Source: Escherichia coli | GTDB lineage: Bacteria > Pseudomonadota > Gammaproteobacteria > Enterobacterales > Enterobacteriaceae | Length of the DNA stretch: 64,000 nt | NCBI RefSeq assembly: GCF_003790525.1 | Contig: NZ_CP033635.1 | Strand: one strand, 5' to 3' | Shown: positions 1-64,000 of the stretch, one piece after another | How positions within the stretch are numbered: position 1 is the stretch's first letter | Layout: each line of letters opens with the position of its first letter | Program-made: the position numbers and the translations under genes | Notes under the pieces: generated by a model | Databases searched by the model: none | What the model saw: only the letters and a program-made list of their open reading frames with translations | What the model was told of the DNA's origin: nothing

Positions 1-549
1 CTGGGTTGTTAATAGATCAGGTTGCCAACTACCGACCAGGTAAATAGAAAGAAATAAGAAATAGGCAATCAATGGGAATACCAAAAATCCCATTACCCGA
101 ATGGTTGCATGGCGTCCCATCAGAAAAATGAGATTCAGGATTAATACAACCCCCAGACTCACCAACATACGGATGCGAAGATCAATAACCATATGCTTTG
201 CCAGCTGTTCTGTAAGTGAGTTGGTAATTGCCACTGCATATATCAACACGACGACAAAAAAGGCGATGAAGTACAGCGTGGTAATCAGATTACCAATCTT
301 CTTGCCATAGTAGTGTGTTACCGCGCCCGTTATCCCTTCACCTGCTGATGTTTTTGATGAGAGGATGAACTGGCATAAGGCTTTATGTGGCCAATATGTT
401 AAAGGCCAGGCGACCAGAGCAGTAATAAACAGGACCACAGCCCCTGCCGAACCTAACTGAATAGGAAGGAAGAGCGTGCCTGCACCAACGGCTGTGCCGT
501 AGAGCGCGAAACTCCACAGAGTTTCTTCTTTTGACCAAATATTAGACAT
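1..549 (-). CDS. yqeG: Putative amino-acid/H+ symporter YqeG, 5' part only (gene runs off the window start)
   Basis: Reverse-complement translation from the ATG at 547-549 reads MSNIWSKEETLW... and stays open to position 1; hydrophobic membrane-protein composition; position next to yqeF matches the K-12 order. Confidence 0.8.
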   Translation of the reverse strand, partial: MSNIWSKEETLWSFALYGTAVGAGTLFLPIQLGSAGAVVLFITALVAWPLTYWPHKALCQFILSSKTSAGEGITGAVTHYYGKKIGNLITTLYFIAFFVVVLIYAVAITNSLTEQLAKHMVIDLRIRMLVSLGVVLILNLIFLMGRHATIRVMGFLVFPLIAYFLFLSIYLVGSWQPDLLTTQ

Positions 550-803
550 TATCTGAACGTATCATCTACAAATTAAACAAAATGGAGGGCAATTTACCAT
601 AAACCAGGTTAAGTATGGGAGATTAACGCCCTATCTACCTCTCTATTGGTGGGTTAGTGGTTGCAAACCTTACGTGCCAGTTATGTCTCTGACTGCTACT
701 CAGGCGTATTTCCTTTGTGATAATAGTCACTTTTTTTAAACAATTAAGATAACTGTAATTAACAATCATTTACTATTGCACTGTTAATTGGTGCGAGGTT
801 GTG

Positions 804-1985
804 ATGAAAGACGTTGTGATTGTCGGGGCGTTACGGACACCTATCGGCTGCTTTCGTGGTGCGTTAGCGGGTCATTCCGCTGTGGAACTTGGCAGCCTGG
901 TCGTGAAAGCGTTAATAGAACGTACCGGCGTTCCTGCATATGCGGTGGATGAAGTAATTCTTGGTCAGGTGTTGACTGCAGGGGCAGGGCAGAATCCGGC
1001 AAGGCAATCGGCTATTAAAGGTGGTCTTCCTAACAGCGTTTCTGCAATCACTATTAATGACGTTTGCGGTTCCGGGCTTAAAGCACTGCATCTGGCTACT
1101 CAGGCGATCCAGTGTGGCGAGGCGGATATTGTCATCGCCGGTGGCCAGGAAAACATGAGCCGCGCACCACACGTTCTGACTGATAGCCGCACCGGTGCAC
1201 AGCTTGGCAATAGCCAGTTGGTTGATAGTCTGGTGCATGACGGCTTGTGGGATGCCTTCAATGATTATCATATTGGTGTCACCGCCGAAAATCTGGCTCG
1301 CGAATATGGCATCAGCCGTCAGTTGCAGGATGCTTACGCACTTAGCTCGCAACAAAAAGCGCGAGCGGCGATTGACGCCGGACGATTTAAAGATGAAATC
1401 GTCCCGGTAATGACCCAAAGTAACGGTCAGGCGTTGGTTGTTGATACCGATGAACAGCCACGCACTGACGCCAGTGCAGAAGGCTTGGCCCGTTTAAATC
1501 CTTCATTTGATAGTCTCGGTTCTGTGACAGCGGGTAATGCATCATCCATAAACGATGGCGCAGCTGCGGTAATGATGATGAGCGAAGCCAAAGCGCGAGC
1601 GTTGAATTTACCCGTGCTTGCCCGCATTCGCGCATTTGCCAGCGTTGGTGTAGATCCGGCATTAATGGGAATTGCGCCGGTGTATGCGACACGCCGTTGC
1701 CTGGAACGTGTCGGCTGGCAGTTGGCTGATGTCGATCTTATTGAGGCTAATGAAGCGTTTGCTGCTCAGGCGCTTTCGGTTGGCAAGATGCTTGAATGGG
1801 ATGAGCGTCGGGTCAATGTTAATGGTGGTGCGATCGCGCTCGGTCACCCAATAGGCGCGTCCGGTTGCCGAATCCTGGTTTCTCTGGTTCATGAAATGGT
1901 GAAACGTAATGCCCGCAAAGGACTGGCTACGCTTTGTATCGGCGGGGGCCAGGGCGTGGCATTGACCATTGAACGTGACGAATAG
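804..1985 (+). CDS. yqeF: Acetyl-CoA C-acetyltransferase (thiolase II family)
   Basis: ORF track 801..1985 (394 aa, GTG then ATG at 804); thiolase motifs (NDVCGSGL active-site Cys region, C-terminal GHPIGASGCR); starts MKDVVIVGALRTPIG as K-12 YqeF. Confidence 0.9.
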   Translation: MKDVVIVGALRTPIGCFRGALAGHSAVELGSLVVKALIERTGVPAYAVDEVILGQVLTAGAGQNPARQSAIKGGLPNSVSAITINDVCGSGLKALHLATQAIQCGEADIVIAGGQENMSRAPHVLTDSRTGAQLGNSQLVDSLVHDGLWDAFNDYHIGVTAENLAREYGISRQLQDAYALSSQQKARAAIDAGRFKDEIVPVMTQSNGQALVVDTDEQPRTDASAEGLARLNPSFDSLGSVTAGNASSINDGAAAVMMMSEAKARALNLPVLARIRAFASVGVDPALMGIAPVYATRRCLERVGWQLADVDLIEANEAFAAQALSVGKMLEWDERRVNVNGGAIALGHPIGASGCRILVSLVHEMVKRNARKGLATLCIGGGQGVALTIERDE

Positions 1986-2142
1986 CTCTGCATTTCCTCC
2001 TTACCGATAAATATCAGCCGTCATTAATCTGTTGAATAATGGTGGCTGGCGAGTCGACATACATTTTCAGGGCTCCCTGATTTTTCCATTCCCATGACAT
2101 ATTCGTGATCGACACTGCACTTTTTTCAGTCTTTACCTTAAA

Positions 2143-2161
2143 AATGAAACATTGTTTTATT
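2143..2161. promoter_or_regulatory. KdgR operator-like near-palindrome upstream of kduI
   Basis: AATGAAACATTGTTTTATT fits the KdgR box pattern AATRAAAYRNYRTTTYATT as I recall it; lies about 110 bp upstream of the kduI start. Confidence 0.5.
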
Positions 2162-2271
2162 TTTAATTGAAAACCCTATCCCGTGGGCATATCATCCCCT
2201 TATAGAGAAAACGAAACAGCGTTTCACTATCGTTTTCTATTTTCACGCTTCACTGATTATCGGAGGTTGAT

Positions 2272-3108
2272 GTGGACGTAAGACAGAGCATCCACAGTGC
2301 GCATGCAAAAACGCTGGATACCCAGGGGTTGCGCAATGAATTTTTGGTTGAAAAGGTATTTGTCGCCGATGAGTACACCATGGTTTACAGCCACATTGAC
2401 CGTATTATTGTTGGCGGCATTATGCCGGTAACTAAAACGGTTTCCGTTGGCGGGGAAGTTGGTAAACAACTCGGGGTAAGCTATTTCCTGGAACGTCGCG
2501 AGTTAGGTGTTATCAATATTGGCGGTGCCGGTACGATTACCGTCGATGGTCAATGCTATGAAATCGGTCACCGCGAAGCCCTGTATGTTGGTAAAGGCGC
2601 AAAAGAAGTTGTCTTTGCCAGTATTGATACCGCTACTCCGGCGAAGTTTTATTACAATTGCGCACCTGCGCATACGACGTATCCCACCAAAAAAGTCACA
2701 CCAGACGAAGTATCTCCAGTCACGTTAGGCGATAACCTCACCAGTAACCGTCGCACGATTAACAAATATTTTGTCCCGGATGTGCTGGAAACCTGCCAAT
2801 TGAGTATGGGGCTGACGGAGCTGGCTCCAGGTAACTTGTGGAACACCATGCCGTGTCACACCCACGAGCGCCGGATGGAAGTTTATTTCTATTTCAATAT
2901 GGATGATGACGCCTGCGTTTTCCACATGATGGGGCAGCCGCAAGAAACGCGTCATATTGTGATGCATAACGAGCAGGCGGTGATCTCCCCGAGCTGGTCG
3001 ATCCATTCCGGCGTCGGAACCAAAGCTTATACCTTTATCTGGGGCATGGTCGGTGAAAACCAGGTTTTTGATGATATGGACCATGTGGCCGTTAAAGATT
3101 TGCGCTAG
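2272..3108 (+). CDS. kduI: 5-dehydro-4-deoxy-D-glucuronate isomerase
   Basis: 278-aa ORF starting [20 protein letters not shown] (GTG start); matches K-12 KduI; followed 29 bp later by kduD. Confidence 0.9.
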
Positions 3109-3137
3109 TTGTGGGCATAAACGAATAAGGTATTGTT

Positions 3138-3899
3138 ATGATTTTAAGTGCATTTTCTCTCGAAGGTAAAGTTGCGGTCGTCACTGGTTGTGATACTGGG
3201 CTGGGCCAGGGGATGGCGTTGGGGCTGGCGCAAGCGGGCTGTGACATTGTTGGCATTAACATCGTTGAACCGACTGAAACCATCAAGCAGGTCACGGCGC
3301 TGGGGCGTCGTTTTTTAAGCCTGACCGCCGATCTGCGAAAGATTGATGGCATTCCAGCACTGCTGGATCGCGCGGTAGCGGAGTTTGGTCATATTGATAT
3401 CCTGGTGAATAACGCCGGATTGATTCGCCGCGAAGACGCTCTCGAGTTCAGCGAAAAAGACTGGGACGATGTCATGAACCTGAATATCAAGAGCGTATTC
3501 TTCATGTCTCAGGCAGCGGCGAAACACTTTATCGCGCAAGGCAATGGCGGCAAGATTATCAATATCGCGTCAATGCTCTCCTTCCAGGGCGGGATCCGTG
3601 TGCCTTCTTATACCGCATCAAAAAGCGGCGTGATGGGCGTGACGCGATTGATGGCGAATGAATGGGCTAAACACAACATTAATGTTAATGCGATAGCTCC
3701 GGGTTACATGGCGACCAACAATACTCAACAACTACGGGCAGATGAACAACGTAGCGCGGAAATTCTCGACCGCATTCCAGCTGGCCGTTGGGGACTGCCG
3801 AGTGACCTGATGGGGCCGGTAGTGTTTCTTGCCTCCAGTGCTTCAGATTATGTGAATGGTTATACCATTGCCGTGGATGGCGGTTGGCTGGCTCGTTAA
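3138..3899 (+). CDS. kduD: 2-dehydro-3-deoxy-D-gluconate 5-dehydrogenase (SDR family)
   Basis: 253-aa ORF with SDR Rossmann motif (VTGCDTGLG) and catalytic YTASK; matches K-12 KduD. Confidence 0.9.
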   Translation: MILSAFSLEGKVAVVTGCDTGLGQGMALGLAQAGCDIVGINIVEPTETIKQVTALGRRFLSLTADLRKIDGIPALLDRAVAEFGHIDILVNNAGLIRREDALEFSEKDWDDVMNLNIKSVFFMSQAAAKHFIAQGNGGKIINIASMLSFQGGIRVPSYTASKSGVMGVTRLMANEWAKHNINVNAIAPGYMATNNTQQLRADEQRSAEILDRIPAGRWGLPSDLMGPVVFLASSASDYVNGYTIAVDGGWLAR

Positions 3900-3920
3900 T
3901 CCATTCTTCTTACTTTTATG

Positions 3921-3946
3921 ACCCTGCCGCATGGCAGGGTTTTTTA
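3921..3946 (+). terminator. Intrinsic terminator after kduD
   Basis: Hairpin ACCCTGCC-gcatg-GGCAGGGT followed by a T-run, 22 bp after the kduD stop. Confidence 0.6.
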
Positions 3947-4213
3947 TACCTGTAGATCATCATAATCCATATCATGGTTATGAAATAATCCATATCAATT
4001 ATCAATTAATGAACTTTATGAATTTTATCTGCTTTAAAATTAGTTGGTTAATAATAATCTCAATAATTCAACTTAATTTGAAAATTGGAATATCCATCAC
4101 ATAACGACATGTCGCAGCAATTTAATCCATATTTATGCTATTTCCGACCTGACACCTGTGTGAATTGTTCACGTATTTTTTCACTATGTCTTACTCTCTG
4201 CTGGCAGGAAAAA

Positions 4214-5632
4214 ATGGTTACTATCAATACGGAATCTGCTTTAACGCCACGTTCTTTGCGGGATACGCGGCGTATGAATATGTTTGTTTCGGTAGCTGCT
4301 GCGGTCGCAGGATTGTTATTTGGTCTTGATATCGGCGTAATCGCCGGAGCGTTGCCGTTCATTACCGATCACTTTGTACTGACCAGTCGTTTGCAGGAAT
4401 GGGTGGTCAGTAGCATGATGCTCGGCGCAGCAATTGGTGCGCTGTTTAATGGTTGGCTGTCGTTCCGCCTGGGGCGTAAATACAGCCTGATGGCGGGGGC
4501 CATCCTGTTTGTACTCGGTTCGATAGGGTCCGCTTTTGCGACCAGCGTAGAGATGTTAATCGCCGCTCGTGTGGTGTTGGGCATTGCTGTCGGGATCGCG
4601 TCTTACACCGCTCCTCTGTATCTTTCTGAAATGGCAAGTGAAAACGTTCGCGGTAAGATGATCAGCATGTACCAGTTGATGGTCACTCTCGGCATCGTGC
4701 TGGCGTTTTTATCCGATACAGCGTTCAGTTATAGCGGTAACTGGCGCGCAATGTTGGGGGTTCTTGCTTTACCAGCAGTTCTGCTGATTATTCTGGTGGT
4801 CTTCCTGCCAAATAGCCCGCGCTGGCTGGCGGAAAAGGGGCGTCATATTGAGGCGGAAGAAGTATTGCGTATGCTGCGCGATACGTCGGAAAAAGCGCGA
4901 GAAGAACTCAACGAAATTCGTGAAAGCCTGAAGTTAAAACAGGGCGGTTGGGCACTGTTTAAGATCAACCGTAACGTCCGTCGTGCTGTGTTTCTCGGTA
5001 TGTTGTTGCAGGCGATGCAGCAGTTTACCGGTATGAACATCATCATGTACTACGCGCCGCGTATCTTCAAAATGGCGGGCTTTACGACCACAGAACAACA
5101 GATGATTGCGACTCTGGTCGTGGGGCTGACCTTTATGTTCGCCACCTTCATTGCGGTCTTTACGGTAGATAAAGCAGGGCGTAAACCGGCTCTGAAAATT
5201 GGTTTCAGCGTGATGGCGTTAGGCACTCTGGTGCTGGGTTACTGCCTGATGCAGTTTGATAACGGTACGGCTTCCAGTGGCTTGTCCTGGCTCTCTGTTG
5301 GCATGACGATGATGTGTATTGCCGGTTATGCGATGAGCGCCGCGCCAGTGGTGTGGATCCTGTGCTCTGAGATTCAGCCGCTGAAATGCCGCGATTTTGG
5401 CATCACCTGTTCGACGACGACAAACTGGGTGTCGAATATGATTATCGGCGCGACCTTCCTGACACTGCTTGATAGCATTGGCGCTGCCGGTACGTTCTGG
5501 CTCTACACTGCGTTGAACATTGCGTTTGTGGGCATTACTTTCTGGCTCATTCCGGAAACCAAAAATGTCACGCTGGAACATATCGAGCGCAAACTGATGG
5601 CAGGCGAAAAGTTGAGAAATATCGGCGTCTGA
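4214..5632 (+). CDS. araE: Arabinose:H+ symporter (MFS sugar porter)
   Basis: ORF 4085..5632; the true start is most likely the internal ATG at 4214 ([15 protein letters not shown]..., the K-12 AraE N-terminus); the upstream 43 codons are an in-frame extension. Confidence 0.9.
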
Positions 5633-5638
5633 TTTCAC

Positions 5639-5671
5639 GGGCCGGATGTGCTGTACATCCGGCCCTTTTTT
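5639..5671 (+). terminator. Intrinsic terminator after araE
   Basis: GGGCCGGATG-tgctgta-CATCCGGCCC followed by TTTTTT, immediately after the araE stop. Confidence 0.7.
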
Positions 5672-5760
5672 CGTTAATAGAGATTAGGCACCTGGCCGTT
5701 GAGGCGTTTGTCTCGTTCCTTATTCAGCCTTGTTGCGGTAACACACATCAGGAGAGAGGA

Positions 5761-6337
5761 ATGAAAACAATTGGTTTGCTGGGAGGAATGAGCTGGGAAT
5801 CCACTATTCCTTACTATCGTCTGATAAATGAAGGCATTAAACAGCGGCTTGGTGGGCTTCACTCTGCGCAAGTGCTGCTACATAGCGTCGATTTTCATGA
5901 AATAGAAGAGTGCCAGCGTCGCGGTGAGTGGGACAAAACCGGGGATATTCTGGCTGAGGCGGCGCTTGGCTTACAGCGGGCGGGCGCAGAAGGCATTGTG
6001 TTATGTACCAATACGATGCACAAAGTGGCGGATGCCATTGAGTCTCGTTGCTCTCTGCCTTTCTTACATATAGCGGATGCCACTGGACGTGCAATTACCG
6101 GGGCAGGAATGACTCGTGTGGCGCTGCTGGGTACGCGTTACACCATGGAACAGGATTTTTATCGCGGGCGGCTGACGGAACAATTTTCCATCAACTGTCT
6201 TATTCCTGAAGCGGATGAACGGGCGAAAATTAATCAGATTATTTTTGAAGAACTGTGTCTGGGGCAATTTACCGAAGCGTCACGCGCTTATTATGCGCAA
6301 GTGATTGCTCGCCTTGCAGAACAGGGCGCACAGGGCG
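5761..6337 (+). pseudogene. ygeA: ygeA (Asp/Glu-racemase family amino-acid racemase), 5' fragment interrupted by IS4
   Basis: ORF 5761..6354 reads [21 protein letters not shown]... up to ...AEQGAQG, then enters the IS4 left end where the last four codons and stop are IS-derived; the native continuation ([11 protein letters not shown]...) resumes after the element. Confidence 0.85.
6326..6337. repeat. 12-bp target-site duplication, left copy (GCGCACAGGGCG)
   Basis: Identical 12-mer directly abuts both ends of the IS4 element (6326-6337 and 7764-7775). Confidence 0.85.
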
Positions 6338-7763
6338 TAATGCCGATCAGTTAAGGATCAGTTGACCGATCCAGTGGCTGTGTAAGAATCCGGAAACGCT
6401 CACTTGTTTCCGGATTTTTTTATGCACATTGGACAGGCTCTTGATCTGGTATCCCGTTACGATTCTCTGCGTAACCCACTGACTTCTCTGGGGGATTACC
6501 TCGACCCCGAACTCATCTCTCGTTGCCTTGCCGAATCAGGTACTGTAACGCTACGCAAGCGCCGTCTTCCCCTCGAAATGATGGTCTGGTGTATTGTTGG
6601 CATGGCGCTTGAGCGTAAAGAACCTCTTCACCAGATTGTGAATCGCCTGGACATCATGCTGCCGGGCAATCGCCCCTTCGTTGCCCCCAGTGCCGTTATT
6701 CAGGCCCGCCAGCGCCTGGGAAGTGAGGCTGTCCGCCGCGTGTTCACGAAAACAGCGCAGCTCTGGCATAACGCCACGCCGCATCCGCACTGGTGCGGCC
6801 TGACCCTGCTGGCCATCGATGGTGTGTTCTGGCGCACACCGGATACACCAGAGAACGATGCAGCCTTCCCCCGCCAGACACATGCCGGGAACCCGGCGCT
6901 CTACCCGCAGGTCAAAATGGTCTGCCAGATGGAACTGACCAGCCATCTGCTGACGGCTGCAGCCTTCGGCACGATGAAGAACAGCGAAAATGAGCTTGCT
7001 GAGCAACTTATAGAACAAACCGGCGATAACACTCTGACGTTAATGGATAAAGGTTATTACTCACTGGGACTGTTAAATGCCTGGAGCCTGGCGGGAGAAC
7101 ACCGCCACTGGATGATACCTCTCAGAAAGGGAGCGCAATATGAAGAGATCAGAAAACTGGGTAAAGGCGATCATCTGGTGAAGCTGAAAACCAGCCCGCA
7201 GGCACGAAAAAAGTGGCCGGGACTGGGAAATGAAGTGACAGCCCGCCTGCTGACCGTGACGCGCAAAGGAAAAGTCTGCCATCTGCTGACGTCGATGACG
7301 GACGCCATGCGCTTCCCCGGAGGAGAAATGGCGGAACTGTACAGTCATCGCTGGGAAATCGAACTGGGATACAGGGAGATAAAACAGACGATGCAACTGA
7401 GCAGGCTGACGCTGAGAAGTAAAAAACCGGAGCTTGTGGAGCAAGAGCTGTGGGGTGTCTTACTGGCTTATAATCTGGTGAGATATCAGATGATTAAAAT
7501 GGCGGAACATCTGAAAGGTTACTGGCCGAATCAACTGAGTTTCTCAGAATCATGCGGAATGGTGATGAGAATGCTGATGACATTGCAGGGCGCTTCACCG
7601 GGACGTATACCGGAGCTGATGCGCGATCTTGCAAGTATGGGACAACTTGTGAAATTACCGACAAGAAGGGAAAGGGCCTTCCCGAGAGTGGTAAAGGAGA
7701 GGCCCTGGAAATACCCCACAGCCCCGAAAAAGAGCCAGTCAGTTGCTTAACTGACTGGCATTA
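6338..7763 (+). mobile_element. Insertion sequence IS4, complete copy (1426 bp)
   Basis: 18-bp terminal inverted repeats TAATGCCGATCAGTTAAG (6338-6355) and the reverse complement of CTTAACTGACTGGCATTA (7746-7763), one mismatch between them; single transposase ORF; flanked by a 12-bp direct repeat; length equals the known IS4 size. Confidence 0.9.
6422..7750 (+). CDS. insG: IS4 transposase (DDE family)
   Basis: 442-aa ORF from the ATG at 6422 ([19 protein letters not shown]...); the ORF track starts 18 bp earlier at a TTG. Confidence 0.9.
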
Positions 7764-7775
7764 GCGCACAGGGCG
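7764..7775. repeat. 12-bp target-site duplication, right copy (GCGCACAGGGCG)
   Basis: See left copy. Confidence 0.85.
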
Positions 7776-7891
7776 TCATTTTTGGCTGCACAGAAATTGG
7801 TTTACTGGTGCCAGAAGAGCGCAGTGTTCTGCCTGTGTTTGATACCGCGGCGATCCATGCCGAGGATGCTGTCGCTTTTATGCTGTCGTAG
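7764..7891 (+). pseudogene. ygeA: ygeA 3' fragment downstream of IS4
   Basis: In-frame continuation ...[41 protein letters not shown] ending at TAG 7889-7891; overlaps the convergent lysR 3' end. Confidence 0.8.
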
Positions 7892-8813
7892 CTGACGACA
7901 AAATAGCGTCAAGAGAAGTGACCAGTTTCGGTAATCCCGCTTGTAAATGCTCACTAAACGCCTGCACCAGCGCTGATGACGGGCGGTGCAGGGGGCGGAT
8001 CAGGCTGACAGTGAACGGAACCGCAATGCTGAACCGCCGCACCACTAAACCGCTTGCCGCATAATCCAGTGCGGTGAGTGGGTTAACTACCGAAACGCCT
8101 ACCCCCGCCCGTACCATTGCGCAGACTGACGCGGCGCTGTGGGTTTCTACGATCATGCGTCGTTTAACCTGATTCTCAGTAAACAATTGATCCAGGAACT
8201 GGCGATAGCTGTCAGTACGGGAAAGGCTGATGTAGTTTTCACCGTGAAAATCATCCGGCGTTAATACCTTTTTTACCGCCAGCGGATGGCCCGGAGGTAA
8301 CACACACACTTCATCTAAAGAGAGTAATTCGGTACGTTCTGTTCCCGCAGGCGTATGGAGTGTCTCAGTGAGTCCTAAATCATGACGCTGGGCCGAGAGC
8401 CACTCTTCAAGTAGCGGTGATTCCTGGGGCACGATGTTTAAGCTGACATCGGGATAACGTGCCAGAAAGGGTTGCAGGAGCTGCGGTAAAAAAGATTGCG
8501 AAAAGACCGGCAGGCAGGCAATAGACAGTTCTCCCTGGCGAAACTCGCGCAGACTTTCTGCGGCACTGACAATGCGATCCAGTCCGTACCAGGATCGTTG
8601 CACTTCTTCAAACAGACGCAGTCCTTGCACGGTAGGATGTAATCGTCCACGTATGCGCTCAAACAATTTCAGCCCGATAACCTTCTCAAAGCGCGCCAGT
8701 TCGCGGCTGACGGTTGGCTGTGAGGTGTGTAGCAGGTGTGCCGCCTCAGTCAGGCTTCCGGCGGTCATTACCGCATGAAAAATTTCAATATGACGTAAGT
8801 TAACGGCGGCCAT
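7878..8813 (-). CDS. lysR: LysR transcriptional activator of lysA
   Basis: 311-aa [31 protein letters not shown]... with N-terminal HTH; divergent from lysA. Confidence 0.9.
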
Positions 8814-8934
8814 TAGCGCTCTCTCGCAATCCGGTAATCCATATCATTTTTGCATAGACTCGACATAAATCGATATTTTTTATTCTTTTTATGATGTGGC
8901 GTAATCATAAAAAAGCACTTATCTGGAGTTTGTT

Positions 8935-10197
8935 ATGCCACATTCACTGTTCAGCACTGATACCGATCTCACCGCCGAAAATCTGCTGCGTTTGCCCGCA
9001 GAATTTGGCTGCCCGGTGTGGGTCTACGATGCGCAAATTATTCGTCGGCAGATTGCAGCGCTGAAACAGTTTGATGTGGTGCGCTTTGCACAGAAAGCCT
9101 GTTCCAATATTCATATTTTGCGCTTAATGCGTGAGCAGGGCGTGAAAGTGGATTCCGTCTCGTTAGGCGAAATAGAGCGTGCACTGGCGGCGGGTTACAA
9201 TCCGCAAACGCACCCCGATGATATTGTTTTTACGGCAGATGTTATCGATCAGGCGACGCTTGAACGCGTCAGTGAATTGCAAATTCCGGTGAATGCGGGT
9301 TCTGTTGATATGCTCGACCAACTGGGTCAGGTTTCGCCAGGGCATCGGGTATGGCTGCGTGTTAATCCGGGGTTTGGTCACGGGCATAGCCAAAAAACCA
9401 ATACCGGTGGCGAAAACAGCAAGCACGGTATCTGGTACACCGATCTGCCCGCCGCACTGGACGTGATACAACGTCATCATCTACAGCTGGTCGGCATTCA
9501 CATGCACATTGGTTCTGGCGTTGATTATGCCCATCTGGAACAGGTATGTGGTGCTATGGTGCGTCAGGTCCTCGAATTCGGTCAGGATTTACAGGCTATT
9601 TCTGCGGGCGGTGGGCTTTCTATTCCTTATCAACAGGGTGAAGAGGCGGTTGATACCGAACATTATTATGGTCTGTGGAATGCCGCGCGTGAGCAAATCG
9701 CCCGCCATTTGGGCCATCCTGTGAAACTGGAAATTGAACCGGGTCGCTTTCTGGTAGCGCAGGCTGGCGTATTAATTACTCAAGTGCGGAGCGTCAAACA
9801 AATGGGTAGCCGCCACTTTGTGCTGGTTGATGCCGGGTTCAACGATCTGATGCGCCCGGCAATGTACGGTAGTTACCACCATATCAGTGCCCTGACAGCT
9901 GATGGTCGTTCTCTGGAATACGCGCCAACGGTGGAAACCGTCGTCGCCGGGCCGTTATGTGAATCGGGCGATGTCTTTACCCAGCAAGAAGGGGGAAATG
10001 TTGAAACCCGCGTCTTACCGGAAGTGAAGGCGGGTGATTATCTGGTACTGCATGATACGGGGGCATATGGCGCATCAATGTCATCCAACTACAACAGTCG
10101 TCCGCTGTTACCAGAAGTTCTGTTTGATAATGGTCAGGCGCGGTTGATTCGCCGTCGCCAGACCATTGAAGAATTACTGGCGCTGGAATTGCTTTAA
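8935..10197 (+). CDS. lysA: Diaminopimelate decarboxylase
   Basis: 420-aa ORF; PLP fold III decarboxylase; matches K-12 LysA. Confidence 0.9.
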   Translation: MPHSLFSTDTDLTAENLLRLPAEFGCPVWVYDAQIIRRQIAALKQFDVVRFAQKACSNIHILRLMREQGVKVDSVSLGEIERALAAGYNPQTHPDDIVFTADVIDQATLERVSELQIPVNAGSVDMLDQLGQVSPGHRVWLRVNPGFGHGHSQKTNTGGENSKHGIWYTDLPAALDVIQRHHLQLVGIHMHIGSGVDYAHLEQVCGAMVRQVLEFGQDLQAISAGGGLSIPYQQGEEAVDTEHYYGLWNAAREQIARHLGHPVKLEIEPGRFLVAQAGVLITQVRSVKQMGSRHFVLVDAGFNDLMRPAMYGSYHHISALTADGRSLEYAPTVETVVAGPLCESGDVFTQQEGGNVETRVLPEVKAGDYLVLHDTGAYGASMSSNYNSRPLLPEVLFDNGQARLIRRRQTIEELLALELL

Positions 10198-10203
10198 CTG
10201 CGG

Positions 10204-11235
10204 TTAGTCGCTGGTTGCATGATGACTTGCCTCCAGCGACGGAGTTGACACTGAATGGCGACGTACCAGCGTCGGACTAAAGACATTAGTGATTTCCGGG
10301 AGAGGGCGATTATCCGCCAGCGCCAAAGCCAGTTCGGCAGCCTGCGTCGCCATCGTCACGATTGGGTAACGCACGGTGGTCAGACGCGGACGCACATAGC
10401 GTGACACCAGCACATCATCAAAGCCAATTAACGAAATCTCACCCGGTACATCAATACCATTATCATTGAGAACGCCCATCGCGCCCGCCGCCATTGAATC
10501 GTTATAACAGGCTACCGCAGTGAAATTTCTTCCTCGTCCCAAAAGCTCGGTCATTGCCTGTTCACCGCCGCTTTCGTCTGGTTCGCCAAATGTCACCAGC
10601 CGATCATTGGTCGGAATACCACTTTCAGCAAGGGCATCGTAATACCCTTGCAGACGATCTTCGGCGTCAGAAATAGAGTGGTTAGAGCACAGATAACCAA
10701 TGCGGGTATGACCTTGCTGAATTAAATGACGCGTTGCCAGCCAGGCACCGTAACGATCGTCCAGAGCAATACAACGGTTTTCAAAGCCAGGCAGGATACG
10801 GTTGATCAGCACCATACCGGGCATTTGTTTCATTAATGAGGCTAAATCGGCATCCGGGATCATTTTGGCATGGACAACCAGCGCAGCACAGCGATGGCGG
10901 ATCAGTTGCTCAATGGCCTGACGCTCTTTTTGTTCGTTGTGGTAACCGTTGCCAATCAATAAAAAATTACCAGTGTGATAAGCCACCTGTTCGACCGCTT
11001 TCACCATTGCACCGAAAAACGGATCGGAAACATCACCAACGACCAGACCGACCGTTTCAGTGGTCTGCTGCGCCAGCGCACGGGCGTTGGCGTTCGGGTG
11101 ATAGCTAAGAGACTCCATTGCACTATGCACAGCAAGCCGGGAAGCTTCGCTGGCTTTGGGTGAATTATTAATGACGCGGGAAACGGTGGCGACTGAAACG
11201 CCTGCCAGTCGGGCTACATCCTTTATGGTCGCCAT
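10204..11235 (-). CDS. galR: Galactose operon repressor (LacI family)
   Basis: 343-aa ORF MATIKDVARLAGVSVATVSRVIN... with LacI-type HTH. Confidence 0.9.
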   Translation of the reverse strand: MATIKDVARLAGVSVATVSRVINNSPKASEASRLAVHSAMESLSYHPNANARALAQQTTETVGLVVGDVSDPFFGAMVKAVEQVAYHTGNFLLIGNGYHNEQKERQAIEQLIRHRCAALVVHAKMIPDADLASLMKQMPGMVLINRILPGFENRCIALDDRYGAWLATRHLIQQGHTRIGYLCSNHSISDAEDRLQGYYDALAESGIPTNDRLVTFGEPDESGGEQAMTELLGRGRNFTAVACYNDSMAAGAMGVLNDNGIDVPGEISLIGFDDVLVSRYVRPRLTTVRYPIVTMATQAAELALALADNRPLPEITNVFSPTLVRRHSVSTPSLEASHHATSD

Positions 11236-11448
11236 GAAAATACCTTAGTGGGTAAACGCTTACATTCTTTCAGTGTTACGGAAAACGCCCGTTGGTTCAA
11301 GGGGGGGCGTGTTTTCATCGTGGGAATGTGAGCCAAACGCAAATAAGTAAGACAAAAAAAGAGATTGCAAACCTTTGGTTACACTTTGCGAAACGCTGTT
11401 GCGATTGACCGCTGGTGGCGTTTGGCTTCAGGTTGCTAAAGTGGTGAT

Positions 11449-11530
11449 CCCAGAGGTATTGATAGGTGAAGTCAACTTCGGGTTGAGCACATGAATTACA
11501 CCAGCCTGCGCAGATGCGCAGGTTTTTTTT
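11449..11530 (+). ncRNA. omrB: OmrB small RNA
   Basis: Starts CCCAGAGGTATTGATAGGTGAAGTC..., ends with GC-rich hairpin GCGCAGATGCGCAGG plus a T-run; shares 5' and 3' ends with the copy about 200 bp downstream; sits between galR and aas as in K-12. Confidence 0.85.
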
Positions 11531-11645
11531 TGCCGGTCATCAATCTGTAACAGTAACCGACAATTTACACACCTCGTTGCATTTCCCTTCATTCCTTTGC
11601 GTTTTCTCGCTGGCGAAGAGTCGTTGTGCAGACCACAATCAAGAT

Positions 11646-11733
11646 CCCAGAGGTATTGATTGGTGAGATTATTCGGTACGCTCTTCGTACCCTGTCTCTT
11701 GCACCAACCTGCGCGGATGCGCAGGTTTTTTTT
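11646..11733 (+). ncRNA. omrA: OmrA small RNA
   Basis: Starts CCCAGAGGTATTGATTGGTGAGATTATTCGG..., ends with hairpin GCGCGGATGCGCAGG plus a T-run; paralog of omrB. Confidence 0.85.
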
Positions 11734-11799
11734 CGCACCTAATTTACTGTCGCTCGCGTTCTTTATCTCGTGTAATCTCCCTCCATTCGCTTTTACTGA

Positions 11800-15166
<3,367 letters not shown>

Positions 15167-15204
15167 GCTTTCACCAGATGGCATATTCCGCCATCTGGTG
15201 AACG

Positions 15205-16860
15205 TCACATTCCCGAAGGGTGCATACCTTTCGGATACTTCACGCTGTATGAGAATGGCAGACTCACGTTCTCTTTACCTGACAGTTTCAGCGTCCAGGA
15301 CAGTTCACCCGTTTTCGCATCAAACTGCGCCTGACCATACTGCATTTTTTCCACCGTAATATCACTATTAGCACTGACTGGGATCTGGTCGAGCAGAGTG
15401 ATATCCACCGCGTCGCCGTAGCTGTTCTTTACATTAAGGGTGTAACTGAAGTTGCGCACCGCGCTGTCATTAAAGATAGATAACGCATTCTCTTTTTTGA
15501 GTACGGCTTTACGTTGAATAATCAGCTTGGGATCGCGGTTAAGCTGAATATCCAGCGACTTGCCATCTTCCGGCGGCTGCAAATAGCCCACGCCGGTACG
15601 ATTGTTACCAAAGAAGATCTGACTTTCGCCGGGGATTAAATTTAACTGTTCCCACTCTTTAATTTGCACCTGGAGATAAGCGTCATTACTGATCTTCGGA
15701 ATAGCAAAGAAGCGATATTCACCGCTGACCGATTCCTCCTTAATGACCACCGTGCGCGCGGTGTTGTCGCTGTCGATTTGCCACGGCAGCGAAAGCGCAT
15801 AGCGAACATTTTGCGCGGTGAAACTTTCTGGTCGCGCCGAAGCTGGTGCTGCCTGTGCGGCATACTTGCGCCCGGCTGGTCGCTCCCTTGATTTTTGCAT
15901 CTCTGCCTCCAGGGATTTCTGCAATTCTGATGCATCCTGGTCAGACGAATATTCCGAACGCTGTTTCATCACGGGTGTTGCTGAAAGCGAGCCGCTTACA
16001 CCACCATACTCAGTCACATCCACATACAGAGGTTCCAGGTGTGGCAGCGTGAGATGAGTATCAGGTTCACTGGTCGAGAGCACGAGATTAACGTTTTTCC
16101 ATGGCAACCCCGTATACTGGCGAATATTAGCCTTGTAAACCAGACGCAGCGGTTGGTTTATGCCCGTGGCGTGAATATCATAGATCGGCGTCCATGTAGC
16201 ATCAGGAGTTATATAATGCACCACCGCTTTCGCAGTGACGGCTTTTGGGACATATACCTTAGCGATGATAACCTGCGGATCATCGGATGCCTCTGAATCA
16301 CCGTTATTCATACTCTCGCGTTGCTCCAACTTTTCAATTCCAAGCTGGTTATCAGCAAGTTTCTGCGTCAACTCATTGTCAGCCCGTAATAACTCACCAT
16401 TTTTCTCTTTCACCATTTGCAGATACTTGCCAACTTCGGCGGCACTTTTATTGGTTAATGTGCTATTTGCCTCTAATACCTTAATTTGAGCCGCGATATT
16501 GTTTTTCTCGGCGGTCAGTTTTGCCTGTTCCACCTTTACTGCTTTTAACTGTTGCTGAGTATCTGACGGCAGCGCATTCGGCTGTGTTTCCATTAGCGCG
16601 ATACGTGAGGAAAGCACCGTCACTCCGTTATCGATAGAAATGGCGATGCTGTCGTCGGTTACCGAATTGGCGATATTAGTGAAAATAATTTCGCTTTCAC
16701 CTGCCGGTAAGTTGAGTGTCTCTTCACCTTGTAGGCTGGCACCATGCAGATAAACAGTGACGTCTTTGAGTGTTAGCGCTTGAGTTAACTGCGCCCCCCA
16801 GGCGGAGGACAGGCACCCGGTAAGCAACATGGCGAGGGGAATAGGTTTGAAAATCAACAT
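15205..16860 (-). CDS. Hypothetical secreted or lipo-protein with central coiled coil (DUF4139/DUF4140-like architecture, tentative); not recalled in K-12
   Basis: ORF track 15205..16875 (556 aa, TTG); likelier start is the ATG at 16858-16860 preceded by AAGGA (MLIFKPIPLAMLLTGCLSSAWGAQ...); N-terminal signal peptide with possible lipobox LTGC; heptad-like QQQLKAVKVEQAKLTAEKNNIAAQIKVLEAN...; domain assignment is from memory. Confidence 0.7.
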   Translation of the reverse strand: MLIFKPIPLAMLLTGCLSSAWGAQLTQALTLKDVTVYLHGASLQGEETLNLPAGESEIIFTNIANSVTDDSIAISIDNGVTVLSSRIALMETQPNALPSDTQQQLKAVKVEQAKLTAEKNNIAAQIKVLEANSTLTNKSAAEVGKYLQMVKEKNGELLRADNELTQKLADNQLGIEKLEQRESMNNGDSEASDDPQVIIAKVYVPKAVTAKAVVHYITPDATWTPIYDIHATGINQPLRLVYKANIRQYTGLPWKNVNLVLSTSEPDTHLTLPHLEPLYVDVTEYGGVSGSLSATPVMKQRSEYSSDQDASELQKSLEAEMQKSRERPAGRKYAAQAAPASARPESFTAQNVRYALSLPWQIDSDNTARTVVIKEESVSGEYRFFAIPKISNDAYLQVQIKEWEQLNLIPGESQIFFGNNRTGVGYLQPPEDGKSLDIQLNRDPKLIIQRKAVLKKENALSIFNDSAVRNFSYTLNVKNSYGDAVDITLLDQIPVSANSDITVEKMQYGQAQFDAKTGELSWTLKLSGKENVSLPFSYSVKYPKGMHPSGM

Positions 16861-16974
16861 GGTTATCCTTAACAATGGGCACAGACATTGAAACGCGCGC
16901 TGGCGTTGACCAAAAGAGTCTATTGCGCTTTGTCAGGAAAGATGCGGCGAAAAGTAGTGAATACATTCTGAAAA

Positions 16975-17011
16975 GTGGAGAAAAGAGACGCCTGGCGCAA
17001 AACACCAGGCG
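16975..17011 (-). terminator. Intrinsic terminator after tas
   Basis: On the minus strand: CGCCUGGUG-uuuug-CGCCAGGCG followed by UCUCUUUUCUCC, just downstream of the tas stop; implies the downstream unknown gene has its own promoter. Confidence 0.5.
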
Positions 17012-17017
17012 AAAGGA

Positions 17018-18058
17018 TCACGGTGCCGGATACGTATAAACCTGATGCACCGCTTCAATTTCAGCTAATACGTCTTCGCTTAACTCCAGATGCAAACTTT
17101 CGACGTTAGTTTTCAGCTGCTCCATCGTGGTTGCGCCCAGCAGAGTGCTGGCAACAAACGGTTGACGGCGTACAAAAGCGAGCGCCATCTGAGCAGGATC
17201 CAGGCCATGACGTCTGGCGATATCAACATACGCCGCGACGGCTTTTTGCGTTTGCTCACCGCTATAGCGGGTGAACCGACTAAAGAGCGTATTACGTGCG
17301 CCAGCGGGTTTTGCACCATTGAGATATTTCCCGGTCAGCGTGCCGAAACCCAGGCACGAATAGGCCAGCAGTTCGACCCCTTCATACTGACTGACTTCTG
17401 CCAGACCTACTTCAAAACTGCGGTTTAACAGACTGTAGGGATTTTGAATGGTGACAATACGCGGCAGATCGTGTTTGTCCGCCAGATGCAGGTAGCGCAT
17501 TACGCCAAATGCAGTTTCGTTCGACACGCCGATATAACGAATTTTTCCCGCGCGTTGGTACTCTGCCAGTGCGTCCAGTGTATCCAGCAGCGAAACCGCA
17601 GGCGCAGAATCTGTCCAGCTATAACCGAGTTTGCCGAAGCAGTTGGTTGGGCGCTGCGGCCAGTGCACCTGATAGAGATCGAGGTAATCAGTCTGCAGAC
17701 GCTTGAGGCTGTCATGCAGCGCTTCGCGGATATTCTTCCGATCCAGCGCCTGATCCGGGCGGATGCCTTTGTCATTATTGCGCGACGGTCCGCTCACTTT
17801 GGAGGCGATAATTAACTTTTCGCGGCTGCCATGTTTCGCCAGCCAGTTGCCGACGTAGGTTTCGGTTAGCCCTTGAGTTTCGGGGCGCGGAGGTACTGGG
17901 TACATTTCGGCAACGTCGATAAGGTTAATGCCCTGAGCGACGGCATAGTCGAGTTGTGCGTGGGCGTCGGCTTCGCTGTTCTGTTCACCAAACGTCATCG
18001 TGCCAAGCCCCAGCGTGCTGACTTCCAGCGAACTGTGGGGTATACGGTGATATTGCAT
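17018..18058 (-). CDS. tas: NADP(H)-dependent aldo-keto reductase
   Basis: 346-aa ORF MQYHRIPHSSLEVSTLGLGTMTFG...; matches K-12 Tas. Confidence 0.9.
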   Translation of the reverse strand: MQYHRIPHSSLEVSTLGLGTMTFGEQNSEADAHAQLDYAVAQGINLIDVAEMYPVPPRPETQGLTETYVGNWLAKHGSREKLIIASKVSGPSRNNDKGIRPDQALDRKNIREALHDSLKRLQTDYLDLYQVHWPQRPTNCFGKLGYSWTDSAPAVSLLDTLDALAEYQRAGKIRYIGVSNETAFGVMRYLHLADKHDLPRIVTIQNPYSLLNRSFEVGLAEVSQYEGVELLAYSCLGFGTLTGKYLNGAKPAGARNTLFSRFTRYSGEQTQKAVAAYVDIARRHGLDPAQMALAFVRRQPFVASTLLGATTMEQLKTNVESLHLELSEDVLAEIEAVHQVYTYPAP

Positions 18059-18165
18059 AGCCGTTTCCTTTTTATAATCACAACATAAGGAATATAAAAA
18101 TGGCAGAGGGAAGGGAAAAGTGAAAGAGAAAAATCTTAAGGCCAGCCGGATGCTGACCTTATTTG

Positions 18166-18384
18166 TTAACGTTCAATAATTTGCGAAACATCATCACGGT
18201 TAATTTGCATCGCGTTACCTTGCTGATCGTGATAACTCACCAGCCCGGTATCATCATCAATTTCAGGTTTTCCATCGGTCAAAATCATACGGCCATCTTT
18301 GGTCGCCATGACGTAATCACTGGAACACCCGGAAACAGCAAACGCCAGTCCGACTGCAGAAATTATTACTGCCCATTTTTTCAT
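18166..18384 (-). CDS. ygdR: Small lipoprotein (DUF903 family)
   Basis: 72-aa ORF with lipobox AVSGC; paralog of ygdI in this window. Confidence 0.85.
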
Positions 18385-18521
18385 CCGGTTATCCTCATTT
18401 GGCCCACCTATGATAATAGTCTGTTTATAAACCGACGTTATATATCTTGAAAGCAGGAAAATCTTAAACTGTGAGGGTAACAGGAGTGAGTACGCCCTCC
18501 CGCAGGAGAGCGTACGGAGTA

Positions 18522-19235
18522 TCAGAGCGGATTCTTTTTGTTGCGAATCAGGTTGAGGCTTTCAACCGCAATAGAGAAGAACATCGCAAAGTAGATGTAA
18601 CCTTTCGGTACGTGGATGTCGAAACTTTCCAGAATCAAGGTAAAGCCCACCAGAATCAGGAAAGAGAGCGCCAGCATTTTTACCGAAGGATGGCGTTCGA
18701 CAAAATCACCAATCGAGCGTGCGGCGAACATCATCACGCCTACGGCAATCACCACGGCGGCCATCATAATAAACAGGTGATCTGACAGACCCACAGCGGT
18801 AATCACCGAGTCGAGGCTGAAGATAATATCCAGCAGCATAATCTGCACGATAGCGCCGAGGAATGATGAAACGCGTGTTTTCAGCCCTTCTTCTTCACCT
18901 TCAATGGATTCGTGGATTTCCTTGCTGGCTTTCCAGATAAGGAACAAGCCACCCAGAAGCAGAATCAAATCACGGGCGGAAATTTCCTGGCTGAATATTG
19001 TAAAAAGCGGATTTGTCAGGCGCGTAACCCAGGCGATGGATGCCAGCAGCGCCAGACGCATAACCATGGCTCCCGCCAACCCCAGACGGCGCGCATGAGC
19101 ACGTTGTGCTGTGGGGAGCTTTGCCACCACCAGAGAAAGGAAAATAATATTGTCGATCCCAAGAACGATCTCCAGCAGCGTCAGCGTACCGAGCGCAAGC
19201 CAGGCGTTAGGATCGGTTATCCATGCAAATAACAT
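18522..19235 (-). CDS. ygdQ: TerC-family integral membrane protein
   Basis: 237-aa hydrophobic ORF; matches K-12 YgdQ. Confidence 0.85.
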
Positions 19236-19303
19236 CTAAAAAGCCCTGCCAAAAAAATGAAGCGGTAATTATATGCCCGGAAAGCGGCAGGTCAAAGCGA
19301 TGG

Positions 19304-19993
19304 CTACTGGATCAGAAAATGACGGGCCAGTAGCGCACTGGTGAAATTCTTCTTCAAATAAAAGCCGCGCGGCAGCGTCAGAATCCGTTCGCCCCGGACA
19401 CCAATGGCTTCGGTAAGCGCTTTCGCATTCGCTGCTTTCGGTCGTATCTGTAAATATTCCCCGTGACGAGCGGTGATCCGCTCAACCTGACCGAGAACAA
19501 TCATATCCATTAATTCTTCCCAGTCTTCGCGCAGTTGCCGGTCTTCCTCTTCATTCGGGCTCCACAGTAACGGTGATCCTACGCGACGCTGCGCCAGCGG
19601 GATGCTGCGCTCGCCTTCAACCGGTATCCACAGTACGCGTTTGAGCTTGTGGCGCACGTGGCTGGTTTCCCAGGTCACCCCGCTATTACCCGTTAACGGG
19701 GCAACACAAACGAATGTTGTTTCCAGCGGACGACCAAGACTATCCACAGGGATAGTTTTAAGTTCCACGCCCAGAGCAGCAAAATCTTGCTCAGGTTTAC
19801 TCCCTGCGCTGGCACCTAGCCAGATCTCCAGTAACACGCCAATCCAGCCCTTATCGCGTTTTAAATTCTCCGGCGTCACCAGCCCAGCAAGTGCCGCCAG
19901 TTCTCCCAATGTATAACCAGAAAGTTGTTGTGCTTGCGCTAACAATTGTTCTTCAGTTTCGGGAGGAGAGAGCAGTGGGCGAGGTTGGGACAT
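19304..19993 (-). CDS. mutH: Methyl-directed mismatch repair endonuclease
   Basis: 229-aa [36 protein letters not shown]...; matches K-12 MutH. Confidence 0.9.
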
Positions 19994-20149
19994 GTCACGA
20001 TACCTTGGTTAAAAAACAAACAGCAATTATGTGCCGAATATTCGCAGTGTAACTTTTTCCACAGGCGTTGTTCAATTCTCTGATTTATATTGCTTTTTAG
20101 GTTGCCGGTAATCGAGTTGCGCAACACTGCAATGGGTTTTCCAAATCTG

Positions 20150-20540
20150 GTCACTGAAAATAAACAGGATCTTACACCATGTTATCCACAGAAAGCTGGG
20201 ATAACTGTGAAAAACCTCCACTACTGTTTCCATTTACAGCCTTGACGTGCGACGAAACTCCAGTTTTTAGTGGTTCAGTGCTTAACTTAGTGGCACATTC
20301 TGTGGATAAATACGGCATTGGTTGATCTTTCGCCAACCCGTAAATGAGAGGTGTGACCTGGGTCACGAATTACTCTTTTTTATTACTAAAATTACATGTA
20401 ATGCATTGACTGATAATGAATATTTTAAAATGTCCATATCGGGCTTATTCAGAATGCTCCGGGTTTTCCCGTAGTAATTCCGTAGTTCTTCACAACTCTA
20501 TCCACAGAAAAGGTGAATAAAAACGGCTATCCACCCCTTC
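20150..20540. promoter_or_regulatory. DARS2-like DnaA-box cluster in the mutH-rppH intergenic region
   Basis: Perfect DnaA boxes TTATCCACA at 20182-20190 (+) and 20301-20309 (-), near-consensus CTATCCACA at 20498-20506, inside a ~680-bp AT-rich non-coding gap; DARS2 is reported at this locus in K-12. Confidence 0.5.
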
Positions 20541-20677
20541 CTCTGTTTATAACTCTGCACATAACTGTGAGTTATTCAATTGTTATTAGTGTGTAATGCC
20601 CTGCAGAGAGTGGTTTACCGTCTTCCTGGAGTATGAAACAATCATTCGTATATAAAGCTTTATTTTGAGGTAGTCCG

Positions 20678-21208
20678 GTGATTGATGACGATGGCTACCG
20701 CCCAAACGTAGGTATCGTGATTTGTAATCGCCAGGGGCAGGTAATGTGGGCCCGGCGATTTGGTCAGCACTCCTGGCAATTTCCGCAAGGCGGAATCAAC
20801 CCCGGAGAATCCGCAGAGCAGGCGATGTACCGTGAATTGTTTGAAGAAGTAGGATTAAGCCGTAAAGACGTTCGAATCCTTGCTTCAACGCGTAACTGGT
20901 TGCGCTACAAATTACCGAAACGTTTGGTGCGTTGGGACACGAAGCCGGTTTGTATCGGCCAAAAACAAAAATGGTTTCTCTTGCAGCTGGTGAGCGGCGA
21001 TGCAGAAATCAATATGCAAACCAGCAGTACACCAGAGTTTGACGGCTGGCGATGGGTAAGTTACTGGTATCCGGTCAGACAGGTGGTGTCATTTAAACGT
21101 GATGTCTACCGTAGAGTAATGAAAGAGTTCGCGAGTGTGGTGATGTCACTGCAGGAAAATACGCCAAAACCACAAAACGCATCTGCTTATCGACGTAAAA
21201 GAGGTTAA
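20678..21208 (+). CDS. rppH: RNA pyrophosphohydrolase (Nudix)
   Basis: 176-aa ORF, GTG start, Nudix box [22 protein letters not shown]. Confidence 0.9.
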
Positions 21209-21220
21209 GTCACGCCAATT

Positions 21221-23467
21221 ATGCTCACTCGCCTGCGCGAAATAGTCGAAAAGGTAGCCAGCGCACCACGCCTGAATGAGGCGTTAAATATTCTGGTTAC
21301 CGACATCTGTCTTGCGATGGATACCGAGGTCTGTTCGGTTTACCTTGCCGATCATGATCGACGTTGTTACTACCTGATGGCGACCCGGGGGCTGAAAAAA
21401 CCACGCGGTCGCACTGTAACGCTCGCGTTTGATGAAGGGATCGTCGGCCTGGTTGGCAGGCTGGCGGAACCGATAAACCTTGCAGATGCGCAAAAGCACC
21501 CCAGCTTCAAATACGTCCCCTCCGTAAAAGAAGAACGTTTCCGCGCATTTTTAGGCGTACCAATTATTCAACGTCGCCAGTTGCTTGGTGTACTGGTGGT
21601 ACAGCAACGAGAGTTGCGCCAGTATGACGAAAGTGAAGAATCCTTCCTGGTGACGCTTGCCACCCAGATGGCAGCTATTCTTTCTCAGTCGCAGTTGACT
21701 GCCTTGTTTGGACAATATCGCCAGACGCGAATCCGCGCATTACCGGCAGCACCTGGTGTGGCGATTGCCGAAGGCTGGCAGGATGCCACGTTACCTTTAA
21801 TGGAACAGGTGTATCAGGCATCAACGCTGGATCCAGCTCTGGAACGCGAACGACTGACCGGGGCGCTGGAAGAAGCGGCAAACGAGTTTCGCCGCTACAG
21901 CAAACGCTTTGCCGCCGGTGCACAAAAAGAAACGGCGGCTATTTTCGATCTTTACTCGCACCTGCTTTCGGACACCCGGCTGCGTCGCGAATTGTTTGCC
22001 GAGGTTGATAAAGGCTCGGTGGCAGAGTGGGCGGTAAAAACGGTCATTGAAAAATTTGCCGAACAGTTTGCCGCGCTAAGCGATAACTATCTCAAAGAGC
22101 GGGCTGGCGATTTACGTGCGCTGGGCCAGCGATTGCTGTTTCATCTTGATGACGCTAATCAAGGGCCGAACGCCTGGCCGGAACGTTTCATTCTGGTGGC
22201 AGATGAACTGTCAGCGACAACGCTTGCTGAGCTGCCCCAGGATCGCTTAGTCGGTGTTGTCGTGCGCGATGGCGCTGCCAACTCCCATGCTGCGATCATG
22301 GTACGTGCGCTGGGGATACCTACCGTGATGGGCGCGGATATTCAGCCTTCGGTACTGCATCGTCGGACGCTGATCGTCGATGGTTATCGCGGTGAATTGC
22401 TGGTCGATCCGGAGCCGGTACTGCTGCAAGAATATCAGCGGCTAATTAGTGAAGAGATCGAGCTTAGCCGTCTGGCGGAAGATGACGTCAATTTACCCGC
22501 CCAGTTAAAAAGCGGCGAACGCATTAAAGTCATGCTCAATGCCGGTTTAAGCCCGGAACATGAAGAAAAACTGGGCAGCCGTATTGATGGCATAGGACTT
22601 TATCGCACTGAAATCCCATTCATGCTGCAAAGTGGTTTTCCGTCGGAAGAAGAACAGGTGGCGCAGTATCAGGGGATGCTGCAAATGTTCAATGATAAAC
22701 CCGTCACCTTGCGTACGCTGGATGTCGGAGCAGATAAGCAGCTGCCTTACATGCCGATCAGCGAAGAGAATCCATGCCTGGGTTGGCGTGGGATTCGCAT
22801 TACGCTCGATCAGCCGGAGATCTTCTTGATCCAGGTGCGGGCGATGCTGCGTGCTAATGCCGCTACGGGCAACCTGAATATTCTGTTGCCGATGGTCACA
22901 AGCCTCGATGAAGTTGACGAAGCACGCCGCCTGATTGAACGTGCCGGACGTGAAGTCGAGGAGATGATCGGTTACGAAATTCCCAAACCACGTATCGGCA
23001 TCATGCTGGAAGTGCCGTCAATGGTATTTATGCTGCCGCATCTGGCAAAGCGGGTCGATTTCATCTCTGTTGGCACCAACGATCTGACGCAATACATCCT
23101 GGCTGTTGATCGCAACAATACCCGGGTGGCGAACATTTATGACAGTCTTCATCCTGCAATGTTACGAGCTCTGGCGATGATCGCCCGGGAAGCGGAAATA
23201 CATGGAATCGATCTCCGTTTGTGCGGTGAAATGGCGGGCGATCCCATGTGCGTGGCAATCCTCATTGGGCTTGGGTATCGCCATCTGTCTATGAACGGAC
23301 GTTCTGTAGCGCGCGTAAAATACCTGCTGCGGCGCATTGATTTTGCTGAAGCAGAAAATCTTGCGCAGCGTAGTCTGGAAGCGCAACTGGCGACCGAAGT
23401 TCGCCATCAGGTTGCAGCCTTTATGGAGCGTCGCGGCATGGGCGGGCTGATTCGCGGAGGGTTATAG
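21221..23467 (+). CDS. ptsP: Phosphoenolpyruvate-protein phosphotransferase PtsP (EI-Ntr) with N-terminal GAF domain
   Basis: 748-aa ORF 13 bp after rppH; PEP-utilising enzyme I motifs. Confidence 0.9.
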   Translation: MLTRLREIVEKVASAPRLNEALNILVTDICLAMDTEVCSVYLADHDRRCYYLMATRGLKKPRGRTVTLAFDEGIVGLVGRLAEPINLADAQKHPSFKYVPSVKEERFRAFLGVPIIQRRQLLGVLVVQQRELRQYDESEESFLVTLATQMAAILSQSQLTALFGQYRQTRIRALPAAPGVAIAEGWQDATLPLMEQVYQASTLDPALERERLTGALEEAANEFRRYSKRFAAGAQKETAAIFDLYSHLLSDTRLRRELFAEVDKGSVAEWAVKTVIEKFAEQFAALSDNYLKERAGDLRALGQRLLFHLDDANQGPNAWPERFILVADELSATTLAELPQDRLVGVVVRDGAANSHAAIMVRALGIPTVMGADIQPSVLHRRTLIVDGYRGELLVDPEPVLLQEYQRLISEEIELSRLAEDDVNLPAQLKSGERIKVMLNAGLSPEHEEKLGSRIDGIGLYRTEIPFMLQSGFPSEEEQVAQYQGMLQMFNDKPVTLRTLDVGADKQLPYMPISEENPCLGWRGIRITLDQPEIFLIQVRAMLRANAATGNLNILLPMVTSLDEVDEARRLIERAGREVEEMIGYEIPKPRIGIMLEVPSMVFMLPHLAKRVDFISVGTNDLTQYILAVDRNNTRVANIYDSLHPAMLRALAMIAREAEIHGIDLRLCGEMAGDPMCVAILIGLGYRHLSMNGRSVARVKYLLRRIDFAEAENLAQRSLEAQLATEVRHQVAAFMERRGMGGLIRGGL

Positions 23468-23617
23468 CGCGGATCATATACATATCTTTTAACGGTATCC
23501 GGCAACCAGCCTGGTCCCCTTGTGCTATTATTCGCACCTTTGGAGCGCCTGAAACCTGCGGCGCGCATTTCAATCGCTGTTCTCTTTCAGCGAAATAACA
23601 AGAACTTGTGGTGACAG

Positions 23618-24493
23618 ATGACCAGTAGCTATCTGCATTTTCCGGAGTTTGATCCGGTCATTTTCTCAATAGGACCCGTAGCGCTTCACTGGTACGGCCT
23701 GATGTATCTGGTGGGTTTCATTTTTGCAATGTGGCTGGCAACACGTCGGGCGAATCGTCCGGGCAGCGGCTGGACCAAAAATGAAGTTGAAAACTTACTC
23801 TATGCGGGCTTCCTCGGCGTCTTCCTCGGTGGACGTATTGGTTATGTTCTGTTCTACAATTTCCCGCAGTTTATGGCCGATCCGCTGTATCTGTTCCGTG
23901 TCTGGGACGGCGGCATGTCCTTCCACGGCGGCCTGATTGGCGTTATCGTGGTGATGATTATCTTCGCCCGCCGTACTAAACGTTCCTTCTTCCAGGTTTC
24001 TGATTTTATCGCCCCACTCATTCCGTTTGGTCTTGGTGCCGGGCGTCTGGGCAACTTTATTAACGGTGAATTGTGGGGCCGCGTTGACCCAAACTTCCCG
24101 TTTGCCATGCTGTTCCCTGGCTCCCGTACAGAAGATATTTTGCTGCTGCAAACCAACCCGCAGTGGCAATCCATTTTCGACACTTACGGTGTGCTGCCGC
24201 GCCACCCATCACAGCTTTACGAGCTGCTGCTGGAAGGTGTGGTGCTGTTTATTATCCTCAACCTGTATATTCGTAAACCGCGCCCAATGGGAGCTGTCTC
24301 AGGTTTGTTCCTGATTGGTTACGGCGCGTTTCGCATCATTGTTGAGTTTTTCCGCCAGCCCGACGCGCAGTTTACCGGTGCCTGGGTGCAGTACATTAGC
24401 ATGGGGCAAATTCTTTCCATCCCGATGATTGTCGCGGGTGTGATCATGATGGTCTGGGCATATCGTCGCAGCCCACAGCAACACGTTTCCTGA
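23618..24493 (+). CDS. lgt: Prolipoprotein diacylglyceryl transferase
   Basis: 291-aa membrane [37 protein letters not shown]... Confidence 0.9.
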
Positions 24494-24499
24494 GGAACC

Positions 24500-25294
24500 A
24501 TGAAACAGTATTTAGAACTGATGCAAAAAGTGCTCGACGAAGGCACACAGAAAAACGACCGTACCGGAACCGGAACGCTTTCCATTTTTGGTCATCAGAT
24601 GCGTTTTAACCTGCAGGATGGATTCCCGCTGGTGACAACCAAACGTTGCCACCTGCGTTCCATCATCCACGAACTGCTGTGGTTCCTGCAGGGCGACACT
24701 AACATTGCTTATCTACACGAAAACAATGTCACCATCTGGGACGAATGGGCCGATGAAAACGGCGACCTCGGGCCAGTGTATGGTAAACAGTGGCGCGCCT
24801 GGCCAACGCCAGATGGTCGTCATATTGACCAGATCACTACGGTACTGAACCAGCTGAAAAACGACCCGGATTCGCGCCGCATTATTGTTTCAGCGTGGAA
24901 CGTAGGCGAACTGGATAAAATGGCGCTGGCACCGTGCCATGCATTCTTCCAGTTCTATGTGGCAGACGGCAAACTCTCTTGCCAGCTTTATCAGCGCTCC
25001 TGTGACGTCTTCCTCGGCCTGCCGTTCAACATTGCCAGCTACGCGTTACTGGTGCATATGATGGCGCAGCAGTGCGATCTGGAAGTGGGTGATTTTGTCT
25101 GGACCGGTGGCGACACGCACCTGTACAGCAACCATATGGATCAAACTCATCTGCAATTAAGCCGCGAACCGCGTCCGCTGCCGAAGTTGATTATCAAACG
25201 TAAACCCGAATCCATCTTCGACTACCGTTTCGAAGACTTTGAGATTGAAGGCTACGATCCACATCCGGGCATTAAAGCGCCGGTGGCTATCTAA
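24500..25294 (+). CDS. thyA: Thymidylate synthase
   Basis: 264-aa [34 protein letters not shown]..., catalytic Cys region [13 protein letters not shown]. Confidence 0.9.
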
Positions 25295-25315
25295 TTACGA
25301 AACATCCTGCCAGAG

Positions 25316-25343
25316 CCGACGCCAGTGTGCGTCGGTTTTTTTT
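25316..25343 (+). terminator. Intrinsic terminator after thyA
   Basis: CCGACGC-cagtgt-GCGTCGG followed by TTTTTTTT. Confidence 0.65.
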
Positions 25344-25478
25344 ACCCTCCGTTAAATTCTTCGAGACGCCTTCCCGAAATTTTGCAATGTCCTGCAACGG
25401 CGTAAATAGTCCGGAAGATGCGCCGAAGAAATAGAAACTGGCCCTCGTCTTTTTTTCTCCTCGCTCCATACTGCCGGC

Positions 25479-25949
25479 ATGAAAACACAACGTGGTTATA
25501 CGCTGATTGAAACGCTGGTCGCGATGCTGATTCTGGTCATGCTAAGCGCAAGTGGGCTCTATGGCTGGCAATATTGGCAGCAGTCGCAACGGCTTTGGCA
25601 AACCGCCAGCCAGGCGCGGGACTATTTGCTCTATTTACGTGAAGATGCCAACTGGCATAACCGCGACCACAGTATCAGTGTTATCAGGGAGGGGACGTTA
25701 TGGTGCCTTGTGAGTTCCGCTGCTGGGGCCAATACCTGTCATGGCAGTTCACCATTGGTCTTTGTGCCACGCTGGCCCGAAGTCGAAATGAGCGATCTGA
25801 CACCTTCGCTTGCTTTCTTTGGCCTGCGCAATACCGCATGGGCCGGGCATATTCGCTTCAAAAACTCAACGGGCGAGTGGTGGCTGGTGGTTTCGCCGTG
25901 GGGAAGACTCCGGCTTTGTCAGCAAGGAGAAACAGAAGGATGCCTGTAA
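25479..25949 (+). CDS. ppdA: Prepilin-peptidase-dependent protein A (type IV pilin-like)
   Basis: 156-aa ORF with N-terminal prepilin motif [13 protein letters not shown]. Confidence 0.85.
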
Positions 25950-26503
25950 AAGAGCAAGGTTTTTCTCTGCTGGAAGTGTTGATTGCTATGGCGATCAGTA
26001 GCGTATTGTTGCTGGGGGCTGCACGCTTTCTGCCTGCGTTACAGCGTGAAAGTTTAACGAGCACCCGTAAGCTGGCGCTGGAAGATGAAATCTGGCTGCG
26101 GGTATTTACCGTCGCGAAGCATCTCCAGAGGGCGGGTTATTGTCATGGCAGCTGTACCGGCGAAGGGCTGGAAATTGTCGGACAGGGTGACTGTGTCATT
26201 GTGCAGTGGGATGCGAACAGTAACGGTATCTGGGATCGCGAACCGGTAAAAGAGTCCGACCAGATTGGATTTCGTCTGAAGGAGCATGTGCTGGAAACGC
26301 TACGCGGTGCGACATCCTGTGAAGGTAAGGGCTGGGATAAAGTGACTAATCCGGATGCCATCATTATCGACACTTTTCAGGTCGTACGTCAGGATGTCAG
26401 CGGCTTCTCGCCGGTGTTGACGGTTAATATGCGTGCTGCCAGTAAGTCTGAACCGCAAACCGTGGTGAATGCCAGCTATAGCGTGACAGGATTCAACCTG
26501 TGA
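25940..26503 (+). CDS. ppdB: Prepilin-peptidase-dependent protein B
   Basis: ORF 25700..26503; chosen start is the internal ATG at 25940 ([26 protein letters not shown], prepilin-like N-terminus), overlapping the ppdA stop. Confidence 0.8.
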
Positions 26504-26907
26504 ACCGCGAAAAGGGGGGCTCGTCACTGGCTCTGGTCCTGATGCTGCTGATTTTGGGTAGCTTGCTATTACAAGGAATGAGTCAGCAGGATCGCAGTTT
26601 TGCCTCTCGCGTGAGCATGGAAAGTCAGTCATTGCGCCGCCAGGCCATCGTTCAGTCGACGCTGGAGTGGGGAAAAATGCACTCCTGGCAGACACAGCCC
26701 GCAGTTCAGTGCTTACTGTACGCTGCCACCGGTGCCCGGGTTTGTCTGCGTTTATTGGCAGATAATGAGGCTTTATTGATTGCCGGTTATGAAGGCGTTT
26801 CGTTGTGGCGAACAGGCGAAGTCATCGATGGAAACATTGTTTTTTCGCCACGCGGCTGGAGCGATTTTTGTCCGCTGAAAGAGAGGGCGTTATGTCAGCT
26901 TCCCTGA
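26500..26907 (+). CDS. ygdB: Pilin-like hypothetical protein YgdB
   Basis: 135-aa ORF overlapping the ppdB stop; N-terminal hydrophobic segment. Confidence 0.8.
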
Positions 26908-27215
26908 AGAATCAACAAGGCTTTAGTCTGCCGGAGGTAATGTTGGCGATGGTGTTGATGGTGATGATTGTCACTGCGTTATCGGGTTTCCAGCGAACAT
27001 TAATGAACAGTCTTGCCAGCAGAAACCAGTACCAACAGCTCTGGCGGCATGGCTGGCAGCAAACGCAACTGCGTGCGATTTCGCCACCTGCCAACTGGCA
27101 GGTCAACCGAATGCAGACATCGCAGGCGGGATGTGTCAGCATCAACGTTACGCTAGTTTCACCCGGGGGCAGAGAAGGCGAGATGACCCGCCTGCATTGC
27201 CCGAATCGTCAGTAG
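26892..27215 (+). CDS. ppdC: Prepilin-peptidase-dependent protein C
   Basis: Internal ATG at 26892 of ORF 26805..27215 gives [21 protein letters not shown] (prepilin motif). Confidence 0.8.
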
Positions 27216-27227
27216 TCAGGAGCCGCT

Positions 27228-30200
27228 ATGTTAAGGGTCTACCATTCCAATCGTCTGGACGTGCTGGAAGCGTTGATGGAGTTTATTGTCGAACGCGAAC
27301 GGCTGGACGATCCTTTCGAACCAGAGATGATTCTGGTGCAAAGTACCGGTATGGCGCAGTGGCTGCAAATGACCCTGTCGCAAAAGTTTGGTATTGCGGC
27401 AAACATTGATTTTCCGCTGCCAGCGAGCTTTATCTGGGATATGTTCGTCCGGGTGTTACCGGAAATCCCCAAAGAGAGCGCCTTTAACAAACAGAGCATG
27501 AGCTGGAAACTGATGACTCTGCTGCCGCAACTGTTGGAGCGCGAAGACTTTACCCTGTTGCGGCATTATCTGACTGACGATAGTGACAAGCGAAAACTGT
27601 TCCAGCTTTCTTCAAAAGCGGCGGACCTGTTTGACCAGTATCTGGTCTATCGTCTGGACTGGCTGGCACAGTGGGAAACAGGACATCTGGTAGAAGGGTT
27701 GGGAGAAGCACAGGCCTGGCAAGCGCCGTTGTGGAAGGCGTTGGTGGAATATACCGACGAACTCGGGCAACCGCGCTGGCACCGCGCCAATCTCTATCAG
27801 CGCTTTATCGAAACGCTGGAGTCCGCGACGACCTGCCCGCCGGGGCTACCTTCGCGCGTCTTTATATGCGGTATTTCCGCGTTACCGCCTGTTTATCTCC
27901 AGGCGCTACAGGCGCTGGGTAAACATATTGAAATCCATCTCCTGTTTACCAACCCCTGCCGTTATTACTGGGGCGACATTAAAGATCCTGCTTATCTGGC
28001 GAAACTGCTGACTCGCCAGCGCCGACACAGTTTTGAAGATCGCGAATTACCGTTATTTCGCGACAGCGAAAATGCCGGACAGCTCTTTAACAGCGATGGT
28101 GAACAGGATGTCGGTAACCCGCTGCTGGCCTCATGGGGCAAGCTTGGGCGCGACTACATTTATCTTCTTTCTGACCTGGAGGGCAGCCAGGAGCTGGACG
28201 CTTTTGTCGATGTGACGCCAGACAACCTGCTGCATAACATTCAGTCTGACATTCTGGAACTGGAAAACCGCGCCGTTGCGGGTGTGAACATCGAAGAGTT
28301 TTCCCGTAGCGATAACAAACGCCCGCTTGATCCACTGGATAGCAGTATCACCTTCCACGTTTGCCATAGCCCGCAGCGTGAAGTTGAAGTTTTACACGAT
28401 CGCTTGCTGGCGATGCTGGAGGAAGACCCGACACTTACTCCGCGCGACATCATCGTGATGGTGGCCGACATCGACAGCTACAGTCCGTTTATTCAGGCAG
28501 TGTTTGGTAGCGCACCTGCGGATCGTTACCTGCCTTACGCCATTTCCGACCGTCGTGCGCGGCAGTCACATCCGGTACTGGAAGCGTTTATCAGCCTGTT
28601 ATCACTGCCTGACAGTCGCTTTGTGTCAGAGGATGTGCTGGCGCTGCTGGATGTGCCGGTGCTGGCGGCGCGGTTTGACATCACCGAAGAAGGGCTGCGT
28701 TATTTACGTCAGTGGGTCAACGAATCTGGCATTCGTTGGGGGATAGATGACGACAACGTTCGCGAGCTGGAACTCCCCGCCACCGGACAACACACCTGGC
28801 GATTTGGCCTGACGCGTATGTTACTAGGCTACGCGATGGAGAGCGCGCAGGGCGAGTGGCAATCGGTTCTACCTTATGATGAATCGAGCGGCTTAATTGC
28901 AGAACTGGTGGGGCATCTGGCTTCACTGCTAATGCAGCTAAACATCTGGCGTCGCGGGCTGGCGCAGGAGCGTCCGCTGGAAGAGTGGTTGCCGGTTTGT
29001 CGCGATATGCTCAACGCCTTCTTCCTGCCGGATGCGGAAACCGAAGCGGCGATGACGCTGATCGAACAACAATGGCAGGCGATTATCGCCGAAGGTTTAG
29101 GTGCGCAGTATGGCGACGCGGTGCCGCTGTCACTATTGCGTGATGAACTGGCACAGCGCCTGGATCAGGAACGTATCAGCCAGCGTTTTCTCGCCGGACC
29201 GGTTAACATTTGTACTCTGATGCCAATGCGTTCCATCCCATTCAAAGTGGTTTGCCTGCTGGGAATGAACGACGGCGTTTATCCACGCCAGCTTGCGCCA
29301 TTGGGCTTTGACCTGATGAGCCAGAAACCGAAGCGTGGCGACCGTAGCCGTCGCGATGACGACCGCTATCTGTTCCTGGAAGCGTTAATTTCCGCGCAGC
29401 AAAAACTCTATATCAGCTATATCGGGCGTTCTATTCAGGATAACAGTGAACGTTTCCCGTCGGTACTGGTGCAGGAACTGATCGACTACATCGGGCAAAG
29501 CCATTATCTACCGGGCGATGAAGCGCTCAACTGTGATGAAAGCGAGGCAAGGGTAAAAGCACATCTTACTTGCCTCCATACCCGAATGCCGTTTGATCCA
29601 CAAAACTACCAGCCAGGCGAACGACAAAGCTATGCTCGTGAATGGCTACCCGCGGCCAGCCAGGCTGGTAAAGCACATTCTGAATTTGTTCAGCAGCTGC
29701 CGTTTACCTTACCGGAAACCGTGCCGCTGGAAACGCTACAACGATTCTGGGCACATCCGGTGCGGGCATTTTTCCAGATGCGTTTGCAGGTGAACTTCCG
29801 TACCGAAGACAGCGAAATCCCCGACACCGAGCCATTTATTCTGGAAGGACTTAGCCGTTATCAAATCAATCAGCAGTTATTGAATGCACTGGTTGAGCAG
29901 GATGATGCCGAACGCTTGTTCCGCCGCTTCCGGGCGGCAGGGGATTTACCGTATGGCGCTTTTGGTGAAATTTTCTGGGAAACACAGTGCCAGGAGATGC
30001 AGCAGCTTGCCGACAGAGTCATTGCCTGTCGCCAGCCGGGGCAGAGTATGGAAATTGACCTCGCCTGCAACGGTGTGCAGATAACTGGCTGGTTGCCGCA
30101 GGTGCAGTCGGATGGCCTGTTGCGCTGGCGTCCCTCTTTATTAAGTGTGGCGCAGGGAATGCAACTTTGGCTGGAACACCTTGTCTACTGTGCCAGCGGT

Positions 30201-30596
30201 GGTAATGGTGAAAGTCGCCTTTTTCTACGCAAAGACGGCGAGTGGCGTTTTCCGCCGCTTGCAGCCGAACAGGCTTTACATTACCTCTCACAGCTGATTG
30301 AAGGGTATCGTGAAGGAATGTCCGCGCCATTGCTGGTGTTACCTGAAAGTGGCGGCGCGTGGCTAAAAACCTGTTATGACGCGCAAAACGATGCCATGCT
30401 GGATGACGATTCCACGTTGCAAAAAGCCCGAACGAAATTCCTTCAGGCTTACGAAGGCAACATGATGGTGCGTGGCGAAGGTGATGATATCTGGTATCAA
30501 CGGCTCTGGCGGCAATTAACACCAGAGACAATGGAGGCCATCGTTGAACAGTCGCAACGTTTCCTGTTACCGCTGTTTCGCTTTAATCAGTCATGA
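27228..30596 (+). CDS. recC: Exodeoxyribonuclease V gamma subunit
   Basis: 1122-aa ORF MLRVYHSNRLDVLEALMEF... Confidence 0.9.
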   Translation: MLRVYHSNRLDVLEALMEFIVERERLDDPFEPEMILVQSTGMAQWLQMTLSQKFGIAANIDFPLPASFIWDMFVRVLPEIPKESAFNKQSMSWKLMTLLPQLLEREDFTLLRHYLTDDSDKRKLFQLSSKAADLFDQYLVYRLDWLAQWETGHLVEGLGEAQAWQAPLWKALVEYTDELGQPRWHRANLYQRFIETLESATTCPPGLPSRVFICGISALPPVYLQALQALGKHIEIHLLFTNPCRYYWGDIKDPAYLAKLLTRQRRHSFEDRELPLFRDSENAGQLFNSDGEQDVGNPLLASWGKLGRDYIYLLSDLEGSQELDAFVDVTPDNLLHNIQSDILELENRAVAGVNIEEFSRSDNKRPLDPLDSSITFHVCHSPQREVEVLHDRLLAMLEEDPTLTPRDIIVMVADIDSYSPFIQAVFGSAPADRYLPYAISDRRARQSHPVLEAFISLLSLPDSRFVSEDVLALLDVPVLAARFDITEEGLRYLRQWVNESGIRWGIDDDNVRELELPATGQHTWRFGLTRMLLGYAMESAQGEWQSVLPYDESSGLIAELVGHLASLLMQLNIWRRGLAQERPLEEWLPVCRDMLNAFFLPDAETEAAMTLIEQQWQAIIAEGLGAQYGDAVPLSLLRDELAQRLDQERISQRFLAGPVNICTLMPMRSIPFKVVCLLGMNDGVYPRQLAPLGFDLMSQKPKRGDRSRRDDDRYLFLEALISAQQKLYISYIGRSIQDNSERFPSVLVQELIDYIGQSHYLPGDEALNCDESEARVKAHLTCLHTRMPFDPQNYQPGERQSYAREWLPAASQAGKAHSEFVQQLPFTLPETVPLETLQRFWAHPVRAFFQMRLQVNFRTEDSEIPDTEPFILEGLSRYQINQQLLNALVEQDDAERLFRRFRAAGDLPYGAFGEIFWETQCQEMQQLADRVIACRQPGQSMEIDLACNGVQITGWLPQVQSDGLLRWRPSLLSVAQGMQLWLEHLVYCASGGNGESRLFLRKDGEWRFPPLAAEQALHYLSQLIEGYREGMSAPLLVLPESGGAWLKTCYDAQNDAMLDDDSTLQKARTKFLQAYEGNMMVRGEGDDIWYQRLWRQLTPETMEAIVEQSQRFLLPLFRFNQS

Positions 30597-30771
30597 GTGC
30601 TGTATAAAAATTGCGCAATATATCTGCTTGCTTTATGATGCGCACCAGTCACGGACTGATGGATATATAGACATAGGCTGACTCGTGCAGCACAAGATTA
30701 AATTCTGGCAGATGATTTGCGTTAACCTGTTGAATCTGGCCAGAAAATAAAGTTGATTATGAGGTCCGTGA

Positions 30772-33660
30772 ATGCCCCGCAGCATCTGGTTCAAAGCATT
30801 ATTGTTGTTTGTTGCCCTTTGGGCACCCTTAAGTCAGGCAGAAACGGGATGGCAGCCGATTCAGGAAACCATCCGTAAAAGTGATAAAGATAACCGCCAG
30901 TATCAGGCTATACGTCTGGATAACGGTATGGTGGTCTTGCTGGTTTCTGATCCGCAGGCGGTTAAATCGCTCTCGGCGCTGGTGGTGCCCGTTGGGTCGC
31001 TGGAAGATCCCGAGGCGTATCAGGGGCTGGCGCATTACCTTGAACACATGAGTCTGATGGGGTCGAAAAAGTACCCGCAGGCTGACAGTCTGGCCGAATA
31101 TCTCAAAATGCACGGCGGCAGTCACAATGCCAGCACGGCACCGTATCGCACGGCTTTCTATCTGGAAGTTGAGAACGACGCCTTGCCCGGTGCGGTAGAC
31201 CGCCTGGCGGACGCTATTGCAGAACCCTTGCTCGACAAGAAATACGCCGAACGTGAACGTAATGCAGTGAATGCCGAATTAACCATGGCGCGTACGCGTG
31301 ACGGGATGCGCATGGCACAGGTCAGCGCAGAAACCATTAACCCGGCACACCCCGGTTCAAAGTTTTCTGGTGGTAACCTCGAAACCTTAAGCGACAAACC
31401 AGGTAATCCGGTACAGCAGGCGCTGAAAGATTTCCACGAGAAGTACTATTCCGCCAATCTGATGAAGGCGGTTATTTACAGTAATAAACCGTTGCCGGAG
31501 TTGGCAAAAATGGCGGCGGACACCTTTGGTCGCGTGCCGAACAAAGAGAGCAAAAAACCGGAAATCACCGTGCCGGTAGTCACCGACGCGCAAAAGGGCA
31601 TTATCATTCATTACGTCCCGGCGTTGCCGCGTAAAGTTCTGCGCGTTGAGTTTCGCATCGATAACAATTCAGCGAAGTTCCGTAGTAAAACGGATGAATT
31701 GATTACCTATCTGATTGGTAATCGCAGCCCAGGTACACTTTCTGACTGGCTGCAAAAGCAGGGATTAGTTGAGGGTATTAGCGCCAATTCCGATCCTATC
31801 GTCAACGGCAACAGCGGCGTATTAGCGATCTCTGCGTCTTTAACCGATAAAGGTCTGGCGAATCGCGATCAGGTTGTGGCGGCCATTTTTAGCTACCTCA
31901 ATCTGTTACGCGAAAAAGGGATTGATAAACAATACTTCGATGAACTGGCGAATGTGCTGGATATCGACTTCCGTTATCCGTCAATCACCCGTGATATGGA
32001 TTACGTCGAATGGCTGGCAGATACCATGATTCGCGTTCCTGTTGAGCATACGCTGGATGCAGTCAATATTGCCGATCGGTACGACGCTAAAGCAGTAAAA
32101 GAACGCCTGGCGATGATGACGCCGCAGAATGCGCGTATCTGGTATATCAGCCCGAAAGAGCCGCACAACAAAACGGCTTACTTTGTCGATGCGCCGTATC
32201 AGGTCGATAAAATTAGCGCACAAACTTTCGCTGACTGGCAGAAAAAAGCCGCCGACATTGCGCTCTCTTTGCCAGAGCTTAACCCCTATATTCCTGACGA
32301 TTTCTCGCTGATTAAGTCAGAGAAGAAATATGACCATCCAGAGCTGATTGTTGATGAGTCGAATCTGCGTGTGGTGTATGCGCCAAGCCGTTATTTTTCC
32401 AGCGAACCCAAAGCTGATGTCAGCCTGATTTTGCGTAATCCAAAAGCCATGGATAGCGCCCGCAATCAGGTGATGTTTGCGCTCAATGATTATCTCGCAG
32501 GGCTGGCGCTTGATCAGTTAAGCAACCAGGCGTCGGTTGGTGGCATAAGTTTTTCCACCAATGCTAACAACGGCCTTATGGTTAATGCCAATGGTTACAC
32601 CCAGCGCCTGCCGCAGCTGTTCCAGGCATTGCTCGAGGGGTACTTTAGCTATACCGCTACGGAAGATCAGCTTGAGCAGGCGAAGTCCTGGTATAACCAG
32701 ATGATGGATTCTGCAGAAAAGGGCAAAGCGTTCGAGCAGGCGATTATGCCCGCGCAGATGCTCTCGCAAGTACCATACTTCTCGCGAGATGAACGGCGCA
32801 AAATTTTGCCCTCCATTACTTTGAAAGAGGTGATGGCCTATCGCGACGCCTTAAAATCAGGGGCTCGACCAGAGTTTATGGTTATCGGCAACATGACCGA
32901 GGCCCAGGCAACAACGCTGGCACGCGATGTGCAAAAACAGTTGGGCGCTGATGGTTCGGAGTGGTGTCGTAACAAAGATGTCGTGGTCGATAAAAAACAA
33001 TCCGTCATCTTTGAAAAAGCCGGTAACAGCACCGACTCCGCACTGGCAGCGGTATTTGTACCGACTGGCTACGATGAATACACCAGTTCAGCGTATAGTT
33101 CTCTGTTGGGGCAGATCGTACAGCCGTGGTTCTACAATCAGTTGCGTACCGAAGAACAGTTGGGCTATGCCGTGTTTGCGTTTCCAATGAGCGTGGGGCG
33201 TCAGTGGGGCATGGGCTTCCTGTTGCAAAGCAATGATAAACAGCCTTCATTCTTGTGGGAGCGTTACAAGGCGTTTTTCCCGACCGCAGAAGCGAAACTG
33301 CGGGCGATGAAGCCAGAAGAGTTTGCGCAAATCCAGCAGGCGGTAATTACCCAGATGCTGCAGGCACCGCAAACGCTCGGCGAAGAAGCATCGAAGTTAA
33401 GTAAAGATTTCGATCGCGGCAATATGCGCTTCGATTCGCGTGATAAAATCGTGGCCCAGATAAAACTGCTGACGCCGCAAAAACTTGCTGATTTCTTCCA
33501 TCAGGCGGTGGTCGAGCCGCAAGGTATGGCTATTCTGTCGCAGATTTCCGGCAGCCAGAACGGGAAAGCCGAATATGTGCATCCTGAAGGCTGGAAAGTG
33601 TGGGAGAACGTCAGCGCGTTGCAGCAAACAATGCCCCTGATGAGTGAAAAGAATGAGTGA
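30772..33660 (+). CDS. ptrA: Protease III (pitrilysin), periplasmic M16 zinc metalloprotease
   Basis: 962-aa ORF with signal peptide and inverted zinc motif HYLEHM. Confidence 0.9.
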   Translation: MPRSIWFKALLLFVALWAPLSQAETGWQPIQETIRKSDKDNRQYQAIRLDNGMVVLLVSDPQAVKSLSALVVPVGSLEDPEAYQGLAHYLEHMSLMGSKKYPQADSLAEYLKMHGGSHNASTAPYRTAFYLEVENDALPGAVDRLADAIAEPLLDKKYAERERNAVNAELTMARTRDGMRMAQVSAETINPAHPGSKFSGGNLETLSDKPGNPVQQALKDFHEKYYSANLMKAVIYSNKPLPELAKMAADTFGRVPNKESKKPEITVPVVTDAQKGIIIHYVPALPRKVLRVEFRIDNNSAKFRSKTDELITYLIGNRSPGTLSDWLQKQGLVEGISANSDPIVNGNSGVLAISASLTDKGLANRDQVVAAIFSYLNLLREKGIDKQYFDELANVLDIDFRYPSITRDMDYVEWLADTMIRVPVEHTLDAVNIADRYDAKAVKERLAMMTPQNARIWYISPKEPHNKTAYFVDAPYQVDKISAQTFADWQKKAADIALSLPELNPYIPDDFSLIKSEKKYDHPELIVDESNLRVVYAPSRYFSSEPKADVSLILRNPKAMDSARNQVMFALNDYLAGLALDQLSNQASVGGISFSTNANNGLMVNANGYTQRLPQLFQALLEGYFSYTATEDQLEQAKSWYNQMMDSAEKGKAFEQAIMPAQMLSQVPYFSRDERRKILPSITLKEVMAYRDALKSGARPEFMVIGNMTEAQATTLARDVQKQLGADGSEWCRNKDVVVDKKQSVIFEKAGNSTDSALAAVFVPTGYDEYTSSAYSSLLGQIVQPWFYNQLRTEEQLGYAVFAFPMSVGRQWGMGFLLQSNDKQPSFLWERYKAFFPTAEAKLRAMKPEEFAQIQQAVITQMLQAPQTLGEEASKLSKDFDRGNMRFDSRDKIVAQIKLLTPQKLADFFHQAVVEPQGMAILSQISGSQNGKAEYVHPEGWKVWENVSALQQTMPLMSEKNE

Positions 33661-36600
33661 TGTCGCCGAGACACTAGATCCTTTGCGCTTGCCCTTACAG
33701 GGCGAGCGCCTGATTGAAGCCTCTGCCGGCACAGGCAAAACCTTTACGATTGCGGCGCTCTATTTGCGCCTGTTACTTGGACTAGGCGGTTCTGCCGCCT
33801 TTCCCCGCCCGCTGACCGTTGAAGAACTGCTGGTGGTCACCTTTACCGAGGCTGCCACGGCAGAATTGCGCGGTCGTATCCGTAGCAATATCCACGAGTT
33901 GCGCATCGCCTGTCTGCGTGAAACCACCGACAATCCACTGTACGAACGCCTGCTGGAAGAGATCGACGATAAAGCGCAAGCCGCGCAGTGGTTGTTGTTA
34001 GCCGAGCGGCAGATGGATGAAGCGGCAGTCTTTACTATTCACGGCTTTTGCCAGCGCATGCTCAACCTGAATGCCTTTGAATCCGGCATGCTGTTTGAGC
34101 AGCAGCTGATTGAAGATGAGTCTCTGCTACGCTACCAGGCCTGCGCCGATTTCTGGCGTCGCCACTGCTACCCGCTGCCGCGTGAAATTGCCCAGGTCGT
34201 CTTTGAAACCTGGAAAGGGCCGCAGGCGTTACTGCGCGATATTAATCGTTATCTGCAAGGCGAAGCGCCGGTTATCAAAGCGCCGCCGCCCGATGATGAA
34301 ACGCTGGCTTCCCGCCACGCGCAAATTGTGGCGCGTATTGATACGGTAAAACAGCAGTGGCGCGACGCGGTGGGTGAACTGGATGCGCTGATCGAATCTT
34401 CTGGTATTGATCGACGCAAGTTTAACCGTAGCAATCAGGCTAAATGGATCGACAAGATCAGCGCCTGGGCAGAAGAAGAGACCAACAGCTATCAGTTGCC
34501 AGAGTCGCTGGAAAAATTCTCTCAGTGTTTCTTAGAAGATCGCACGAAAGCCGGGGGGGAAACCCCGCGACATCCACTGTTTGAGGCGATCGATCAACTG
34601 CTTGCAGAACCATTGTCGATCCGCGATCTGGTGATCACTCGCGCATTAGCTGAGATCCGCGAAACAGTAGCGCGTGAAAAACGCCGCCGTGGCGAATTGG
34701 GTTTTGATGACATGTTAAGTCGGCTCGATTCCGCGCTGCGTAGTGAAAGCGGCGAGGTATTGGCAGCGGCGATCCGTACGCGATTCCCGGTGGCAATGAT
34801 CGATGAATTTCAGGATACCGACCCCCAGCAGTACCGAATTTTTCGCCGTATCTGGCACCATCAGCCGGAAACCGCATTGTTGCTGATTGGCGACCCGAAA
34901 CAGGCCATTTATGCATTCCGGGGTGCGGATATCTTCACTTATATGAAGGCGCGTAGCGAAGTTCACGCCCACTACACCTTAGACACCAACTGGCGTTCCG
35001 CACCGGGAATGGTGAACAGCGTTAACAAACTTTTCAGCCAGACTGATGACGCGTTCATGTTTCGTGAAATACCGTTTATTCCTGTGAAATCTGCCGGGAA
35101 AAATCAGGCGTTACGTTTTGTGTTTAAAGGTGAAACGCAGCCTGCGATGAAAATGTGGCTGATGGAAGGCGAAAGCTGCGGCGTTGGCGACTATCAAAGT
35201 ACCATGGCGCAGGTATGTGCTGCGCAAATCCGCGACTGGTTACAGGCTGGGCAGCGCGGGGAAGCGTTGCTGATGAACGGCGATGATGCACGTCCGGTAC
35301 GTGCTTCGGACATCAGTGTGCTGGTGCGCAGCCGCCAGGAGGCCGCTCAGGTGCGCGATGCCTTAACGCTGCTGGAAATCCCTTCCGTTTACCTTTCGAA
35401 CCGCGACAGTGTTTTTGAAACTCTGGAAGCACAGGAGATGCTTTGGCTGTTGCAGGCGGTGATGACACCCGAACGTGAGAACACCCTGCGCAGTGCGCTG
35501 GCAACGTCAATGATGGGGCTGAATGCGCTGGATATTGAAACGCTGAATAATGACGAACATGCGTGGGATGCGGTAGTCGAAGAGTTCGATGGTTATCGGC
35601 AAATCTGGCGCAAACGTGGCGTTATGCCGATGCTGCGGGCGCTGATGTCGGCGCGTAACATTGCAGAAAACTTGCTGGCAACAGCAGGCGGTGAGCGGCG
35701 TCTTACCGATATCTTGCATATCAGCGAATTGCTACAAGAAGCCGGCACGCAGCTGGAAAGTGAACATGCGCTGGTACGCTGGTTATCGCAACATATCCTC
35801 GAGCCAGACAGTAATGCCTCCAGCCAACAAATGCGTCTCGAAAGTGATAAACATCTCGTGCAGATTGTCACGATCCACAAATCGAAAGGGCTGGAATATC
35901 CATTGGTCTGGCTGCCGTTTATCACCAATTTCCGCGTCCAGGATCAGGCGTTTTATCACGATCGCCACTCGTTTGAGGCTGTTCTGGATCTTAATGCTGC
36001 GCCAGAAAGCGTCGACCTCGCGGAGGCCGAACGTCTGGCGGAAGATCTGCGTTTGCTTTACGTGGCGCTGACGCGTTCGGTTTGGCATTGCAGTCTCGGC
36101 GTTGCACCGCTGGTGCGCCGTCGTGGCGATAAAAAAGGTGATACCGACGTCCACCAAAGTGCGCTCGGGCGTTTGCTGCAAAAAGGGGAACCGCAAGATG
36201 CGGCAGGGCTTCGCACCTGTATTGAAGCGTTATGCGATGATGATATTGCCTGGCAAACGGCACAAACTGGTGATAACCAGCCCTGGCAGGTTAATGATGC
36301 ATTAACTGCAGAACTGAATGCGAGGACGCTACAACGATTGCCCGGCGATAACTGGCGTGTCACCAGCTACTCCGGTTTGCAGCAGCGTGGTCACGGTATC
36401 GCTCAGGATCTGATGCCACGGTTGGATGTTGATGCCGCAGGCGTGGTCAGCGTCGTTGAAGAACCGACGTTAACACCGCATCAGTTCCCGCGCGGTGCGT
36501 CACCGGGGACATTCTTGCACAGTTTGTTTGAAGACCTCGATTTTACCCAGCCGGTTGACCCGAACTGGGTACAGGAAAAACTGGAGCTCGGTGGCTTTGA

Positions 36601-37195
36601 ACCGCAGTGGGAACCGGTGTTGACTGAGTGGATCACGGCTGTCCTCCAGGCACCTCTCAATGAAACGGGTGTTAGCCTGAATCAGCTTTCCGATCGCGAT
36701 AAACAGGTGGAGATGGAGTTTTACCTGCCGATTAGTGAACCGCTTATCGCCAGCCAGCTTGATGCACTAATTCGCCAGTTTGACCCGCTATCCGCTGGCT
36801 GCCCGCCGCTGGAGTTCATGCAGGTACGCGGCATGTTAAAAGGCTTTATCGACCTGGTATTCCGCCACGAAGGGCGTTATTACCTGCTCGACTATAAATC
36901 CAACTGGTTGGGTGAAGACAGTTCGGCTTACACCCAACAGGCTATGGCAGCGGCAATGCAGGCACACCGCTATGATCTGCAATATCAGCTTTATACCCTG
37001 GCGCTGCACCGTTATCTGCGCCATCGCATTGCTGATTATGACTATGAGCGCCACTTTGGCGGCGTTATTTATCTGTTCCTGCGTGGCGTTGATAAAGAAC
37101 ATCCGCAACAAGGGATCTACGCGACCCGACCCAACGCCGGGTTGATTGACCTGATGGATGAGATGTTTGCCGGTATGACCCTGGAGGAGGCGTAA
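33653..37195 (+). CDS. recB: Exodeoxyribonuclease V beta subunit (helicase/nuclease)
   Basis: Start ATG at 33653 ([30 protein letters not shown], Walker A) overlapping the ptrA stop; the ORF track begins 9 bp earlier. Confidence 0.9.
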
Positions 37196-39021
37196 TGAAA
37201 TTGCAAAAGCAATTACTGGAAGCTGTGGAGCACAAACAGCTACGCCCGCTGGACGTGCAGTTTGCCCTGACCGTGGCGGGAGATGAACATCCTGCCGTCA
37301 CCCTCGCGGCGGCACTGTTAAGTCATGATGCCGGAGAGGGACACGTTTGTTTGCCGCTTTCACGACTGGAAAATAACGAGGCATCGCATCCGCTGTTGGC
37401 GACCTGTGTCAGTGAAATCGGTGAGCTACAAAATTGGGAAGAATGCTTGCTGGCTTCACAAGCGGTCAGCCGGGGAGATGAACCAACGCCGATGATCCTC
37501 TGTGGCGATCGTCTTTATTTGAATCGCATGTGGTGTAACGAGCGCACAGTGGCACGCTTTTTCAACGAAGTGAATCATGCCATTGAGGTTGATGAAGCTC
37601 TACTGGCGCAAACCCTGGACAAACTTTTTCCAGTAAGCGATGACATTAACTGGCAAAAAGTGGCGGCGGCAGTGGCGCTGACGCGGCGGATTTCGGTGAT
37701 TTCCGGCGGTCCTGGCACCGGTAAAACGACCACCGTAGCGAAGTTGCTGGCAGCCTTAATTCAAATGGCCGACGGAGAACGCTGCCGTATCCGTCTGGCT
37801 GCACCAACGGGTAAAGCTGCCGCGCGCTTAACCGAATCTCTCGGCAAGGCTTTGCGCCAGTTACCGCTGACCGATGAACAAAAGAAACGCATTCCGGAAG
37901 ATGCCAGTACTTTGCACCGATTGCTGGGCGCACAGCCGGGTAGCCAGCGTTTACGTCATCATGCCGGTAACCCGCTGCATCTTGATGTGCTGGTAGTAGA
38001 TGAAGCGTCAATGATCGATCTGCCGATGATGTCGAGACTGATAGACGCCTTGCCCGATCATGCGCGAGTGATCTTTCTCGGCGATCGTGATCAACTGGCC
38101 TCGGTTGAGGCTGGGGCTGTGCTGGGCGATATTTGTGCTTATGCCAATGCCGGCTTTACCGCCGAGCGTGCCGGGCAGCTAAGCCGCCTGACGGGAACTC
38201 ACATTCCGTCAGGAACTGGCACAGAAGCGGCATCTTTGCGCGACAGTCTCTGCCTGCTGCAAAAAAGCTATCGTTTCGGCAGCGATTCTGGCATTGGTCA
38301 GTTAGCTGCGGCGATTAACCGTGGTGATAAAATGGCAGTGAAAACCGTTTTTCAGCAGGATTTTACTGATATCGAAAAACGGCTTTTACAGAGCGGCGAA
38401 GATTATATTGCGATGCTTGAGGAAGCTCTTTCGGGTTACGGACGTTATCTGGATCTGCTGCAAGCGCGTGCCGAGCCGGATTTAATCATTCAGGCGTTCA
38501 ATGAGTACCAGCTTTTGTGCGCCCTGCGGGAAGGGCCGTTTGGCGTGGCTGGACTGAATGAGCGAATTGAGCAGTTTATGCAACAGAAGCGCAAAATTCA
38601 TCGTAATCCGCACTCTCGTTGGTACGAAGGCCGACCGGTGATGATTGCCCGTAATGACAGCGCGCTTGGGTTGTTTAATGGCGATATCGGTATTGCGCTG
38701 GATCGCGGGCAGGGGACGCGCGTCTGGTTTGCGATGCCGGACGGCAATATTAAGTCTGTGCAACCGAGTCGCTTGCCAGAGCACGAAACGACGTGGGCGA
38801 TGACGGTACATAAATCGCAGGGATCGGAGTTCGACCATGCGGCGTTGATTTTACCGAGCCAACGCACGCCAGTAGTAACACGAGAGCTGGTTTACACTGC
38901 GGTGACCCGCGCGCGTCGCCGTCTGTCGCTGTATGCCGATGAGCGCATTTTAAGTGCGGCAATTGCCACGCGCACCGAGCGGCGCAGCGGTCTGGCGGCG
39001 TTGTTTAGTTCACGGGGATAA
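37195..39021 (+). CDS. recD: Exodeoxyribonuclease V alpha subunit
   Basis: 608-aa ORF; ATG overlaps the recB TAA (TAATG); Walker [11 protein letters not shown]. Confidence 0.9.
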
Positions 39022-39029
39022 ACGTAATT

Positions 39030-39070
39030 GCCGGATGCGACGCACGAGTGTTACGCATGTCGCATCCGGC
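39030..39070. repeat. REP-like palindrome between the convergent recD and argA
   Basis: GCCGGATGCGAC ... GTCGCATCCGGC inverted repeat with 12-bp arms. Confidence 0.5.
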
Positions 39071-39082
39071 GATTTTCATCGC

Positions 39083-40414
39083 TTACCCTAAATCCGCCAT
39101 CAAAACTTTGGATTTACGCTGGTAGTTGTACAACTGCTTTTTGCTCTCGGGCAGTAAATCAATATCCACTGGGGTAAATCCACGTTCCTGGAACCAGTGA
39201 ATACTGCGCGTGGTCAGCACAAACAATTTGCTTAAGCCGCTCTGCTTCGCCTGAGCGGCAATGCGTTCCAGCAGAACCTCGCCCCGTGATGAGCTGCGGT
39301 AATCCGGGTGAACTGCCACACAGGCCATTTCCCCAATCTTCTCTTCCGGGAACGGATAGAGCGCGGCGCAGGCAATAGTCGTGTTATCGCGCTGAATAAT
39401 GGTGAATTTGTCGATTTCCATCTCCAGCTGCTCGCGAGAACGGCGTACCAGAATACCTTGCTGCTCCAGTGGGCGAATCAACTCCAGAATGCCGCCAATA
39501 TCGTTGATTGTTGCGCGACGAATTTGCTCGGCGCTTTCCATCACAATCTGCGTACCGATACCGTCACGTGAGAACAACTCTTGCAACAGCGCGCCATCTT
39601 CCTGATAACTGATTAAATGACAGCGACGCACGCCGCTGCGGCAGGCTTTCACTGCGCCACGCAAAAAGCGCACCGTACCGGAGTTGTAATCGCCTTTCTC
39701 TTCCTGGGCTTCTACCCGCGCTTGCGCTTCGTTAGGGAAAAGTTCTGAGACAATATCACCGTCGTCATTAGTGACGCCCTGTGAAGAGCAAAAACCAATC
39801 ATCTTCTCAGCTTTCAGTTTGATGGCCAGTTGAGTGGCAATCTCTTCCGAGGTCAGATTAAAGCTCTCGCCAGTGACTGAAACCGCGACCGGCCCCAGCA
39901 GCACTATCGCACCGCTGTCCAGTTGACGATGAATCGCATCTTCGTCAATCCGCCGGATACGCCCGCTATGGCAGTAATCCACACCGTCATCCACGCCCAG
40001 CGGCTGGGCAATAATAAAATTGCCACTGACGACGTTGATATGCGCGCCCTGCAGCGGCGTGTTATTGAGACTCATCGACAGGCGAGCAGTAATATCCAGT
40101 TGCAATGTTCCCGCAGCCTGCTTCACCAGTTCCAGTGTTTTGGCGTCGGTCACGCGTATATTTTTGTGATATAGCGGTTCGTGGTGATGCGCTGCCAGAT
40201 TTGCATCGATCTGCGGGCGCGCTCCATAGACCACGACCAGACGGATGCCGAGGCTGTGCAGCAACCCGATATCATTAACGATACTGGAGAAATTCTCATG
40301 CTCAATGGCTTCACCGCCGAGCATTATGACAAACGTTTTTCCCCGGTGGGTATTGATATAGGGAACCGAATGGCGGAATCCCTCGACCAACTCGGTTTTA
40401 CGTTCCTTTACCAC
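39083..40414 (-). CDS. argA: N-acetylglutamate synthase
   Basis: ORF track 39083..40480; annotated start is the GTG at 40412-40414, giving (M)[33 protein letters not shown]...; amino-acid kinase plus GNAT domains. Confidence 0.9.
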
Positions 40415-40645
40415 GGCACACCTCTTTGCATGATTATTCGAAATTATTGTATTTTTATTCTGTTTTTTCGCAGGGTGCAAGTGTAAATTTTATGCGGGAG
40501 CGACTTTTTTATCAGTAATACCGTGAATATAAAAAGAATGTTTACCGTTTTATAGATGACAGATTATGCGTCTTTCGCTAAAGTTTCCGGTCAAATTGGT
40601 CGTTTACTTGTTACACAGCTTAGATTTCTTTTGCTCGGGAGAGGC

Positions 40646-41899
40646 ATGTCAGGATCCAACACTGCAATCAGCCGTCGTCGTTTACTGCAAGGCGCGGGTG
40701 CCATGTGGCTATTGAGCGTAAGTCAGGTCAGCCTGGCTGCGGTCAGCCAGGTCGTGGCGGTGCGCGTCTGGCCTGCGTCCAGCTACACCCGCGTGACGGT
40801 AGAATCTAATCGTCAGCTGAAATATAAGCAGTTCGCGTTGAGTAATCCTGAACGCGTGGTGGTGGATATCGAAGATGTAAACCTGAACTCGGTGCTCAAG
40901 GGGATGGCTGCGCAAATCCGCGCTGACGACCCGTTCATCAAGTCGGCGCGCGTCGGGCAATTTGACCCGCAAACCGTACGTATGGTTTTTGAATTAAAGC
41001 AAAACGTAAAACCGCAGCTGTTTGCCCTTGCGCCGGTCGCCGGGTTTAAAGAGCGTCTGGTGATGGATCTCTATCCTGCCAATGCACAGGATATGCAGGA
41101 CCCGCTGCTGGCGCTGCTGGAGGATTACAACAAAGGCGACCTCGAAAAGCAGGTGCCGCCAGCACAAAGTGGTCCACAACCGGGTAAAGCTGGGCGGGAT
41201 CGTCCGATTGTCATTATGCTTGACCCTGGTCACGGTGGCGAAGACTCCGGTGCGGTGGGGAAATACAAAACACGCGAAAAAGACGTAGTATTGCAAATAG
41301 CTCGCCGTCTGCGCTCTCTGATCGAGAAAGAGGGCAATATGAAGGTGTACATGACGCGCAATGAAGACATCTTCATTCCGTTGCAAGTGCGCGTAGCAAA
41401 AGCCCAGAAACAGCGTGCTGACTTGTTTGTCTCTATCCATGCCGACGCCTTTACCAGTCGCCAGCCGAGCGGTTCCTCGGTGTTTGCGCTCTCAACCAAA
41501 GGCGCAACCAGTACTGCGGCAAAATATCTGGCACAAACCCAGAACGCCTCGGACTTGATTGGTGGCGTAAGCAAAAGCGGTGACCGCTATGTCGACCACA
41601 CTATGTTCGATATGGTGCAGTCGCTGACCATTGCTGACAGCCTGAAGTTTGGTAAAGCGGTGCTGAATAAGCTCGGTAAAATCAACAAGCTGCATAAAAA
41701 TCAAGTTGAACAGGCCGGGTTTGCCGTACTAAAGGCACCAGATATTCCCTCCATTCTGGTCGAAACGGCGTTTATCAGTAACGTTGAGGAAGAGCGTAAA
41801 CTGAAAACGGCGACTTTCCAGCAGGAAGTTGCGGAGTCTATTCTTGCGGGAATTAAAGCGTATTTTGCCGATGGGGCGACGCTGGCGAGAAGGGGATAA
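40646..41899 (+). CDS. amiC: N-acetylmuramoyl-L-alanine amidase AmiC (Tat-exported)
   Basis: Internal ATG at 40646 gives [23 protein letters not shown] (twin-arginine signal); amidase_3 C-terminal domain. Confidence 0.9.
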
Positions 41900-42070
41900 T
41901 GTTTTTATTTATTCAATGAATTTATATTTCGTTGAATAGATAACATTTACCTGAATATTAGACGCTGGTTTTGTGACTGATGTCGGATATTTGAATGTCG
42001 GCTTGAAAAATAAGCCGACCATCTCTTTAATTAAGCACAATTCCGTGTAATGTATACGCATTAGTTAATC

Positions 42071-42145
42071 ATCTTGTAACTGTTAAATCAGGCAAGGCAA
42101 TGTTTGAAGTAATCATTACTTCTGACGTGCCTTGCCTTTTTTTTT
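42071..42145 (+). promoter_or_regulatory. RAT-like element overlapping an intrinsic terminator in the leader of the islet antiterminator gene
   Basis: CTTGTAACTGTTAAATCAGGCAAGGC resembles BglG/SacY-type RAT sequences (TTGTTACTG...CAGGCAAAACC); it overlaps the 5' arm of an extended hairpin (GGCAAGGCA 42091-42099 / TGCCTTGCC 42128-42136, with inner GAAGTAAT/ATTACTTC pairing) followed by nine Ts; GGAG lies about 8 bp before the ATG at 42157. Confidence 0.55.
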
Positions 42146-42156
42146 GGAGCCATGAA

Positions 42157-42981
42157 ATGATCATCGAAAAAGTCATGAACAATAATTGTGTACAGGCATC
42201 GATGAATGGACAGGAGGTTATCATTTCTGGGCCTGGCGTCGGTTACAACAAAAAATATGGAATGTCGGTCCCTGAGCATCCGGCTAACCGGATTTTTTAT
42301 GTCAGAAATGAACAAAAAAATAAACTCTACAAATTGATTGAACATGTGGATATTGAGTATGTTTTTGTTGCCGAAAAAATAGTGCAATATGCGGAGAACA
42401 ATCTCGAAAAAAATCTCAATCCATCGCTACTATTGATTCTTGCTGATCACATTTCGAATGCAATATCCCGAGTCGCTTCAGGCATACAAATTAATAATGT
42501 TTTCCTTGATGAAATCAAAGCGTTGTACAAAGCAGAGTATGCGATAAGTCGCGATGCATTAACTATCATTAATGAGCAATTCAGCGTTCAACTTCCTGAT
42601 GATGAGATTGGTTTTATAGCATTGCATATTTTAAATAATTATGAAAATTCAGTTGATTATGAATCAGTACGGATTATTGAGTTGTCGCAAATAATCACGG
42701 GGCTTATTGAAGTTGTTTATAACAGAAAGGTGGACAGAAGTTCATTTAATTATTCCAGGTTCATGATACACCTTAAATATTTTTCAAGTCGCGTATTATG
42801 TAATGAAAAGATAAAACAAAAAGATATTGGTGACATCTATGAGCAGTTTCTTGAGAAAGACATCCTGTTACAGCGCGCAATTCATGAAATTGAACGGTAT
42901 CTGTATGCCACTTTTAAATATGAATTAATTTTAGAAGAAAAACTATATCTCTCAATTCGTACCAAAGTATTAATGGACTAA
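42157..42981 (+). CDS. BglG/LicT-family PRD-containing transcription antiterminator
   Basis: ORF track 42100..42981; start taken at the ATG at 42157; N-terminal CAT-like region (IEKVMNNNCVQASMNGQEVIISGPGVGY) and PRD regions with conserved His contexts (LPDDEIGFIALHIL, RFMIHLKYFSSRV) resembling BglG (LPKDEVGFIAMHL, RLVTHLKFLSWRI). Confidence 0.8.
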   Translation: MIIEKVMNNNCVQASMNGQEVIISGPGVGYNKKYGMSVPEHPANRIFYVRNEQKNKLYKLIEHVDIEYVFVAEKIVQYAENNLEKNLNPSLLLILADHISNAISRVASGIQINNVFLDEIKALYKAEYAISRDALTIINEQFSVQLPDDEIGFIALHILNNYENSVDYESVRIIELSQIITGLIEVVYNRKVDRSSFNYSRFMIHLKYFSSRVLCNEKIKQKDIGDIYEQFLEKDILLQRAIHEIERYLYATFKYELILEEKLYLSIRTKVLMD

Positions 42982-43012
42982 TTATATATAACATTTATAT
43001 GAGATAACCCAC

Positions 43013-44593
43013 ATGAAACAAAAGAAAGCCTGGAGTTTTTTTCAGAGCCTGGGAAAGGCATTCATGTATCCCATTGCTCTGCTAAGTGTATGTGGCATGA
43101 TGCTAGGGCTGGGAAGTGGTTTAGCCAGTGATGATATGGCAAAGTTAATTCCATTTCTGGCTATTCCAATAATTAAAACCATACTTGATTTCATTGTTAG
43201 TCTTGGTTTGTTTGCCTTTGTTAATTTACCTGTATTGTTTGCGATAGCGATTCCCTTAGGATTATTAAAAGATAAAGAGGATAAAGCCTATGGTGCTTTT
43301 TCTGGCTTAATTGGTTTTATGGCGATGCATCTGGGAACGAACTTTTATCTTAAACAGCACGACTTATTGGTCGCTGCTGACCAAATGTCGACACATGGGC
43401 AAACCATCATTCTGGGGATCCAGTCCTACAATACCAGCGTGTTAGGGGGAATTGTTGCTGGGTTATTAGTCGCCAGCATGTATAAAAAGATCGTTAATTT
43501 ACGCATTCCTGAATCATTAGGTTTTTATAGCGGCCCACGTCTGGTGCCTATCATTACACTGATTGTGATGAGTGGATTTGGTCTGATCATCCCTTTTATC
43601 TGGCCGCCGTTTTTCAATCTTTTCATGCTCATTGGCCACTGGATTTCAACTTCCGGTCCTGTTGGCTATTTTTTCTATGCAGTCGCCGAACGCGTGACGA
43701 TACCTTTTGGTTTAAATCACCTGGTGACGTCAGTTTTCCGCTTTACCCCCATCGGCGGATCGGCAGTGATCGGCGGCGAAGAGTATTATGGCACCCTGAA
43801 CATGTTTATGGCGTACGTCAAAGAGAATGCGGTCATTCCGCTGGATTTGGCGGGGAAAATGGAACAGGGCAAACTGATGATTCAGTATGGTCTGGCTGGT
43901 GCCGCGCTGGCGATGTATCGCACTGCTCATGCTCAAAACAGAAAAGCTATCAAAGCATTGCTTATTTCCGGGGTGCTTACAGTCATTATTGGCGGCGTCA
44001 GCGAACCGATTGAGTTTCTGTTCTTATTTGTCAGTCCACTGCTGTTTGTCTTCCATGCATTTATGAATGGATTCGCCAACATGGTCTTGCCATATATGGG
44101 CGTGAAGATGGGATTTACTGGCGATCTGATTCAATTTATTAGCTTTGGCGTATTGCGTGGCACAAGAACAGGTTGGCCAATAGCGGTGTGTGTCGAAGTG
44201 GCCTATTTCTTTATTTATTACTTTGTGTTCCGTTGGACTATTCTCAAATTTAACCTGATGACGGTAGGCCGTGAAGAGTCCAGTCCTGTCACGCTGAACG
44301 CTCATGAGGATACGGCTATAGCGGATATCCCAACTCCTGATAAATCAGAGCTGCAAGCGGCGGAGCAGATGGTTAAGGCACTTGGTGGTAAAGAGAATAT
44401 TAAGTCACTGGATAATTGCGTAACTCGTTTACGTTTAACAATCGCAGATATGGGATTGCTTGACGAGGCTGCAATAAAAAGAGCCGGCGGAATTGCGGTT
44501 GTTAAACTTGATCAAAATACCCTACAAGTCATTATCGGTACTAAAGTCATCGCCTTGCGTCGGGATATGGATAACTACATGGGGATATGCTGA
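43013..44593 (+). CDS. PTS glucose-family EIICB component, MalX-like
   Basis: 526-aa polytopic ORF with C-terminal EIIB motif NCVTRLR; collinear similarity to K-12 MalX (SYDLGKAFMYPIALLS vs FQQLGKTFMLPVALLS; EPIEFLFLFVSP vs EPLEFLFLFVAP). Confidence 0.85.
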   Translation: MKQKKAWSFFQSLGKAFMYPIALLSVCGMMLGLGSGLASDDMAKLIPFLAIPIIKTILDFIVSLGLFAFVNLPVLFAIAIPLGLLKDKEDKAYGAFSGLIGFMAMHLGTNFYLKQHDLLVAADQMSTHGQTIILGIQSYNTSVLGGIVAGLLVASMYKKIVNLRIPESLGFYSGPRLVPIITLIVMSGFGLIIPFIWPPFFNLFMLIGHWISTSGPVGYFFYAVAERVTIPFGLNHLVTSVFRFTPIGGSAVIGGEEYYGTLNMFMAYVKENAVIPLDLAGKMEQGKLMIQYGLAGAALAMYRTAHAQNRKAIKALLISGVLTVIIGGVSEPIEFLFLFVSPLLFVFHAFMNGFANMVLPYMGVKMGFTGDLIQFISFGVLRGTRTGWPIAVCVEVAYFFIYYFVFRWTILKFNLMTVGREESSPVTLNAHEDTAIADIPTPDKSELQAAEQMVKALGGKENIKSLDNCVTRLRLTIADMGLLDEAAIKRAGGIAVVKLDQNTLQVIIGTKVIALRRDMDNYMGIC

Positions 44594-45768
44594 TGGATGT
44601 TTTTAATACTCCTATTTCCCGCAAAGGAACATATTGTACCCAATGGGACTTTTGCGAGGACAGATTTGGTGTAAAAGATGTATTACCATTCTCTATTTCA
44701 GATATGGATCTTCCGATACCAGACGCTATCACCAGAGCATTAAAAAAACGTCTGGAACACCCGATTTTAGGGTACAGCCGTTGGCAGCATGATGACTATC
44801 TGAATGCGATAGTCAATTGGTATCATCAACAATATAAAACTGAAATCAAACCAGAATGGATCACCTATAGCCCAAGCGTGATGTACTCCATTGCTAAAGC
44901 AATAGAGTTATTGACATCGCATGGTGATAATATTCTCGTTTTTACACCTGTCTATAATGCATTTTTTGATATAATTAAACATAGCGAGAGAAATATTCTG
45001 ACAGCCTCTTTGATTATAAAAAATGAGGGGGGCTACGCTATCAATTGGCAAGATTTTGATCTTAAGATTCAAAGCGCAAAGATGGTGTTATTATGTAATC
45101 CTCATAACCCGACAGGAACAGTCTGGTCGGAAGAAGAACTGCATAAAATCGCTGCAAGCTGTACAAGGCATAATGTCTGGTTATGTTCAGATGAAATCCA
45201 TAGTGATTTTGTTTTTAATCGTAGCTTTACATCCGCGCTTAAAATAAAAAAAGAAAAAGTAGTAGTATTTAACTCGATATCGAAAACATTTAATGTTCCT
45301 GCACTAACAGGATCGTATATGATTTCAACTGACGATAATTTTAATCATAAGTTCAGAACGATATCGAGGTATCGCGATTTTGTAAACTCCCCATCAGTAC
45401 TGAATATAATTGCAACTATTATTGCCTATAACGAATGTGAGGGATGGTTAAAGTCATTAAAGGCACATATTGCCTCTAACATTCAATTCACCCAGCAGTA
45501 TCTGAACGAAAACACTCCAGAATTGATCGTAAGGCCAGCTGATGGTTGCTATTTTTCGTGGATAGATTGCTCTGCTATTGGTTATCCCTTTGATGAATTC
45601 TACAGTCGATTAATTCATGAAGGCAAAGTGGGCATTATGGCGGGGAATGTCTATGGAACGGAGGGGGAGGGCTACCTTCGTCTGAACCTGGCCTGCGGTC
45701 GAGAAAAATTATATATGGGGCTTACGCGTCTTGCGAGTGTAATTAAAAATATTAATCAAGGAAAATAA
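44587..45768 (+). CDS. PLP-dependent C-S lyase / aminotransferase class I-II, MalY-like
   Basis: 393-aa ORF overlapping the PTS stop; GTYCTQWDF vs MalY GTWCTQWDY; PLP-lysine context SISKTFNVPALTG vs MalY SGSKSFNIPALTG. Confidence 0.85.
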   Translation: MLMDVFNTPISRKGTYCTQWDFCEDRFGVKDVLPFSISDMDLPIPDAITRALKKRLEHPILGYSRWQHDDYLNAIVNWYHQQYKTEIKPEWITYSPSVMYSIAKAIELLTSHGDNILVFTPVYNAFFDIIKHSERNILTASLIIKNEGGYAINWQDFDLKIQSAKMVLLCNPHNPTGTVWSEEELHKIAASCTRHNVWLCSDEIHSDFVFNRSFTSALKIKKEKVVVFNSISKTFNVPALTGSYMISTDDNFNHKFRTISRYRDFVNSPSVLNIIATIIAYNECEGWLKSLKAHIASNIQFTQQYLNENTPELIVRPADGCYFSWIDCSAIGYPFDEFYSRLIHEGKVGIMAGNVYGTEGEGYLRLNLACGREKLYMGLTRLASVIKNINQGK

Positions 45769-45770
45769 AA

Positions 45771-46367
45771 ATGAACAGCACGGATCTTATCCATCTCATT
45801 AAACATTTTATGCGTAACGAACATAAAGCAGTTGAAGAAGTTATTGATTCCCCCCTTTCGGAGGTCGCAAATTTAATTAAAGTATTACAGTCTTGTCAGG
45901 GGAAAGTTGTTTTTATTGGTGTCGGTAAGTCCGGTATTATTGCCCGAAAACTCGCCGCAACATTTGCCAGCACTGGAACTCCCTCGTTTTTTGTTCACGG
46001 TACGGAAGCGGTACACGGCGACCTTGGAATGGTGGCGAAAGACGATGTTGTTATTCTTATTTCAAACAGTGGTGAGACGGCGGAAATCCTGGCGACACTG
46101 CCTAGTCTGAAAAAAATGGGTAATTATTTGATCTCTTTTACACGCAGTCATCACTCATCGCTTGCGATAAGTTGTGATTTATCCGTTGAAATTCCCGTAA
46201 AAAGTGAGGCGGATAATTTAGGTTTAGCGCCGTCATGCTCATCAACAGTCGTTCTGGTTGTTGGTGATGCGGTGGCGCTTGCGCTCTCCGAATTGAAAAA
46301 GTTTACTCGTGCTGATTTCGGCTTATATCATCCAGGAGGTGCGCTCGGTATTAAAGCAAACTCATAA
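45771..46367 (+). CDS. SIS-domain sugar-phosphate isomerase (KdsD/GutQ-like, no CBS domains)
   Basis: 198-aa ORF; GVGKSGIIARKLAATFASTGTPSFFVH and LISNSGETAEIL closely resemble the SIS core of arabinose-5-phosphate isomerases. Confidence 0.75.
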   Translation: MNSTDLIHLIKHFMRNEHKAVEEVIDSPLSEVANLIKVLQSCQGKVVFIGVGKSGIIARKLAATFASTGTPSFFVHGTEAVHGDLGMVAKDDVVILISNSGETAEILATLPSLKKMGNYLISFTRSHHSSLAISCDLSVEIPVKSEADNLGLAPSCSSTVVLVVGDAVALALSELKKFTRADFGLYHPGGALGIKANS

Positions 46368-46429
46368 TTTCAAAATATAAATACAGTAACCGGTCACGCC
46401 ATCTTTTGGGGTGGCGTTCTTTGAAGTGA

Positions 46430-47386
46430 GTGTCAGCTATGAAAAATGTTCTGGTCACCGTCCCCAGCTTTTCAGCACGCTGTGTTTCCGCCAGCAAGTT
46501 GCTAAGAGAGAATAATTTTAATCTTATTATTAAGAATAATGTGGAGCATCTGCTTAAATCAGAATCCACTGCATTACGAGAATCTATTTGCGCGGTCATC
46601 GCCGGAAAAGATTGTTATCAGGCGGACACGCTATCATTGCTGTCTGGTGTGAAAATAATATCGAGATTCGGGACGGGGATAGACAATATTGATCTTCGTG
46701 CGGCACAGCAATCCGGTATTGTTGTCAATAATGCGGTTGGGATTAATTCAAATGCGGTTGCGGAATTTATCATTGGACTTATCTTCGCGAGCATGAGAAA
46801 TATCCCCGGTAGCTATCATGCGATGCAAAATGGTTATTGGGGCGAGTCGCATGGCTGCGAGTTACAAGGTAAACGTATTGGCCTGCTTGGCTACGGCAAT
46901 ATTGGCAAAACACTGGCGAAAAGGTTATCTGGTTTTGATGTTGAGCTTTTAGCTTTTGACAAACAACCCGATTTCCAGGCCGCAGGCAAAGATGGAGTTC
47001 AGTTCGTATCAATTGAAGATATCTTTATGCAGTCTCATGTCATCATCGTTCTTTTGCCATTTTCTCCGGAGCTGGAGAACTTCATTAGTCATAAATATTT
47101 GTCGATGATGCGCAATGGTGCTCTGATCATCAACGCCGCAAGGGGAAAGTTGCTGGATGAGGGTGCTTTACTTCAGGTAATTGAAGAACGAAATGTTTTT
47201 GCAGCACTGGATGTGTTTAGCTCTGAACCGCTAGCGCAATTTAGCCCATTGCTACATGCCAAGAATATCATTACAACGCCGCATATTGCGGCCGCCACCG
47301 TTGAGTCATACCAGCAAACCGGGATATACGTTGCCCAGTCGATAATTGATTACTTCGCAGGAAGGGAGATAAAAAACGTGCTGTGA
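46430..47386 (+). CDS. D-isomer-specific 2-hydroxyacid dehydrogenase family protein (NAD-binding)
   Basis: 318-aa ORF with dinucleotide-binding motif GLLGYGNIGKTLAKRL and family-typical C-terminal TPHIAAAT. Confidence 0.75.
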   Translation: MSAMKNVLVTVPSFSARCVSASKLLRENNFNLIIKNNVEHLLKSESTALRESICAVIAGKDCYQADTLSLLSGVKIISRFGTGIDNIDLRAAQQSGIVVNNAVGINSNAVAEFIIGLIFASMRNIPGSYHAMQNGYWGESHGCELQGKRIGLLGYGNIGKTLAKRLSGFDVELLAFDKQPDFQAAGKDGVQFVSIEDIFMQSHVIIVLLPFSPELENFISHKYLSMMRNGALIINAARGKLLDEGALLQVIEERNVFAALDVFSSEPLAQFSPLLHAKNIITTPHIAAATVESYQQTGIYVAQSIIDYFAGREIKNVL

Positions 47387-47411
47387 GTTCAGCTAAGGAA
47401 TATTTCAGGTA

Positions 47412-47445
47412 CAAAAAAACCGCAATTTGTGAAACACATTGCGGT
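47412..47445 (-). terminator. Intrinsic terminator of the metZWV tRNA operon
   Basis: On the minus strand, hairpin ACCGCAAT/ATTGCGGT followed by a U-run, immediately 3' of the last tRNA copy. Confidence 0.5.
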
Positions 47446-47464
47446 TTATCAGCATCATAAGTGT

Positions 47465-47541
<77 letters not shown>

Positions 47542-47575
47542 TCACCGTACTGCTTTTACTTCATCAAATTTTGAT

Positions 47576-47652
<77 letters not shown>

Positions 47653-47685
47653 TCACCGTACTGCTTTACTTCATCAAATTTTAAT

Positions 47686-47762
<77 letters not shown>

Positions 47763-47970
47763 TCCGTGGATGCGCACTATACTCTGCTCGCGTTTTCATG
47801 CAACCTTTTTTTTACCCCGATCACGGATTTGGCATGATTTTGAACAAAAACAAATCACTAAAGCCTATTTTTTGTGCAAAATTTGCGTCGGGGAGAGGCT
47901 GCTCATTTCATTAAACGCGGCGGTTTGTTATCTTCGTTGCGCCTTATTTTTTAACCTGAAGAAGAGAACA

Positions 47971-49068
47971 ATGAAAGGACGTTGGGTAAAGTACCTTCTT
48001 ATGGGCACGGTTGTGGCAATGCTTGCCGCCTGCTCTTCCAAACCAACCGATCGCGGACAGCAATATAAAGACGGGAAATTTACCCAGCCTTTCTCTCTGG
48101 TGAACCAGCCAGATGCCGTTGGCGCGCCGATTAACGCCGGTGATTTTGCCGAGCAAATTAACCATATCCGTAATTCGTCACCGCGTCTGTATGGCAACCA
48201 GAGTAATGTTTATAACGCGGTGCAAGAGTGGCTGCGCGCAGGCGGTGATACCCGCAATATGCGCCAGTTCGGCATTGATGCCTGGCAGATGGAAGGTGCC
48301 GACAACTATGGTAACGTGCAGTTTACCGGTTATTACACGCCAGTAATTCAGGCGCGCCATACCCGCCAGGGCGAGTTTCAGTATCCGATTTACCGTATGC
48401 CGCCAAAACGTGGTCGTCTGCCGTCTCGTGCGGAGATCTACGCGGGGGCATTGAGCGATAAATACATCCTCGCTTACAGCAACTCTCTGATGGATAACTT
48501 CATTATGGATGTGCAGGGTAGTGGGTATATCGACTTTGGTGATGGCAGTCCGCTTAACTTTTTCAGCTATGCAGGGAAAAACGGTCATGCCTATCGCAGC
48601 ATTGGTAAGGTGCTGATCGACCGTGGCGAAGTGAAAAAAGAAGATATGTCGATGCAGGCGATTCGTCACTGGGGTGAAACACACAGTGAAGCCGAGGTTC
48701 GCGAGCTGCTGGAACAGAACCCGTCTTTCGTCTTCTTTAAACCGCAATCTTTTGCTCCGGTGAAAGGGGCAAGTGCGGTGCCGCTGGTTGGTCGCGCTTC
48801 AGTTGCGTCCGATCGTTCCATTATCCCGCCTGGTACAACCTTACTGGCAGAAGTGCCGCTGCTGGATAATAACGGCAAATTTAACGGTCAGTACGAACTA
48901 CGGCTGATGGTGGCGTTGGATGTCGGTGGTGCAATCAAAGGCCAACACTTCGATATTTATCAAGGTATCGGGCCGGAAGCCGGACACCGCGCAGGTTGGT
49001 ACAACCACTATGGACGTGTTTGGGTGCTGAAAACCGCCCCGGGCGCAGGTAACGTCTTTAGCGGCTGA
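47971..49068 (+). CDS. mltA: Membrane-bound lytic murein transglycosylase A (lipoprotein)
   Basis: Internal ATG at 47971 of ORF 47689..49068 gives MKGRWVKYLLMGTVVAMLAACSS (lipobox); the upstream in-frame extension runs through the tRNA genes and is not coding. Confidence 0.9.
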   Translation: MKGRWVKYLLMGTVVAMLAACSSKPTDRGQQYKDGKFTQPFSLVNQPDAVGAPINAGDFAEQINHIRNSSPRLYGNQSNVYNAVQEWLRAGGDTRNMRQFGIDAWQMEGADNYGNVQFTGYYTPVIQARHTRQGEFQYPIYRMPPKRGRLPSRAEIYAGALSDKYILAYSNSLMDNFIMDVQGSGYIDFGDGSPLNFFSYAGKNGHAYRSIGKVLIDRGEVKKEDMSMQAIRHWGETHSEAEVRELLEQNPSFVFFKPQSFAPVKGASAVPLVGRASVASDRSIIPPGTTLLAEVPLLDNNGKFNGQYELRLMVALDVGGAIKGQHFDIYQGIGPEAGHRAGWYNHYGRVWVLKTAPGAGNVFSG

Positions 49069-49144
49069 TGTGTTATTCTGTATACCGTTTTGACGGATAC
49101 GACAGGGTGAGGGATAACCTCGCCCTTTTTAATTCTGAGGTGCT

Positions 49145-49951
49145 ATGTCTGTGGTAATTAGTGATGCATGGCGTCAGCGTTTTGGTGGCACAGCGCGTCT
49201 GTATGGTGAAAAAGCATTGCAACTGTTTGCTGACGCGCATATTTGTGTGGTTGGTATCGGTGGTGTCGGTTCCTGGGCGGCGGAAGCGCTGGCGCGCACG
49301 GGGATTGGCTCAATCACGCTTATCGATATGGATGATGTGTGCGTCACCAATACCAATCGGCAAATTCATGCCCTGCGCGATAACGTTGGGCTGGCAAAAG
49401 CGGAAGTTATGGCGGAGCGTATTCGCCAGATTAACCCGGAGTGCCGTGTAACGGTGGTGGATGATTTCGTGACGCCGGATAACGTAGCGCAGTATATGAG
49501 CGTGGGTTATTCGTACGTGATTGATGCCATTGATAGTGTACGGCCCAAAGCGGCGCTGATTGCTTATTGTCGGCGCAATAAAATCCCACTGGTCACAACC
49601 GGTGGCGCGGGTGGGCAGATTGACCCGACGCAGATTCAGGTTACCGATCTGGCGAAAACGATTCAGGACCCGCTGGCGGCGAAGTTGCGTGAGCGCCTGA
49701 AAAGCGATTTTGGCATAGTGAAAAACAGTAAAGGTAAGCTCGGCGTGGATTGCGTGTTCTCTACCGAAGCGCTGGTGTACCCGCAGTCAGATGGCACGGT
49801 CTGTGCAATGAAAGCTACGGCGGAAGGGCCAAAGCGGATGGATTGTGCATCTGGATTTGGTGCCGCGACGATGGTGACCGCCACCTTTGGTTTTGTTGCG
49901 GTTTCTCATGCGCTGAAGAAGATGATGGCGAAAGCGGCGCGTCAGGGGTAA
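49145..49951 (+). CDS. tcdA: tRNA threonylcarbamoyladenosine dehydratase (E1-like)
   Basis: 268-aa ORF with ThiF/MoeB-type nucleotide-binding motif VVGIGGVGSWAAEALAR. Confidence 0.9.
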   Translation: MSVVISDAWRQRFGGTARLYGEKALQLFADAHICVVGIGGVGSWAAEALARTGIGSITLIDMDDVCVTNTNRQIHALRDNVGLAKAEVMAERIRQINPECRVTVVDDFVTPDNVAQYMSVGYSYVIDAIDSVRPKAALIAYCRRNKIPLVTTGGAGGQIDPTQIQVTDLAKTIQDPLAAKLRERLKSDFGIVKNSKGKLGVDCVFSTEALVYPQSDGTVCAMKATAEGPKRMDCASGFGAATMVTATFGFVAVSHALKKMMAKAARQG

Positions 49952-49957
49952 ACAATC

Positions 49958-49990
49958 AGGTCGGATGCGACGCAAACGTCCTTTCCGACC
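49958..49990. repeat. REP-like palindrome between tcdA and csdE
   Basis: GGTCGGATGCGACGC...CCTTTCCGACC inverted repeat. Confidence 0.4.
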
Positions 49991-50001
49991 CGGTTCTGTG
50001 C

Positions 50002-50445
50002 TTAAACCTGCTTCGCCGCAGCGATAATCGCCTCGCTTAACGCATTCAACCCCTGGCTGCGTGAGGCGCTAAGTTGCGCACGCAATCCCAGCTCATCAAA
50101 CAATGCCAGCGGCGACTGTGCCTGCAATTCGGCGGCGGTTTTGCCCTCAACGGCAGTCAACAACACCGCAAGCAGGCCGCGCACAATGCGTCCTTCGCTG
50201 TCGCCAAAGAAATGCATCTTGCCGTTTTCAGCCATGGTATATCCCAGCCAGACGCGGTTTTCGCATCCGGCAATCTCTTTAGCCTGCGCTTTTAACTCGT
50301 CTGGCAAAGCCGGCAGCTGTTTCCCCAGCATGATCAACTGGCGATATTTATCTTCCCATTGCGACAACGGTGCGAAGGTATTGCGTAACGTTTCTGCGGT
50401 TACGGTTGTGCCGAACGGATGTCCGGCGAATTGCGGGTTCGTCAT
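50002..50445 (-). CDS. csdE: Sulfur acceptor protein CsdE (SufE-like)
   Basis: 147-aa ORF; start overlaps the csdA stop (TAATG on the coding strand). Confidence 0.85.
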
Positions 50446-51650
50446 TAATCCACCAATAATTCCAGCGCGCGGTCAACGGCATTCACCAGCGCATCCACAT
50501 CACTCTTTGTATTATATGGCGCAAAAGAGGCGCGCAGTGTGCCGGTTACGCCTAATTCTGCCAGTAGCGGCTGAGCGCAATGCTGCCCGGCCCGCAGGGC
50601 AATACCGTACTCCGCCAGCAGTGTCACCATATCGCTGTGATGAACTCCAGCAAAATCAAAGGCCAGCAGGCTGGAATCCTGGCAGCGGAATGAACGAAAG
50701 CCTGGACGTTTCGCCAGCGCTTCTTCTGCAAGCGTTGCTAAGCTACGGCTCCAGCTTTCGGCCTGGTTGATATCGTAATCTGTCAGCCATTCCAGCGCCG
50801 CGCTTAATCCTATGACGCCAGCGACATTTGGCGTTCCTGCTTCCAGTTTCCACGGCGCAGATTGAGTCGTGAAGCCGTCAAAACTCACTTCGTGAACCAT
50901 TTTGCCGCCGCCCAGCCAGGGCGACATCGCTTCCAGCAGTTCTGGTTTGCCATACAGCACGCCGATGCCTGTCGGGCCATACAGTTTGTGACCTGAAAAA
51001 GCATAGAAATCAATATCCAGTTGCTGAACATCCGCGGGGAAATGCACCGCCCCCTGAGCACCATCAACCATCACCACCATCCCGGCTGAATGAGCAAAAG
51101 TAATCGCTCTCGCCAGATCCGGGCAACCGCCAGTGACGTTCGACATCTGGCCCAACGCCAGAATCCGACTACGGGGAGTAATCAGTTCTGGCAACAAATC
51201 GACATCCGGCAGTCGCTGCGCATTAAGCGGCAATTTCACCACTTTGGCCCCCGTTTGTTGGGCGACCATCAGCCAGGGGACGAGGTTGGCGTGGTGTTCT
51301 GCCACACTGACAATAATTTCATCGCCCGGTTGCAGACGCGGACGCGCATAGCATTGTGCCACCATGTTGATGGATTCAGTGGTGCCGCGCGTCCAGACGA
51401 TAGTTTTATCATCCGGTGCATTCAGTAATTGTGCCACTTTTTCCCGCGCAGCTTCGTAACGCGCGGTCAGGCGTTGGGCTTCGGCAAACTGGCTGCGATG
51501 GACGTTTCCGGCGCTCAGGCTATAAAACTGTCGGGTGGCTTCAACCACGGCTTCAGGTTTAAGCGCGGTCGCGGCGCTGTCGAGATAGACGCCCGCATCC
51601 TGTAGCGCGGGAAACTGGGCGCGAAACTGCGCGGGATTAAAAACGTTCAT
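50445..51650 (-). CDS. csdA: Cysteine desulfurase CsdA (PLP-dependent)
   Basis: Start taken at the ATG at 51648-51650 giving [16 protein letters not shown]...; the ORF track extends 12 codons further. Confidence 0.9.
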
Positions 51651-51841
51651 GGTACTCCTCGGCTTGATGCACCGATCGTGACGCAAAATTCACTTTGATA
51701 CAAGGAGAGTGCTAACCATCAGAATTATCTGGATATCCTGGCGAAGCCGCGTCAGTAACATATGCTGAATAGTGTTAGGCGTTAATTTTAGCCTGTTAAT
51801 CAATACTATTAAGATTTATTAATCGCTTTAAGGAGAAGATG

Positions 51842-52069
51842 ATGAAAAAGACTGCCGCAATTATTTCTGCCTGTATGCTGACTTTTGCCCTGAGCGCCTG
51901 TTCCGGTTCGAACTATGTGATGCACACCAATGACGGACGTACCATCGTCTCTGACGGCAAACCACAGACTGATAACGATACCGGTATGATTTCGTATAAA
52001 GACGCTAATGGCAACAAACAGCAGATCAACCGTACTGACGTGAAAGAGATGGTCGAACTGGATCAGTAA
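51842..52069 (+). CDS. ygdI: Small lipoprotein (DUF903 family)
   Basis: 75-aa [36 protein letters not shown]...; clear paralog of ygdR. Confidence 0.85.
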
Positions 52070-52086
52070 TTCGCGATCGCAAGGTA

Positions 52087-52292
52087 AAAAAAAAGCACCG
52101 CAATTAGGCGGTGCTACATTAATCACTATGGACAGACAGGGTAAATGTACAGGAAGTGAAAAAAGGTAGCTTTGCTACCATGGTCTGAATCGCAGACCAA
52201 TTGCAAACACAACAACACAACATCACAACCGTAAGCCAAAAGTTCACCAGAACACGCATTCCGATAAAACTTTTCGTTCCGGCTCAGGAAGT
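52087..52292 (-). ncRNA. gcvB: GcvB small RNA
   Basis: Minus-strand sequence starts ACTTCCTGAGCCGGAACGAAAAGTTTTATCGGAATGCGTGTTCTGGTGAACTTTTGGCTTACGGTTGTGATGTTGTGTTGTTGTGTTTGC and ends in hairpin GCACCGCCTAATTGCGGTGC plus a U-run; divergent from gcvA. Confidence 0.85.
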
Positions 52293-52420
52293 GCCGCCAC
52301 TATAGGTATTTGCTGGTAGAAGCTCAACGGACAATTTATAATGGCTCAGATTAAAAAAACTAATAGGTTACACAGTGTGATCTAATTGTTAAATTCATTT
52401 AACATCAAAGTTTAAAAGCC

Positions 52421-53338
52421 ATGTCTAAACGATTACCACCGCTAAATGCCTTACGAGTTTTTGATGCCGCAGCACGCCATTTAAGTTTCACTCGCGCAGC
52501 AGAAGAGCTTTTTGTGACCCAGGCCGCAGTAAGTCATCAAATCAAGTCTCTTGAGGATTTTTTGGGGCTAAAACTGTTCCGCCGCCGTAATCGTTCACTC
52601 CTGCTGACCGAGGAAGGGCAAAGCTATTTCCTCGATATCAAAGAGATATTTTCGCAATTAACCGAAGCGACGCGTAAACTCCAGGCCCGTAGCGCTAAGG
52701 GGGCGTTGACGGTCAGTTTACTCCCCAGTTTCGCCATTCATTGGTTGGTTCCGCGACTTTCCAGCTTTAATTCAGCTTATCCGGGAATTGACGTTCGAAT
52801 CCAGGCGGTTGATCGTCAGGAAGATAAGCTGGCGGATGATGTTGATGTGGCGATATTTTATGGTCGGGGCAACTGGCCGGGGCTACGGGTGGAAAAACTG
52901 TACGCCGAATATTTATTGCCGGTGTGCTCGCCGCTACTGCTGACTGGCGAAAAACCCTTGAAGACCCCGGAAGATCTGGCTAAACATACGTTATTACATG
53001 ATGCGTCACGCCGTGACTGGCAGACATATACCCGACAGTTGGGGTTAAATCATATCAACGTTCAGCAAGGGCCAATTTTTAGCCATAGCGCCATGGTGCT
53101 GCAAGCGGCTATCCACGGGCAGGGAGTGGCGCTGGCAAATAACGTGATGGCGCAATCTGAAATTGAAGCCGGACGTCTTGTTTGCCCGTTTAATGATGTT
53201 CTGGTCAGTAAAAACGCTTTTTATCTGGTTTGTCATGACAGCCAGGCAGAACTGGGTAAAATAGCCGCCTTTCGCCAATGGATCCTGGCGAAAGCCGCTG
53301 CTGAACAAGAAAAATTCCGCTTTCGTTATGAACAATAA
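52421..53338 (+). CDS. gcvA: Glycine cleavage system transcriptional activator (LysR family)
   Basis: 305-aa ORF MSKRLPPLNALRVFDAAARHLSFTRAAEELFVTQAAVSHQIK... Confidence 0.9.
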   Translation: MSKRLPPLNALRVFDAAARHLSFTRAAEELFVTQAAVSHQIKSLEDFLGLKLFRRRNRSLLLTEEGQSYFLDIKEIFSQLTEATRKLQARSAKGALTVSLLPSFAIHWLVPRLSSFNSAYPGIDVRIQAVDRQEDKLADDVDVAIFYGRGNWPGLRVEKLYAEYLLPVCSPLLLTGEKPLKTPEDLAKHTLLHDASRRDWQTYTRQLGLNHINVQQGPIFSHSAMVLQAAIHGQGVALANNVMAQSEIEAGRLVCPFNDVLVSKNAFYLVCHDSQAELGKIAAFRQWILAKAAAEQEKFRFRYEQ

Positions 53339-53356
53339 TTTACGTAGGGTACGACC

Positions 53357-53752
53357 ATGACCAGCCGTTTTATGCTGATTTTCGCCGCCATTAGCGGCTT
53401 CATTTTTGTGGCTCTGGGCGCTTTTGGCGCGCATGTGTTAAGTAAAACCATGGGGGCCGTTGAGATGGGCTGGATCCAGACCGGCCTCGAATACCAGGCG
53501 TTTCATACGCTGGCGATCTTAGGTCTGGCGGTGGCAATGCAGCGTCGCATCAGTATCTGGTTTTACTGGAGTAGCGTTTTCCTCGCGTTAGGCACGGTGC
53601 TGTTCAGCGGCAGCCTTTATTGCCTGGCGCTGTCCCATCTGCGTTTGTGGGCGTTTGTCACACCGGTTGGCGGTGTGAGCTTCCTTGCGGGCTGGGCGTT
53701 AATGTTAGTTGGTGCTATCCGTTTAAAGCGCAAGGGCGTAAGTCATGAATAA
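53357..53752 (+). CDS. ygdD: DUF423 inner-membrane protein
   Basis: 131-aa hydrophobic ORF overlapping the rlmM start. Confidence 0.85.
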
Positions 53753-54845
53753 GGTTGTATTGCTGTGCCGTCCGGGCTTTGAAAAAGAGTGCGCCGCAGA
53801 AATTACCGATAAAGCCGGCCAGCGGGAAATTTTCGGTTTTGCCCGCGTGAAAGAGAATGCGGGTTATGTCATTTATGAATGTTATCAACCTGATGATGGC
53901 GATAAGTTAATCCGTGAGCTGCCGTTCAGTTCATTAATTTTTGCCCGCCAGTGGTTTGTGGTGGGGGAACTCCTGCAGCATTTGCCGCCTGAAGATCGTA
54001 TTACCCCCATTGTCGGTATGTTACAGGGCGTAGTAGAGAAGGGCGGTGAACTGCGTGTTGAAGTTGCCGATACCAACGAAAGCAAAGAGTTGCTGAAATT
54101 CTGCCGTAAATTCACCGTGCCGCTACGCGCTGCCTTGCGTGATGCGGGTGTGCTGGCGAACTATGAAACGCCGAAGCGTCCGGTTGTGCATGTATTCTTT
54201 ATTGCACCAGGCTGTTGCTATACCGGTTACTCATACAGCAACAATAATTCGCCGTTCTATATGGGCATTCCGCGCCTGAAATTTCCGGCAGATGCGCCGA
54301 GTCGTTCCACGCTCAAACTGGAAGAGGCATTTCATGTGTTTATTCCCGCGGATGAGTGGGATGAACGCCTGGCGAACGGGATGTGGGCGGTGGATTTGGG
54401 CGCTTGCCCAGGCGGCTGGACCTACCAACTGGTGAAGCGCAACATGTGGGTTTATTCCGTCGACAACGGCCCGATGGCGCAAAGTCTGATGGATACCGGG
54501 CAGGTAACGTGGCTGCGGGAAGACGGTTTCAAATTCCGTCCGACACGCAGCAATATCTCCTGGATGGTATGCGATATGGTTGAAAAACCGGCGAAAGTTG
54601 CGGCATTGATGGCGCAGTGGCTGGTTAATGGCTGGTGCCGTGAAACCATTTTCAACCTCAAACTGCCGATGAAAAAACGCTACGAAGAAGTGTCACACAA
54701 TCTGGCGTATATTCAGGCACAGCTTGATGAACATGGCATAAATGCTCAGATCCAGGCGCGGCAGTTGTATCACGATCGCGAAGAAGTGACGGTGCACGTC
54801 CGCCGTATCTGGGCTGCGGTGGGTGGTCGTCGCGACGAGCGATAA
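53745..54845 (+). CDS. rlmM: 23S rRNA 2'-O-ribose C2498 methyltransferase
   Basis: 366-aa [28 protein letters not shown]... Confidence 0.9.
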
Positions 54846-54888
54846 CAGGCAAGGCCGGGGCGTCGTCTCCGGCCTGCTACCCTTTCCG

Positions 54889-55620
54889 TCAGGCTGTTAC
54901 CAAAGAAGCCGCAACCTGGCGCTCATCAGAAATAATGTGCGTGACCTCATCCAGATGCCCGATGCGGGCTTCCCCTGAACGATTAAATTTACTTTTATCA
55001 ATCAATAACAACGATTGCGCGGCGCGTTTTAATAGCATTGATTTGTAATCAGCGTTGATGGCATTGGAGTCCCACAGTGCGCCGCTGCTATCGATCCCTT
55101 CACAAGAAAAAATAAACAGATCGATTTCCAGCGATTTAAGCTGGGAAATCAGCGAGGGATTGACGTAACAACCATATTTGCGCTCAAGTGTGCCGCCGGA
55201 ACTGATCAGTTGAATGCGTTCACGTTTACCGAGTTCATGGCAAATCGGATGGCTATTGGTGAAGACCTGGATGTTGATGTCAGGCAACTGGCGTGCCAGA
55301 TACCAGCAGGTTGAACTGGCGTCTAATGCTATTACCATCCCTTCTTCAATCCACGCGAGCGCCTCGCGCGCGATATCTGCTTTATGCGCATAATGGCTTT
55401 TCAACCGGATGTGAAAGGGATCGCCACTGTCTTGATTTTGACGGTGGATATATTTAGCGCGTCCATGATTGCGCAGAATTTTACCCTGCGTCTGTAATTC
55501 ATTGAGATCGCGACGAATGGTTTCTTTACTGACCTTTAGCTGTTCAGAGAGAGCTTCCGTGGTCAGGCTGGTATGGTTCAGCAGCAGGTCGACTATCGCT
55601 TGCTGGCGTGCCGCTTTCAT
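54889..55620 (-). CDS. fucR: L-fucose operon activator (DeoR family)
   Basis: Start at the third in-frame ATG giving MKAARQQAIVDLLLNHTSLTTEALSEQLKVSKETIRRDL (DeoR HTH). Confidence 0.9.
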   Translation of the reverse strand: MKAARQQAIVDLLLNHTSLTTEALSEQLKVSKETIRRDLNELQTQGKILRNHGRAKYIHRQNQDSGDPFHIRLKSHYAHKADIAREALAWIEEGMVIALDASSTCWYLARQLPDINIQVFTNSHPICHELGKRERIQLISSGGTLERKYGCYVNPSLISQLKSLEIDLFIFSCEGIDSSGALWDSNAINADYKSMLLKRAAQSLLLIDKSKFNRSGEARIGHLDEVTHIISDERQVAASLVTA

Positions 55621-55677
55621 ATTTTTCACCCCATCATTCGATAACCGCCCGCGTCATGCGGGCGTACCGGTATGAGA

Positions 55678-56100
55678 TTACGGTGTTACCCCTTTTTTTA
55701 AAAGAATATTCCCGTACTTCGCTCGTTCGCCTGTGATAACGATCGCAAAGGCTTTTTGCGCCCGTTCATAAAACGCAAAACGATTGATGCGGATGATGTC
55801 AGGACAGGGGGCTTGTAGTGAAAGCGCATTACGATAACGTCGTTCTACTTCAGGATCGAGAGTGTCACCTTCTACCGCCGCCATCATCACCAGCGGCGGT
55901 GCATAACTGTCCAGTTCAAATAACGGGATAATCGCCTGGAGCAAGTCACTCACCAACAGGCCATCAGCGCGGATCACCTGCGGTCCCATCGAATGGGCGG
56001 GAAAGTGAGCATCGGAAAAAATAATTTCATCTCCATGTCCCATCTCTGCCAGCACTTTCAATAGTTCGGGAGAAATTAACGGCGAAATTGTTTTCAGCAT
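55678..56100 (-). CDS. fucU: L-fucose mutarotase
   Basis: 140-aa [38 protein letters not shown]... Confidence 0.9.
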
Positions 56101-56101
56101 T

Positions 56102-57520
56102 TCACACTTCCTCTATAAATTCAGGTTCAGTTTGCGGGTAGAAATAACGGTACTGATAATGAATCTGCGCGCGGGCTTCTTCCGGGCTGTTAAATTCCCC
56201 TACGCCATACCAACCGAACAGCGCAGCTCCTGCGACGGTCGTTTCTGCGTCGTCGAGAACTTTTACCGGAATATCAAGCATATTGGCTTTAATCTGATTC
56301 CACAATGTGTTGCGACTTCCTCCGCCAACTAACAATAATTCAGAGGCTTTAAAGTGCCCGATTTTTTCCAGCATCTGTAGATTGCGCTGTAATTGCGTGG
56401 TTAACCCTTCCAGCGCCGCGCGATAGAAATGCCCCCGCGTGGTATTAAGCGTCACTCCTTGCCAGCCAGCGTTCTGACACGACAATAAATCACACTGCAT
56501 TTTCACTCCATCTGCGCCAGGAGCGATCAGACGAGCTTCTTCAATCAACATTTGCCAGGGAGTTTCAGCCGTCCAGAACAGTTTTCTCACCCATTCCAGC
56601 ACGCCGGATGCCAGCCATTGCATACCTGGGTTATACAACCCTGCCTGGCTATCCAGTTCGCAGGTAGAACCGGCGTACTGACTTAACAGCGAAGTATCAA
56701 CCTGGGCGCTGCGGACCATTAAAATTTCCCATGTACCGGAAGAGAGCACGGGTTCATTTTGTTCGGCACCAGCGCCAAAAAGGGCGAACTGGGTATCGTG
56801 ACCTGCGGAAATCACCGGTATGCCAACGGGTAAGCCGAGCATTGCTGCGGCGCTGTTCTGTAGCGTACCAATCTGTTCACCCGCTTCCACCAGACGAGGG
56901 AAGAGTCGGCGTGGAATACCGGTGGCTTGTAAAATTTGCGGACTGAAATCGCGTTGCTGGATATCCAGCATCTGGCTGGTTCCGGCCATCGTAATATCAG
57001 TAGTGAATTCGCCGGTTAAACGGTGGTTAATCAGCGACGAAATAAAGAGCCAGGCGTGCGCGCGTTCCAGCAGTTGTGGATGATTTTCTTTCAACCACAC
57101 CAACTTATATAACGTATTGAAACTAAAGGCTCCGACTCCAGAAATAGCCTGCAACTGCTGTGCGGAGATCAACCGTTCAATATTGTCCATTACCGCGGCT
57201 GTTCGCGGACATTTCCAGCTAATGATCGGATAGAGCAGATTGCCTTGCTTATCTACCAGAGCGCCATCCACACCAAAGGTGGTGACGGCGATACCGCGGA
57301 TGTGGCAATCAGTCAGTTCACTATTGATTTGCCGACAGCAATCAGCAAAGCGTTGCAAAATGGCGTCTAAAGACCACTGGTGCCAGGTGTTGTTTTCCAT
57401 CGCGATATCGCTGGCATTAGGCGTTGAGGCGCGGGCAACAATTTTTCCCTGCCGATTAACCGCGATGGCCCTGACATTGGTCGCGCCACAGTCGAGTACC
57501 AGGATAACTTCTTGTTTCAT
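56102..57520 (-). CDS. fucK: L-fuculokinase
   Basis: FGGY-family kinase; start placed at the ATG at 57518-57520 ([21 protein letters not shown]) because a palindrome just upstream would otherwise fall inside the coding region; the ORF track allows a start 30 bp further up (57550). Confidence 0.85.
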
Positions 57521-57538
57521 AATCGCTCCTGCAATATA

Positions 57539-57607
57539 GCCGGATAACATTGCTTATCCGGCTAACCACTCTTGCTTGTTCAGGCCCGGTAGCCGGAGCG
57601 ACCGGGC
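57539..57607. repeat. REP-like palindromes in the fucI-fucK intergenic spacer
   Basis: GCCGGATAA-cattgc-TTATCCGGC and GCCCGGT-agccggagcg-ACCGGGC hairpins. Confidence 0.4.
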
Positions 57608-57628
57608 ATCACATCAGGGAGTAATGTA

Positions 57629-59404
57629 TTAACGCTTGTACAACGGGCCGTAGTTCTGGCAAGCGCGGTAATCCTGGCCTTCAATATCCATGCCGTGCGC
57701 GGCCCAGGCAGAAGGACGATACACTTTGGTCTCTTCAACGTTGTGCATACATACCGGGATACGCAGCATGGAGGCAAGAGTGATAAAGTCTGCGCCAACG
57801 TGGCCGATGGTCAGAACCCCGTGGTTAGCGCCCCAGTTCGCCATTACCGAGTACACATCCGTAAACGGCCCTTTACCGGTGAGGCGCGGTGCAAACCAGG
57901 TGGTTGGCCAGGTTGAGTTGGTGCGTTTGTTGAGGATGTCATGCACATCCTTCGGCAATTCCACGCTCCAGCCTTCCGCGATTTGCAGTACCGGTCCCAG
58001 GCCTTTGATGATGTTGACACGAGTCATGGTGAACGGGACGCCGCCTTCGGTAAGGAAGCGGGAAGAGTAACCGCCGCCACGGAAGTATTCGTGGATCGCC
58101 GGGCACCATTCGGTAGCGGCGAGGCAAGCGTCAGCCTCTTGCTGAGAGATTTCCCAGTGCGGCTTCATCGTCGGGTTACCTTCGCTGTCGCGTTGTTTAC
58201 AGGAACCGTCCAGCGCAGCAGAACCGGAGTTGATCAAATGGATGATGCCGTGTTCTGCCAGTCCATCGAGTTTATGCCCCGTTACACGCTCAATTGCTTC
58301 TGGTGACCAGTAGGTACGCACATCGGCAAATACCTGAGCGGTGCCGGTGAGTTGGTGACCCATTAGCATTGCCACGCCGTTAAGACTGTCGTTTTCGGTC
58401 GCCACGACAAAGGGTTCGCGCACGCCATTCCAGTCAAATGAACTGTTGAGGAGCGCTTCGGCGGTGTCACCATTGGGATATTGATCGGTCCAGTGGCGTT
58501 GTCCCTGGAAGCCCGCAGCGATGGCGTTGTAGCCAAGTGATTCTTCCACGCGACCAATATCGGCCAGTTTGCTGTTGCCTTGCATCATGTCGCGGATACA
58601 CATCGCCATCAGTAAACTTTCGCGCAGAACTGCGCGGCTTTGCTCGGCATTGCGTTGATACTGTTTGTTATTTTCATCTTCGCCATAACGGAAGTTTTTA
58701 TCAGCCCAGGCCAGCGCCATTTCCAGTTCGGCTTCGTCGTAAATCTTCTGATCGATACGGCGACGCAGTTCGGTCATATCCACCGCCTGGACTTTCATTC
58801 CCAGCCAGGATTCAAAGAAGTTGTGATCAACAATAGAACCGGCGATACCCATCGAAACGCCGCCCAGCGACAGATAGCTTTTACCTTTCATGCTGGCGAC
58901 GGCCAAACCGGCGCGGGCAAAGCGCAGCAGTTTTTCTTCAACATCAGCAGGAATCGATGTGTCATCGGCATCCTGAACGTCATGACCGTAAATGGAGAAT
59001 GCCGGGATGCCTTTCTGGCTGTGAGCTGCCAGAGCCGCTGCCAGGTAAACAGCGCCGGGACGTTCGGTGCCGTTAAAGCCCCAAATGGCTTTCGGGCGGG
59101 TTGGATCCATGTCGATGGTTTCACTGCCATAGCACCAGCAAGGGGTTACCGTAATGGTGAGGCCTACATTCTGACTGCTGAATTTTTCTTCGCAAGCAGC
59201 GGCTTCAGCCATACCCGCGATACAGGTATCGGAAATGACACACTCGACGGCAGCTCCACAGGCATGGCGCAGTTTCTCGGTCAGCAGTGCGGCCGTGGCT
59301 TTCGCCATATTCATTGTTTGTTCTTCAAGCGACTCACGAACACCCATGCGACGACCGTCAATAACCGGGCGGATACCAATTTTCGGTAAGCTGATTTTTT
59401 TCAT
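57629..59404 (-). CDS. fucI: L-fucose isomerase
   Basis: 591-aa [33 protein letters not shown]... Confidence 0.9.
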
Positions 59405-59436
59405 TACAGATTCCTCACTTTATTCGGAAAATATGT

Positions 59437-60753
59437 TCAGTTAGTTGCCGTTTGAGAACGGAAACGGGCAAAGATAAAGATGACTGCGAAGCAGAGTGCG
59501 GGGATCAGTTCAGCTGTGGGGATGTTGCCCGCAGCGTCACTGACAAAACCCATGACCGGAGTGACAATACCGCCGCCAATAATGGTCATAACGATGAAGG
59601 ACGAACCGTATTTGGTGTCCTGGCCGAGATTCTTAATGCCCAGCGAGAAGATTGTTGGGTACTGAATCGACATAAAGGCACTGCATAAAGTCAGGGCTAT
59701 TAAACCCACATGACCGCCAGCGAAGGCTGAGATCAGGCACAGTGCCATAGCAATTAATGCGTAGGCTGCCAGGACTTTGTGTGGTGCGAAGCGACTGATG
59801 AGCCAGGTACCGGTGAAACGACCAATAAAGAAGCACACCATGGTTCCGGTTAAATAGTTAGCGGCAAAGCCTGCTGTCATACCTGGAATTTCTTCTACAG
59901 CGTAGCGAATTAAATAGCTCCAGCAGGCCGTTTGTGCGCCAACGTAGCAGAATTGCGCTAATACTGCCCAGCGCCAGTGGCGAATACGCGCCAGGCGAGA
60001 AAGCGATGCGGAGAACGATCCTTGTTTGGCGTCACTGTGATTATCACTCTGCAATGCCGGGAATTTCGTCAGCATGATCAGCAGGGCGACCAGTAACACG
60101 ATAGCCACGATGATCATATAAGGTGTCTGTACCGATAATACCAGGCTGTGTTTATACGCACTCAATTGCTCTGGAGACATTTTATCGAGAACGTCTTGCG
60201 ATTGATGTGGCACGTTAGACAAAATAAGACTTTGCCCAAAGACAACCGCGATAATTGCGCCAAATGAGTTAAATGTTTGCGCAAGATTTAAGCGGAAGTG
60301 ACCACTGCTTTCCGGCCCTAATACCGTAACAAAAGGGTTTGCGGCAGTTTCCAGACAACCTAATCCGGCTGCAATAATAAATAGGCCAACTAAAAACAAG
60401 GTGTAGTTCATTATTTCTGCGGCGGGCCAGAATAATGCAGCGCCGAAGGCATATAAAAACAATCCGGTAATAATCCCTGCTTTATAACTGAGTTTTTTCA
60501 TCAATATCCCGGCAGGGATTGGGATAATGAAATAACCAAAGTAAAAGGCCGATTGGATCAGGCCAGCCTGGAAATTTGTCAGCGTAAAAGCCTGCTGGAA
60601 TTGAGGCAATAAAATGTCGTTAAGGTTATTGGCTACCGCCCAAAGAAAAAACAGTGAGCACAGCAGTGCAAATGGAATAATGTAACTTCTGCTTTGCCCT
60701 GCATCTTTATCTACCGCACGGTAACTCTGCGTTTGTATTGATGTGTTTCCCAT
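59437..60753 (-). CDS. fucP: L-fucose:H+ symporter (MFS)
   Basis: 438-aa polytopic ORF; first gene of the fucPIKUR operon. Confidence 0.9.
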   Translation of the reverse strand: MGNTSIQTQSYRAVDKDAGQSRSYIIPFALLCSLFFLWAVANNLNDILLPQFQQAFTLTNFQAGLIQSAFYFGYFIIPIPAGILMKKLSYKAGIITGLFLYAFGAALFWPAAEIMNYTLFLVGLFIIAAGLGCLETAANPFVTVLGPESSGHFRLNLAQTFNSFGAIIAVVFGQSLILSNVPHQSQDVLDKMSPEQLSAYKHSLVLSVQTPYMIIVAIVLLVALLIMLTKFPALQSDNHSDAKQGSFSASLSRLARIRHWRWAVLAQFCYVGAQTACWSYLIRYAVEEIPGMTAGFAANYLTGTMVCFFIGRFTGTWLISRFAPHKVLAAYALIAMALCLISAFAGGHVGLIALTLCSAFMSIQYPTIFSLGIKNLGQDTKYGSSFIVMTIIGGGIVTPVMGFVSDAAGNIPTAELIPALCFAVIFIFARFRSQTATN

Positions 60754-61299
60754 AGCATCCTCTTAGGTTCAGAAGCTTAAGCACGTAATCGGTTATGTTT
60801 TCAAAAGTGCAAAACCAGCGAGTTCGGGCTTCATATCAGTAAATATTTGCCTGTCTGAAATGAACTCATGGATTCATTTTCAAATAAAAAACGCTCTGTA
60901 ATATGACGGCGGTCACACTTATTAGCCGGAAGGTGACTTTATGTGACTACCATCACTTTAATAATCGAAATTTCATGCCCGTTTCAGAAAATAAATCATA
61001 AAAAACACAAACCAGATGACCGTATTAATTGTTTGTGCCGAAAACGGGCATTCCTGGCAGGGAAGAGTAGAAAAATGACCGTTTTGATAAATATTTTTAA
61101 GAGCGGTCATTTTTAATGGGGTTATAAAAAGAGAAATTGCAGTTATTTACTGTGATTAGTTGAACCAGGTCACAAAATATAAGCTTGTGAATTTCTTTCT
61201 GGTTAATCAGGAAGAATATGGTGAGTAATTAAACGGCTAATTCAATAGTGTGAAAGGAACAACATTATTGCCCTGTTTTGAATCAGAGAGAGGTAGCTA

Positions 61300-61947
61300 A
61301 TGGAACGAAATAAACTTGCTCGTCAGATTATTGACACTTGCCTGGAAATGACTCGCCTGGGGCTGAACCAGGGGACAGCGGGTAACGTCAGTGTACGTTA
61401 TCAGGATGGGATGCTGATTACGCCTACAGGTATTCCATATGAAAAACTGACGGAGTCGCATATTGTCTTTATTGATGGCAACGGCAAACATGAGGAAGGA
61501 AAACTCCCCTCAAGCGAGTGGCGTTTCCATATGGCGGCCTATCAAAGCAGACCGGATGCCAACGCGGTTGTTCACAATCATGCCGTTCATTGTACGGCAG
61601 TTTCCATTCTTAACCGACCGATCCCCGCTATTCACTACATGATTGCGGCGGCTGGCGGTAATTCTATTCCTTGCGCGCCTTATGCGACCTTTGGAACACG
61701 CGAACTTTCTGAACATGTTGCGCTGGCTCTCAAAATTCGTAAGGCAACTTTGTTACAACATCATGGGCTTATCGCTTGTGAGGCGAATCTGGAGAAAGCG
61801 TTATGGCTGGCGCATGAAGTTGAAGTGCTGGCACAACTTTACCTGACGACCCTGGCGATTACGGACCCGGTGCCAGTGCTGAGCGATGAAGAGATTGCCG
61901 TAGTGCTGGAGAAATTCAAAACCTACGGGTTACGGATTGAAGAGTAA
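61300..61947 (+). CDS. fucA: L-fuculose-1-phosphate aldolase
   Basis: 215-aa ORF MERNKLARQIIDTCLEMTRLGLNQGTAGNVSVRY... Confidence 0.9.
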   Translation: MERNKLARQIIDTCLEMTRLGLNQGTAGNVSVRYQDGMLITPTGIPYEKLTESHIVFIDGNGKHEEGKLPSSEWRFHMAAYQSRPDANAVVHNHAVHCTAVSILNRPIPAIHYMIAAAGGNSIPCAPYATFGTRELSEHVALALKIRKATLLQHHGLIACEANLEKALWLAHEVEVLAQLYLTTLAITDPVPVLSDEEIAVVLEKFKTYGLRIEE

Positions 61948-61974
61948 TTTCGTAAAGCAACAAGGAGAAGGATG

Positions 61975-63123
61975 ATGGCTAACAGAATGATTCTGAACGA
62001 AACGGCATGGTTTGGTCGGGGTGCTGTTGGGGCTTTAACCGATGAGGTGAAACGCCGTGGTTATCAGAAGGCGCTGATCGTCACCGATAAAACGCTGGTG
62101 CAATGCGGCGTGGTGGCGAAAGTGACCGATAAGATGGATGCTGCAGGGCTGGCATGGGCGATTTACGACGGCGTAGTGCCCAACCCAACAATTACTGTCG
62201 TCAAAGAAGGGCTCGGTGTATTCCAGAATAGCGGCGCGGATTACCTGATCGCTATTGGTGGCGGTTCTCCACAGGATACGTGTAAAGCGATTGGCATTAT
62301 CAGCAACAATCCGGAGTTTGCCGATGTGCGTAGCCTGGAAGGGCTTTCCCCGACCAATAAACCCAGTGTACCGATTCTGGCAATCCCCACCACAGCAGGT
62401 ACTGCGGCAGAAGTGACCATTAACTACGTGATCACTGACGAAGAAAAACGGCGCAAGTTTGTTTGCGTTGATCCGCATGATATCCCGCAGGTGGCGTTTA
62501 TTGACGCTGACATGATGGATGGTATGCCTCCAGCGCTGAAAGCCGCGACGGGTGTCGATGCGCTCACTCATGCTATTGAGGGGTATATTACCCGTGGCGC
62601 GTGGGCGCTAACCGATGCACTGCACATTAAAGCGATTGAAATCATTGCTGGGGCGCTGCGAGGATCGGTTGCTGGTGATAAGGATGCCGGAGAAGAAATG
62701 GCGCTCGGGCAGTATGTTGCGGGTATGGGCTTCTCGAATGTTGGGTTAGGGTTGGTGCATGGTATGGCGCATCCACTGGGCGCGTTTTACAACACGCCAC
62801 ACGGTGTTGCGAACGCCATCCTGTTACCGCATGTCATGCGCTATAACGCTGACTTTACCGGTGAGAAGTACCGCGATATCGCGCGCGTTATGGGCCTGAA
62901 AGTGGAAGGTATGAGCCTGGAAGAGGCGCGTAATGCCGCTGTTGAAGCGGTGTTTGCTCTCAACCGTGATGTCGGTATTCCGCCACATTTACGTGATGTT
63001 GGTGTACGCAAGGAAGACATTCCGGCACTGGCGCAGGCGGCACTGGATGATGTTTGTACCGGTGGCAACCCGCGTGAAGCAACGCTTGAGGATATTGTAG
63101 AGCTTTACCATACCGCCTGGTAA
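61975..63123 (+). CDS. fucO: L-1,2-propanediol oxidoreductase (lactaldehyde reductase, iron-containing ADH)
   Basis: ORF 61972..63123; start at the second ATG (MANRMILNETAWFGRGAVG...). Confidence 0.9.
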   Translation: MANRMILNETAWFGRGAVGALTDEVKRRGYQKALIVTDKTLVQCGVVAKVTDKMDAAGLAWAIYDGVVPNPTITVVKEGLGVFQNSGADYLIAIGGGSPQDTCKAIGIISNNPEFADVRSLEGLSPTNKPSVPILAIPTTAGTAAEVTINYVITDEEKRRKFVCVDPHDIPQVAFIDADMMDGMPPALKAATGVDALTHAIEGYITRGAWALTDALHIKAIEIIAGALRGSVAGDKDAGEEMALGQYVAGMGFSNVGLGLVHGMAHPLGAFYNTPHGVANAILLPHVMRYNADFTGEKYRDIARVMGLKVEGMSLEEARNAAVEAVFALNRDVGIPPHLRDVGVRKEDIPALAQAALDDVCTGGNPREATLEDIVELYHTAW

Positions 63124-63141
63124 ATGCGCTGATGTGATAAT

Positions 63142-63174
63142 GCCGGATGCGACGCTAGCCGTGTCTTATCCGGC
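63142..63174. repeat. REP element between the convergent fucO and xni
   Basis: GCCGGATGCGACGC...TTATCCGGC palindrome. Confidence 0.5.
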
Positions 63175-63227
63175 ATATAAGTGCATTAAATTCAATGTGT
63201 TGATAATCGTTTGCATCCGGCACGCCG

Positions 63228-63998
<771 letters not shown>

Positions 63999-64000
63999 GA

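Follow-up and report, generated by a model that had tools for sequence, protein, structure and literature searches.

A predicted two-operator KdgR control region upstream of the kduI-kduD operon in a non-K-12 lineage of Escherichia coli

In Dickeya dadantii (Erwinia chrysanthemi), the KdgR operators of the pectinolysis genes are built on the same 21-bp palindrome that is considered here, with GAAAC-N3-GTTTC half-sites. Dickeya dadantii and E. coli have in common the 2-keto-3-deoxygluconate (KDG) pathway (kduI, kduD), a regulator of the IclR family and the logic of KDG as the inducer (PMC5559549), whereas E. coli has no pectinases and only a small KdgR regulon. The published 21-mer consensus of the KdgR box is AAATGAAACAnTGTTTCATTT (PMC5559549, quoting Rodionov et al., 2000, 2004). 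In E. coli, kdgK and kdgT are the classical KdgR targets (PMC6892915; PMC6958661), and the K-12 boxes upstream of kdgK, kdgT, and tabA (yjgK) share the motif (TAATGGAACACTGTTTTAATA, AAATAAAACAGCGTTTCAATT, and AAATGAAACGTTGTTTTAATT, respectively).

The control of kduI-kduD by KdgR is already known biology. It was reported that kduI carries a KdgR box (Shimada et al., 2019, PMC6958661, citing Rodionov 2000, 2004), and the same study found kduD mRNA to be increased in a kdgR deletion mutant and called kduD a known KdgR target. Both kduI and kduD were over-expressed in a strain without kdgR, and direct repression was predicted (Sastry et al., 2019, PMC6892915). Expression of kduD was also raised in Klebsiella isolates without kdgR and exuR, which the authors credited to a KdgR site at kduD (PMC8612250). 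We found no gel shift, footprint, or ChIP experiment with KdgR on the E. coli kduI promoter in the open-access literature. What has been published on KdgR here comes from genetics and transcriptomics, and would therefore formally be compatible with an indirect effect of kdgR as well.

Here we describe the region upstream of kduI in the window, i.e., the whole 64,000-nucleotide stretch of E. coli DNA that was analyzed. Beyond what is already known, our analysis contributes only two conserved elements, a second box across the promoter from the first and a CRP-like site. We put at about 0.88 the probability that the palindrome flagged in a preliminary description of this DNA is the distal one of two operators through which KdgR controls the kduI-kduD operon; in this model the start site, the occupancy of the boxes, and the steric or cooperative mode of action are predicted.

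The flagged palindrome and the kduI promoter

The genes at this end of the window are yqeG (partial), yqeF (801/804-1985), kduI, kduD, and araE, in this order. The features of the control region and of the two kdu genes are as follows.

2101-2122 (no strand assigned): CRP-like site ATTCGTGATCGACACTGCACTT, centre 2111.5, about -90.5 from the predicted start and about 40 bp upstream of O1
2142-2162 (no strand assigned): O1, the predicted distal KdgR box AAATGAAACATTGTTTTATTT, containing 2143-2161; centre 2152, about -50 from the predicted start
2167-2172 (plus strand): -35 hexamer TTGAAA of the kduI promoter, from a promoter scan; invariant in 79 of 79 orthologues
2190-2195 (plus strand): -10 hexamer TATCAT after a 17-bp spacer, from the same scan; TAnnAT and the spacer are invariant in 79 of 79 orthologues
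2202 (plus strand): predicted transcription start, an A placed 7 nt past the -10 hexamer, in an alignment column with about 90% conservation
2209-2229 (no strand assigned): O2, the predicted proximal KdgR box AAACGAAACAGCGTTTCACTA, matching 16 of 20 consensus positions; centre 2219, about +18
2262-2266 (plus strand): Shine-Dalgarno sequence GGAGG of kduI, read from the sequence; the columns are about 90% conserved
2272-3108 (plus strand): kduI, 5-dehydro-4-deoxy-D-glucuronate isomerase, with a GTG start; open reading frame, NCBIfam NF002091 (454.8 bits), and the RefSeq annotation of an identical genome
3138-3899 (plus strand): kduD, 2-dehydro-3-deoxy-D-gluconate 5-dehydrogenase; open reading frame, NCBIfam NF006528 (554.5 bits), and annotation

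The preliminary description had taken AATGAAACATTGTTTTATT for a near-palindromic, KdgR-box-like sequence upstream of kduI, and this was borne out. The 19-mer lies on the plus strand at exactly 2143-2161 in the yqeF-kduI spacer, which is 286 bp long. From the centre of the 19-mer to the downstream GTG start codon of kduI (2272) there are 120 bp, and the sequence differs from its own reverse complement at three positions. With one base added on either side it becomes O1 (2142-2162), which agrees with the published consensus at 19 of the 20 specified positions and scores 29.9 bits with an independent matrix. This matrix was made from three K-12 boxes only (those upstream of kdgK, kdgT, and tabA), with kduI excluded, and the score of O1 is equal to those of the training sites against their own matrix. 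The best site in the window apart from those at kduI reached 13.0 bits, and in 100 simulations of a 64-kb sequence the top score averaged 13.2 bits and went no higher than 20.4 bits.

Counting of mismatches gave the same picture. O1 has one mismatch to the consensus, and under an independent-base model the number of sites with at most one mismatch is expected to be about 3e-6 per 64 kb. In a Markov null model of the window (200 first-order simulations), the mean number of sites was 0 at three or fewer mismatches, 0.035 at four or fewer, and 0.44 at five or fewer, and only O1 and O2 lie within five mismatches in the real 64 kb. Among the K-12 boxes that were located, those of kdgT and tabA have three mismatches each and that of kdgK has five, so that O1 is closer to the consensus than any other E. 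coli site of the KdgR regulon that we extracted. The loose 15-mer core pattern TGAAACNNNGTTTCA with two mismatches allowed is not informative in this respect, as it gave three hits in the window against 3.3 expected by chance; the significance of O1 derives from the full 21-mer and its position, not from this core pattern. The third of these hits, at 5193-5207 inside araE, is more than six mismatches away from the full consensus and was rejected as a chance match.

Two further genes were left out of the matrix, namely eda and yeeO. Although eda was reported as a target of both KdgR and PlaR, the 643 bp upstream of K-12 eda (within edd) contain no 21-mer within seven mismatches of the KdgR consensus, and only a weak 19-mer, ATTGGACCGGTGTTTCAAA, was seen about 349 bp upstream. 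The stretch examined upstream of yeeO likewise contains no KdgR box.

The end of O1 and the -35 hexamer are 4 bp apart. The two hexamers of the kduI promoter are the same as those given for kduI among the promoters that were bound by the RpoD holoenzyme alone in gSELEX (Shimada et al., PMC3946193). We found no experimentally determined start site for kduI in the literature, and the positions of -50 and +18 for the two boxes may thus be off by a few bp. Counted from the predicted start at A2202, the 5' leader of kduI is about 70 nt long. Both Kdu proteins hit their NCBIfam models (NF002091 and NF006528) as equivalogs. The kduD gene begins 29 bp downstream of kduI and is likely to be on the same transcript, and the consensus scan detected no KdgR-like box in the kduI-kduD intergenic region.

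With galacturonate or glucuronate as inducers, the expression from a kduI reporter fragment rose 7- to 54-fold (Rothe et al., 2013, PMC3578941). This fragment corresponds to positions 1948-2304 of the window, so that all the control elements (the CRP-like site, O1, the promoter, and O2) are inside it. The fragment used as the "kduD promoter" in the same work maps to 2733-3181, in the 3' part of kduI, and contains no KdgR-like box within six mismatches; because of this, its reported 3- to 20-fold induction by hexuronates is unexplained by the elements described here.

Two other observations concern the surroundings of the operon. A terminator-like hairpin (TCAGGGCTCCCTGA, followed by TTTTTCC) lies at 2067-2090, 80 bp past the stop codon of yqeF, and is likely the yqeF terminator; in K-12 its stem is shortened by two substitutions. 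Farther downstream, in the RefSeq annotation of a genome that is identical over window positions 1-20000, the amino-acid racemase gene ygeA is interrupted by an IS4-family element (approximately 6343-7765). The ygeA gene at the corresponding place in K-12 is presumably intact.

The second box and conservation across genera

O2 scores 20.7 bits with the kdgK/kdgT/tabA matrix, just over the highest simulated maximum. The centres of O1 and O2 are 67 bp apart, and the TTGAAA-17-TATCAT promoter lies between the two boxes. With 10.5 bp per turn this distance makes up 6.4 turns, so that there is no obvious advantage for simple in-phase looping.

To place these elements in a comparative frame, KduI was searched for in one genome per species, which gave 80 loci, all Enterobacteriaceae-like, with 91-99% protein identity. 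The alignment contained 79 distinct upstream sequences, i.e., the window and 78 fetched loci from about 18 named genera, after the removal of two anomalous contigs; Dickeya, Pectobacterium, and Yersinia, in which KdgR has been best studied, are outside this set. One of the removed contigs, labelled a "Deltaproteobacteria MAG," carries an E. coli-type kduI of 99% identity joined, from 25 bp upstream of the start, to unrelated DNA that is unmatched in any complete E. coli genome, and it is probably a chimeric or contaminated assembly. In the other, a Klebsiella MAG, kduI directly follows another gene.

All 79 orthologues have TGAAAC and GTTT as the half-sites of O1, around three central bases that vary (ATT, AAT, GAT, GTT, AAC, ATC, GAC, and GCT). 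The distance from the centre of O1 to the -35 hexamer is 15 bp in all 79, and the score of O1 is at least 20.5 bits in all 79. The -10 hexamer, in which TAnnAT is constant, occurs in seven variants of the middle two bases. Conserved half-sites around a free centre argue for base-specific contacts with the half-sites rather than for simple A+T richness, because G2146, C2150, and G2154 are invariant while A and T in the centre and the outer flanks vary.

The pattern ACG[G/A]AAC-N3-GTTT[C/T] of O2 is also kept across the orthologues. The score of O2 is weak in most genera (median 12.8 bits over the 79 upstream regions) and strongest in Escherichia. O1 and O2 are most often 67 bp apart (54 sequences); the other distances are 68 bp (22 sequences), 69 bp (two), and 66 bp (one). 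The distance from the -10 hexamer to O2 shifts by 1-2 bp between genera. O2 differs from O1 consistently at positions 4, 6, 17, and 18 of the 21-mer, where it has C, G, C, and G instead of T, A, T, and A. Such differences would fit a situation in which O1 and O2 are not redundant, either with a KdgR tetramer bridging both in a promoter-wrapping complex, or with KdgR on O1 and PlaR on O2 integrating KDG with galacturonate/ascorbate signals; we consider this a possible, though rather unlikely, arrangement. We found no description of either the bridging or the division of labor for E. coli kduI.

In several Enterobacter spp. (five loci), a third good KdgR-like box, e.g., ATCAAAACAATGTTTCATT, is present about 241 bp upstream of kduI. 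It is absent from E. coli and may belong to a different upstream neighbor gene.

The site at 2101-2122 is a probable activator site. In the orthologues CGTGATC, then CA, and then TT are kept at the positions of the CRP consensus. In E. coli, 2104-2119 (CGTGATCGACACTGCA) matches six of the ten positions of the TGTGA-N6-TCACA core, which is not above chance when taken alone; the right half is better in Citrobacter (TTACA). It was shown in gel shifts that CRP binds to the kduI promoter, and activation was also reported (PMC8085971), and kduI expression was decreased in a crp deletion mutant (PMC8846999). The yqeF-kduI spacer contains no ExuR/UxuR-like site (the best candidate has 8 mismatches in 18 against an ExuR consensus) and no FNR site (at best 3 mismatches in 10).

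At the level of strains, positions 1-20000 of the window are 100% identical to several complete genomes, e.g., that of TUM1586, and the yqeF-kduI spacer is 95.1% identical to that of K-12. O1 is identical in K-12. A 36-mer over O1 and the -35 hexamer was found exactly in 4123 of 5418 E. coli genomes, and most of the others have one change. O2 has C at position 2220 in the window vs T in K-12 and most E. coli, and the exact 41-mer with C2220 is present in 467 of 5417 E. coli genomes. C2220, which is in the central spacer of O2, recreates an AGCG centre that the K-12 kdgT box and many other genera also have, so that the change is probably neutral, and loss of function would not be expected.

The repressor gene kdgR lies outside the 64-kb window; 5424 of 5426 complete E. 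coli genomes carry it. Its intactness was judged by proxy from TUM1586, which has an intact kdgR of 263 codons; the product is identical to K-12 KdgR at 262 of 263 residues (99.6%), with L100I as the sole change, and it shares with K-12 KdgR all of the first 99 residues, where the DNA-binding domain should lie. As a side observation, the order of the trp and fli-kdgR regions in TUM1586 (1.87-2.55 Mb) is reversed relative to K-12 but the orientation of the kduI region is not, and a large chromosomal inversion is therefore implied in that assembly.

The preliminary description had also proposed that kduI-kduD are under KdgR repression in this strain as in K-12. This is supported by the consensus match and the conservation of O1, by its identity with K-12, by the intact kdgR of TUM1586, and by the K-12 literature, all of which point to repression by KdgR in this strain as well. 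That first reading was incomplete rather than wrong, having missed O2, the CRP-like site, and PlaR, a reported co-repressor.

KdgR, PlaR, and other readings of the boxes

PlaR (YiaJ) is an IclR-family paralogue of KdgR with 34% identity, and it recognizes nearly the same palindrome; its reported effectors are ascorbate and galacturonate, while that of KdgR is KDG. It is conceivable that the boxes are mainly PlaR operators, and that the effect of a kdgR deletion is indirect, through cross-regulation between PlaR and KdgR. A gSELEX peak and a gel shift of PlaR were reported at the kduI promoter, kduD mRNA was increased in a plaR deletion mutant, and the mRNAs of plaR and kdgR were each increased when the other gene was deleted (PMC6958661). 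The motifs are nearly the same, with the printed PlaR box ATnTGAAACnnnGTTCAnTT agreeing with O1 at 12 of 15 positions (13 of 16 for the corrected version), and the recognition helices are similar (KSTVYRFLQ in KdgR and KSTVHRLLQ in PlaR). However, the fit of O1 to the KdgR consensus (19/20) is better, and O1 is nearer to the kdgK, kdgT, and tabA boxes than to the best candidate PlaR box of the plaR-yiaK spacer, TTTGAAATCAAGTTTCG; that spacer contains no 21-mer within seven mismatches of the KdgR consensus. The PlaR gel shifts were made with 1-5 uM of protein (PMC6958661). The YiaJ i-modulon comprises 10 genes (precision 1.0 and recall 0.91 vs the YiaJ regulon), apparently without kduI, while kduI and kduD were reported with the kdgR deletion (PMC6892915). 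Moreover, if plaR goes up when kdgR is lost, kduD expression should go down, not up, by an indirect route through PlaR. We therefore consider it improbable that the boxes serve mainly PlaR. Because the YiaJ i-modulon apparently lacks kduI and the candidate PlaR box is more than seven mismatches away from the KdgR consensus, KdgR is taken as the main occupant of the boxes; the two proteins are 34% identical and have similar recognition helices, so that sequence alone cannot assign the occupancy.

A second alternative is that no dedicated regulator acts here, the flagged palindrome being a product of chance in A+T-rich DNA or an A+T-rich UP-like element in front of the -35 hexamer. The region is indeed A+T rich, H-NS was flagged at the yqeF-kduI spacer (PMC3946193), and, as described above, the 15-mer core pattern occurs in the window at chance frequency. 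The full 21-mer match of O1 is expected far too rarely for this, G2146, C2150, and G2154 do not vary, and a second copy of the motif is found 67 bp away, all of which make this explanation very unlikely. Least credible of all is that the sequence is not a protein-binding site but an RNA hairpin, e.g., a weak terminator or attenuator of transcripts that read through from yqeF. As RNA, the palindrome can form a 13-bp stem with U's behind it (-8.1 kcal/mol, z = -4.4 vs shuffled sequences). However, the stem is almost all A-U without a G+C-rich core, there is no Rfam match, the outer pair 2144/2160 varies without covariation (A..T, G..A, G..G, T..T, and G..C in the orthologues), a better terminator-like hairpin for yqeF is located upstream at 2067-2080, and the same motif recurs in DNA at O2 and upstream of kdgK, kdgT, and tabA.

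With KdgR as the main occupant, the layout suggests how repression may work. Without the inducer, KdgR would sit on O1 (about -50) and on the weaker O2 (about +18). A repressor at O2 would occupy the downstream DNA that RNA polymerase must hold, and so would block initiation or promoter escape, while a repressor at O1, between the polymerase and the CRP-like site (about -90), should block the contact between the alpha subunit and CRP. The two bound dimers may cooperate over the 67 bp that contain the promoter. When hexuronates or pectin are catabolized, KDG would be formed and would take KdgR off the DNA, and the intrinsically good promoter, TTGAAA-17-TATCAT, could then fire with the assistance of cAMP-CRP. 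The paralogue PlaR, with its near-identical box, may add a second layer of repression.

Comparison with described two-site systems

The present analysis leaves the knowledge of the KdgR regulon unchanged, and its value is mainly one of annotation. It indicates that in a non-K-12 lineage of E. coli the usual KdgR control of kduI-kduD is retained, with an O1 as in K-12 and one central-spacer change in O2, and it gives base-level coordinates for the whole control region, from the CRP-like site through O1, the -35 and -10 hexamers, and O2 to the ribosome-binding site. These could guide the design of reporters or biosensors for KDG and hexuronates. The conserved two-box layout also offers a testable example of an IclR-family repressor that possibly brackets a promoter.

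A kduID operon with two KdgR-binding sites is said to have been described in Bacillus subtilis, in the title of a 2007 report by Lin and Shaw (cited in PMC6353982). The resemblance to E. coli extends to the same operon, a repressor named KdgR, and two sites upstream of kduI. However, the KdgR of B. subtilis is a LacI-family protein with a different motif. It is not homologous to E. coli KdgR, and the likeness is one of analogy only.

A closer parallel within the IclR family is IclR itself at the aceBAK promoter, where Yamamoto and Ishihama reportedly found, in 2003, two separated boxes and two modes of repression. As at kduI, an IclR-family repressor uses a core-promoter site together with an upstream one, while the protein, the motif, and the spacing are different. 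Members of this family bind as dimers or tetramers, and their tandem sites are mostly 18-22 bp apart (PMC8222616), as compared with 67 bp for O1 and O2. Within E. coli, the kdgK, kdgT, and tabA promoters have a single box each at the threshold used, whereas at kduI two boxes bracket the core promoter.

Follow-up and report, generated by a model that had tools for sequence, protein, structure and literature searches.

An IS4 insertion splitting ygeA marks one sub-lineage of Escherichia coli that includes ST648 and ST1485 isolates

The 64,000-nt stretch of Escherichia coli DNA analyzed here (hereafter, the window) carries a complete IS4 element within ygeA, which very probably results from one insertion in an ancestor of a sub-lineage including ST648 and ST1485 isolates, from which the strain of the window inherited it. 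The ygeA::IS4 allele is already known, in that RefSeq annotates an IS4 transposase flanked by the two fragments of a ygeA pseudogene and that 40 public complete genomes carry it; in our search of the literature, no paper mentioned both ygeA and IS4. What we add is that a single inherited event marks a sub-lineage, that the IS4 variant appears to have been active elsewhere in that lineage, and that the insertion site conforms to the target preference of the element. The insertion itself is a textbook, ordinary IS4 insertion and matters little beyond bookkeeping.

Structure and identity of the IS4 element

The element occupies positions 6338–7763 on the plus strand (1426 bp). It is bounded by 18-bp terminal inverted repeats, the left one at 6338–6355 on the plus strand (TAATGCCGATCAGTTAAG) and the right one at 7746–7763 on the minus strand (reverse complement TAATGCCAGTCAGTTAAG). 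The two arms match at 16 of 18 positions (89%), the two adjacent mismatches being GA versus AG. The initial annotation of this DNA had described a 1426-bp element with 18-bp inverted repeats within 6326–7775, and both lengths were recovered on re-measurement; its count of a single differing base between the arms was corrected to two by the alignment.

IS4 is the type element of the IS4 family. When the element was aligned with the feature “insertion sequence:IS4” of K-12 MG1655, 1,421 of 1,426 positions were identical (99.65%) over the full length and without gaps, and this near-identity along the whole element, together with the NCBIfam and Pfam assignments of its transposase, bears out its initial naming as IS4. 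The five substitutions are all internal (IS positions 903, 995, 999, 1061, and 1089), and because the differences are confined to positions 903–1089, the ends of the K-12 IS4 are also the ends of the element in the window. The IS4 subgroup is described as comprising elements of 1,400–1,650 bp with ends of the form -AATR--------WTW---- and direct repeats of 10–13 bp (PMC2266710, Table 1). The element in the window has a length of 1426 bp, a 12-bp duplication, and fitting ends, with AATG at positions 2–5 and TTA at positions 14–16 of the left end. Copies 100% identical to it were found in many E. coli genomes, and full-length IS4 copies (coverage of at least 80%) occurred in 2,479 of 5,426 complete E. 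coli genomes.

The element contains an InsG-type transposase gene at 6422–7750 on the plus strand, which starts with ATG and encodes 442 amino acids followed by a stop codon. The single 442-amino-acid ORF reported initially was thus found to be uninterrupted from start to stop; the same frame is also open from a TTG codon at 6404 (448 amino acids), and it is this longer version that PGAP annotates. Pfam assigned Nterm_IS4 to residues 18–109 and DDE_Tnp_1 to residues 126–352, and the NCBIfam model transpos_IS4_1 matched with 304.6 bits (cutoff, 115). The hallmarks of the IS4 family are a D(60–110)D(100–150)E triad, a Y(2)R(3)E(6)K motif, and a transposase encoded by a single ORF (PMC2266710). 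All three were observed: the catalytic residues, assigned by motif and located inside the DDE_Tnp_1 match, are D133, D209, and E314, separated by 75 and 104 residues, respectively, the YREK motif is formed by Y307, R310, E314, and K321 (residues 307–321), and a single ORF encodes the whole protein.

Several putative regulatory features accompany the gene. A sigma-70 promoter-like site at 6362–6389 on the plus strand, within the left end of the element (TTGACC-16-AAGAAT, with TG in front), is a candidate transposase promoter by consensus match only; the region contains two such sites versus 1.7 expected, a count that is weak taken alone. An inverted repeat at 6384–6421 on the plus strand forms a stable hairpin followed by a U-run (U7) that ends directly before the transposase ATG. 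Its predicted folding energy is −23.5 kcal/mol (z = −5.8), and none of 200 shuffled sequences folded as well. This hairpin is a candidate terminator-like or translation-occluding structure, and would face transcription arriving from ygeA. At the right end, a terminator-like hairpin with an 11-pair stem and a T-run (tail TCTTTTTCGG) lies at 7734–7759 on the minus strand, where it would face transcription coming from the lysR side. Such inward-facing hairpins at both ends of the element would be expected to insulate the transposase gene against outside transcription.

Target-site duplication and disruption of ygeA

The element is flanked by two intact copies of the 12-bp sequence GCGCACAGGGCG, at 6326–6337 on the left and 7764–7775 on the right, in agreement with the duplicated 12-mer noted initially. 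No further copy exists in the 64 kb, where 0.02 copies would be expected by chance, and two copies were found in none of 100 shuffled sequences. The 13th base (T) also matches on both sides of IS4. Because the ends are symmetrical (TAATGCC...GGCATTA), and in keeping with the canonical length, we assigned this extra T to the element, which makes the duplication 12 bp.

The insertion divides ygeA into a 5′ part at 5761–6337 on the plus strand, comprising codons 1–192 and the first two bases of codon 193, and a 3′ part at 7776–7891 on the plus strand, running from the last base of codon 193 to codon 230 and the stop codon. The 3′ end of the gene is overlapped by lysR, which is intact, convergent with ygeA, and located at 7878–8813 on the minus strand. 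As the initial annotation had it, the frame is split after the AQG codons and resumes past the element: deletion of positions 6338–7775 (IS4 and one repeat) restored an ORF of 230 amino acids, of which 229 were identical to the protein of PDB entries 5HQT and 5ELL. The interrupted ORF (5761–6354) enters IS4 and stops at 6352–6354, giving a product of 197 amino acids that ends in ...AQGVMPIS and includes four IS-encoded residues. In other words, the truncated product consists of YgeA residues 1–193 followed by MPIS, V193 being retained by chance with GTA in place of GTC. The NCBIfam aspartate/glutamate racemase model NF007569 matched this ORF over residues 1–194 of 230. The 3′ fragment encodes VIFGCTEIG..., including Cys197, and has no start codon of its own. 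PGAP describes the same structure in strain XDL as “ygeA, incomplete, missing C-terminus” with an “IS4-like element IS4 family transposase” next to it, and the stretch corresponding to 7766–7891 as [quoted passage not shown]

The catalytic residues of YgeA (EcL-DER) are Thr83 and Cys197 (PMC12838360, PMC12661438), and the C197S variant was reported to be inactive (PMC12838360). A full-length YgeA with both catalytic residues, as expected of an NF007569 member, is not encoded in the window; because the codon for Cys197 lies solely in the detached 3′ fragment, the locus is a ygeA pseudogene. Given truncation before Cys197 and the reported inactivity of C197S, the sequence strongly implies that the racemase activity of YgeA has been lost in the strain bearing the insertion, and the initial suggestion that the strain probably lacks this activity is therefore sound. 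Homoserine is the preferred substrate of YgeA, a broad-spectrum racemase of low efficiency (PMC8142540). It reportedly acts as a homoserine racemase with effects on D-homoserine levels, growth, and biofilm formation, and its deficiency is reported to alter the latter two (PMC12838360, citing Miyamoto 2022).

Distribution and origin of the insertion

When 200-nt queries spanning each junction were searched against 5,426 complete E. coli genomes, the two junctions were found in one identical set of 40 genomes. The carriers came from several continents; humans, poultry (chickens), cattle, dogs, and a pangolin were among the hosts, and surface water was a further source. Sequence types, taken from the literature, were available for three of the 40: CFSAN061771 and M160133 are ST1485 of phylogroup F (PMC9630279), and EM10-18-28 is ST648 (PMC8350485), phylogroup F being documented for ST1485.

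The sequences next to the element were confined to the same genomes. The left flank (2,337 bp) and the right flank (1,700 bp) were present at an identity of at least 99.9% in exactly the 40 carriers among the 5,426 genomes, and the best genomes with an empty site reached 99.8% on the left and 99.6% on the right. We then aligned seven IS-bearing and four empty-site loci with the window. Six of the seven IS-bearing loci had zero or one substitution relative to the window from position 1 to approximately 9500, IS4 included, the locus of M160133 having two single-base gaps besides; that of CFSAN061771 was identical over 4001–9500 and rearranged beside an IS1 further to the left. The four empty-site loci, in contrast, differed from the window in each 500-bp bin as far as the site of insertion. 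Across the whole window, strain XDL (NZ_CP043033.1) differed at three of 64,000 positions. The initial description of the insertion as relatively recent holds on an evolutionary scale, given almost no substitutions in 9.5 kb among the carriers that were compared, but not in the sense of an event private to one strain, since there are 40 carriers.

Further from the element, the carriers were less uniform. In the 22-kb right flank, the 40 genomes fell into several haplotypes beyond lysA: CFSAN061771, M160133, Z30, and HCM-27C-1, the group with the ST1485 isolates, diverged abruptly inside lysA (at approximately position 9500 of the window, about 1.7 kb to the right of the element), and FDAARGOS_1285 diverged at approximately 13000 (about 5 kb to the right). 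These sharp breakpoints show the pattern that recombination would give. Given this divergence of the flanks, homologous recombination could have contributed, beside vertical descent, to the spread of the ygeA::IS4 allele; spread of this kind would still imply one insertion event.

Several other explanations of these observations were weighed. That the flanking 12-mers are native to ygeA, or that the whole structure is an assembly artefact, has a negligible probability. We found no support for it beyond a slight self-similarity, CAGGGCG at 6322–6328 being partly like the 12-mer. When the empty site was reconstructed as a 300-nt sequence and searched in the 5,426 complete genomes, it was uninterrupted in 5,382 of them, in many cases at 100% identity. 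The 12-mer is thus single-copy in native ygeA; the duplication, which the initial annotation would have had to give up had it been present in uninterrupted ygeA, is absent there, and a native repeat is ruled out. Against an artefact, each of 40 independent complete assemblies contained both junctions with 100% identity. It is likewise highly improbable that the 12-mer of ygeA is a hotspot at which the 40 genomes acquired IS4 independently, with an identical orientation and duplication. This idea was prompted by the haplotypes of the 22-kb flank, which split the carriers beyond lysA, and it gains something from the marked target preference of IS4-type elements, most of which the ygeA site fits. 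It was rejected once the near flanks (2.3 kb on the left and 1.7 kb on the right) proved to be exclusive to the carriers, with no empty-site genome sharing them at the same identity. Moreover, the IS4 copies at ygeA were identical or one base apart among the carriers, and the insertion was seen in no other lineage of the 5,426 genomes despite a nearly universal target sequence. Because the near-flank haplotype is exclusive to the 40 carriers, a single ancestral event, rather than a repeatedly used hotspot, is the preferred explanation.

A different question is whether this one insertion was favored by selection, such that an advantage of losing YgeA accounts for its persistence across hosts and continents. 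The range of hosts and sources of the carriers would suit such a history, as would the rarity of ygeA loss, the site being intact in 99.2% of genomes, and the changes in growth and biofilm formation upon ygeA deficiency mentioned above (PMC12838360, citing Miyamoto 2022). However, hitch-hiking in a successful clone accounts for the distribution equally well, the phenotypes reported for ygeA deficiency are defects and not gains, the catalytic efficiency of YgeA is very low (PMC8142540), and among the 5,426 genomes, there was no sign of convergent loss at the site in other lineages. We therefore regard selection for the loss as unlikely, and slightly more doubtful still is the specific proposition that altered handling of D-/L-homoserine or altered biofilm formation aided the spread of this multi-host, multidrug-resistant sub-lineage, which includes isolates of ST648 and ST1485. 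The reading that we retain, one inherited insertion, has practical uses of its own: the two junctions can serve as a clean marker, amplifiable by PCR, for one sub-lineage with ST648 and ST1485 isolates among its members, and the lineage supplies natural ygeA-null strains for studying the poorly understood role of YgeA in D-/L-homoserine metabolism.

Target preference and mechanism of insertion

To describe the target preference of IS4, species-representative genomes were scanned with the 24-nt left end of the element, which yielded 34 stretches in eight other genera; the scan of these genomes returned no Escherichia records. After one flank identical to the K-12 site had been excluded, 32 unique left flanks from seven other genera were profiled. 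Most of the scanned copies were cut at the ends of draft contigs, and the comparison hence consists of a left-flank profile and a few complete sites. At positions −20 to −16, A was present in 24, 23, 28, 26, and 21 of the 32 left flanks; C or G predominated at −14 to −12, and G was present in 23, 18, and 25 flanks at −4, −3, and −1, respectively. In complete copies, the duplication was followed after a few bases by a T-run, and several sites resembled terminator hairpins, such as AAAAAAAACACCCGCTTCAGGCGGGTGTTTTTT. The duplications that could be measured were 11, 12, 12, 12, 12, 12, and 13 bp long.

AAA-N20-TTT is the target consensus of IS4 known from the literature of the 1980s, and the K-12 and ygeA sites agree with it. 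The K-12 site reads AAA-N20-TTT and the ygeA site AAC-N20-TTT, the latter with A at −18 and −17, G at −4, −3, and −1, and TTTTT at +4 to +8. On these features, the ygeA site is a reasonable, though imperfect, IS4 target. Against the fit, its location is within a coding region, it does not resemble a terminator, and its match to the A-run is partial (AAC instead of AAA).

Transposases of the IS4 family make staggered cuts in the target about one helical turn apart and join the element to them by a cut-and-join reaction (PMC2266710). By the same route, IS4, as an element with a DDE transposase, would have entered ygeA by cut-and-paste: the transposase would have cut the target 12 bp apart and joined the ends of IS4 to the cuts, and repair of the gaps would then have duplicated GCGCACAGGGCG. 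From the anatomy of the site and what is known of the family, we infer that the 12-bp duplication is probably the footprint of this staggered-cut reaction. Insertion at residue 193 of 230 parts Thr83 from Cys197; the resulting 197-amino-acid product should be catalytically dead, and the 3′ remnant of ygeA is left without a promoter or a start codon.

Mobility of the IS4 variant

The element in the window is structurally intact: it has its two ends, a transposase gene that is open and encodes the DDE and YREK motifs, and a hairpin at either end. Two further copies in the carrier lineage showed no differences from it in 1426 positions, each with a 12-bp duplication of its own and each in an A-run/T-run context: one between ravA and kup in CUVET19-1396 and one inside fiu in M160133. 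Carrier genomes had IS4 at two to about eight places, versus one in K-12. Because identical copies with their own duplications occur at other loci, these data indicate that the variant has transposed recently in the carrier lineage, and they lend indirect support to the initial suggestion that the element is possibly still mobile. In K-12, IS4 is an element of low activity: of 758 new insertions that arose in mutation-accumulation lines, it accounted for 8 (PMC5009759). An element nearly silent in K-12 thus appears, judging from identical copies elsewhere, to have been active in the carrier lineage.

Comparison with known systems

The closest known counterpart of the element is the IS4 of K-12 (insG, b4278; NC_000913.3, 4502090–4503515), which has the same 1426 bp, identical 18-bp ends down to the two mismatches, a single-ORF transposase of 442 amino acids, and a 12-bp target duplication of its own. 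The two differ in location, the element of the window being in ygeA and that of K-12 between yjgZ and nanX, and in three amino acids of the transposase. These differences from K-12 InsG (A304G, E305D, and L326R) sit close to the YREK motif, and none falls on a motif residue; the presence of identical copies at several loci argues that they are probably tolerated.

The disrupted gene corresponds to YgeA/EcL-DER, a PLP-independent racemase of the Asp/Glu type with known structures (5HQT and 5ELL). The restored protein has the same length and a single difference, T98S. Unlike the intact enzyme, the gene in the window is split at codon 193, so that its 5′ product keeps Thr83 and has lost Cys197 with the last 37 residues. 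The same ygeA::IS4 structure, with identical junctions, orientation, and duplication, is found in XDL (NZ_CP043033.1), CFSAN061771 (NZ_CP042896.1), and EM10-18-28 (NZ_CP063476.1). The differences are of no substance: XDL has one substitution inside IS4 (position 7336 of the window), and in M160133, the single-base gaps are annotated as frameshifts in the transposase gene and lysR.

Recombination and gene content around the ygeA::IS4 allele

Comparison of the genomes carrying the ygeA::IS4 allele showed that divergence to the right of the insertion switches sharply at two points of the window, approximately 9500 (inside lysA) and approximately 13000 (inside aas). The number of differences rose from 0 to approximately 6–14 per 500 bp, from approximately 9500 in the ST1485 group (CFSAN061771, M160133, Z30, and HCM-27C-1) and from approximately 13000 in FDAARGOS_1285. 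These two switches mark recombination breakpoints close to ygeA::IS4. Gene content also varies on this side of the element. A gene encoding a DUF4139-domain protein (positions 15205–16860, minus strand), lying between lplT and tas, was found in the window and in XDL, E50, elppa9, and AH04, and was missing at this locus from the ST1485 group, FDAARGOS_1285, SMS-3-5, CFT073, and MINF_1A; the gene is thus a presence/absence polymorphism located 7.4 kb from the IS4 insertion.

To the left of the insertion, the CFSAN061771 locus (L004, approximately 5700–7700, just left of window position 4000) has a copy of IS1A and a truncated sigma-54-interaction-domain gene adjoining araE, and its xdh/actS/yqeG segment runs in the opposite orientation to that of the other carriers; this IS1-associated rearrangement lies 2.3 kb away from IS4. 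In the six IS4-bearing genomes without a rearrangement there, and likewise in CFT073, xdhA-actS-tRNA-Gly directly adjoins yqeG, and CFSAN061771 has this segment too, in reversed orientation; the positions concerned (1–4300 of loci L005–L010) fall outside the window, to the left of yqeG. In SMS-3-5, MINF_1A, and AH04, yqeH-family or type III secretion remnant genes occupy the place of xdhA-actS-tRNA-Gly beside yqeG. The ygeA::IS4 lineage thus lacks the region containing these remnant genes.

Within the element, window position 7336 (IS position 999) is T in the ygeA-IS4 copy of strain XDL, as in the K-12 IS4, and A in the window and seven other carriers; the T in XDL arose either by point mutation or by gene conversion between IS4 copies. 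Just inside each IS4 end lies a strong hairpin followed by a U/T run and facing incoming transcription, at 6384–6421 on the plus strand (left end) and at 7734–7759 on the minus strand (right end). The left hairpin stops directly 5′ of the transposase ATG, for which no obvious Shine-Dalgarno sequence was seen.

Elsewhere in the window, a five-gene block (positions 42157–47386, plus strand) between amiC and a triplet of tRNA-Met genes (47468–47762, minus strand), which it adjoins, encodes a PRD-domain regulator, a PTS EIIC, a MalY/PatB-family protein, a KpsF/GutQ-family isomerase, and a phosphoglycerate dehydrogenase. Because no such genes are known between amiC and the tRNA-Met triplet in K-12, the block probably constitutes a small accessory island for sugar utilisation. 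The two OmrA/B small RNAs between galR and aas (11449–11530 and 11646–11733, plus strand) and the GcvB small RNA adjoining gcvA (52087–52292, minus strand) are all ordinary and at their expected places.

Target sites and distribution of IS4-like elements in other genera

A target profile was drawn from the sequences lying to the left of IS4-like elements from eight other genera (L015–L048, 34 stretches sharing the 24-nt IS4 left end), together with loci L001, L049, and L050. The profile upstream of the left end was strong, with an A-run from −20 to −16, then a C/G-rich stretch, and G at −4, −3, and −1; in complete copies, a T-run lay a short distance past the 11–13-bp duplication. Since several of the targets resemble terminator hairpins (for example, AAAAAAAACACCCGCTTCAGGCGGGTGTTTTTT at L038), terminator-like sites seem to be preferred by the IS4-like element.

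A scan of species-representative genomes for the 24-nt left end returned no Escherichia records. The draft genome of Kosakonia oryziphila REICA_142 (L020–L035) contained the exact left end in 16 stretches on 16 contigs, and the flanks of all 16 differed from one another, which suggests a large expansion of an IS4-like element in this strain. In Methylobacterium mesophilicum NBRC 15688, the left end occurred on a 265-bp contig (L018, NZ_BPQU01000128.1), which probably represents E. coli K-12 DNA contaminating the assembly; the 30 nt 5′ of its left end (ATAGTTTGTTACAAACACCAGAACCAAGAT) are identical to the resident IS4 site of E. coli K-12.

Follow-up and report, generated by a model that had tools for sequence, protein, structure and literature searches.

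The interval at positions 11449 to 11733 of the window, by which we mean the whole 64-kb stretch of DNA that was analysed, almost certainly carries omrB and omrA, the paralogous trans-acting sRNA genes of Escherichia coli. The locus is the reference omrB-omrA pair itself, and as such is already known, well studied and ordinary. Two units were found on the plus strand, one of 82 nt (11449-11530) and one of 88 nt (11646-11733), with a start-to-start distance of 197 nt. Their 5' 15 nucleotides, CCCAGAGGTATTGAT, were identical and their first 21 nucleotides matched at 20 of 21 positions; the last ~38 nt of the two units shared 89% identity, and their middles were unrelated in sequence. This is the arrangement described in the first-pass annotation, which had reported same-strand units of ~82 and ~88 nt, about 200 bp apart, with a common 5' end, a 3' GC hairpin followed by a T-run and divergent middles, and each of these traits was seen.

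The whole window was scanned on both strands with Rfam 15, in which the OmrA-B family (RF00079) has a gathering score of 40. The unit at 11646-11733 matched this family with 96.6 bits (E = 6.4e-18) and the unit at 11449-11530 with 86.1 bits (E = 2.3e-15), both over model positions 1-87 of 87, both on the plus strand, to which RF00079 matches were confined, and both at more than twice the gathering score. Judged by these E-values, the resemblance of the units is far beyond chance. The lack of an OmrA-B match had been named at the outset as the result that would count against the assignment, and both units instead matched the family model from end to end. Direct alignment further demonstrated that the 88-nt unit is K-12 omrA (b4444) and the 82-nt unit K-12 omrB (b4445), with 100% identity in each case, so that the order first proposed, OmrB then OmrA on the plus strand, was correct. 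In the annotation of K-12 MG1655 both genes are listed as ncRNAs, omrA (b4444, 88 nt) adjoining aas and omrB (b4445, 82 nt) adjoining galR. The gene order in the window is the same, the two units being in tandem and co-oriented with aas, with omrB beside galR and omrA beside aas, and the open reading frames on either side, together with their protein domains, likewise uphold the placement of the pair between galR and aas. The coordinates of all features of the locus are collected in Table 1.

Table 1. Features of the omrB-omrA locus and its neighbours, in window coordinates
Feature	Position	Strand	Basis and remarks
galR, divergent upstream neighbour	10204..11235	-	ORF; LacI, Peripla_BP_1 and Peripla_BP_3 Pfam domains; K-12 synteny
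omrB promoter region (-114 to -1)	11335..11448	+	putative -10 TAAAGT at 11437-11442; conserved block at ~11370-11406 with GTTACA
omrB (rygB), Hfq-dependent sRNA	11449..11530	+	RF00079, 86.1 bits; identity to b4445; T-run reaches 11531
OmrB 5' pairing (seed) region, CCCAGAGGTATTGATAGGTGA	11449..11469	+	20/21 match with OmrA; pairing role from PMC2588501
OmrB central hairpin, arms TCAAC / GTTGA, variable middle	11472..11486	+	fold; other species keep the hairpin with different arms
omrB intrinsic terminator, 9-bp hairpin (11503-11524) and 9-T run	11503..11531	+	terminator scan; fold; compensatory G-C to A-U change in relatives
omrA promoter region (-114 to -1)	11532..11645	+	putative -10 CACAAT at 11634-11639; C at -12 and -13
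omrA (rygA), Hfq-dependent sRNA	11646..11733	+	RF00079, 96.6 bits; identity to b4444
OmrA 5' pairing (seed) region, CCCAGAGGTATTGATTGGTGA	11646..11666	+	20/21 match with OmrB; pairing role from PMC2588501
78-codon open frame, TTG start, not a gene	11660..11896	+	ORF list; unconserved, unannotated, no Pfam match
OmrA central hairpin, arms GGTACG / CGTACC, variable middle	11675..11691	+	fold; four pairs with compensatory changes
omrA intrinsic terminator, 9-bp hairpin (11706-11727) and 8-T run	11706..11733	+	terminator scan; fold; covariation
Promoter-like block for aas, TGTCGC-N17-TGTAAT	11748..11776	+	conserved in 74 distinct enterobacterial spacers; putative function
aas ribosome-binding site AAGGGAG, 5 nt before the ATG at 11821	11809..11815	+	conserved in 74 distinct enterobacterial spacers
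aas, co-oriented downstream neighbour	11821..13980	+	ORF; acyltransferase and AMP-binding Pfam domains; K-12 synteny
lplT, after aas	13973..15166		

Comparison of the 585-nt galR-aas intergenic region with that of K-12 revealed three differences, none of which lies within the annotated RNAs. Position 11305, in the galR-omrB spacer, is G (T in K-12); the omrB T-run consists of nine T (11523-11531) rather than the eight of K-12; and position 11625, which corresponds to -21 of the omrA promoter, is T (C in K-12). No functional effect is expected of any of the three. Other than at these intergenic positions the locus is indistinguishable from K-12 omrA/omrB, with the same RNA sequences, order, strand relation, galR and aas flanks, three-helix architecture, seed and terminator. 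When a 531-nt query covering the locus (11300-11830) was searched against 5426 complete E. coli genomes, at least 80% of it was covered in 5405, and 5366 records matched at 99% identity or above.

Folding of the units recovered, in both, a G+C terminator hairpin with a U-tract, preceded by a GGUG/CACC helix and a central hairpin. T-runs follow the hairpins on the plus strand only, which fixes the orientation of both units. In sRNAs of this kind, the Hfq-binding 3' module usually takes the form of such a terminator hairpin and T-run. The 5' end typical of the family, CCCAGAGGUAUUGAU, which is its target-pairing region, is present at both 11449 and 11646, and nucleotides 1-15 of OmrA were mostly unpaired in the predicted fold (mean probability of being unpaired, 0.84). 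Identity with the reference genes, family, genomic context, terminators, conserved structure and the lack of a coding signal are matters of observation at this locus.

Promoter regions were placed by their spacing to the +1 position and by upstream conservation, the latter across 51 distinct omrB and 54 distinct omrA upstream sequences. A sigma-70 promoter scan of 11250-11900 returned nothing at threshold, as is expected because the promoters are activator-dependent. From the spacing to +1, the -10 hexamers would be TAAAGT for omrB and CACAAT for omrA, and these assignments agree with published accounts (PMC5175337, PMC12692685, PMC13425233). Upstream of omrA, conserved boxes were located at ~11546-11553 (TGTAACAG) and at ~11571-11613. 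The conserved upstream blocks differ between omrA and omrB, in agreement with a previous study, which described omrB-specific conserved boxes and found that omrB alone responds to overproduced RstA (PMC13425233). Templates extending from -114 to +50 have been demonstrated to be directly activated by phosphorylated OmpR in vitro (PMC5175337), and omrA is reviewed as sigma-S-dependent, with C at -12 and -13 (PMC12692685).

Expression, Hfq dependence, control by OmpR, sigma-S and RstA, and repression of targets are drawn from the literature, in which transcripts have already been detected for the identical K-12 sequences. According to these accounts omrB and omrA would be separate transcription units, each transcribed from its own promoter upon activation by phosphorylated OmpR, with additional input from sigma-S in the case of omrA and from overproduced RstA in the case of omrB, and each ending at its own intrinsic terminator. 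The RNAs would then bind Hfq, and their conserved, largely single-stranded 5' end would pair, over short stretches of complementarity, near the translation start of target mRNAs, namely ompT, cirA, fepA, fecA, ompR-envZ, csgD, flhDC, dgcM, flgM, btuB and others. Pairing would block translation and, for some targets, promote RNase E-dependent decay; repression of ompR would act as negative feedback on the synthesis of OmrA and OmrB, and the divergent centres would give each paralogue some targets of its own, such as btuB for OmrA. The description of the pair in the first-pass annotation, as OmpR-regulated sRNAs that repress outer-membrane protein mRNAs, is in keeping with this body of work (PMC2588501, PMC5175337, PMC12692685). 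Pairing of the 5' end with ompT, cirA and ompR was established with compensatory mutations, and the effects depended on Hfq and RNase E (PMC2588501), and the repression of ompR constitutes an autoregulatory loop (PMC2588501, PMC5175337). Later studies added csgD, flhDC, dgcM, flgM and btuB, as well as targets in carbon and lipid metabolism, some of them reached through the divergent central region (PMC6443205, PMC7549644, PMC11162775, bioRxiv 10.64898/2026.06.26.734639).

Duplexes were computed between the 21-nt seeds of the window and the K-12 initiation regions of ompR, cirA and ompT, with 2842 tiles of 90 nt from the window as background. Nucleotides 1-9 of the sRNAs were found to be complementary over 9 bp to ompR at -17 to -9 and to ompT at +13 to +21. 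The seed-target duplexes had energies of -13.6 to -19.3 kcal/mol, and the fraction of background tiles at least as stable was 0.03 for ompT, 0.13 for ompR and 0.50 for cirA. Pairings with all three targets do exist and fit the mechanism, but their energies are not exceptional against the 2842 tiles and were consequently dropped as independent support for it; this accords with the shortness of the pairings, which has been remarked upon in the literature.

The family was then surveyed in species-representative genomes scanned with the 21-nt 5' motif, which gave at least 120 loci, those listed all belonging to the Enterobacterales. Among the listed loci, under relaxed matching, 63 had two units in tandem, at a distance of 188-204 nt in most cases, and 57 had one, 40 of the latter with room for a second. 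Single-unit loci agree with the previous report of a single Omr gene in some species (PMC13425233, Fig. 1). The neighbouring aas gene lay downstream in 101 of the 107 listed loci with enough sequence to tell, and galR lay upstream in 67. Relative to the single-copy loci of other Enterobacterales (PMC13425233), the seed, terminator and aas synteny are as in the window, which differs in having two copies, as is usual in Escherichia, Citrobacter and related genera. One typical Omr unit was found at 10411-10503 of NZ_SZPQ01000016.1, a record labelled 'Martelella alba' BGMRC 2031, though that genus name is alphaproteobacterial; given the unit, the organism is probably a member of the Enterobacterales, and the name of the record looks taxonomically wrong.

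Across the listed loci, nucleotides 1-15, the GGUG/CACC helix and the terminator were near-invariant. Nucleotides 1-15 were identical in 183 of 183 units, a figure imposed by the search pattern for 170 of them; the other 13, second copies recovered under relaxed matching, are independent. In the same way, that the 5' 21-mer does not vary among relatives follows largely from the pattern used to find them. The search placed no demand on the 3' ~35 nt, and these were strongly conserved in the listed units; the middle was variable. Analysis of 46 aas-proximal units with RNAalifold recovered the Rfam architecture (GGUG/CACC helix, central hairpin and terminator), with compensatory changes in four pairs of the central hairpin and one terminator pair changed from G-C to A-U in 10 sequences. 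In the galR-proximal set, which occupies the OmrB position, the outer helix and terminator were recovered and the central hairpin was not, because MAFFT misaligns hairpins of variable length. When the sequences were folded individually, a central hairpin of at least 4 bp was present in 136 of the 147 distinct units from the listed loci, built from 75 different arm pairs, and the terminator hairpin abutted the T-run in all 147. Such a pattern of conservation would be expected if the sequence were a structured RNA whose seed is single-stranded, and not if it were coding or inert.

Other duplicated sets of Hfq-dependent sRNAs, enterobacterial or vibrio, are exemplified by Qrr1-4 and by the tandem PrrF1/PrrF2 of Pseudomonas. 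These too are paralogous, with a common seed, partly redundant targets and separate promoters for different inputs; they differ from OmrA and OmrB in belonging to unrelated sequence families with other regulators and targets, so that the analogy is a functional one only.

It is conceivable, if rather doubtful, that the tandem arrangement has effects beyond redundancy, with read-through from omrA into aas-lplT on the one hand and recombination between the terminator repeats, recurrently deleting omrA, on the other. For the first of these, the proposal would be that transcription running on past the omrA terminator contributes to the aas-lplT transcript and so couples OmpR and sigma-S to phospholipid turnover. 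The two genes share a strand, only 87 nt separate the omrA T-run from the aas ATG, the aas synteny recurs in the large majority of the listed loci (101 of 107), and Korepanov et al. (bioRxiv 10.64898/2026.06.26.734639) noted this synteny in the context of lipid-related targets. Set against this are the strength of the omrA terminator, with its 9 bp and eight T, and the contents of the spacer, where a promoter-like block and a ribosome-binding site of its own (Table 1) suggest that aas is transcribed independently. The block, TGTCGC-N17-TGTAAT, scored too low to be reported by the promoter scan; it is probably the promoter of aas. On balance, we consider a contribution of read-through to aas-lplT expression improbable. 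If it were true, a cis input from OmpR and sigma-S to aas-lplT would help to explain the near-universal synteny of omr and aas.

For the second, the loss of omrA could be followed in complete E. coli genomes, about 0.1-0.3% of which lack the gene. Sequence specific to omrB was present in 5423 of 5426 genomes, and sequence specific to omrA was at least 80% covered in 5405 and covered to any extent in 5416. Between 18 and 52 E. coli genomes have no contiguous pair, which may reflect omrA deletions, insertions or assembly errors. In NZ_OZ039818.1 (1082427-1087508) a 203-nt deletion, equivalent to window positions 11513-11715, has its ends in the two near-identical terminator repeats. The promoter and body of omrA are gone, and omrB alone remains beside aas; the deletion may be real or an assembly artefact. 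Natural E. coli may repeatedly lose omrA by recombination between the ~38-nt terminator repeats, with one case documented. Such a deletion yields the omrB-only state seen in other Enterobacterales, and the case of NZ_OZ039818.1 mirrors the cross-species rule by which the omrB promoter is always the one retained (PMC13425233). Copies of omrBA on plasmids were also considered and rejected: the only 'plasmid' matches were four PLSDB records (NZ_OL790696.1, NZ_CP134663.1, NZ_CP141089.1 and NZ_LN868944.1) of 0.7-4.9 Mb, which are mislabelled chromosomes or chromosome-sized replicons and not mobile copies.

The first-pass annotation had also drawn attention to a 78-aa open reading frame at 11660-11896, running across omrA, and had judged it non-coding. 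The frame is listed as described, and that judgement is sustained by its lack of Pfam matches, of CDS annotation and of conservation, and by its overlap with the omrA terminator and aas signals. From a TTG within the sRNA seed, it passes through the omrA terminator, the promoter-like block and the aas ribosome-binding site, then through 25 aas codons out of frame, extending 163 nt past the 3' end of OmrA (11733). A Pfam search of its translation returned no family at E-values up to 0.1, and neither K-12 nor any of the PGAP-annotated RefSeq records examined has a CDS at these positions. The evidence supports a chance frame that is not coding, and the conservation of the spacer is better explained by expression signals of aas than by coding. 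Nor did Pfam searches of the open reading frames at 11428-11592 (-), 11514-11666 (+), 11589-11738 (-) and 11660-11896 (+) yield a meaningful match, and a coding reading of the frames that cross the units on either strand was dropped for all four.

Were the 78-aa frame, or a shorter frame within OmrA, nonetheless a real small-protein gene, omrA would be a dual-function RNA. The frame does exist, and a GAGG (11650-11653) lies 6 nt upstream of its TTG start, but the GAGG and the TTG are conserved because they form part of the sRNA seed. Among the listed loci, frames opening at the same conserved TTG/GTG varied from 3 to 128 aa in 97 other species and reached 60 aa or more in only 10. In E. albertii, E. 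whittamii, Escherichia sp. E1V33 and C. amalonaticus the frame is interrupted by stop codons at about codon 48. Moreover, the transcript ends at 11733, and neither frame meets an in-frame stop within it, the stops lying at 11894-11896 and 11740-11742. Together with the absence of a protein family match or CDS annotation, and with the remainder of the frame overlapping the terminator, the promoter-like block and the out-of-frame start of aas, this makes a small-protein gene very unlikely, the absence of frame conservation largely refuting it.

Least credible of all, and negligible in our estimation, is the notion that the units are inert duplicated remnants, such as repeated terminators or REP-like elements, and not expressed genes, for whilst they are short, repeated, hairpin-ended and unannotated in the PGAP-annotated RefSeq records examined, both match a curated sRNA covariance model from end to end, their first 15 nt show no variation among Enterobacterales families and their middles drift with compensatory changes, conserved promoter boxes precede each of them, and the identical K-12 genes have been characterised experimentally (PMC2588501, PMC5175337).

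The window as a whole is collinear with K-12 2931038-2986395 in reverse orientation, and comparison of the two brought several further features to light. A ~1.4-kb segment at 6342-7763 is absent from K-12 and lies inside ygeA, at K-12 2980055-2980070, with ~16 bp present at either side; its 448-aa product is an IS4-family transposase (Nterm_IS4, DDE_Tnp_1), and the segment looks like an IS4 insertion disrupting ygeA. Between lplT and tas, a ~1.85-kb segment absent from K-12 (15167-17021) holds one open reading frame of 555 aa on the minus strand, with DUF4140 and DUF4139 domains. A third segment absent from K-12, of ~5.5 kb (41901-47463), is situated between amiC and the tRNA-fMet cluster and contains five co-oriented genes, encoding a BglG-type antiterminator (CAT_RBD, PRD), a PTS EIIC-EIIB permease, a class I/II aminotransferase, a SIS-domain protein and a D-2-hydroxyacid dehydrogenase. 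The segment is an islet for sugar utilisation that varies between strains and adjoins tRNA genes. Three tandem tRNA genes were found on the minus strand at 47468-47762, at the position of K-12 metZ-metW-metV (initiator tRNA-Met), and a full-length GcvB sRNA (RF00022, 199 bits) at 52087-52292 (-), at the position of K-12 gcvB. Conversely, the window lacks, at ~49104-49121, ~145 bp that K-12 has between tcdA and mltA (2945883-2946028) and that may be a REP-type element.

No feature was present under the omrB-omrA pair in the PGAP-annotated RefSeq E. coli records examined, and a track of open reading frames is therefore misleading at this locus. The locus matters mainly as a point of annotation, and nothing found here changes what is known of the system; recognising it as an sRNA locus prevents a false gene call from ORF-based tracks. 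The two RNAs that it encodes play a central part in the post-transcriptional control of envelope composition, iron uptake, motility and biofilm formation in enterobacteria.

Follow-up and report, generated by a model that had tools for sequence, protein, structure and literature searches.

The spacer between mutH and rppH in the 64-kb window (the whole stretch of DNA analysed) is, judged from its sequence, almost certainly the DARS2 element of Escherichia coli SMS-3-5, an ortholog of the K-12 element that is identical to it at each experimentally defined essential site. Through that identity of all essential sites, we infer DARS2 function in this strain from K-12. In fast-growing E. coli, DARS2 is the main element by which ATP-DnaA is restored ahead of every round of chromosome replication; the original DARS paper is Fujimitsu (2009). 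Any interpretation of this region depends on its correct annotation. Earlier publications already cover the element with its parts, its conservation in E. coli and even its presence in SMS-3-5, and what we add is a map that sets the published parts at exact coordinates of the sequence (Table 1).

Table 1. Features of the mutH-rppH locus in window coordinates, in order of position.
Feature	Position	Strand	Remark
mutH	19304-19993	-	left neighbour of spacer
DARS2, 455 bp	20089-20543		both primers exact, at 20089-20107 and 20525-20543; K-12 2969112-2969566
FBS6	20119-20133	-	non-essential; sequence after PMC8682772 Fig. S1
Second core-like triple box, around box VI	20170-20204	+	TCTTACACC-atg-TTATCCACA-gaaag-CTGGGATAA
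ygdT, annotated CDS, 48 aa	20179-20325	+	RefSeq; overlaps boxes VI and V
DnaA box VI, perfect	20182-20190	+	between native parts of Ksh-34/Ksh-35
LexA (SOS) box-like palindrome, TACTGTTTCCATTTACAGCC	20221-20240		between boxes VI and V; 228 bp from mutH ATG
FBS2-5 region	20288-20339	-	52-nt FBS2-5 oligonucleotide of Miyoshi 2021 exact
DnaA box V-a, low affinity	20290-20298		within FBS2-5 region
DnaA box V, perfect	20301-20309	-	within FBS2-5 region
FBS2-3	20310-20334	-	FBS3 20313-20327, FBS2 20320-20334; includes 'crucial 21-mer' 20310-20330
DnaA box V-b, low affinity	20311-20319		within FBS2-5 region
Minimal DARS2 ('delta-Right' construct)	20311-20543		primers MutH-11 at 20311-20331, MutH-4 at 20525-20543
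DnaA box V-c, low affinity	20322-20330		within FBS2-5 region
FBS1, GAGTAATTCGTGACC	20361-20375	-	inside oligo FIS-1U; non-essential in K-12
IBS2, TAATGCATTGACT	20399-20411	+	one mismatch to IHF consensus
IBS1, TAAAATATTCATT	20415-20427	-	one mismatch to IHF consensus; 3 bp from IBS2
DnaA box IV, TTATTCAGA	20445-20453	+	one mismatch; between native parts of mutagenic primers Ksh-30/Ksh-31
DARS2 core, 35 bp	20486-20520		bounded exactly by boxes III and I; MutH-14/MutH-15 flanks; MutH-9/-10 homology arms flank same 35 bp
Core DnaA box III, TTCTTCACA	20486-20494	+	one mismatch, position 3; head-to-tail with box II across 3 bp
Core DnaA box II, CTATCCACA	20498-20506	+	one mismatch, position 1
Core DnaA box I, TTATTCACC	20512-20520	-	one mismatch, position 9; head-to-head with box II across 5 bp
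rppH	20678-21208	+	right neighbour of spacer; also ygdP/nudH

The window matches E. coli SMS-3-5 at 100% identity, and its gene order is that of K-12 (tas-ygdR-ygdQ-mutH / rppH-ptsP-lgt). The spacer (19994-20677, 684 bp) has a G+C content of 0.39, against 0.51 for the window. Compared with K-12 MG1655 it shows 6 substitutions over its 684 positions and no indels; none of the differences falls in the core, IBS1-2, FBS1-5 or boxes I-VI. We found the locus in 5424 of 5426 complete E. coli genomes, and SMS-3-5 is already among the 59 genomes with DARS2 that have been catalogued (PMC4585315 supplement). Table S3 of that study gives the values 33, 23, 50 and 11 for SMS-3-5 and 33, 21, 50 and 10 for MG1655, the second of which would be the DARS2 distance, going by the MG1655 coordinates. 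A conserved relative distance from oriC, ~21% of the genome in MG1655, counts as a mark of DARS2; oriC itself lies outside the window.

Published DARS2 primers and oligos were taken from Kasho 2014 (PMC4245941 supplement), Miyoshi 2021 (PMC8682772 supplement) and Frimodt-Moller 2015 (PMC4585315), and each of them matches at its expected place in the spacer. Published drawings of the element are the reverse complement of the window, with the core at the left and mutH at the right. The two lambda-Red primers of PMC4585315 are printed on the same strand, which we took as a quirk of the listing because their arms enclose the very 35 bp that Kasho's delta-Core primers delimit. Compared with DARS2 of K-12 MG1655 (NC_000913.3, 2969112-2969566; Fujimitsu 2009, Kasho 2014, Miyoshi 2021, Kasho 2025), the window has the same locus, the same neighbours and the same length of 455 bp, with 452 of 455 positions identical and no indels; no change affects boxes I-VI, the low-affinity boxes V-a to V-c, IBS1-2 or FBS1-5. 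The three SNPs lie at 20133, 20381 and 20435. The first replaces a C of K-12 by T within FBS6 (ATTGCAGTGTTGCGC here, GTTGCAGTGTTGCGC in K-12) with loss of a consensus G, the second flanks FBS1, and the third falls between IBS1 and box IV. The earlier note on this DNA had proposed a DARS2 ortholog in the mutH-rppH spacer, to be checked by alignment to the published element, and the proposal was right. Its range of 20150-20540 takes in boxes VI to I and leaves out no more than FBS6 and the final bases of the fragment. The IHF and Fis sites that it did not place were located, from the published oligos and sequences and by consensus matching, as IBS1-2 and the FBS sites.

We considered whether box-like words might have clustered by chance in AT-rich intergenic DNA. 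The window holds exactly two perfect TTATCCACA boxes, VI on the plus strand and V on the minus strand, both of them in the spacer, and since 12 of 100 shuffles contained two or more, that window-wide count is within chance and unremarkable. The local density is another matter: seven boxes with at most one mismatch to TTATNCACA, the two perfect ones and five more, fall within the 455 bp of DARS2, where the rest of the window leads one to expect 0.37 (Poisson P ~1e-7). No other 455-bp stretch of the window holds more than three, none of 5000 composition-matched simulations reached seven, and the same boxes stand at fixed positions in ~30 genera, so that we give a chance cluster no credence. The description from which we started, two perfect boxes in opposite orientation with further near-consensus boxes in an AT-rich gap of ~680 bp, is borne out by these counts and by a spacer of 684 bp with 39% G+C. 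The perfect boxes that it stressed are real, but they are the accessory boxes V and VI; the core deleted in published mutants consists of three one-mismatch boxes, and the perfect pair is not the catalytic core.

That core reads TTCTTCACA-act-CTATCCACA-gaaaa-GGTGAATAA and is the window's best match to the architecture box, 3 bp, box, 5 bp, inverted box, with 1, 1 and 1 mismatches. Its equivalent is the segment removed in the published delta-Core mutants (PMC4245941, PMC4585315), and the core has been described as boxes I and II head-to-head and box III head-to-tail, each with one mismatch (PMC11724364). Over 30 other species of Enterobacterales the mean identity of the core is 91%. Among Enterobacterales and Vibrionaceae, 38 species have a core with one mismatch per box at a distance of 153-170 bp upstream of rppH. 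Most other lineages show nothing closer to the core than 8-13 mismatches in the 1 kb upstream of rppH, and Pasteurellaceae and Aliagarivorans carry core-like modules at different distances from rppH. The departures from consensus are themselves maintained: position 9 of box I is A in 0 of 31 sequences, and position 1 of box II is C or A, with T in 0 of 31. The eye-catching perfect boxes are accessory and the working core is weak, with one mismatch per core box conserved across ~30 genera, which fits the published finding that strengthened boxes lead to untimely initiation. We also tried CTATCCACC at 20527-20535 as a core box and rejected it; it lies outside the deleted core and is unconserved, with a mean of 5.9 mismatches across species.

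Between the core and the Fis sites, IBS1 and IBS2 are the only matches to TAANNNNTTGATW in the spacer at up to one mismatch, where 0.37 would be expected. Both are identical to K-12, for which IBS2 has been given as AGTCAATGCATTA in MG1655 (PMC4585315 Fig. S10), and their 3-bp separation is as published (PMC4245941). The centre of the pair, at 20413, is 90 bp from the centre of the core and 93 bp from that of FBS2-3. FBS2-3 is likewise identical to K-12, the F23U oligo matching exactly at 20305-20342 and the MutH-24/MutH-25 deletion corresponding to 20310-20330. IBS1-2 and FBS2-3 are each essential for DARS2 activation in K-12 (PMC4245941), and occupancy by IHF and Fis has been observed there by ChIP-qPCR (PMC4245941, PMC8682772). 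The minimal DARS2 is enough to stimulate initiation from a plasmid, and boxes IV-VI are dispensable for this stimulation (Kasho 2014, PMC4245941). Box IV has a mean of 4.1 mismatches across species and is unconserved beyond Escherichia and its close relatives. FBS1 is the sole full match to GNNYANNNNNTRNNC in the spacer and is poorly conserved (38%).

By analogy with K-12, the element would work as follows. ADP-DnaA would occupy the three weak boxes of the core, the molecules on boxes I and II facing head-to-head and a head-to-tail contact from box III stabilising them, and ADP would be released. The core alone would be poorly active; IHF at IBS1-2 would bend the DNA and bring Fis at FBS2-3, which lies about equally far from the bend as the core, to the DnaA dimer, stimulating ADP release. 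Negative supercoiling would favour this aided release, and the ADP-free DnaA would then take up ATP. When ATP-DnaA is high, oligomers extending from box V over V-a to V-c would displace Fis and switch the element off, while box VI and its right-half surroundings would not be needed for reactivation. In K-12, ADP release requires the core, IBS1-2 and FBS2-3 (PMC4245941), depends on supercoiling and involves weak core boxes (PMC11724364), and DARS2 raises ATP-DnaA and origins per mass in vivo (PMC4245941, PMC11724364). ATP-DnaA oligomerises at FBS2-5 in K-12 and displaces Fis, a negative feedback through box V (PMC8682772). DARS2 is non-essential and its deletion phenotypes are mild (PMC4585315, PMC11331064).

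Boxes V and VI are each invariant in 30 of 31 sequences, and one may ask if the locus acts chiefly as a passive sink that titrates DnaA through these two perfect boxes, as in the classical view of datA. DnaA ChIP-seq peaks in K-12 lie at 2969124, 2969306 and 2969501 (PMC11317965; the table is labelled NC_000913.2, but its coordinates and quoted boxes fit NC_000913.3 and were used as version 3). The last of these, the strongest of the locus at 213-fold, corresponds to ~20154 in the window and adjoins box VI. The regions of boxes V and VI, at 199- and 213-fold, reach the level of oriC and datA (PMC11317965), single-molecule work attributes much chromosomal DnaA titration to datA, DARS1 and DARS2 together (PMC12371093), and both boxes are invariant across genera. 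Extra copies of DARS2, however, stimulate initiation and do not delay it, and what they need is the weak core and not boxes IV-VI (PMC4245941). Titration may coexist with reactivation, but it leaves the conserved arrangement of core, IBS and FBS sites unexplained, and as the chief role of the locus we hold it to be very unlikely. Box VI and its surroundings are probably a strong site of DnaA binding or titration and part of the mutH control region.

The gap had been called non-coding. It does lie between mutH and rppH, but the RefSeq CDS ygdT spans both perfect boxes. One rival reading is that ygdT encodes a real 48-aa protein, which would explain the conservation, with the DnaA boxes in it incidental. 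RefSeq annotates ygdT in K-12 (b4610), in SMS-3-5 and in all E. coli genomes listed; the frame is intact in the E. albertii and E. coli sequences and of full length in one of two Citrobacter. Across 30 Enterobacterales, on the other hand, the start codon is replaced in 16 (by CTG, GGG, TAT, CAG, AAG, AGG or TAC), and the length of the reading frame varies between species from 9 to 76 codons. Conservation at the three codon positions is 0.72, 0.68 and 0.75, the third being the most conserved and relaxation there thus absent, and the conserved 'peptides' are TTATCCACAGA, TGGGATAAC and ATTTACAGCCTTGAC in translation. There is no NCBIfam model for ygdT, and literature matches to the name were misprints of YdgT or unrelated. 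We judge from this comparison that ygdT is not a conserved protein-coding gene, and a protein as the source of the conservation is scarcely credible; the RefSeq CDS overlies DARS2 without comparative support. The earlier note had named, as evidence that would refute DARS2, boxes that fall within a small transcribed gene and are not bound by DnaA. With the ygdT frame unconserved and the sites strongly occupied by DnaA in K-12 ChIP-seq (PMC11317965), the assignment to DARS2 is not refuted.

The right half of the locus, although called 'dispensable', shows conservation no lower than that of the minimal element. The strongest conservation of the whole locus falls at 20160-20262, outside the minimal element, and the published model leaves it unexplained. 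Part of it is a putative second triple box around box VI, with the spacing and orientation of the core and 316 bp away from it, which is the window's second-best match to the core architecture (mismatches 3, 0 and 3). The triple box lies 469-486 bp upstream of rppH in 29 species, and ~1 Mb of fetched loci contained no matches with six or fewer mismatches outside rppH upstream regions. It may be read as a second copy of the core geometry; this reading is our own, and the copy is not named in the DARS2 literature that we found.

Between boxes VI and V lies the LexA-like palindrome, of the form CTGT-N8-ACAG (20224-20239) with an AT-rich centre. CTG-N10-CAG is retained in 30 of 30 Enterobacterales with the mutH-rppH arrangement, and Photobacterium and Aliagarivorans have a LexA-like box in the equivalent position. 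The number of LexA motifs in the window is within chance (2 found, 0.58 expected) and not significant alone; the case for this box rests on conservation and the literature. Salmonella mutH has one LexA box 228 bp upstream with a heterology index of 12.99, and 3.58-fold induction by nalidixic acid in RNA-seq (PMC8072944), and in V. parahaemolyticus LexA binds the mutH promoter region in EMSA (PMC3323433). The box of Salmonella Typhimurium is thus at the same 228 bp from the ATG and of the same CTGT-N8-ACAG form as ours; in the Salmonella and Vibrionaceae papers it is regarded as part of the mutH promoter, and DARS2 goes unmentioned. We found no report of LexA binding at the E. coli mutH box, and no LexA-DARS2 link in two papers containing both terms or in the abstract of a third. 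No consensus-type promoter stands beside the box on either strand, and by inspection none there is conserved across species. It is possible, if rather doubtful, that the right half (~20160-20310) is more than spacer and forms a conserved composite module of control, with a candidate LexA operator flanked by the perfect boxes and with box VI set in a second, weaker DARS core geometry. If LexA does bind in Enterobacterales, DARS1 (at uvrB) and DARS2 (at mutH) would both be meeting places of the SOS repressor and DnaA, and DNA damage would be coupled either to the expression of mutH or to how fast DnaA is reactivated. A conserved LexA-like box inside DARS2 is a cheap and testable lead.

A related proposal is that the box cluster is mainly a transcriptional operator, at which bound DnaA (and LexA) would control the divergent promoters of mutH and rppH in the manner of uvrB and DARS1, without reactivation. 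DARS1 overlaps the promoter uvrBp3, which is repressed by DnaA and LexA (PMC6015884). The position of the LexA-like box fits the proposal, as do Photobacterium, where the mutH start is only ~46 bp away from box VI and 87 bp away from the LexA box, and the presence of more weak DnaA boxes directly upstream of the conserved rppH promoter. The core, however, is at least 130 bp from the promoter-like elements that we found, and for the identical K-12 sequence ADP release and regeneration of ATP-DnaA have been demonstrated in vitro and in vivo (PMC4245941, PMC11724364). As the main function an operator is highly improbable. An operator role for the right half is plausible in addition to DARS2 function and not plausible as a replacement for it.

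The DARS1 core of K-12, in the bioD-uvrB intergenic region, reads TTATCCACT-attcc-TGTGGATAA-cca-TGTGTATTA (1608-1642 of the retrieved locus), that is, box I, 5 bp, inverted box II, 3 bp and box III, which is the geometry of the DARS2 core read on the minus strand. Each of the two elements lies upstream of a DNA-repair gene and has a LexA-type box in its intergenic region. In DARS1, box II is perfect, the boxes are of higher affinity, and neither IHF nor Fis is needed, whereas every box of the DARS2 core carries one mismatch and its activity requires IBS1-2 and FBS2-3 (PMC11724364). Outside the core we saw, by inspection, no evident similarity between the two. Like DARS2, datA is a non-coding cluster of DnaA boxes with an IHF site whose timed occupancy sets the nucleotide state of DnaA (PMC8682772, PMC11724364), but at datA ATP is hydrolysed on head-to-tail oligomers of ATP-DnaA, while at DARS2 ADP is released through a head-to-head pair and Fis is also needed.

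The spacer was also searched for RNA and transcription signals. An Rfam scan of 19000-21500 at a permissive E-value returned only a nematode snoRNA inside mutH (E = 0.56), which we took as noise, and RNAalifold on the rppH leader of 16 species gave two trivial pairs and no conserved RNA structure. A consensus promoter and terminator scan of the spacer yielded one mutH promoter-like site on the minus strand (20053-20026) and two terminator-like hairpins, not exceeding the numbers in shuffles. Two invariant blocks upstream of rppH are better read as a -35 (TTTACC) and an extended -10 (TGnAACAAT) element, and further weak DnaA boxes lie just upstream of this conserved rppH promoter.

The earlier note read a cluster of DnaA boxes in the mutH-rppH spacer as the ortholog of DARS2, the DnaA-reactivating sequence of K-12. 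Published DARS2 primers and oligonucleotides were placed on the window to define the parts of the element, and because these reagents all map onto it, the DARS2 interpretation is supported; the original observation is also confirmed. The spacer, with ptsP after rppH and ygdQ, ygdR and tas on the far side of mutH, differs from that of K-12 MG1655 by six substitutions and no indels, and is 100% identical to that of E. coli SMS-3-5; of 5426 complete E. coli genomes, 5424 carry it with at least 95% identity. The alignment to the published core that had been proposed as a check was performed: the primers MutH-14 and MutH-15 and the lambda-Red arms of Frimodt-Moller et al. enclose the identical 35 bp, and the range given at first, 20150-20540, covers boxes VI to I. 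Three of the differences from K-12 lie inside the published 455-bp fragment, which spans 20089-20543, and the one at 20133 (T in the window, C in K-12) is alone in touching a named site, where the consensus G of the Fis site FBS6 is lost; FBS6 is non-essential (PMC8682772). The published subFBS6 mutant includes this base change among its substitutions. DARS2 has been described before, even for this strain, which belongs to a set of 59 genomes surveyed previously (PMC4585315).

We found that the gap is AT-rich (39% G+C vs 51% for the window) and, as first described, carries two perfect TTATCCACA boxes in opposite orientation, the only two in 64 kb, together with further near-consensus boxes. 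The bare count of perfect boxes is within chance, since 12 of 100 shuffles reach two. In contrast, the clustering exceeds chance. A 455-bp segment contains seven boxes that differ from TTATNCACA at no more than one position, against an expectation of 0.37 (P ~1e-7); other 455-bp stretches of the window hold a maximum of three, and a count of seven was never attained in 5000 composition-matched simulations. One correction to the first reading is worth recording: its perfect boxes correspond to accessory boxes V and VI of the published element, and the core is made up of the three weak boxes at 20486-20520. In K-12, DARS2 stimulated initiation without needing boxes IV-VI (PMC4245941). The weak trio agrees with the published DARS2 core, in which boxes I and II are opposed, box III is head-to-tail with box II, and each has a single mismatch and low affinity (PMC11724364). 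DARS1 of K-12 has the same core geometry, TTATCCACT-5-TGTGGATAA-3-TGTGTATTA.

Features of the mutH-rppH region (window positions)
Feature	Position	Strand	Remarks
mutH	19304-19993	-	
mutH-rppH gap	19994-20677		684 bp
Second core-like module	20170-20204	+	TCTTACACC-atg-TTATCCACA-gaaag-CTGGGATAA; surrounds perfect box VI
ygdT CDS	20179-20325	+	RefSeq; 48 codons (b4610 in K-12); overlies boxes VI and V
Box VI	20182-20190	+	Perfect; bracketed by its mutagenic primers
LexA-box-like palindrome	20221-20240		TACTGTTTCCATTTACAGCC; fits CTGT-N8-ACAG; between boxes VI and V, 228 bp from mutH ATG
FBS2-5 oligonucleotide	20288-20339		52 nt; sequence match
Box V	20301-20309	-	Perfect
Crucial 21-mer	20310-20330		Between MutH-24 and MutH-25
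Minimal 'delta-Right' element	20311-20543		Bound set by primer MutH-11
IBS2	20399-20411		IHF consensus, at most one mismatch
IBS1	20415-20427		IHF consensus, at most one mismatch; 3 bp from IBS2
Box IV	20445-20453		Bracketed by its mutagenic primers
'delta-Core' deletion	20486-20520		35 bp; between MutH-14 and MutH-15
Box III	20486-20494	+	TTCTTCACA; one mismatch
Box II	20498-20506	+	CTATCCACA; one mismatch; 3 bp from box III
Box I	20512-20520	-	GGTGAATAA (minus-strand reading TTATTCACC); one mismatch; 5 bp from box II
rppH	20678-21208	+	

A scan for IHF and Fis motifs, also proposed as a check, placed the published sites. IBS1 and IBS2 were the only IHF-consensus matches in the spacer with at most one mismatch, and exact sequence served to locate FBS1, FBS2, FBS3 and boxes V-a, V-b and V-c. 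Measured from the centre of IBS1-2, the core centre is 90 bp away and that of FBS2-3 is 93 bp away, spacings that fit the published model in which an IHF bend carries Fis to the DnaA molecules paired on the core. We infer the mechanism here from K-12, where others showed it for the identical sequence. The core would assemble ADP-DnaA, whose nucleotide pocket would be opened by head-to-head contact of the box I and box II molecules, stabilised from box III; both IHF (IBS1-2) and Fis (FBS2-3) would be needed, with negatively supercoiled DNA as the best substrate, and the resulting apo-DnaA would rebind ATP. When high, ATP-DnaA would oligomerise from box V and evict Fis, as box V has been shown to nucleate the ATP-DnaA oligomers by which Fis is displaced (PMC8682772). 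Strong DnaA ChIP-seq peaks are reported in K-12 at 2969124 (78-fold), 2969306 (199-fold) and 2969501 (213-fold) (PMC11317965), and these correspond to window positions ~20531, ~20349 and ~20154. A perfect, terminator-like palindrome, GTGACC-tg-GGTCAC (20353-20366), overlaps FBS1 and is poorly conserved beyond Escherichia. The spacer has two GATC sites, both almost invariant across genera, one abutting the box VI module (20168-20171) and one inside FBS2-3 and box V-c (20324-20327).

The gap was initially described as ~680 bp and non-coding; the length holds, but RefSeq annotates the CDS ygdT across both perfect boxes. Of 30 Enterobacterales species, 16 have another codon in place of the ygdT start, the frame closes after 9 to 76 codons depending on species, conservation by codon position (0.72, 0.68, 0.75) is highest at the third position and so not coding-like, and the conserved 'residues' are translated DNA motifs. 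With neither an NCBIfam model nor literature on ygdT found, the gene is probably an annotation artefact. The earlier note had also raised the prospect of boxes inside a small gene with no DnaA binding; we looked for this and did not find it, as ygdT is without comparative support and DnaA strongly occupies these sites in K-12 by ChIP-seq (PMC11317965).

We compared 120 loci that a single search of representative bacterial genomes returned for a degenerate RppH N-terminus pattern. mutH adjoins rppH in 35 loci, and among 31 Enterobacterales having the pair, 30 have the genes divergent with a 673-712-bp spacer. The exception, at 617 bp, is Pantoea sp. Nvir, a stink-bug symbiont with a reduced genome that kept the adjacency and lost every DARS2 box. 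Vibrionaceae spacers measure 561-600 bp, the Enterobacterales surplus sitting between box VI and mutH; distances to rppH from the core, the box VI module and the LexA box each vary by <20 bp. The core triple box lies 153-170 bp upstream of rppH with mismatches of 1,1,1 in 34 species and a total of four in 4, its hosts including Escherichia, Citrobacter, Enterobacter, Kluyvera, Pluralibacter, Serratia, Yersinia, Pantoea, Erwinia, Hafnia, Edwardsiella, Pectobacterium and others, as well as Photobacterium and Salinivibrio. Within 1 kb upstream of rppH, the best match in Xanthomonadales, Betaproteobacteria and other lineages without the element had 8-13 mismatches. In the sampled Morganellaceae (Photorhabdus, Providencia, Arsenophonus; four loci), mutH is not next to rppH, and a core-like module was absent both from that 1 kb and from the rest of the fetched loci. 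In Pasteurellaceae and Aliagarivorans, core-like modules are present and their distance from rppH is different. In five Haemophilus and Rodentibacter loci, which have neither an adjacent mutH nor a LexA-like box, the module has a perfect middle box (e.g. TCAATCACAattTTATCCACAgaaatATTGAATAA) and lies ~300-336 bp upstream of rppH, with a tandem box pair ~67-94 bp upstream.

The core mismatches are themselves conserved across ~30 genera: the first base of box II is C or A and never T, the last base of box I is C, T or G and never A, and box III is TT(C/T)TNCACA. One conserved mismatch per core box suggests selection for weak boxes, in agreement with the excess, untimely initiation seen when stronger boxes were substituted (PMC11724364). 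When 30 species were aligned with MAFFT, identity to the window averaged 91% for the core, 100% for box V, 73% for the FBS2-3 21-mer, about 55% for IBS1 and IBS2 (where the conserved positions are the consensus ones), 38% for FBS1 and 35% for FBS6; box IV was not conserved.

The most conserved part of the spacer, 20160-20262 (~90% identity over 30 species), is in the mutH-side right half, outside the minimal element and beyond the published DARS2 model. Here box VI is the middle of a second module with core geometry, in the same orientation and 316 bp from the core, which is the window's second-best match to the core architecture (6 mismatches: 3,0,3). In 29 species this module is again present, with 4 to 6 mismatches, at 469-486 bp upstream of rppH, and no match with at most 6 was found outside rppH upstream regions in ~1 Mb of fetched loci. 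Its weak flanking words, TCTTACACC and TGGGATAA, are almost invariant. The 'double box' CTTACACCAtgTTATCCACA was noted by Stringer et al. (PMC11317965), and no mention of the inverted third box or the parallel to the core was found in the accessible literature.

The same block contains a LexA-box-like palindrome. Its CTG-N10-CAG form lies 432-449 bp from rppH and was retained by 30 of 30 Enterobacterales that have mutH and rppH paired. Photobacterium and Aliagarivorans have it at the same relative place with diverged flanks and in a more canonical-looking form (e.g. AACTGAGTATTTATACAGTA). It is absent upstream of Pasteurellaceae rppH, where mutH is not adjacent, and thus the box tracks mutH. 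Earlier papers assign this box to mutH: a published listing gives Salmonella mutH one LexA box 228 bp upstream, the distance found in the window, with a heterology index of 12.99 and 3.58-fold induction by nalidixic acid (PMC8072944), and in V. parahaemolyticus an EMSA showed LexA binding to the mutH promoter region (PMC3323433). No LexA-DARS2 link was found in the accessible portions of literature naming both; a close parallel is DARS1, which overlaps uvrBp3 and is bound by LexA and DnaA (PMC6015884). The second module and the LexA-like operator are leads for bench tests. A promoter scan found no consensus promoter adjoining the palindrome, and the adjacent ATTTACAGCCTTGAC is nearly invariant.

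On the rppH side, a strongly conserved block (20544-20577) lies just beyond the 455-bp fragment. Within it is TGTTTATAA (minus strand TTATAAACA, one mismatch), which 29 of 31 sequences share without change and which Salinivibrio also has; Photobacterium has TTATGAACA there. The block further includes an inverted repeat, ATAACTgtgAGTTAT; ATAACTGTGA occurs also at 20201-20210. Yersinia, Serratia and Hafnia have tandem TTATCC words in this region. RNAalifold found no conserved RNA structure in the rppH leader. Further on, GGTTTACC (20609-20621) and TGTGAAACAATCA (20631-20647) are invariant from Escherichia to Vibrionaceae. Their spacing is that of a -35 (TTTACC) followed by an extended -10 (TGnAACAAT), and on this reading rppH transcription would begin near 20649.

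Follow-up and report, generated by a model that had tools for sequence, protein, structure and literature searches.

The window, a stretch of 64,000 nucleotides of Escherichia coli DNA, carries the ppdA-ppdB-ygdB-ppdC operon directly upstream of recC. The open reading frame (ORF) list and the RefSeq annotation agree in placing all four genes on the + strand at 25479-27215, and the genes and regulatory features described below lie on this strand unless stated otherwise. The operon starts with ppdA (25479-25949), which encodes a prepilin peptidase-dependent minor pilin of 156 amino acids according to RefSeq, Pfam and NCBIfam. It is followed by ppdB (25940-26503), a minor pilin of 187 residues, ygdB (26500-26907), a DUF2509 protein of 135 residues with a GTG start, and ppdC (26892-27215), a minor pilin of 107 residues. 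The recC gene (27228-30596) encodes the gamma subunit of exodeoxyribonuclease V (1122 amino acids) and starts with an ATG at 27228 in both the ORF list and RefSeq. The DNA of the window is 100% identical to the annotated record of E. coli SMS-3-5, while the identity of the stretch to most E. coli genomes is 95-99%. As many as 5425 of the 5426 complete E. coli genomes carry the ppdABygdBppdC-recC locus, and the thyA-ppdABygdBppdC-recC synteny is complete in each of the 80 Enterobacteriaceae species fetched, spanning about 20 genera; given these numbers, the identity and arrangement of the locus are far beyond chance. The region is an ordinary, already documented core-genome E. coli operon, ppdA-ppdB-ygdB-ppdC, and the gene identities given in the preliminary description of the sequence are correct, as RefSeq, Pfam and NCBIfam agree on them.

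The overlapping stop/start junctions reported in that description measure 10 nt between ppdA and ppdB (ATGCCTGTAA), 4 nt between ppdB and ygdB (GTGA) and 16 nt between ygdB and ppdC, and an AAGGAG is located 10 nt 5' of the ppdB ATG. Translation of the four genes would probably be coupled through these junctions. Longer ORFs, 25700-26503 and 26805-27215, enclose the annotated starts of ppdB (25940) and ppdC (26892), respectively. These internal positions are the true starts, as had been proposed, since each annotated ATG opens a class III signal peptide and the NCBIfam models align over their full length from the first residue. The start codons are also kept from genus to genus, with ATG or GTG in 69 of 80 sequences for ppdB and in 80 of 80 for ppdC.

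Prepilins were recognized by a short basic leader with Gly(-1) as its last residue, a hydrophobic segment, a Glu at +5 and a PF07963 or TIGR02532 score above the curated cut-off. PpdA, PpdB and PpdC display all these features, in line with the earlier claim of at least three prepilin N-termini. From reading of the sequence, the PpdA leader MKTQRG leads into the cleavage-site motif G|YTLIE, the PpdB leader MPVKEQG into G|FSLLE, and the PpdC motif is G|FSLPE. The Pfam N_methyl model (PF07963, cut-off 21.2 bits) scores 30 bits for PpdA (E 3.3e-7), 35.5 for PpdB (E 6e-9) and 28.3 for PpdC (E 1.2e-6), and TIGR02532 (cut-off 16.3) yields 24.3, 29.5 and 24.3 bits, respectively. Each of the four proteins has its own equivalog family in NCBIfam (NF007800, NF007848, NF008569 and NF007660, in gene order) and passes its model with E-values of about 1e-65 to 1e-99: 1.1e-74 for PpdA, 1.4e-98 for PpdB and 7.1e-65 for PpdC, the last aligned over residues 1-107 of 107. 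PpdC also matches Pfam T2SSppdC (E 3e-30). Processing by a prepilin peptidase, both cleavage and N-methylation, is predicted here, the term "prepilin peptidase-dependent" being a name from annotation.

YgdB is the non-canonical fourth member. Profile searches with Pfam and NCBIfam found no N_methyl or TIGR02532 match, and its only Pfam family is DUF2509. Its N-terminus, MNREKGG|SSLALV, possesses the hydrophobic segment without Phe+1 or Glu+5; in the 30 species compared, the Gly is invariant and both other residues are absent. A search of solved structures by sequence did not return any match for YgdB, and only a marginal Thermus pilin match for PpdB. The predicted model of YgdB exhibits a pilin fold, a long N-terminal α-helix on an antiparallel β-sheet, nearest to minor pilins of the GspI/GspK type. 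GspK and PilX also lack Glu5, and YgdB, having no N_methyl motif, would likewise be pilin-like by fold only. As judged from sequence motifs and the predicted fold, the products of the operon are type IV minor pilins, namely three canonical prepilins and, as the fourth, YgdB.

Upstream, the operon is insulated from thyA by the thyA intrinsic terminator (25316-25343), which comprises a CCGACGC/GCGTCGG stem, a CAGTGT loop and a T8 tract. It folds with -16.6 kcal/mol (z = -2.64), and the hairpin is kept in 60 species with compensatory changes (CCGACGC/GCGTCGG versus CCGGTGC/GCGCCGG). Induction of the operon by Sxy with CRP is mentioned in a passage of PMC12616744 that cites Sinha 2009 and Jaskolska and Gerdes 2015. 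A CRP-S site was defined as TGCGA-N6-TCGCA or, in E. coli, TGCGA-N6-TTCCA (PMC6728893), upstream of the operon. The sequence TTCGA-GACGCC-TTCCC (TTCGAGACGCCTTCCC, 25360-25375) is the best candidate for a Sxy-dependent CRP site at the ppdA promoter and agrees with 8 of the 10 positions of the E. coli consensus. Conservation of this block extends over 60 species, Buttiauxella harboring a perfect TGCGAGCCTCCTTCCA. We infer that Sxy and CRP switch on the operon probably through this conserved CRP-S-like site. A direct repeat, TGCAA-N5-TGCAA (25383-25397), is nearly invariant across genera; it occurs once in the window, which alone is not beyond chance, and its support comes from cross-species conservation. 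Sigma-54 and several response-regulator boxes were considered for these repeats and rejected by their consensus sequences.

Close to ppdA, a -10-like hexamer, CATACT (25467-25472), has its last T 7 nt before the A of the ATG. In 60 species the CA-n-ACT pattern keeps A2, A4 and T6 invariant and a distance to the ATG fixed at 6-7 nt. Neither reading of the sequence nor the 60-species alignment found a Shine-Dalgarno sequence upstream of ppdA, and the mRNA of ppdA may be leaderless, with the -10 CATACT 7 nt before the ATG. A transcription start set by this hexamer, the sole conserved -10-like element, would center the CRP-S-like site at about -111.5, an unusual position for a class I activator. 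Standard class I/II spacings were rejected, as no conserved -10-like hexamer stands at the positions corresponding to -41.5, -61.5, -71.5, -82.5 or -92.5.

At the other end of the operon, a spacer of 12 nt (27216-27227), holding a Shine-Dalgarno AGGAG at 27218-27222, separates the ppdC stop from the recC ATG. The preliminary description had counted 13 bp here, and the end it gave to the pilin-like group, 27240, reaches 13 nt inside recC. Of the 80 species, 68 have a spacer of 12 nt, 7 one of 15 nt, 4 one of 7 nt and a single species one of 13 nt, with (A/G)GGAG as a conserved motif in it. A scan of 24400-31000 returned 8 terminator-like matches versus 7.2 expected by chance, none of them at the ppdC-recC junction; the matches within 25479-27227 fall in segments coding for hydrophobic residues, and none is convincing as an intrinsic terminator. 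Folding of the junction does not differ from that of shuffled sequence (z = +0.37), an Rfam E-value scan of 24400-31000 gave no family, and RNAalifold did not detect any structure with covariation in the last 125 nt of ppdC. The genes from ppdA to recC are hence arranged as a polycistronic unit is, on the same strand, with short or overlapping junctions and with no terminator before recC. The name ppdAB-ygdB-ppdC-recC is already in use for an operon (PMC3936743). The supplements of SMRT-Cappable-seq and of Kim 2012 contain no entry for these genes or coordinates. Because the spacer is 12 nt long and no terminator intervenes, RNA polymerase from the ppdA promoter would be expected to run on into recC. 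The junction free of terminator and structure, kept at 7-15 nt in 80 species, makes read-through architecturally plausible, and the operon naming in databases and literature agrees with it.

A candidate weak sigma-70 promoter for recC, proposed from conservation, is located in the last third of ppdC (27114-27142). It is formed by a -35 CAGACA (27114-27119), a 17-bp spacer, an extended -10 TG (27134-27135) and a -10 CAGCAT (27137-27142), and would set the transcription start at about 27149-27150, 78-79 nt 5' of the recC ATG. The blocks GCAGACA (27113-27119) and GATGTGTCAGCATCA (27130-27144) are invariant in 80 species, synonymous sites included. The codons of the residues GCVSI rank first of 850 five-codon windows, with a third-position conservation of 0.973 versus 0.896 for the next, whereas nearby residues are equally conserved and yet vary synonymously. 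On the plus strand, invariant bases account for A2 and T6 of the -10, for the extended TG and for the exact spacing of 17 bp. Compared to consensus the promoter is weak, with 4 of 6 matches in the -35 and 3 of 6 in the -10. A consensus promoter scan of 24400-31000 found no + strand promoter; this promoter/terminator scan also overlooked the clear terminator of thyA, so that it counts for little here. A published CRISPRi guide described as targeting the recC promoter maps to 27151-27170, immediately 3' of the candidate promoter, and recC is treated as an operon of its own in a recent paper (PMC12342828). The site of the guide may have been chosen only for lying 5' of the ATG, with no mapped promoter as its target. 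From the conserved motif and the position of the guide, recC most probably has its own weak predicted sigma-70 promoter within ppdC, which would be the source of basal, Sxy-independent expression.

The explanation that best accommodates these observations, and that we consider likely, is a Sxy/CRP-S minor-pilin operon that reads into recC, together with a weak internal recC promoter. The architecture fits the earlier suggestion that read-through may contribute to recC expression, with the 12-nt spacer, the junction devoid of terminator and the named operon. In view of the evidence for a promoter inside ppdC, read-through is probably a supplement to basal recC expression, most likely under Sxy induction, and not its main source. 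The preliminary description had held that a terminator together with an independent promoter between ppdC and recC would speak against read-through; there is no terminator at the junction, and the candidate promoter lies inside ppdC instead.

Three other readings of recC expression have to be weighed against this combined one. According to the first, which is unlikely, recC would be expressed essentially only from the ppdC-internal promoter, transcripts from ppdA being rare, Rho-ended or processed, and read-through negligible. A promoter candidate is present and recC has been treated as a separate operon; the competence literature describes a low basal expression of ppd, and weak translation of ppdA, which lacks a Shine-Dalgarno sequence, would favor Rho-dependent polarity. 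Overlapping translated ORFs, however, normally shield a transcript from Rho, and 25479-27227 is free of any convincing intrinsic terminator. Moreover, the maintenance of the 7-15 nt junction in 80 species and, per the literature, in Pasteurellaceae suggests that the linkage itself is selected.

The second reading, somewhat less likely still, concerns the invariant blocks of ppdC (27113-27119 and 27130-27144), which might instead act as an antisense promoter, be bound by an unknown factor or work at the mRNA level, for example in processing or as an sRNA site. The weakness of the plus-strand hexamers leaves room for it, as do the minus-strand CTGACA, which has 5 of 6 bases of the -35 consensus, and a 4-bp inverted repeat, GATG...CATC. 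Yet the minus-strand -10 candidates are poor and without the critical A at position 2, whereas on the plus strand invariant bases supply the -10 A2 and T6, the TG and the 17-bp spacing. RNAalifold and Rfam do not point to an RNA signal either, and the location agrees with the published "recC promoter" guide. The third, that recC lacks a separate promoter and is expressed only as the last of five genes transcribed from the ppdA promoter, perhaps translationally coupled across the 12-nt junction, can draw on the tight terminator-free junction, the operon name in use and the consensus scan of 24400-31000 without + strand promoter, and is nonetheless highly improbable: the ppd promoter is described as Sxy-dependent and recC function is required constitutively, so that a silent ppd promoter would not suffice, and the nucleotide-invariant -35/extended -10 arrangement inside ppdC, the guide labelled "recC promoter" at 27151-27170 and the description of recC as a separate operon all argue against it.

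With the combined reading, recC seems to be fed from two sources, one a probable constitutive promoter in ppdC and the other a possible competence-regulated read-through. Deletion or synonymous recoding of ppdC could alter recC expression unintentionally. Earlier publications cover the genes, their minor-pilin function, their regulation through Sxy/CRP-S, an operon name with recC in it and the conserved adjacency to recC; the locus is of little weight as a discovery, and its value resides mainly in the annotation of the recC inputs. A more far-reaching idea, which we regard as doubtful, is that the pilin-recC fusion is a selected regulatory coupling, in which read-through after Sxy/CRP-S induction of the DNA-uptake pilus would raise the level of RecC separately from RecB and RecD, atop the constitutive ppdC promoter. 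Were it true, the stoichiometry of the RecBCD subunits would shift during DNA uptake.

The closest known system is the ppdAB-ygdB-ppdC-recC unit of E. coli K-12 (b2826-b2822, PMC3936743), which has the same genes, order, overlaps and junction, and from which the window differs by strain-level substitutions only and in nothing of substance. In Haemophilus influenzae, comNOPQ (HI0938-HI0941) comprises four pilin-like genes of similar size, directly upstream of recC in the same orientation; it is Sxy/CRP-S regulated and treated as orthologous to the ppd genes (PMC1635313, PMC12616744). The comparison with Pasteurellaceae is based on the literature, the search for PpdC homologues having returned relatives at the level of Enterobacteriaceae only.

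The GspH-I-J-K and FimU-PilV-PilW-PilX sets are likewise four co-encoded small pilin-fold proteins, three with Glu5 and one without, and the ppd genes reproduce this tetrad as four adjacent, co-oriented small pilin-fold genes, one of which lacks Glu5. HMM similarity is weak, of PpdA to GspH (E 0.0014) and of PpdB to GspJ (E 2e-4), and none of the four proteins reaches the curated cut-off of a Gsp/Pil equivalog model, the best scores being 18.7 bits against 80 for GspH, 21.2 against 64.85 for GspJ and 17.8 against 52.2 for PilV. YgdB, with 135 amino acids, is far smaller than GspK (about 280 residues of aligned chain) and does not possess the large inserted domain of the latter. Unlike the Gsp/Pil clusters compared, the ppd cluster adjoins recC and has no neighboring assembly ATPase or secretin. 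According to published work, PpdA, PpdB, YgdB and PpdC jointly prime the assembly of a pilus or pseudopilus fiber: in a pulHIJK mutant they can stand in for PulHIJK and prime the assembly of the PulG pseudopilus, according to the citation of Cisneros 2012 in PMC5131608.

The four pilin-like genes preceding recC all lie on the + strand: ppdA (25479-25949), ppdB (25940-26503), ygdB (26500-26907, with a GTG start) and ppdC (26892-27215, ending with a TAG stop at 27213-27215), as read from the ORF list and the raw sequence, with recC (3369 nt) following from 27228. Successive ppd genes overlap by 10, 4 and 16 nt, in agreement with the preliminary description, whereas the gap before recC, put there at 13 bp, measures 12 nt (27216-27227, + strand) and contains AGGAG (27218-27222) ahead of the recC ATG. 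A megablast search of complete E. coli genomes with 25300-27400 returned a match in 5425 of 5426, with 100% identity in strain SMS-3-5 and others. The RefSeq annotation of SMS-3-5 reads thyA, ppdA, ppdB, ygdB, ppdC, recC, ptrA, and its positions agree exactly. The identities proposed for the four genes are borne out by this annotation as well as by Pfam and NCBIfam matches.

Pfam places PpdA, PpdB and PpdC above the N_methyl threshold, and additionally assigns PpdC to T2SSppdC and YgdB to DUF2509. Each of the four proteins passes its own NCBIfam equivalog model (E-values of 1e-65 to 1e-99). The minor pilins GspH, GspJ, PilV and ComG show weak, sub-threshold similarity. The prepilin leaders of PpdA, PpdB and PpdC end in Gly, followed by YTLIE, FSLLE or FSLPE; the YgdB N-terminus has a conserved Gly and then a hydrophobic stretch, and lacks the Phe+1 and Glu+5 of the prepilin motif. 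Extended ORFs are present for ppdB (25700-26503) and ppdC (26805-27215), and the true starts had been proposed to be internal to them. The annotated internal starts are indeed favoured, since with them the proteins open with a class III signal peptide, alignments to the NCBIfam models run from residue 1, and the start codons are conserved (ATG or GTG in 69/80 sequences for ppdB and 80/80 for ppdC). The ygdB start is RTGA in all, overlapping the ppdB stop.

Using RecC residues 1-300 as query and one genome per species, 80 Enterobacteriaceae loci were recovered from ~20 genera, and each sufficiently long locus displays the order thyA-ppdA-ppdB-ygdB-ppdC-recC. The ppd proteins are ~45-60% identical where, in the same genomes, ThyA reaches ~94% and RecC ~80%; they are therefore fast-evolving. 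This rapid divergence accompanies unchanged gene order, overlaps and spacer length when loci L002-L081 are set against 25479-27215. The ppdC-recC spacer is 12 nt long in 68 species, 15 in seven, 7 in four and 13 in one, harbors (A/G)GGAG in every case, and is too short for an intergenic terminator or promoter in all 80 species. To note, the PpdC entries P0065, P0069, P0078, P0087 and P0110, from E. coli and Shigella, are truncated or extended (58-146 amino acids vs 107), which hints at frameshifts or ppdC pseudogenes in some strains.

Footprinting of the ppdA upstream region in 60 species identified five conserved elements. The first is a strong intrinsic terminator at the thyA 3' end (25316-25343, + strand), overlooked by a simple terminator scan and showing compensatory stem changes between genera (CCGACGC/GCGTCGG vs CCGGTGC/GCGCCGG). 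It is followed by a CRP-S-like site (25360-25375, + strand) that agrees at 8/10 positions with the CRP-S consensus of E. coli, as quoted in PMC6728893, and is perfect in Buttiauxella. Just 3' of this site sits a direct repeat, TGCAA-N5-TGCAA (25383-25397, + strand), nearly invariant across ~20 genera. We know of no binding-site consensus that matches this repeat. The last two elements are a CTCG block (25444-25447) and a -10-like CA-n-ACT (25467-25472, + strand), whose final T precedes the first base of the ppdA start codon by 7 nt. The proximity of the latter to the ATG and the absence of a Shine-Dalgarno sequence ahead of ppdA in every footprinted species suggest that the ppdA mRNA may be leaderless. 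The CRP-S centre would then stand at ~ -111.5, a nonstandard activation distance.

Read-through from the ppd operon into recC had also been proposed. The scan revealed no convincing terminator inside the operon or at the recC junction, the count of terminator-like matches equalling chance expectation. Folding of the ppdC-recC junction is no better than that of shuffled sequence, RNAalifold yields no covariation-supported structure, and no Rfam family was found. In the RNAalifold consensus, GCCC from the ppdC His-Cys-Pro codons can pair with the GGAG of the recC Shine-Dalgarno (27199-27222); as changes are one-sided only, and covariation is absent, this pairing is probably not meaningful. With neither a convincing terminator nor a junction structure, the layout therefore permits read-through, an architecturally sound prediction. 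The idea is already embodied in a database operon, and the name ppdAB-ygdB-ppdC-recC is in use (PMC3936743).

The 80-species nucleotide alignment uncovers two invariant blocks in the otherwise variable ppdC, GCAGACA (27113-27119) and GATGTGTCAGCATCA (27130-27144). At the codon level, CAG ACA and GGA TGT GTC AGC ATC are 98-100% invariant, whereas the nearby Pro (at position 27162), Arg (27189) and Leu (27192), equally conserved as amino acids, undergo free synonymous change. Of 850 five-codon windows covering thyA, ppdA to ppdC and recC codons 1-300, GCVSI ranks first, with a third-position majority of 0.973 against 0.896 for the runner-up. Invariance at synonymous sites of these codons and not of their neighbours thus argues for nucleotide-level selection. 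The invariant bases are readable as a -35 CAGACA separated by 17 bp from a -10 CAGCAT (A2 and T6 present) that is preceded by the TG of an extended -10, with a predicted transcription start ~78-79 nt 5' of the recC ATG. The main rival, an antisense promoter, could draw on a minus-strand -35 CTGACA but would have a poor -10. We lean, with moderate confidence, towards a candidate recC promoter within ppdC as the likely meaning of these bases; it would probably be the constitutive recC promoter. A published CRISPRi guide “targeting recC promoter” corresponds to 27151-27170, directly downstream of the invariant blocks, and a recent paper gives recC its own operon (PMC12342828); a recC promoter inside ppdC is probably not new. 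Within recC itself, the sigma-54 binding motif CTGGAACAGTTTTCGCT has an exact match at 27589-27605 on the minus strand, listed as intragenic antisense site IA22 in recC by Bonocora et al. 2015 (PMC4591121).

The ppd-recC locus observation is confirmed and already known, with nothing new in it: that these genes sit next to recC in Enterobacteriaceae and Pasteurellaceae alike was pointed out in 2006 (PMC1635313) and again in 2025 (PMC12616744). According to PMC5131608, PpdA, PpdB, YgdB and PpdC are type IV minor pilins able to prime assembly of the PulG pseudopilus, replacing PulHIJK. The ppd operon is reported to be Sxy-induced and is treated as the counterpart of comNOPQ in H. influenzae, an operon required for DNA uptake (PMC12616744).

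Follow-up and report, generated by a model that had tools for sequence, protein, structure and literature searches.

The window analysed here is a 64-kb stretch of Escherichia coli DNA in which recC, ptrA, recB and recD follow one another on the + strand. Each product was assigned by a curated NCBIfam equivalog profile. The recC CDS (27228..30596) ends 175 nt before ptrA and its product matches NF008289 with 2121 bits (cut-off 1470). The ptrA CDS (30772..33660), the first gene of the operon, encodes pitrilysin (protease III, M16 family), whose residues 1–959 match NF011681 with 1855 bits (cut-off 765). PtrA is a periplasmic protease and no subunit of RecBCD. The exodeoxyribonuclease V beta subunit (1180 aa) is encoded by recB (33653..37195; NF008128, 2339 bits, cut-off 1697), and the first 200 codons of its open reading frame match PDB RecB chains with an E-value of about 1e-127. 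The alpha subunit (608 aa) is encoded by recD (37195..39021; NF008127, 1135 bits, cut-off 671). Identical coordinates for ptrA (30772–33660), recB (33653–37195) and recD (37195–39021) are given by the RefSeq annotation of E. coli SMS-3-5 (NC_010498.1), which is 100% identical to the window, and over a 5-kb region most E. coli genomes are 95–99% identical to it.

A polycistronic mRNA has been reported for ptrA-recB-recD, while recC forms a separate operon (PMC12342828). The 36-nt Hfq-binding region published for the ptrA 5′UTR matches once, at 30722..30757 (+), with no match expected by chance; three of the 36 positions deviate from the K-12 sequence. In a consensus scan, weak evidence in itself, promoter-like sites were absent from the vicinity of recB and recD, which makes an internal promoter for either gene appear unlikely; terminator-like hits in the same scan occurred at the background rate (18 found, 14.7 expected).

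Read from the sequence, the ptrA frame ends in ATG AGT GAA AAG AAT GAG TGA, with the stop codon TGA at 33658–33660. The recB ATG (33653–33655) lies 5 nt upstream of this stop codon. An earlier note, made from the letters of the window, had placed this ATG within the last codons of ptrA, and it agrees base for base: the 8 nt ATGAGTGA (33653..33660, +) are common to both genes and correspond to a -8 spacing. The second overlap noticed there, between the recB stop and the recD start, is likewise seen as TAATG (37193..37197, +), in which the recB TAA (37193–37195) and the recD ATG (37195–37197) share 1 nt (-1 spacing), in agreement with the RefSeq coordinates. A PtrA-RecB frameshift fusion at the first overlap was rejected on sequence grounds: only three codons of the recB frame are free of stops ahead of the ATG, they are not preceded by a canonical slippery heptamer, and a protein joining an exported protease with a cytoplasmic helicase would be biologically implausible.

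Overlap by itself is ordinary here, since it occurs in 9 of the 37 co-directional CDS pairs of the window, with a length of 8 nt in three; across prokaryotes, about 15% of co-directional pairs overlap (PMC6728339). Stop/start spacings of -8, -4 and -1 are enriched in prokaryotes and have been linked to translational coupling (PMC12548453), and both junctions, at -8 and -1, qualify as overlapping pairs. What exceeds chance is the conservation of the two overlaps across Enterobacteriaceae. That of ptrA and recB is kept in 79 of 80 loci despite diverging junction sequence, with a length of 4 nt in 45, 8 nt in 31 plus the window, and 20 nt in 3; alignment reveals that the length shifts between genera via 1-nt indels near the end of ptrA. 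Within E. coli, 5227 of 5425 complete genomes match the 100-nt ptrA/recB junction with an identity of 99% or more. The sole exception among the 80 loci (L018) has ptrA and recB 413 nt apart with recB intact, and carries a GAGGA upstream of recB (Shine-Dalgarno (SD) duplex -5.8 kcal/mol). The reduced genomes L083–L086 are without the overlap. The recB/recD overlap is present in 78 of 78 loci, measures 1 or 4 nt, and takes the form ATGA (67), GTGA (3), TAATG (6) or TGATG (2).

The two downstream starts differ in the SD that usually, if not obligatorily, precedes the second gene of a coupled pair: recD has one and recB does not. Duplex energies with the anti-SD were -2.5 kcal/mol for recB, -12.1 for recD, -6.6 for recC and -6.3 for ptrA. 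The recB value, against a background mean of -2.77 kcal/mol, amounts to essentially no SD, and the same holds family-wide (median -3.0 kcal/mol, with -6 or lower in only 4%). The SD of recD, GGAGGAGG, lies within the last recB codons (37183..37190, +) and pairs with the 3′ end of the 16S rRNA within the top 1% of the background; its family-wide median is -9.9 kcal/mol, with 99% at -6 or lower.

The program-made list of open reading frames gives a slightly longer recB (33644..37195, 1183 aa), three codons longer than annotated, because its rule of taking the first start after a stop picks GTG 33644. This codon (33644–33646) directly follows an in-frame TGA (33641–33643), the two together spanning 33641..33646 (+), and is the only start upstream of the ATG in the recB frame. 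Translation of RecB, or of a minor isoform, from here would yield a 1183-aa protein beginning VKR-MSDV, and at least one public protein cluster (P0003) has this length, by which alone it was judged. Among the 80 Enterobacteriaceae loci, the GTG is confined to Escherichia, most Citrobacter and one Salmonella (Salmonella arizonae), whereas every locus has the ATG. No start codon occupies the GTG position in Citrobacter amalonaticus (L012) or Phytobacter; in Salmonella diarizonae (L014) the GTG is destroyed by an AGT>AGC change that is silent in ptrA; and in Klebsiella, Enterobacter and others the recB frame is closed by a stop codon 0–6 nt before the recB ATG. The GTG, with an anti-SD duplex of +0.6 kcal/mol, has no SD, and thus shows neither the conservation nor the ribosome-binding site expected of an N-terminally extended RecB. 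Alignment with the annotated N-terminus, the check suggested by the earlier note, gives MSDVAETL in all deposited PDB sequences, from chain residue 1 in 1180-aa entries (e.g., 1W36) or residue 2 in 1181-aa entries, and the VKR extension is absent. RefSeq and the NCBIfam equivalog profile also support the ATG. The earlier choice of ATG over GTG therefore stands, and the start at 33644 that would have overturned it is rejected as the RecB start in view of conservation, SD strength and annotation; even a minor contribution from the GTG is highly improbable. On this comparative evidence, the start of RecB can be fixed at ATG 33653.

Downstream of the ptrA/recB junction, the mRNA is predicted to fold into a hairpin, GCGCUUGCCCU-UAC-AGGGCGAGCGC (33685..33709, +; -20.2 kcal/mol), which spans recB codons 11–19 and begins 25 nt after the ptrA stop. 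It persists across Enterobacteriaceae and is the only consensus structure kept by RNAalifold in 77 sequences; 83% of cells are paired as compared with at most 57% in slid controls, and none of 500 shuffles reaches the observed value. Conserved amino acids fix six of the nine core pairs, and the double changes occur in two clades, in which the segment has shifted to A or T at all its third codon positions. As the double changes coincide with this clade-wide shift, covariation was downgraded as proof of selection. A known RNA family was rejected, since Rfam gave no match at the junction or the hairpin at gathering thresholds. That the hairpin is a selected attenuator which, in combination with SD loss, keeps recB reinitiation at a few percent of the level of ptrA translation is a rather improbable proposal. 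If true, hairpin and SD loss would represent an adaptation that arose when ptrA entered between recC and recB, and the hairpin would be a second control point beside Hfq for a protein present at fewer than ten copies per cell.

For the operon as described, with RecB starting at ATG 33653 and overlaps of -8 and -1, coupling by termination and reinitiation is the likeliest mechanism of translation, and one that we consider probable. The two spacings, the SD-less recB start and a published deletion in the ptrA 5′UTR together make coupling at these junctions plausible. Because recB is without an SD, its translation probably relies on ribosomes that have terminated on ptrA: most RecB would be made by ribosomes that finish ptrA at the UGA (33658–33660) and reinitiate, inefficiently, at the recB AUG a few nucleotides back. 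In that case only a small part of ptrA translation would lead on to RecB, which would explain how deletion of an Hfq site 2.9 kb upstream alters the amount of RecB per mRNA. This deletion, at the ptrA RBS in the 5′UTR, approximately doubles the RecB made per mRNA and also halves the mRNA; its authors interpret it as an effect of Hfq on the RBS of the operon (PMC12342828). The low level of RecB is ascribed in the literature to weak constitutive transcription combined with Hfq-limited translation. Tests on overlapping gene pairs of E. coli confirmed termination-reinitiation, bioBF being the exception, and removal of the SD usually reduced reinitiation (PMC6728339). An SD-less recB should therefore reinitiate poorly, which fits the low level of RecB and is no proof of coupling. 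At the -1 junction, the strong SD would allow recD to be translated efficiently by ribosomes leaving recB, so that RecD output would be tied to RecB output; as this SD belongs to recD itself, some independent initiation besides coupling is also possible. RecC would be made from its own transcript. We infer from this arrangement that reinitiation coupling operates and sets the protein ratios. The earlier suggestion that coupling keeps subunit stoichiometry low and linked goes too far, given that PtrA is not part of the complex, recC is expressed separately and recD has a strong SD.

The overlaps could instead be neutral products of genome compaction and stop-codon drift that play no part in regulation, with free 30S subunits starting on recB and on recD separately and de novo. 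Such a history would be in keeping with the base rates of overlap in the window (9 of 37) and across prokaryotes (~15%; PMC6728339), with an overlap length that varies between 4, 8 and 20 nt by 1-nt indels, with the two loci in which a gap precedes an intact recB (413 nt after ptrA in L018, 45 nt after recC in L082), with the strong SD of recD, and with E. coli bioBF, which is initiated de novo although its genes overlap (PMC6728339). That 79 of 80 and 78 of 78 species retain the overlaps while the junction sequence diverges argues against drift, however, and a recB SD that is not above background family-wide makes efficient de novo initiation unlikely. Moreover, a change in cis at the ptrA RBS shifts RecB per mRNA (PMC12342828). 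Taken together, these observations render neutrality unlikely.

Coupling might also operate by RNA unfolding, a model established for other gene pairs (PMC12548453), in which a structure hiding the recB start is melted by ribosomes translating the end of ptrA, so that free ribosomes can initiate. The 120 nt around the junction do fold more stably than shuffled sequence (-40.2 kcal/mol, z = -2.6, with 2 of 200 shuffles folding as well), but the centroid structure leaves both the A-rich stretch and the AUG unpaired, and the downstream hairpin is all that RNAalifold keeps in the 77 sequences, with no pairing at the recB RBS or AUG. A conserved structure hiding the recB start was rejected on these grounds. 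Even in unfolded RNA, an SD-less start would give a free 30S subunit little to bind, and we regard this route as quite improbable.

The junction architecture of ptrA-recB-recD came to light with the original sequencing of these genes in the 1980s, and the earlier note rightly called it known: the K-12 operon has identical gene order and overlaps. Coupling at these junctions has already been suggested in print, and the finding of the overlaps is correct but ordinary. To this, the present analysis adds the fixing of the RecB start at the ATG and the family-wide overlaps of drifting length; the contrast of an SD-less recB with the strong SDs at recD and at the ancestral recC-recB junction; and a possible hairpin element just downstream of the ptrA/recB junction. 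These are modest additions and describe no new kind of system. The question of how RecB output is set is nevertheless a real one, because RecBCD is present at fewer than ten molecules per cell and its excess impairs DNA repair (PMC12342828).

The closest known system is the ptr(ptrA)-recB-recD operon of E. coli K-12, recently re-examined by Kalita et al. (eLife 2025; PMC12342828), in which the genes, their order, the overlaps and the RecB N-terminus MSDVAETL are all alike. The differences from the window (SMS-3-5) are at strain level only, and the Hfq-bound region of the ptrA 5′UTR is present in both. Canonical coupled pairs display spacings of -4 (NTGA), -1 (TGATG or TAATG) or -8 (NTGNNTGA; Huber et al., 2019, PMC6728339; Brown and Wade, 2025, PMC12548453). 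The window has the -8 and -1 forms, and the -4 form is taken by the same two junctions in other Enterobacteriaceae. The downstream gene of such pairs usually has an SD, to which recD conforms, whereas recB has none above background. As the upstream gene ptrA is functionally unrelated to recB, coupling between these two cannot balance the subunits of a complex.

A different arrangement is seen outside the family. Loci without ptrA were reached by an exhaustive representative protein search, the initial search having given close relatives only. In a 59%-identical relative (L082), the order is ygdB-recC-recB-recD-argA-amiC. The ancestral order recC-recB-recD, found in other Gammaproteobacteria (L088, L089), places recC directly upstream of recB, whereas in Enterobacteriaceae ptrA lies between them. 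In these two loci the recB start overlaps the recC stop as TAATG or TGATG, recB and recD overlap as ATGA, and the SD at the recC-recB junction is strong (-9.3 and -11.1 kcal/mol), in contrast to the median of -3.0 kcal/mol for recB in Enterobacteriaceae.

The RefSeq annotation places recC at 27228–30596, ptrA at 30772–33660, recB at 33653–37195 (1180 aa) and recD at 37195–39021, followed by argA on the opposite strand (coordinates in locus L001 are converted to window coordinates by adding 23999). All four proteins, pitrilysin, RecB, RecD and RecC, score far over the curated NCBIfam equivalog cut-offs, and the 5-kb region around the junction matches E. coli SMS-3-5 (NC_010498.1) with 100% identity. 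Of 5426 complete E. coli genomes, 5425 contain this region. Read base by base, ptrA ends in AAT GAG TGA, with the TGA at 33658–33660, and shares 8 nt (ATGAGTGA) with recB, whose ATG occupies 33653–33655. The recB TAA (37193–37195) and the recD ATG (37195–37197) share 1 nt in TAATG. Both overlaps are as described in the earlier note, in every detail, and its remark that this architecture is known is right; the ptrA-recB-recD junctions are ordinary in this respect.

In the recB frame, a TGA (33641–33643) is directly followed by a GTG (33644–33646), so that the mechanical ORF list extends recB to 1183 aa. The comparison of 80 recB loci, one per species of Enterobacteriaceae and with 68–98% protein identity, reveals an ATG matching 33653 in every locus, followed by a conserved N-terminus beginning M-[STN]. 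The GTG, located 9 nt before the ATG, is restricted to Escherichia, most Citrobacter and Salmonella arizonae among these loci. At its position, Citrobacter amalonaticus (L012) has AAA and Salmonella diarizonae (L014) has GCG, the AGT>AGC change in L014 being silent in ptrA. Klebsiella, Enterobacter, Raoultella and others either have an in-frame stop 0–6 nt ahead of the ATG or lack a start codon there. No pairing of the GTG with the 16S rRNA 3' end is predicted (+0.6 kcal/mol). All deposited PDB RecB sequences carry MSDVAETL at the N-terminus, from residue 1 in 1180-aa chains or residue 2 in 1181-aa chains, and the VKR extension is absent from all of them. Poor conservation, the pairing energy and the PDB sequences lead us to reject the GTG, and the choice of the ATG over position 33644 in the earlier note is upheld. 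We regard the gene identities and the RecB start at the annotated ATG as nearly certain. A similar discrepancy is seen for argA, where the mechanical ORF (39083–40480, minus strand, 465 aa, TTG start) exceeds the annotated gene (39083–40414, 443 aa); as with recB, the longer ORF is a first-start-after-stop artefact.

Gene overlap alone is ordinary, and what stands out here is its conservation. About 15% of co-directional gene pairs overlap (PMC6728339), and the stop/start spacings enriched in prokaryotes are −4, −1 and −8 (PMC12548453). Of the 37 co-directional CDS pairs in the window, nine overlap (8, 1, 1, 1, 8, 16, 4, 10 and 8 nt). Seven of these overlaps lie outside the operon (10, 4, 16, 8, 1, 8 and 1 nt), at positions converted from the RefSeq record: ppdA-ppdB-ygdB-ppdC (25479–27215), rlmM/ygdD (~53745–53752), csdA/csdE (50445), aas/lplT (~15793–15800) and PTS EIIC/MalY-like (44593). 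Junctions of −8, −4 and −1 are therefore routine there. The ptrA/recB overlap is retained in 79 of the 80 loci, as ATGA in 45, as ATGANTGA in 31 (in addition to the window itself) and as 20 nt in three, and the alignment reveals that small indels at the ptrA end change its length while the overlap persists. The sole exception, Intestinirhabdus alba (L018), carries a 413-nt GC-rich spacer between the two genes, at positions 3588–4000 of its locus. Likewise, recB and recD overlap in all 78 intact loci (ATGA in 67, TAATG in six, GTGA in three and TGATG in two). Within E. coli, 5227 of 5425 genomes match the 100-nt ptrA/recB junction at ≥99% identity. In two loci recB is apparently interrupted, namely in E. 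coli E69 (L071, CP089930.1), where the match covers residues 1–666 only and the locus sequence ends at that point, and in C. amalonaticus AUH_CA_2023_1 (L074), where the frame stops after 106 codons; these could be real disruptions or assembly errors.

The recD start is preceded by a Shine-Dalgarno (SD) sequence (GGAGGAGG, 37183–37190) whose anti-SD duplex of −12.1 kcal/mol ranks in the top 1% of the local background. The corresponding energy at recB, −2.5 kcal/mol, equals background (mean −2.77), and recC and ptrA reach −6.6 and −6.3 kcal/mol. Family-wide, the median is −9.9 kcal/mol for recD (99% at or below −6) and −3.0 kcal/mol for recB (4%), and I. alba, which has no ptrA overlap, has a better recB SD (GAGGA upstream, −5.8 kcal/mol). 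The simplest reading is that recB would always have been read by ribosomes coming from the upstream gene; in Enterobacteriaceae this gene is ptrA, and the absence of an SD would keep reinitiation at recB inefficient. Among more distantly related genomes, two loci with the ancestral recC-recB-recD order (L088 and L089) have a 1-nt recC/recB overlap and strong SDs (−9.3 and −11.1 kcal/mol), and the 59%-identical locus L082 (GCA_018257615.1) has the order ygdB-recC-recB-recD-argA-amiC, without ptrA and with a 45-nt recC-recB gap. As ptrA is absent between recC and recB in all three (49–59% RecB identity), its insertion is lineage-restricted. In AT-rich reduced genomes the overlaps are lost.

Translational coupling at these junctions is a plausible and rather likely inference. 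Neutral overlap with independent initiation, especially of recD, is possible: the strong recD SD would permit it, and it agrees with the I. alba exception and with the changing length of the overlap, but the near-universal retention of the overlaps and the SD-less recB are less well explained in this way. Near recB and recD, a consensus scan found no promoter-like site, and Rfam has no matching family. Elsewhere in the window, Rfam identifies the sRNA GcvB (52087–52292, minus strand), the tandem sRNAs OmrA/OmrB (11449–11530 and 11646–11733, plus strand) and three tandem tRNA genes (47468–47762, minus strand; tRNA-Met in RefSeq). Close to the window start (~250–1270) there are also an IS1A copy and a tRNA-Gly. 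RNA unfolding as the basis of coupling is weakly supported by the 120-nt junction, which folds better than its shuffles (z = −2.6). In the centroid, however, both the A-rich leader and the AUG are open, and RNAalifold finds no conserved pairing around the recB start in 77 sequences.

The sole consensus element retained by RNAalifold in these 77 Enterobacteriaceae sequences is a perfect 11-bp hairpin in recB codons 11–19 (33685–33709, GCGCUUGCCCU-UAC-AGGGCGAGCGC, −20.2 kcal/mol), which begins 25 nt beyond the ptrA stop. Its partners pair in 83% of cells, compared to at most 57% with slid partners, the observed values are reached by 0 of 500 shuffles, and three third-codon positions show double changes. 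Conservation of the residues R-L-P and G-E-R already dictates six of the nine core pairs, and the double changes are confined to two clades in which all third positions of the segment have shifted to A or T. Since the conserved residues and the clade-wide codon shift confound the apparent covariation, selection on the structure does not follow. Structure just 3' of the upstream gene's stop has been reviewed to reduce coupling efficiency (PMC12548453), and the hairpin could therefore help to hold RecB low, albeit with low probability.

The coupling proposed in the earlier note is reasonable, but its claim that coupling "keeps subunit stoichiometry low and linked" overreaches, because PtrA does not form part of RecBCD, RecC comes from another operon and experiments have ascribed the low level to weak transcription together with translation limited by Hfq. 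The most that coupling would do is tie RecD to RecB and set RecB output at a small fraction of ptrA translation. The Hfq-binding region of the ptrA 5'UTR is present at 30722–30757 with 3 mismatches in 36 nt to K-12; the mismatches also affect the A-rich GAAAAT(T/A)AAG stretch. In published experiments, the ptrA-recB-recD operon is polycistronic with constitutive but weak transcription, RecB is present at <10 copies per cell, the Hfq binding site adjoins the ptrA RBS, and when 36 nt are deleted at this site, which lies 2.9 kb away from the start of recB, the RecB yield per mRNA increases from 7.9 to 16.3 proteins (PMC12342828). These findings are consistent with reinitiation at recB by ribosomes that have translated ptrA.
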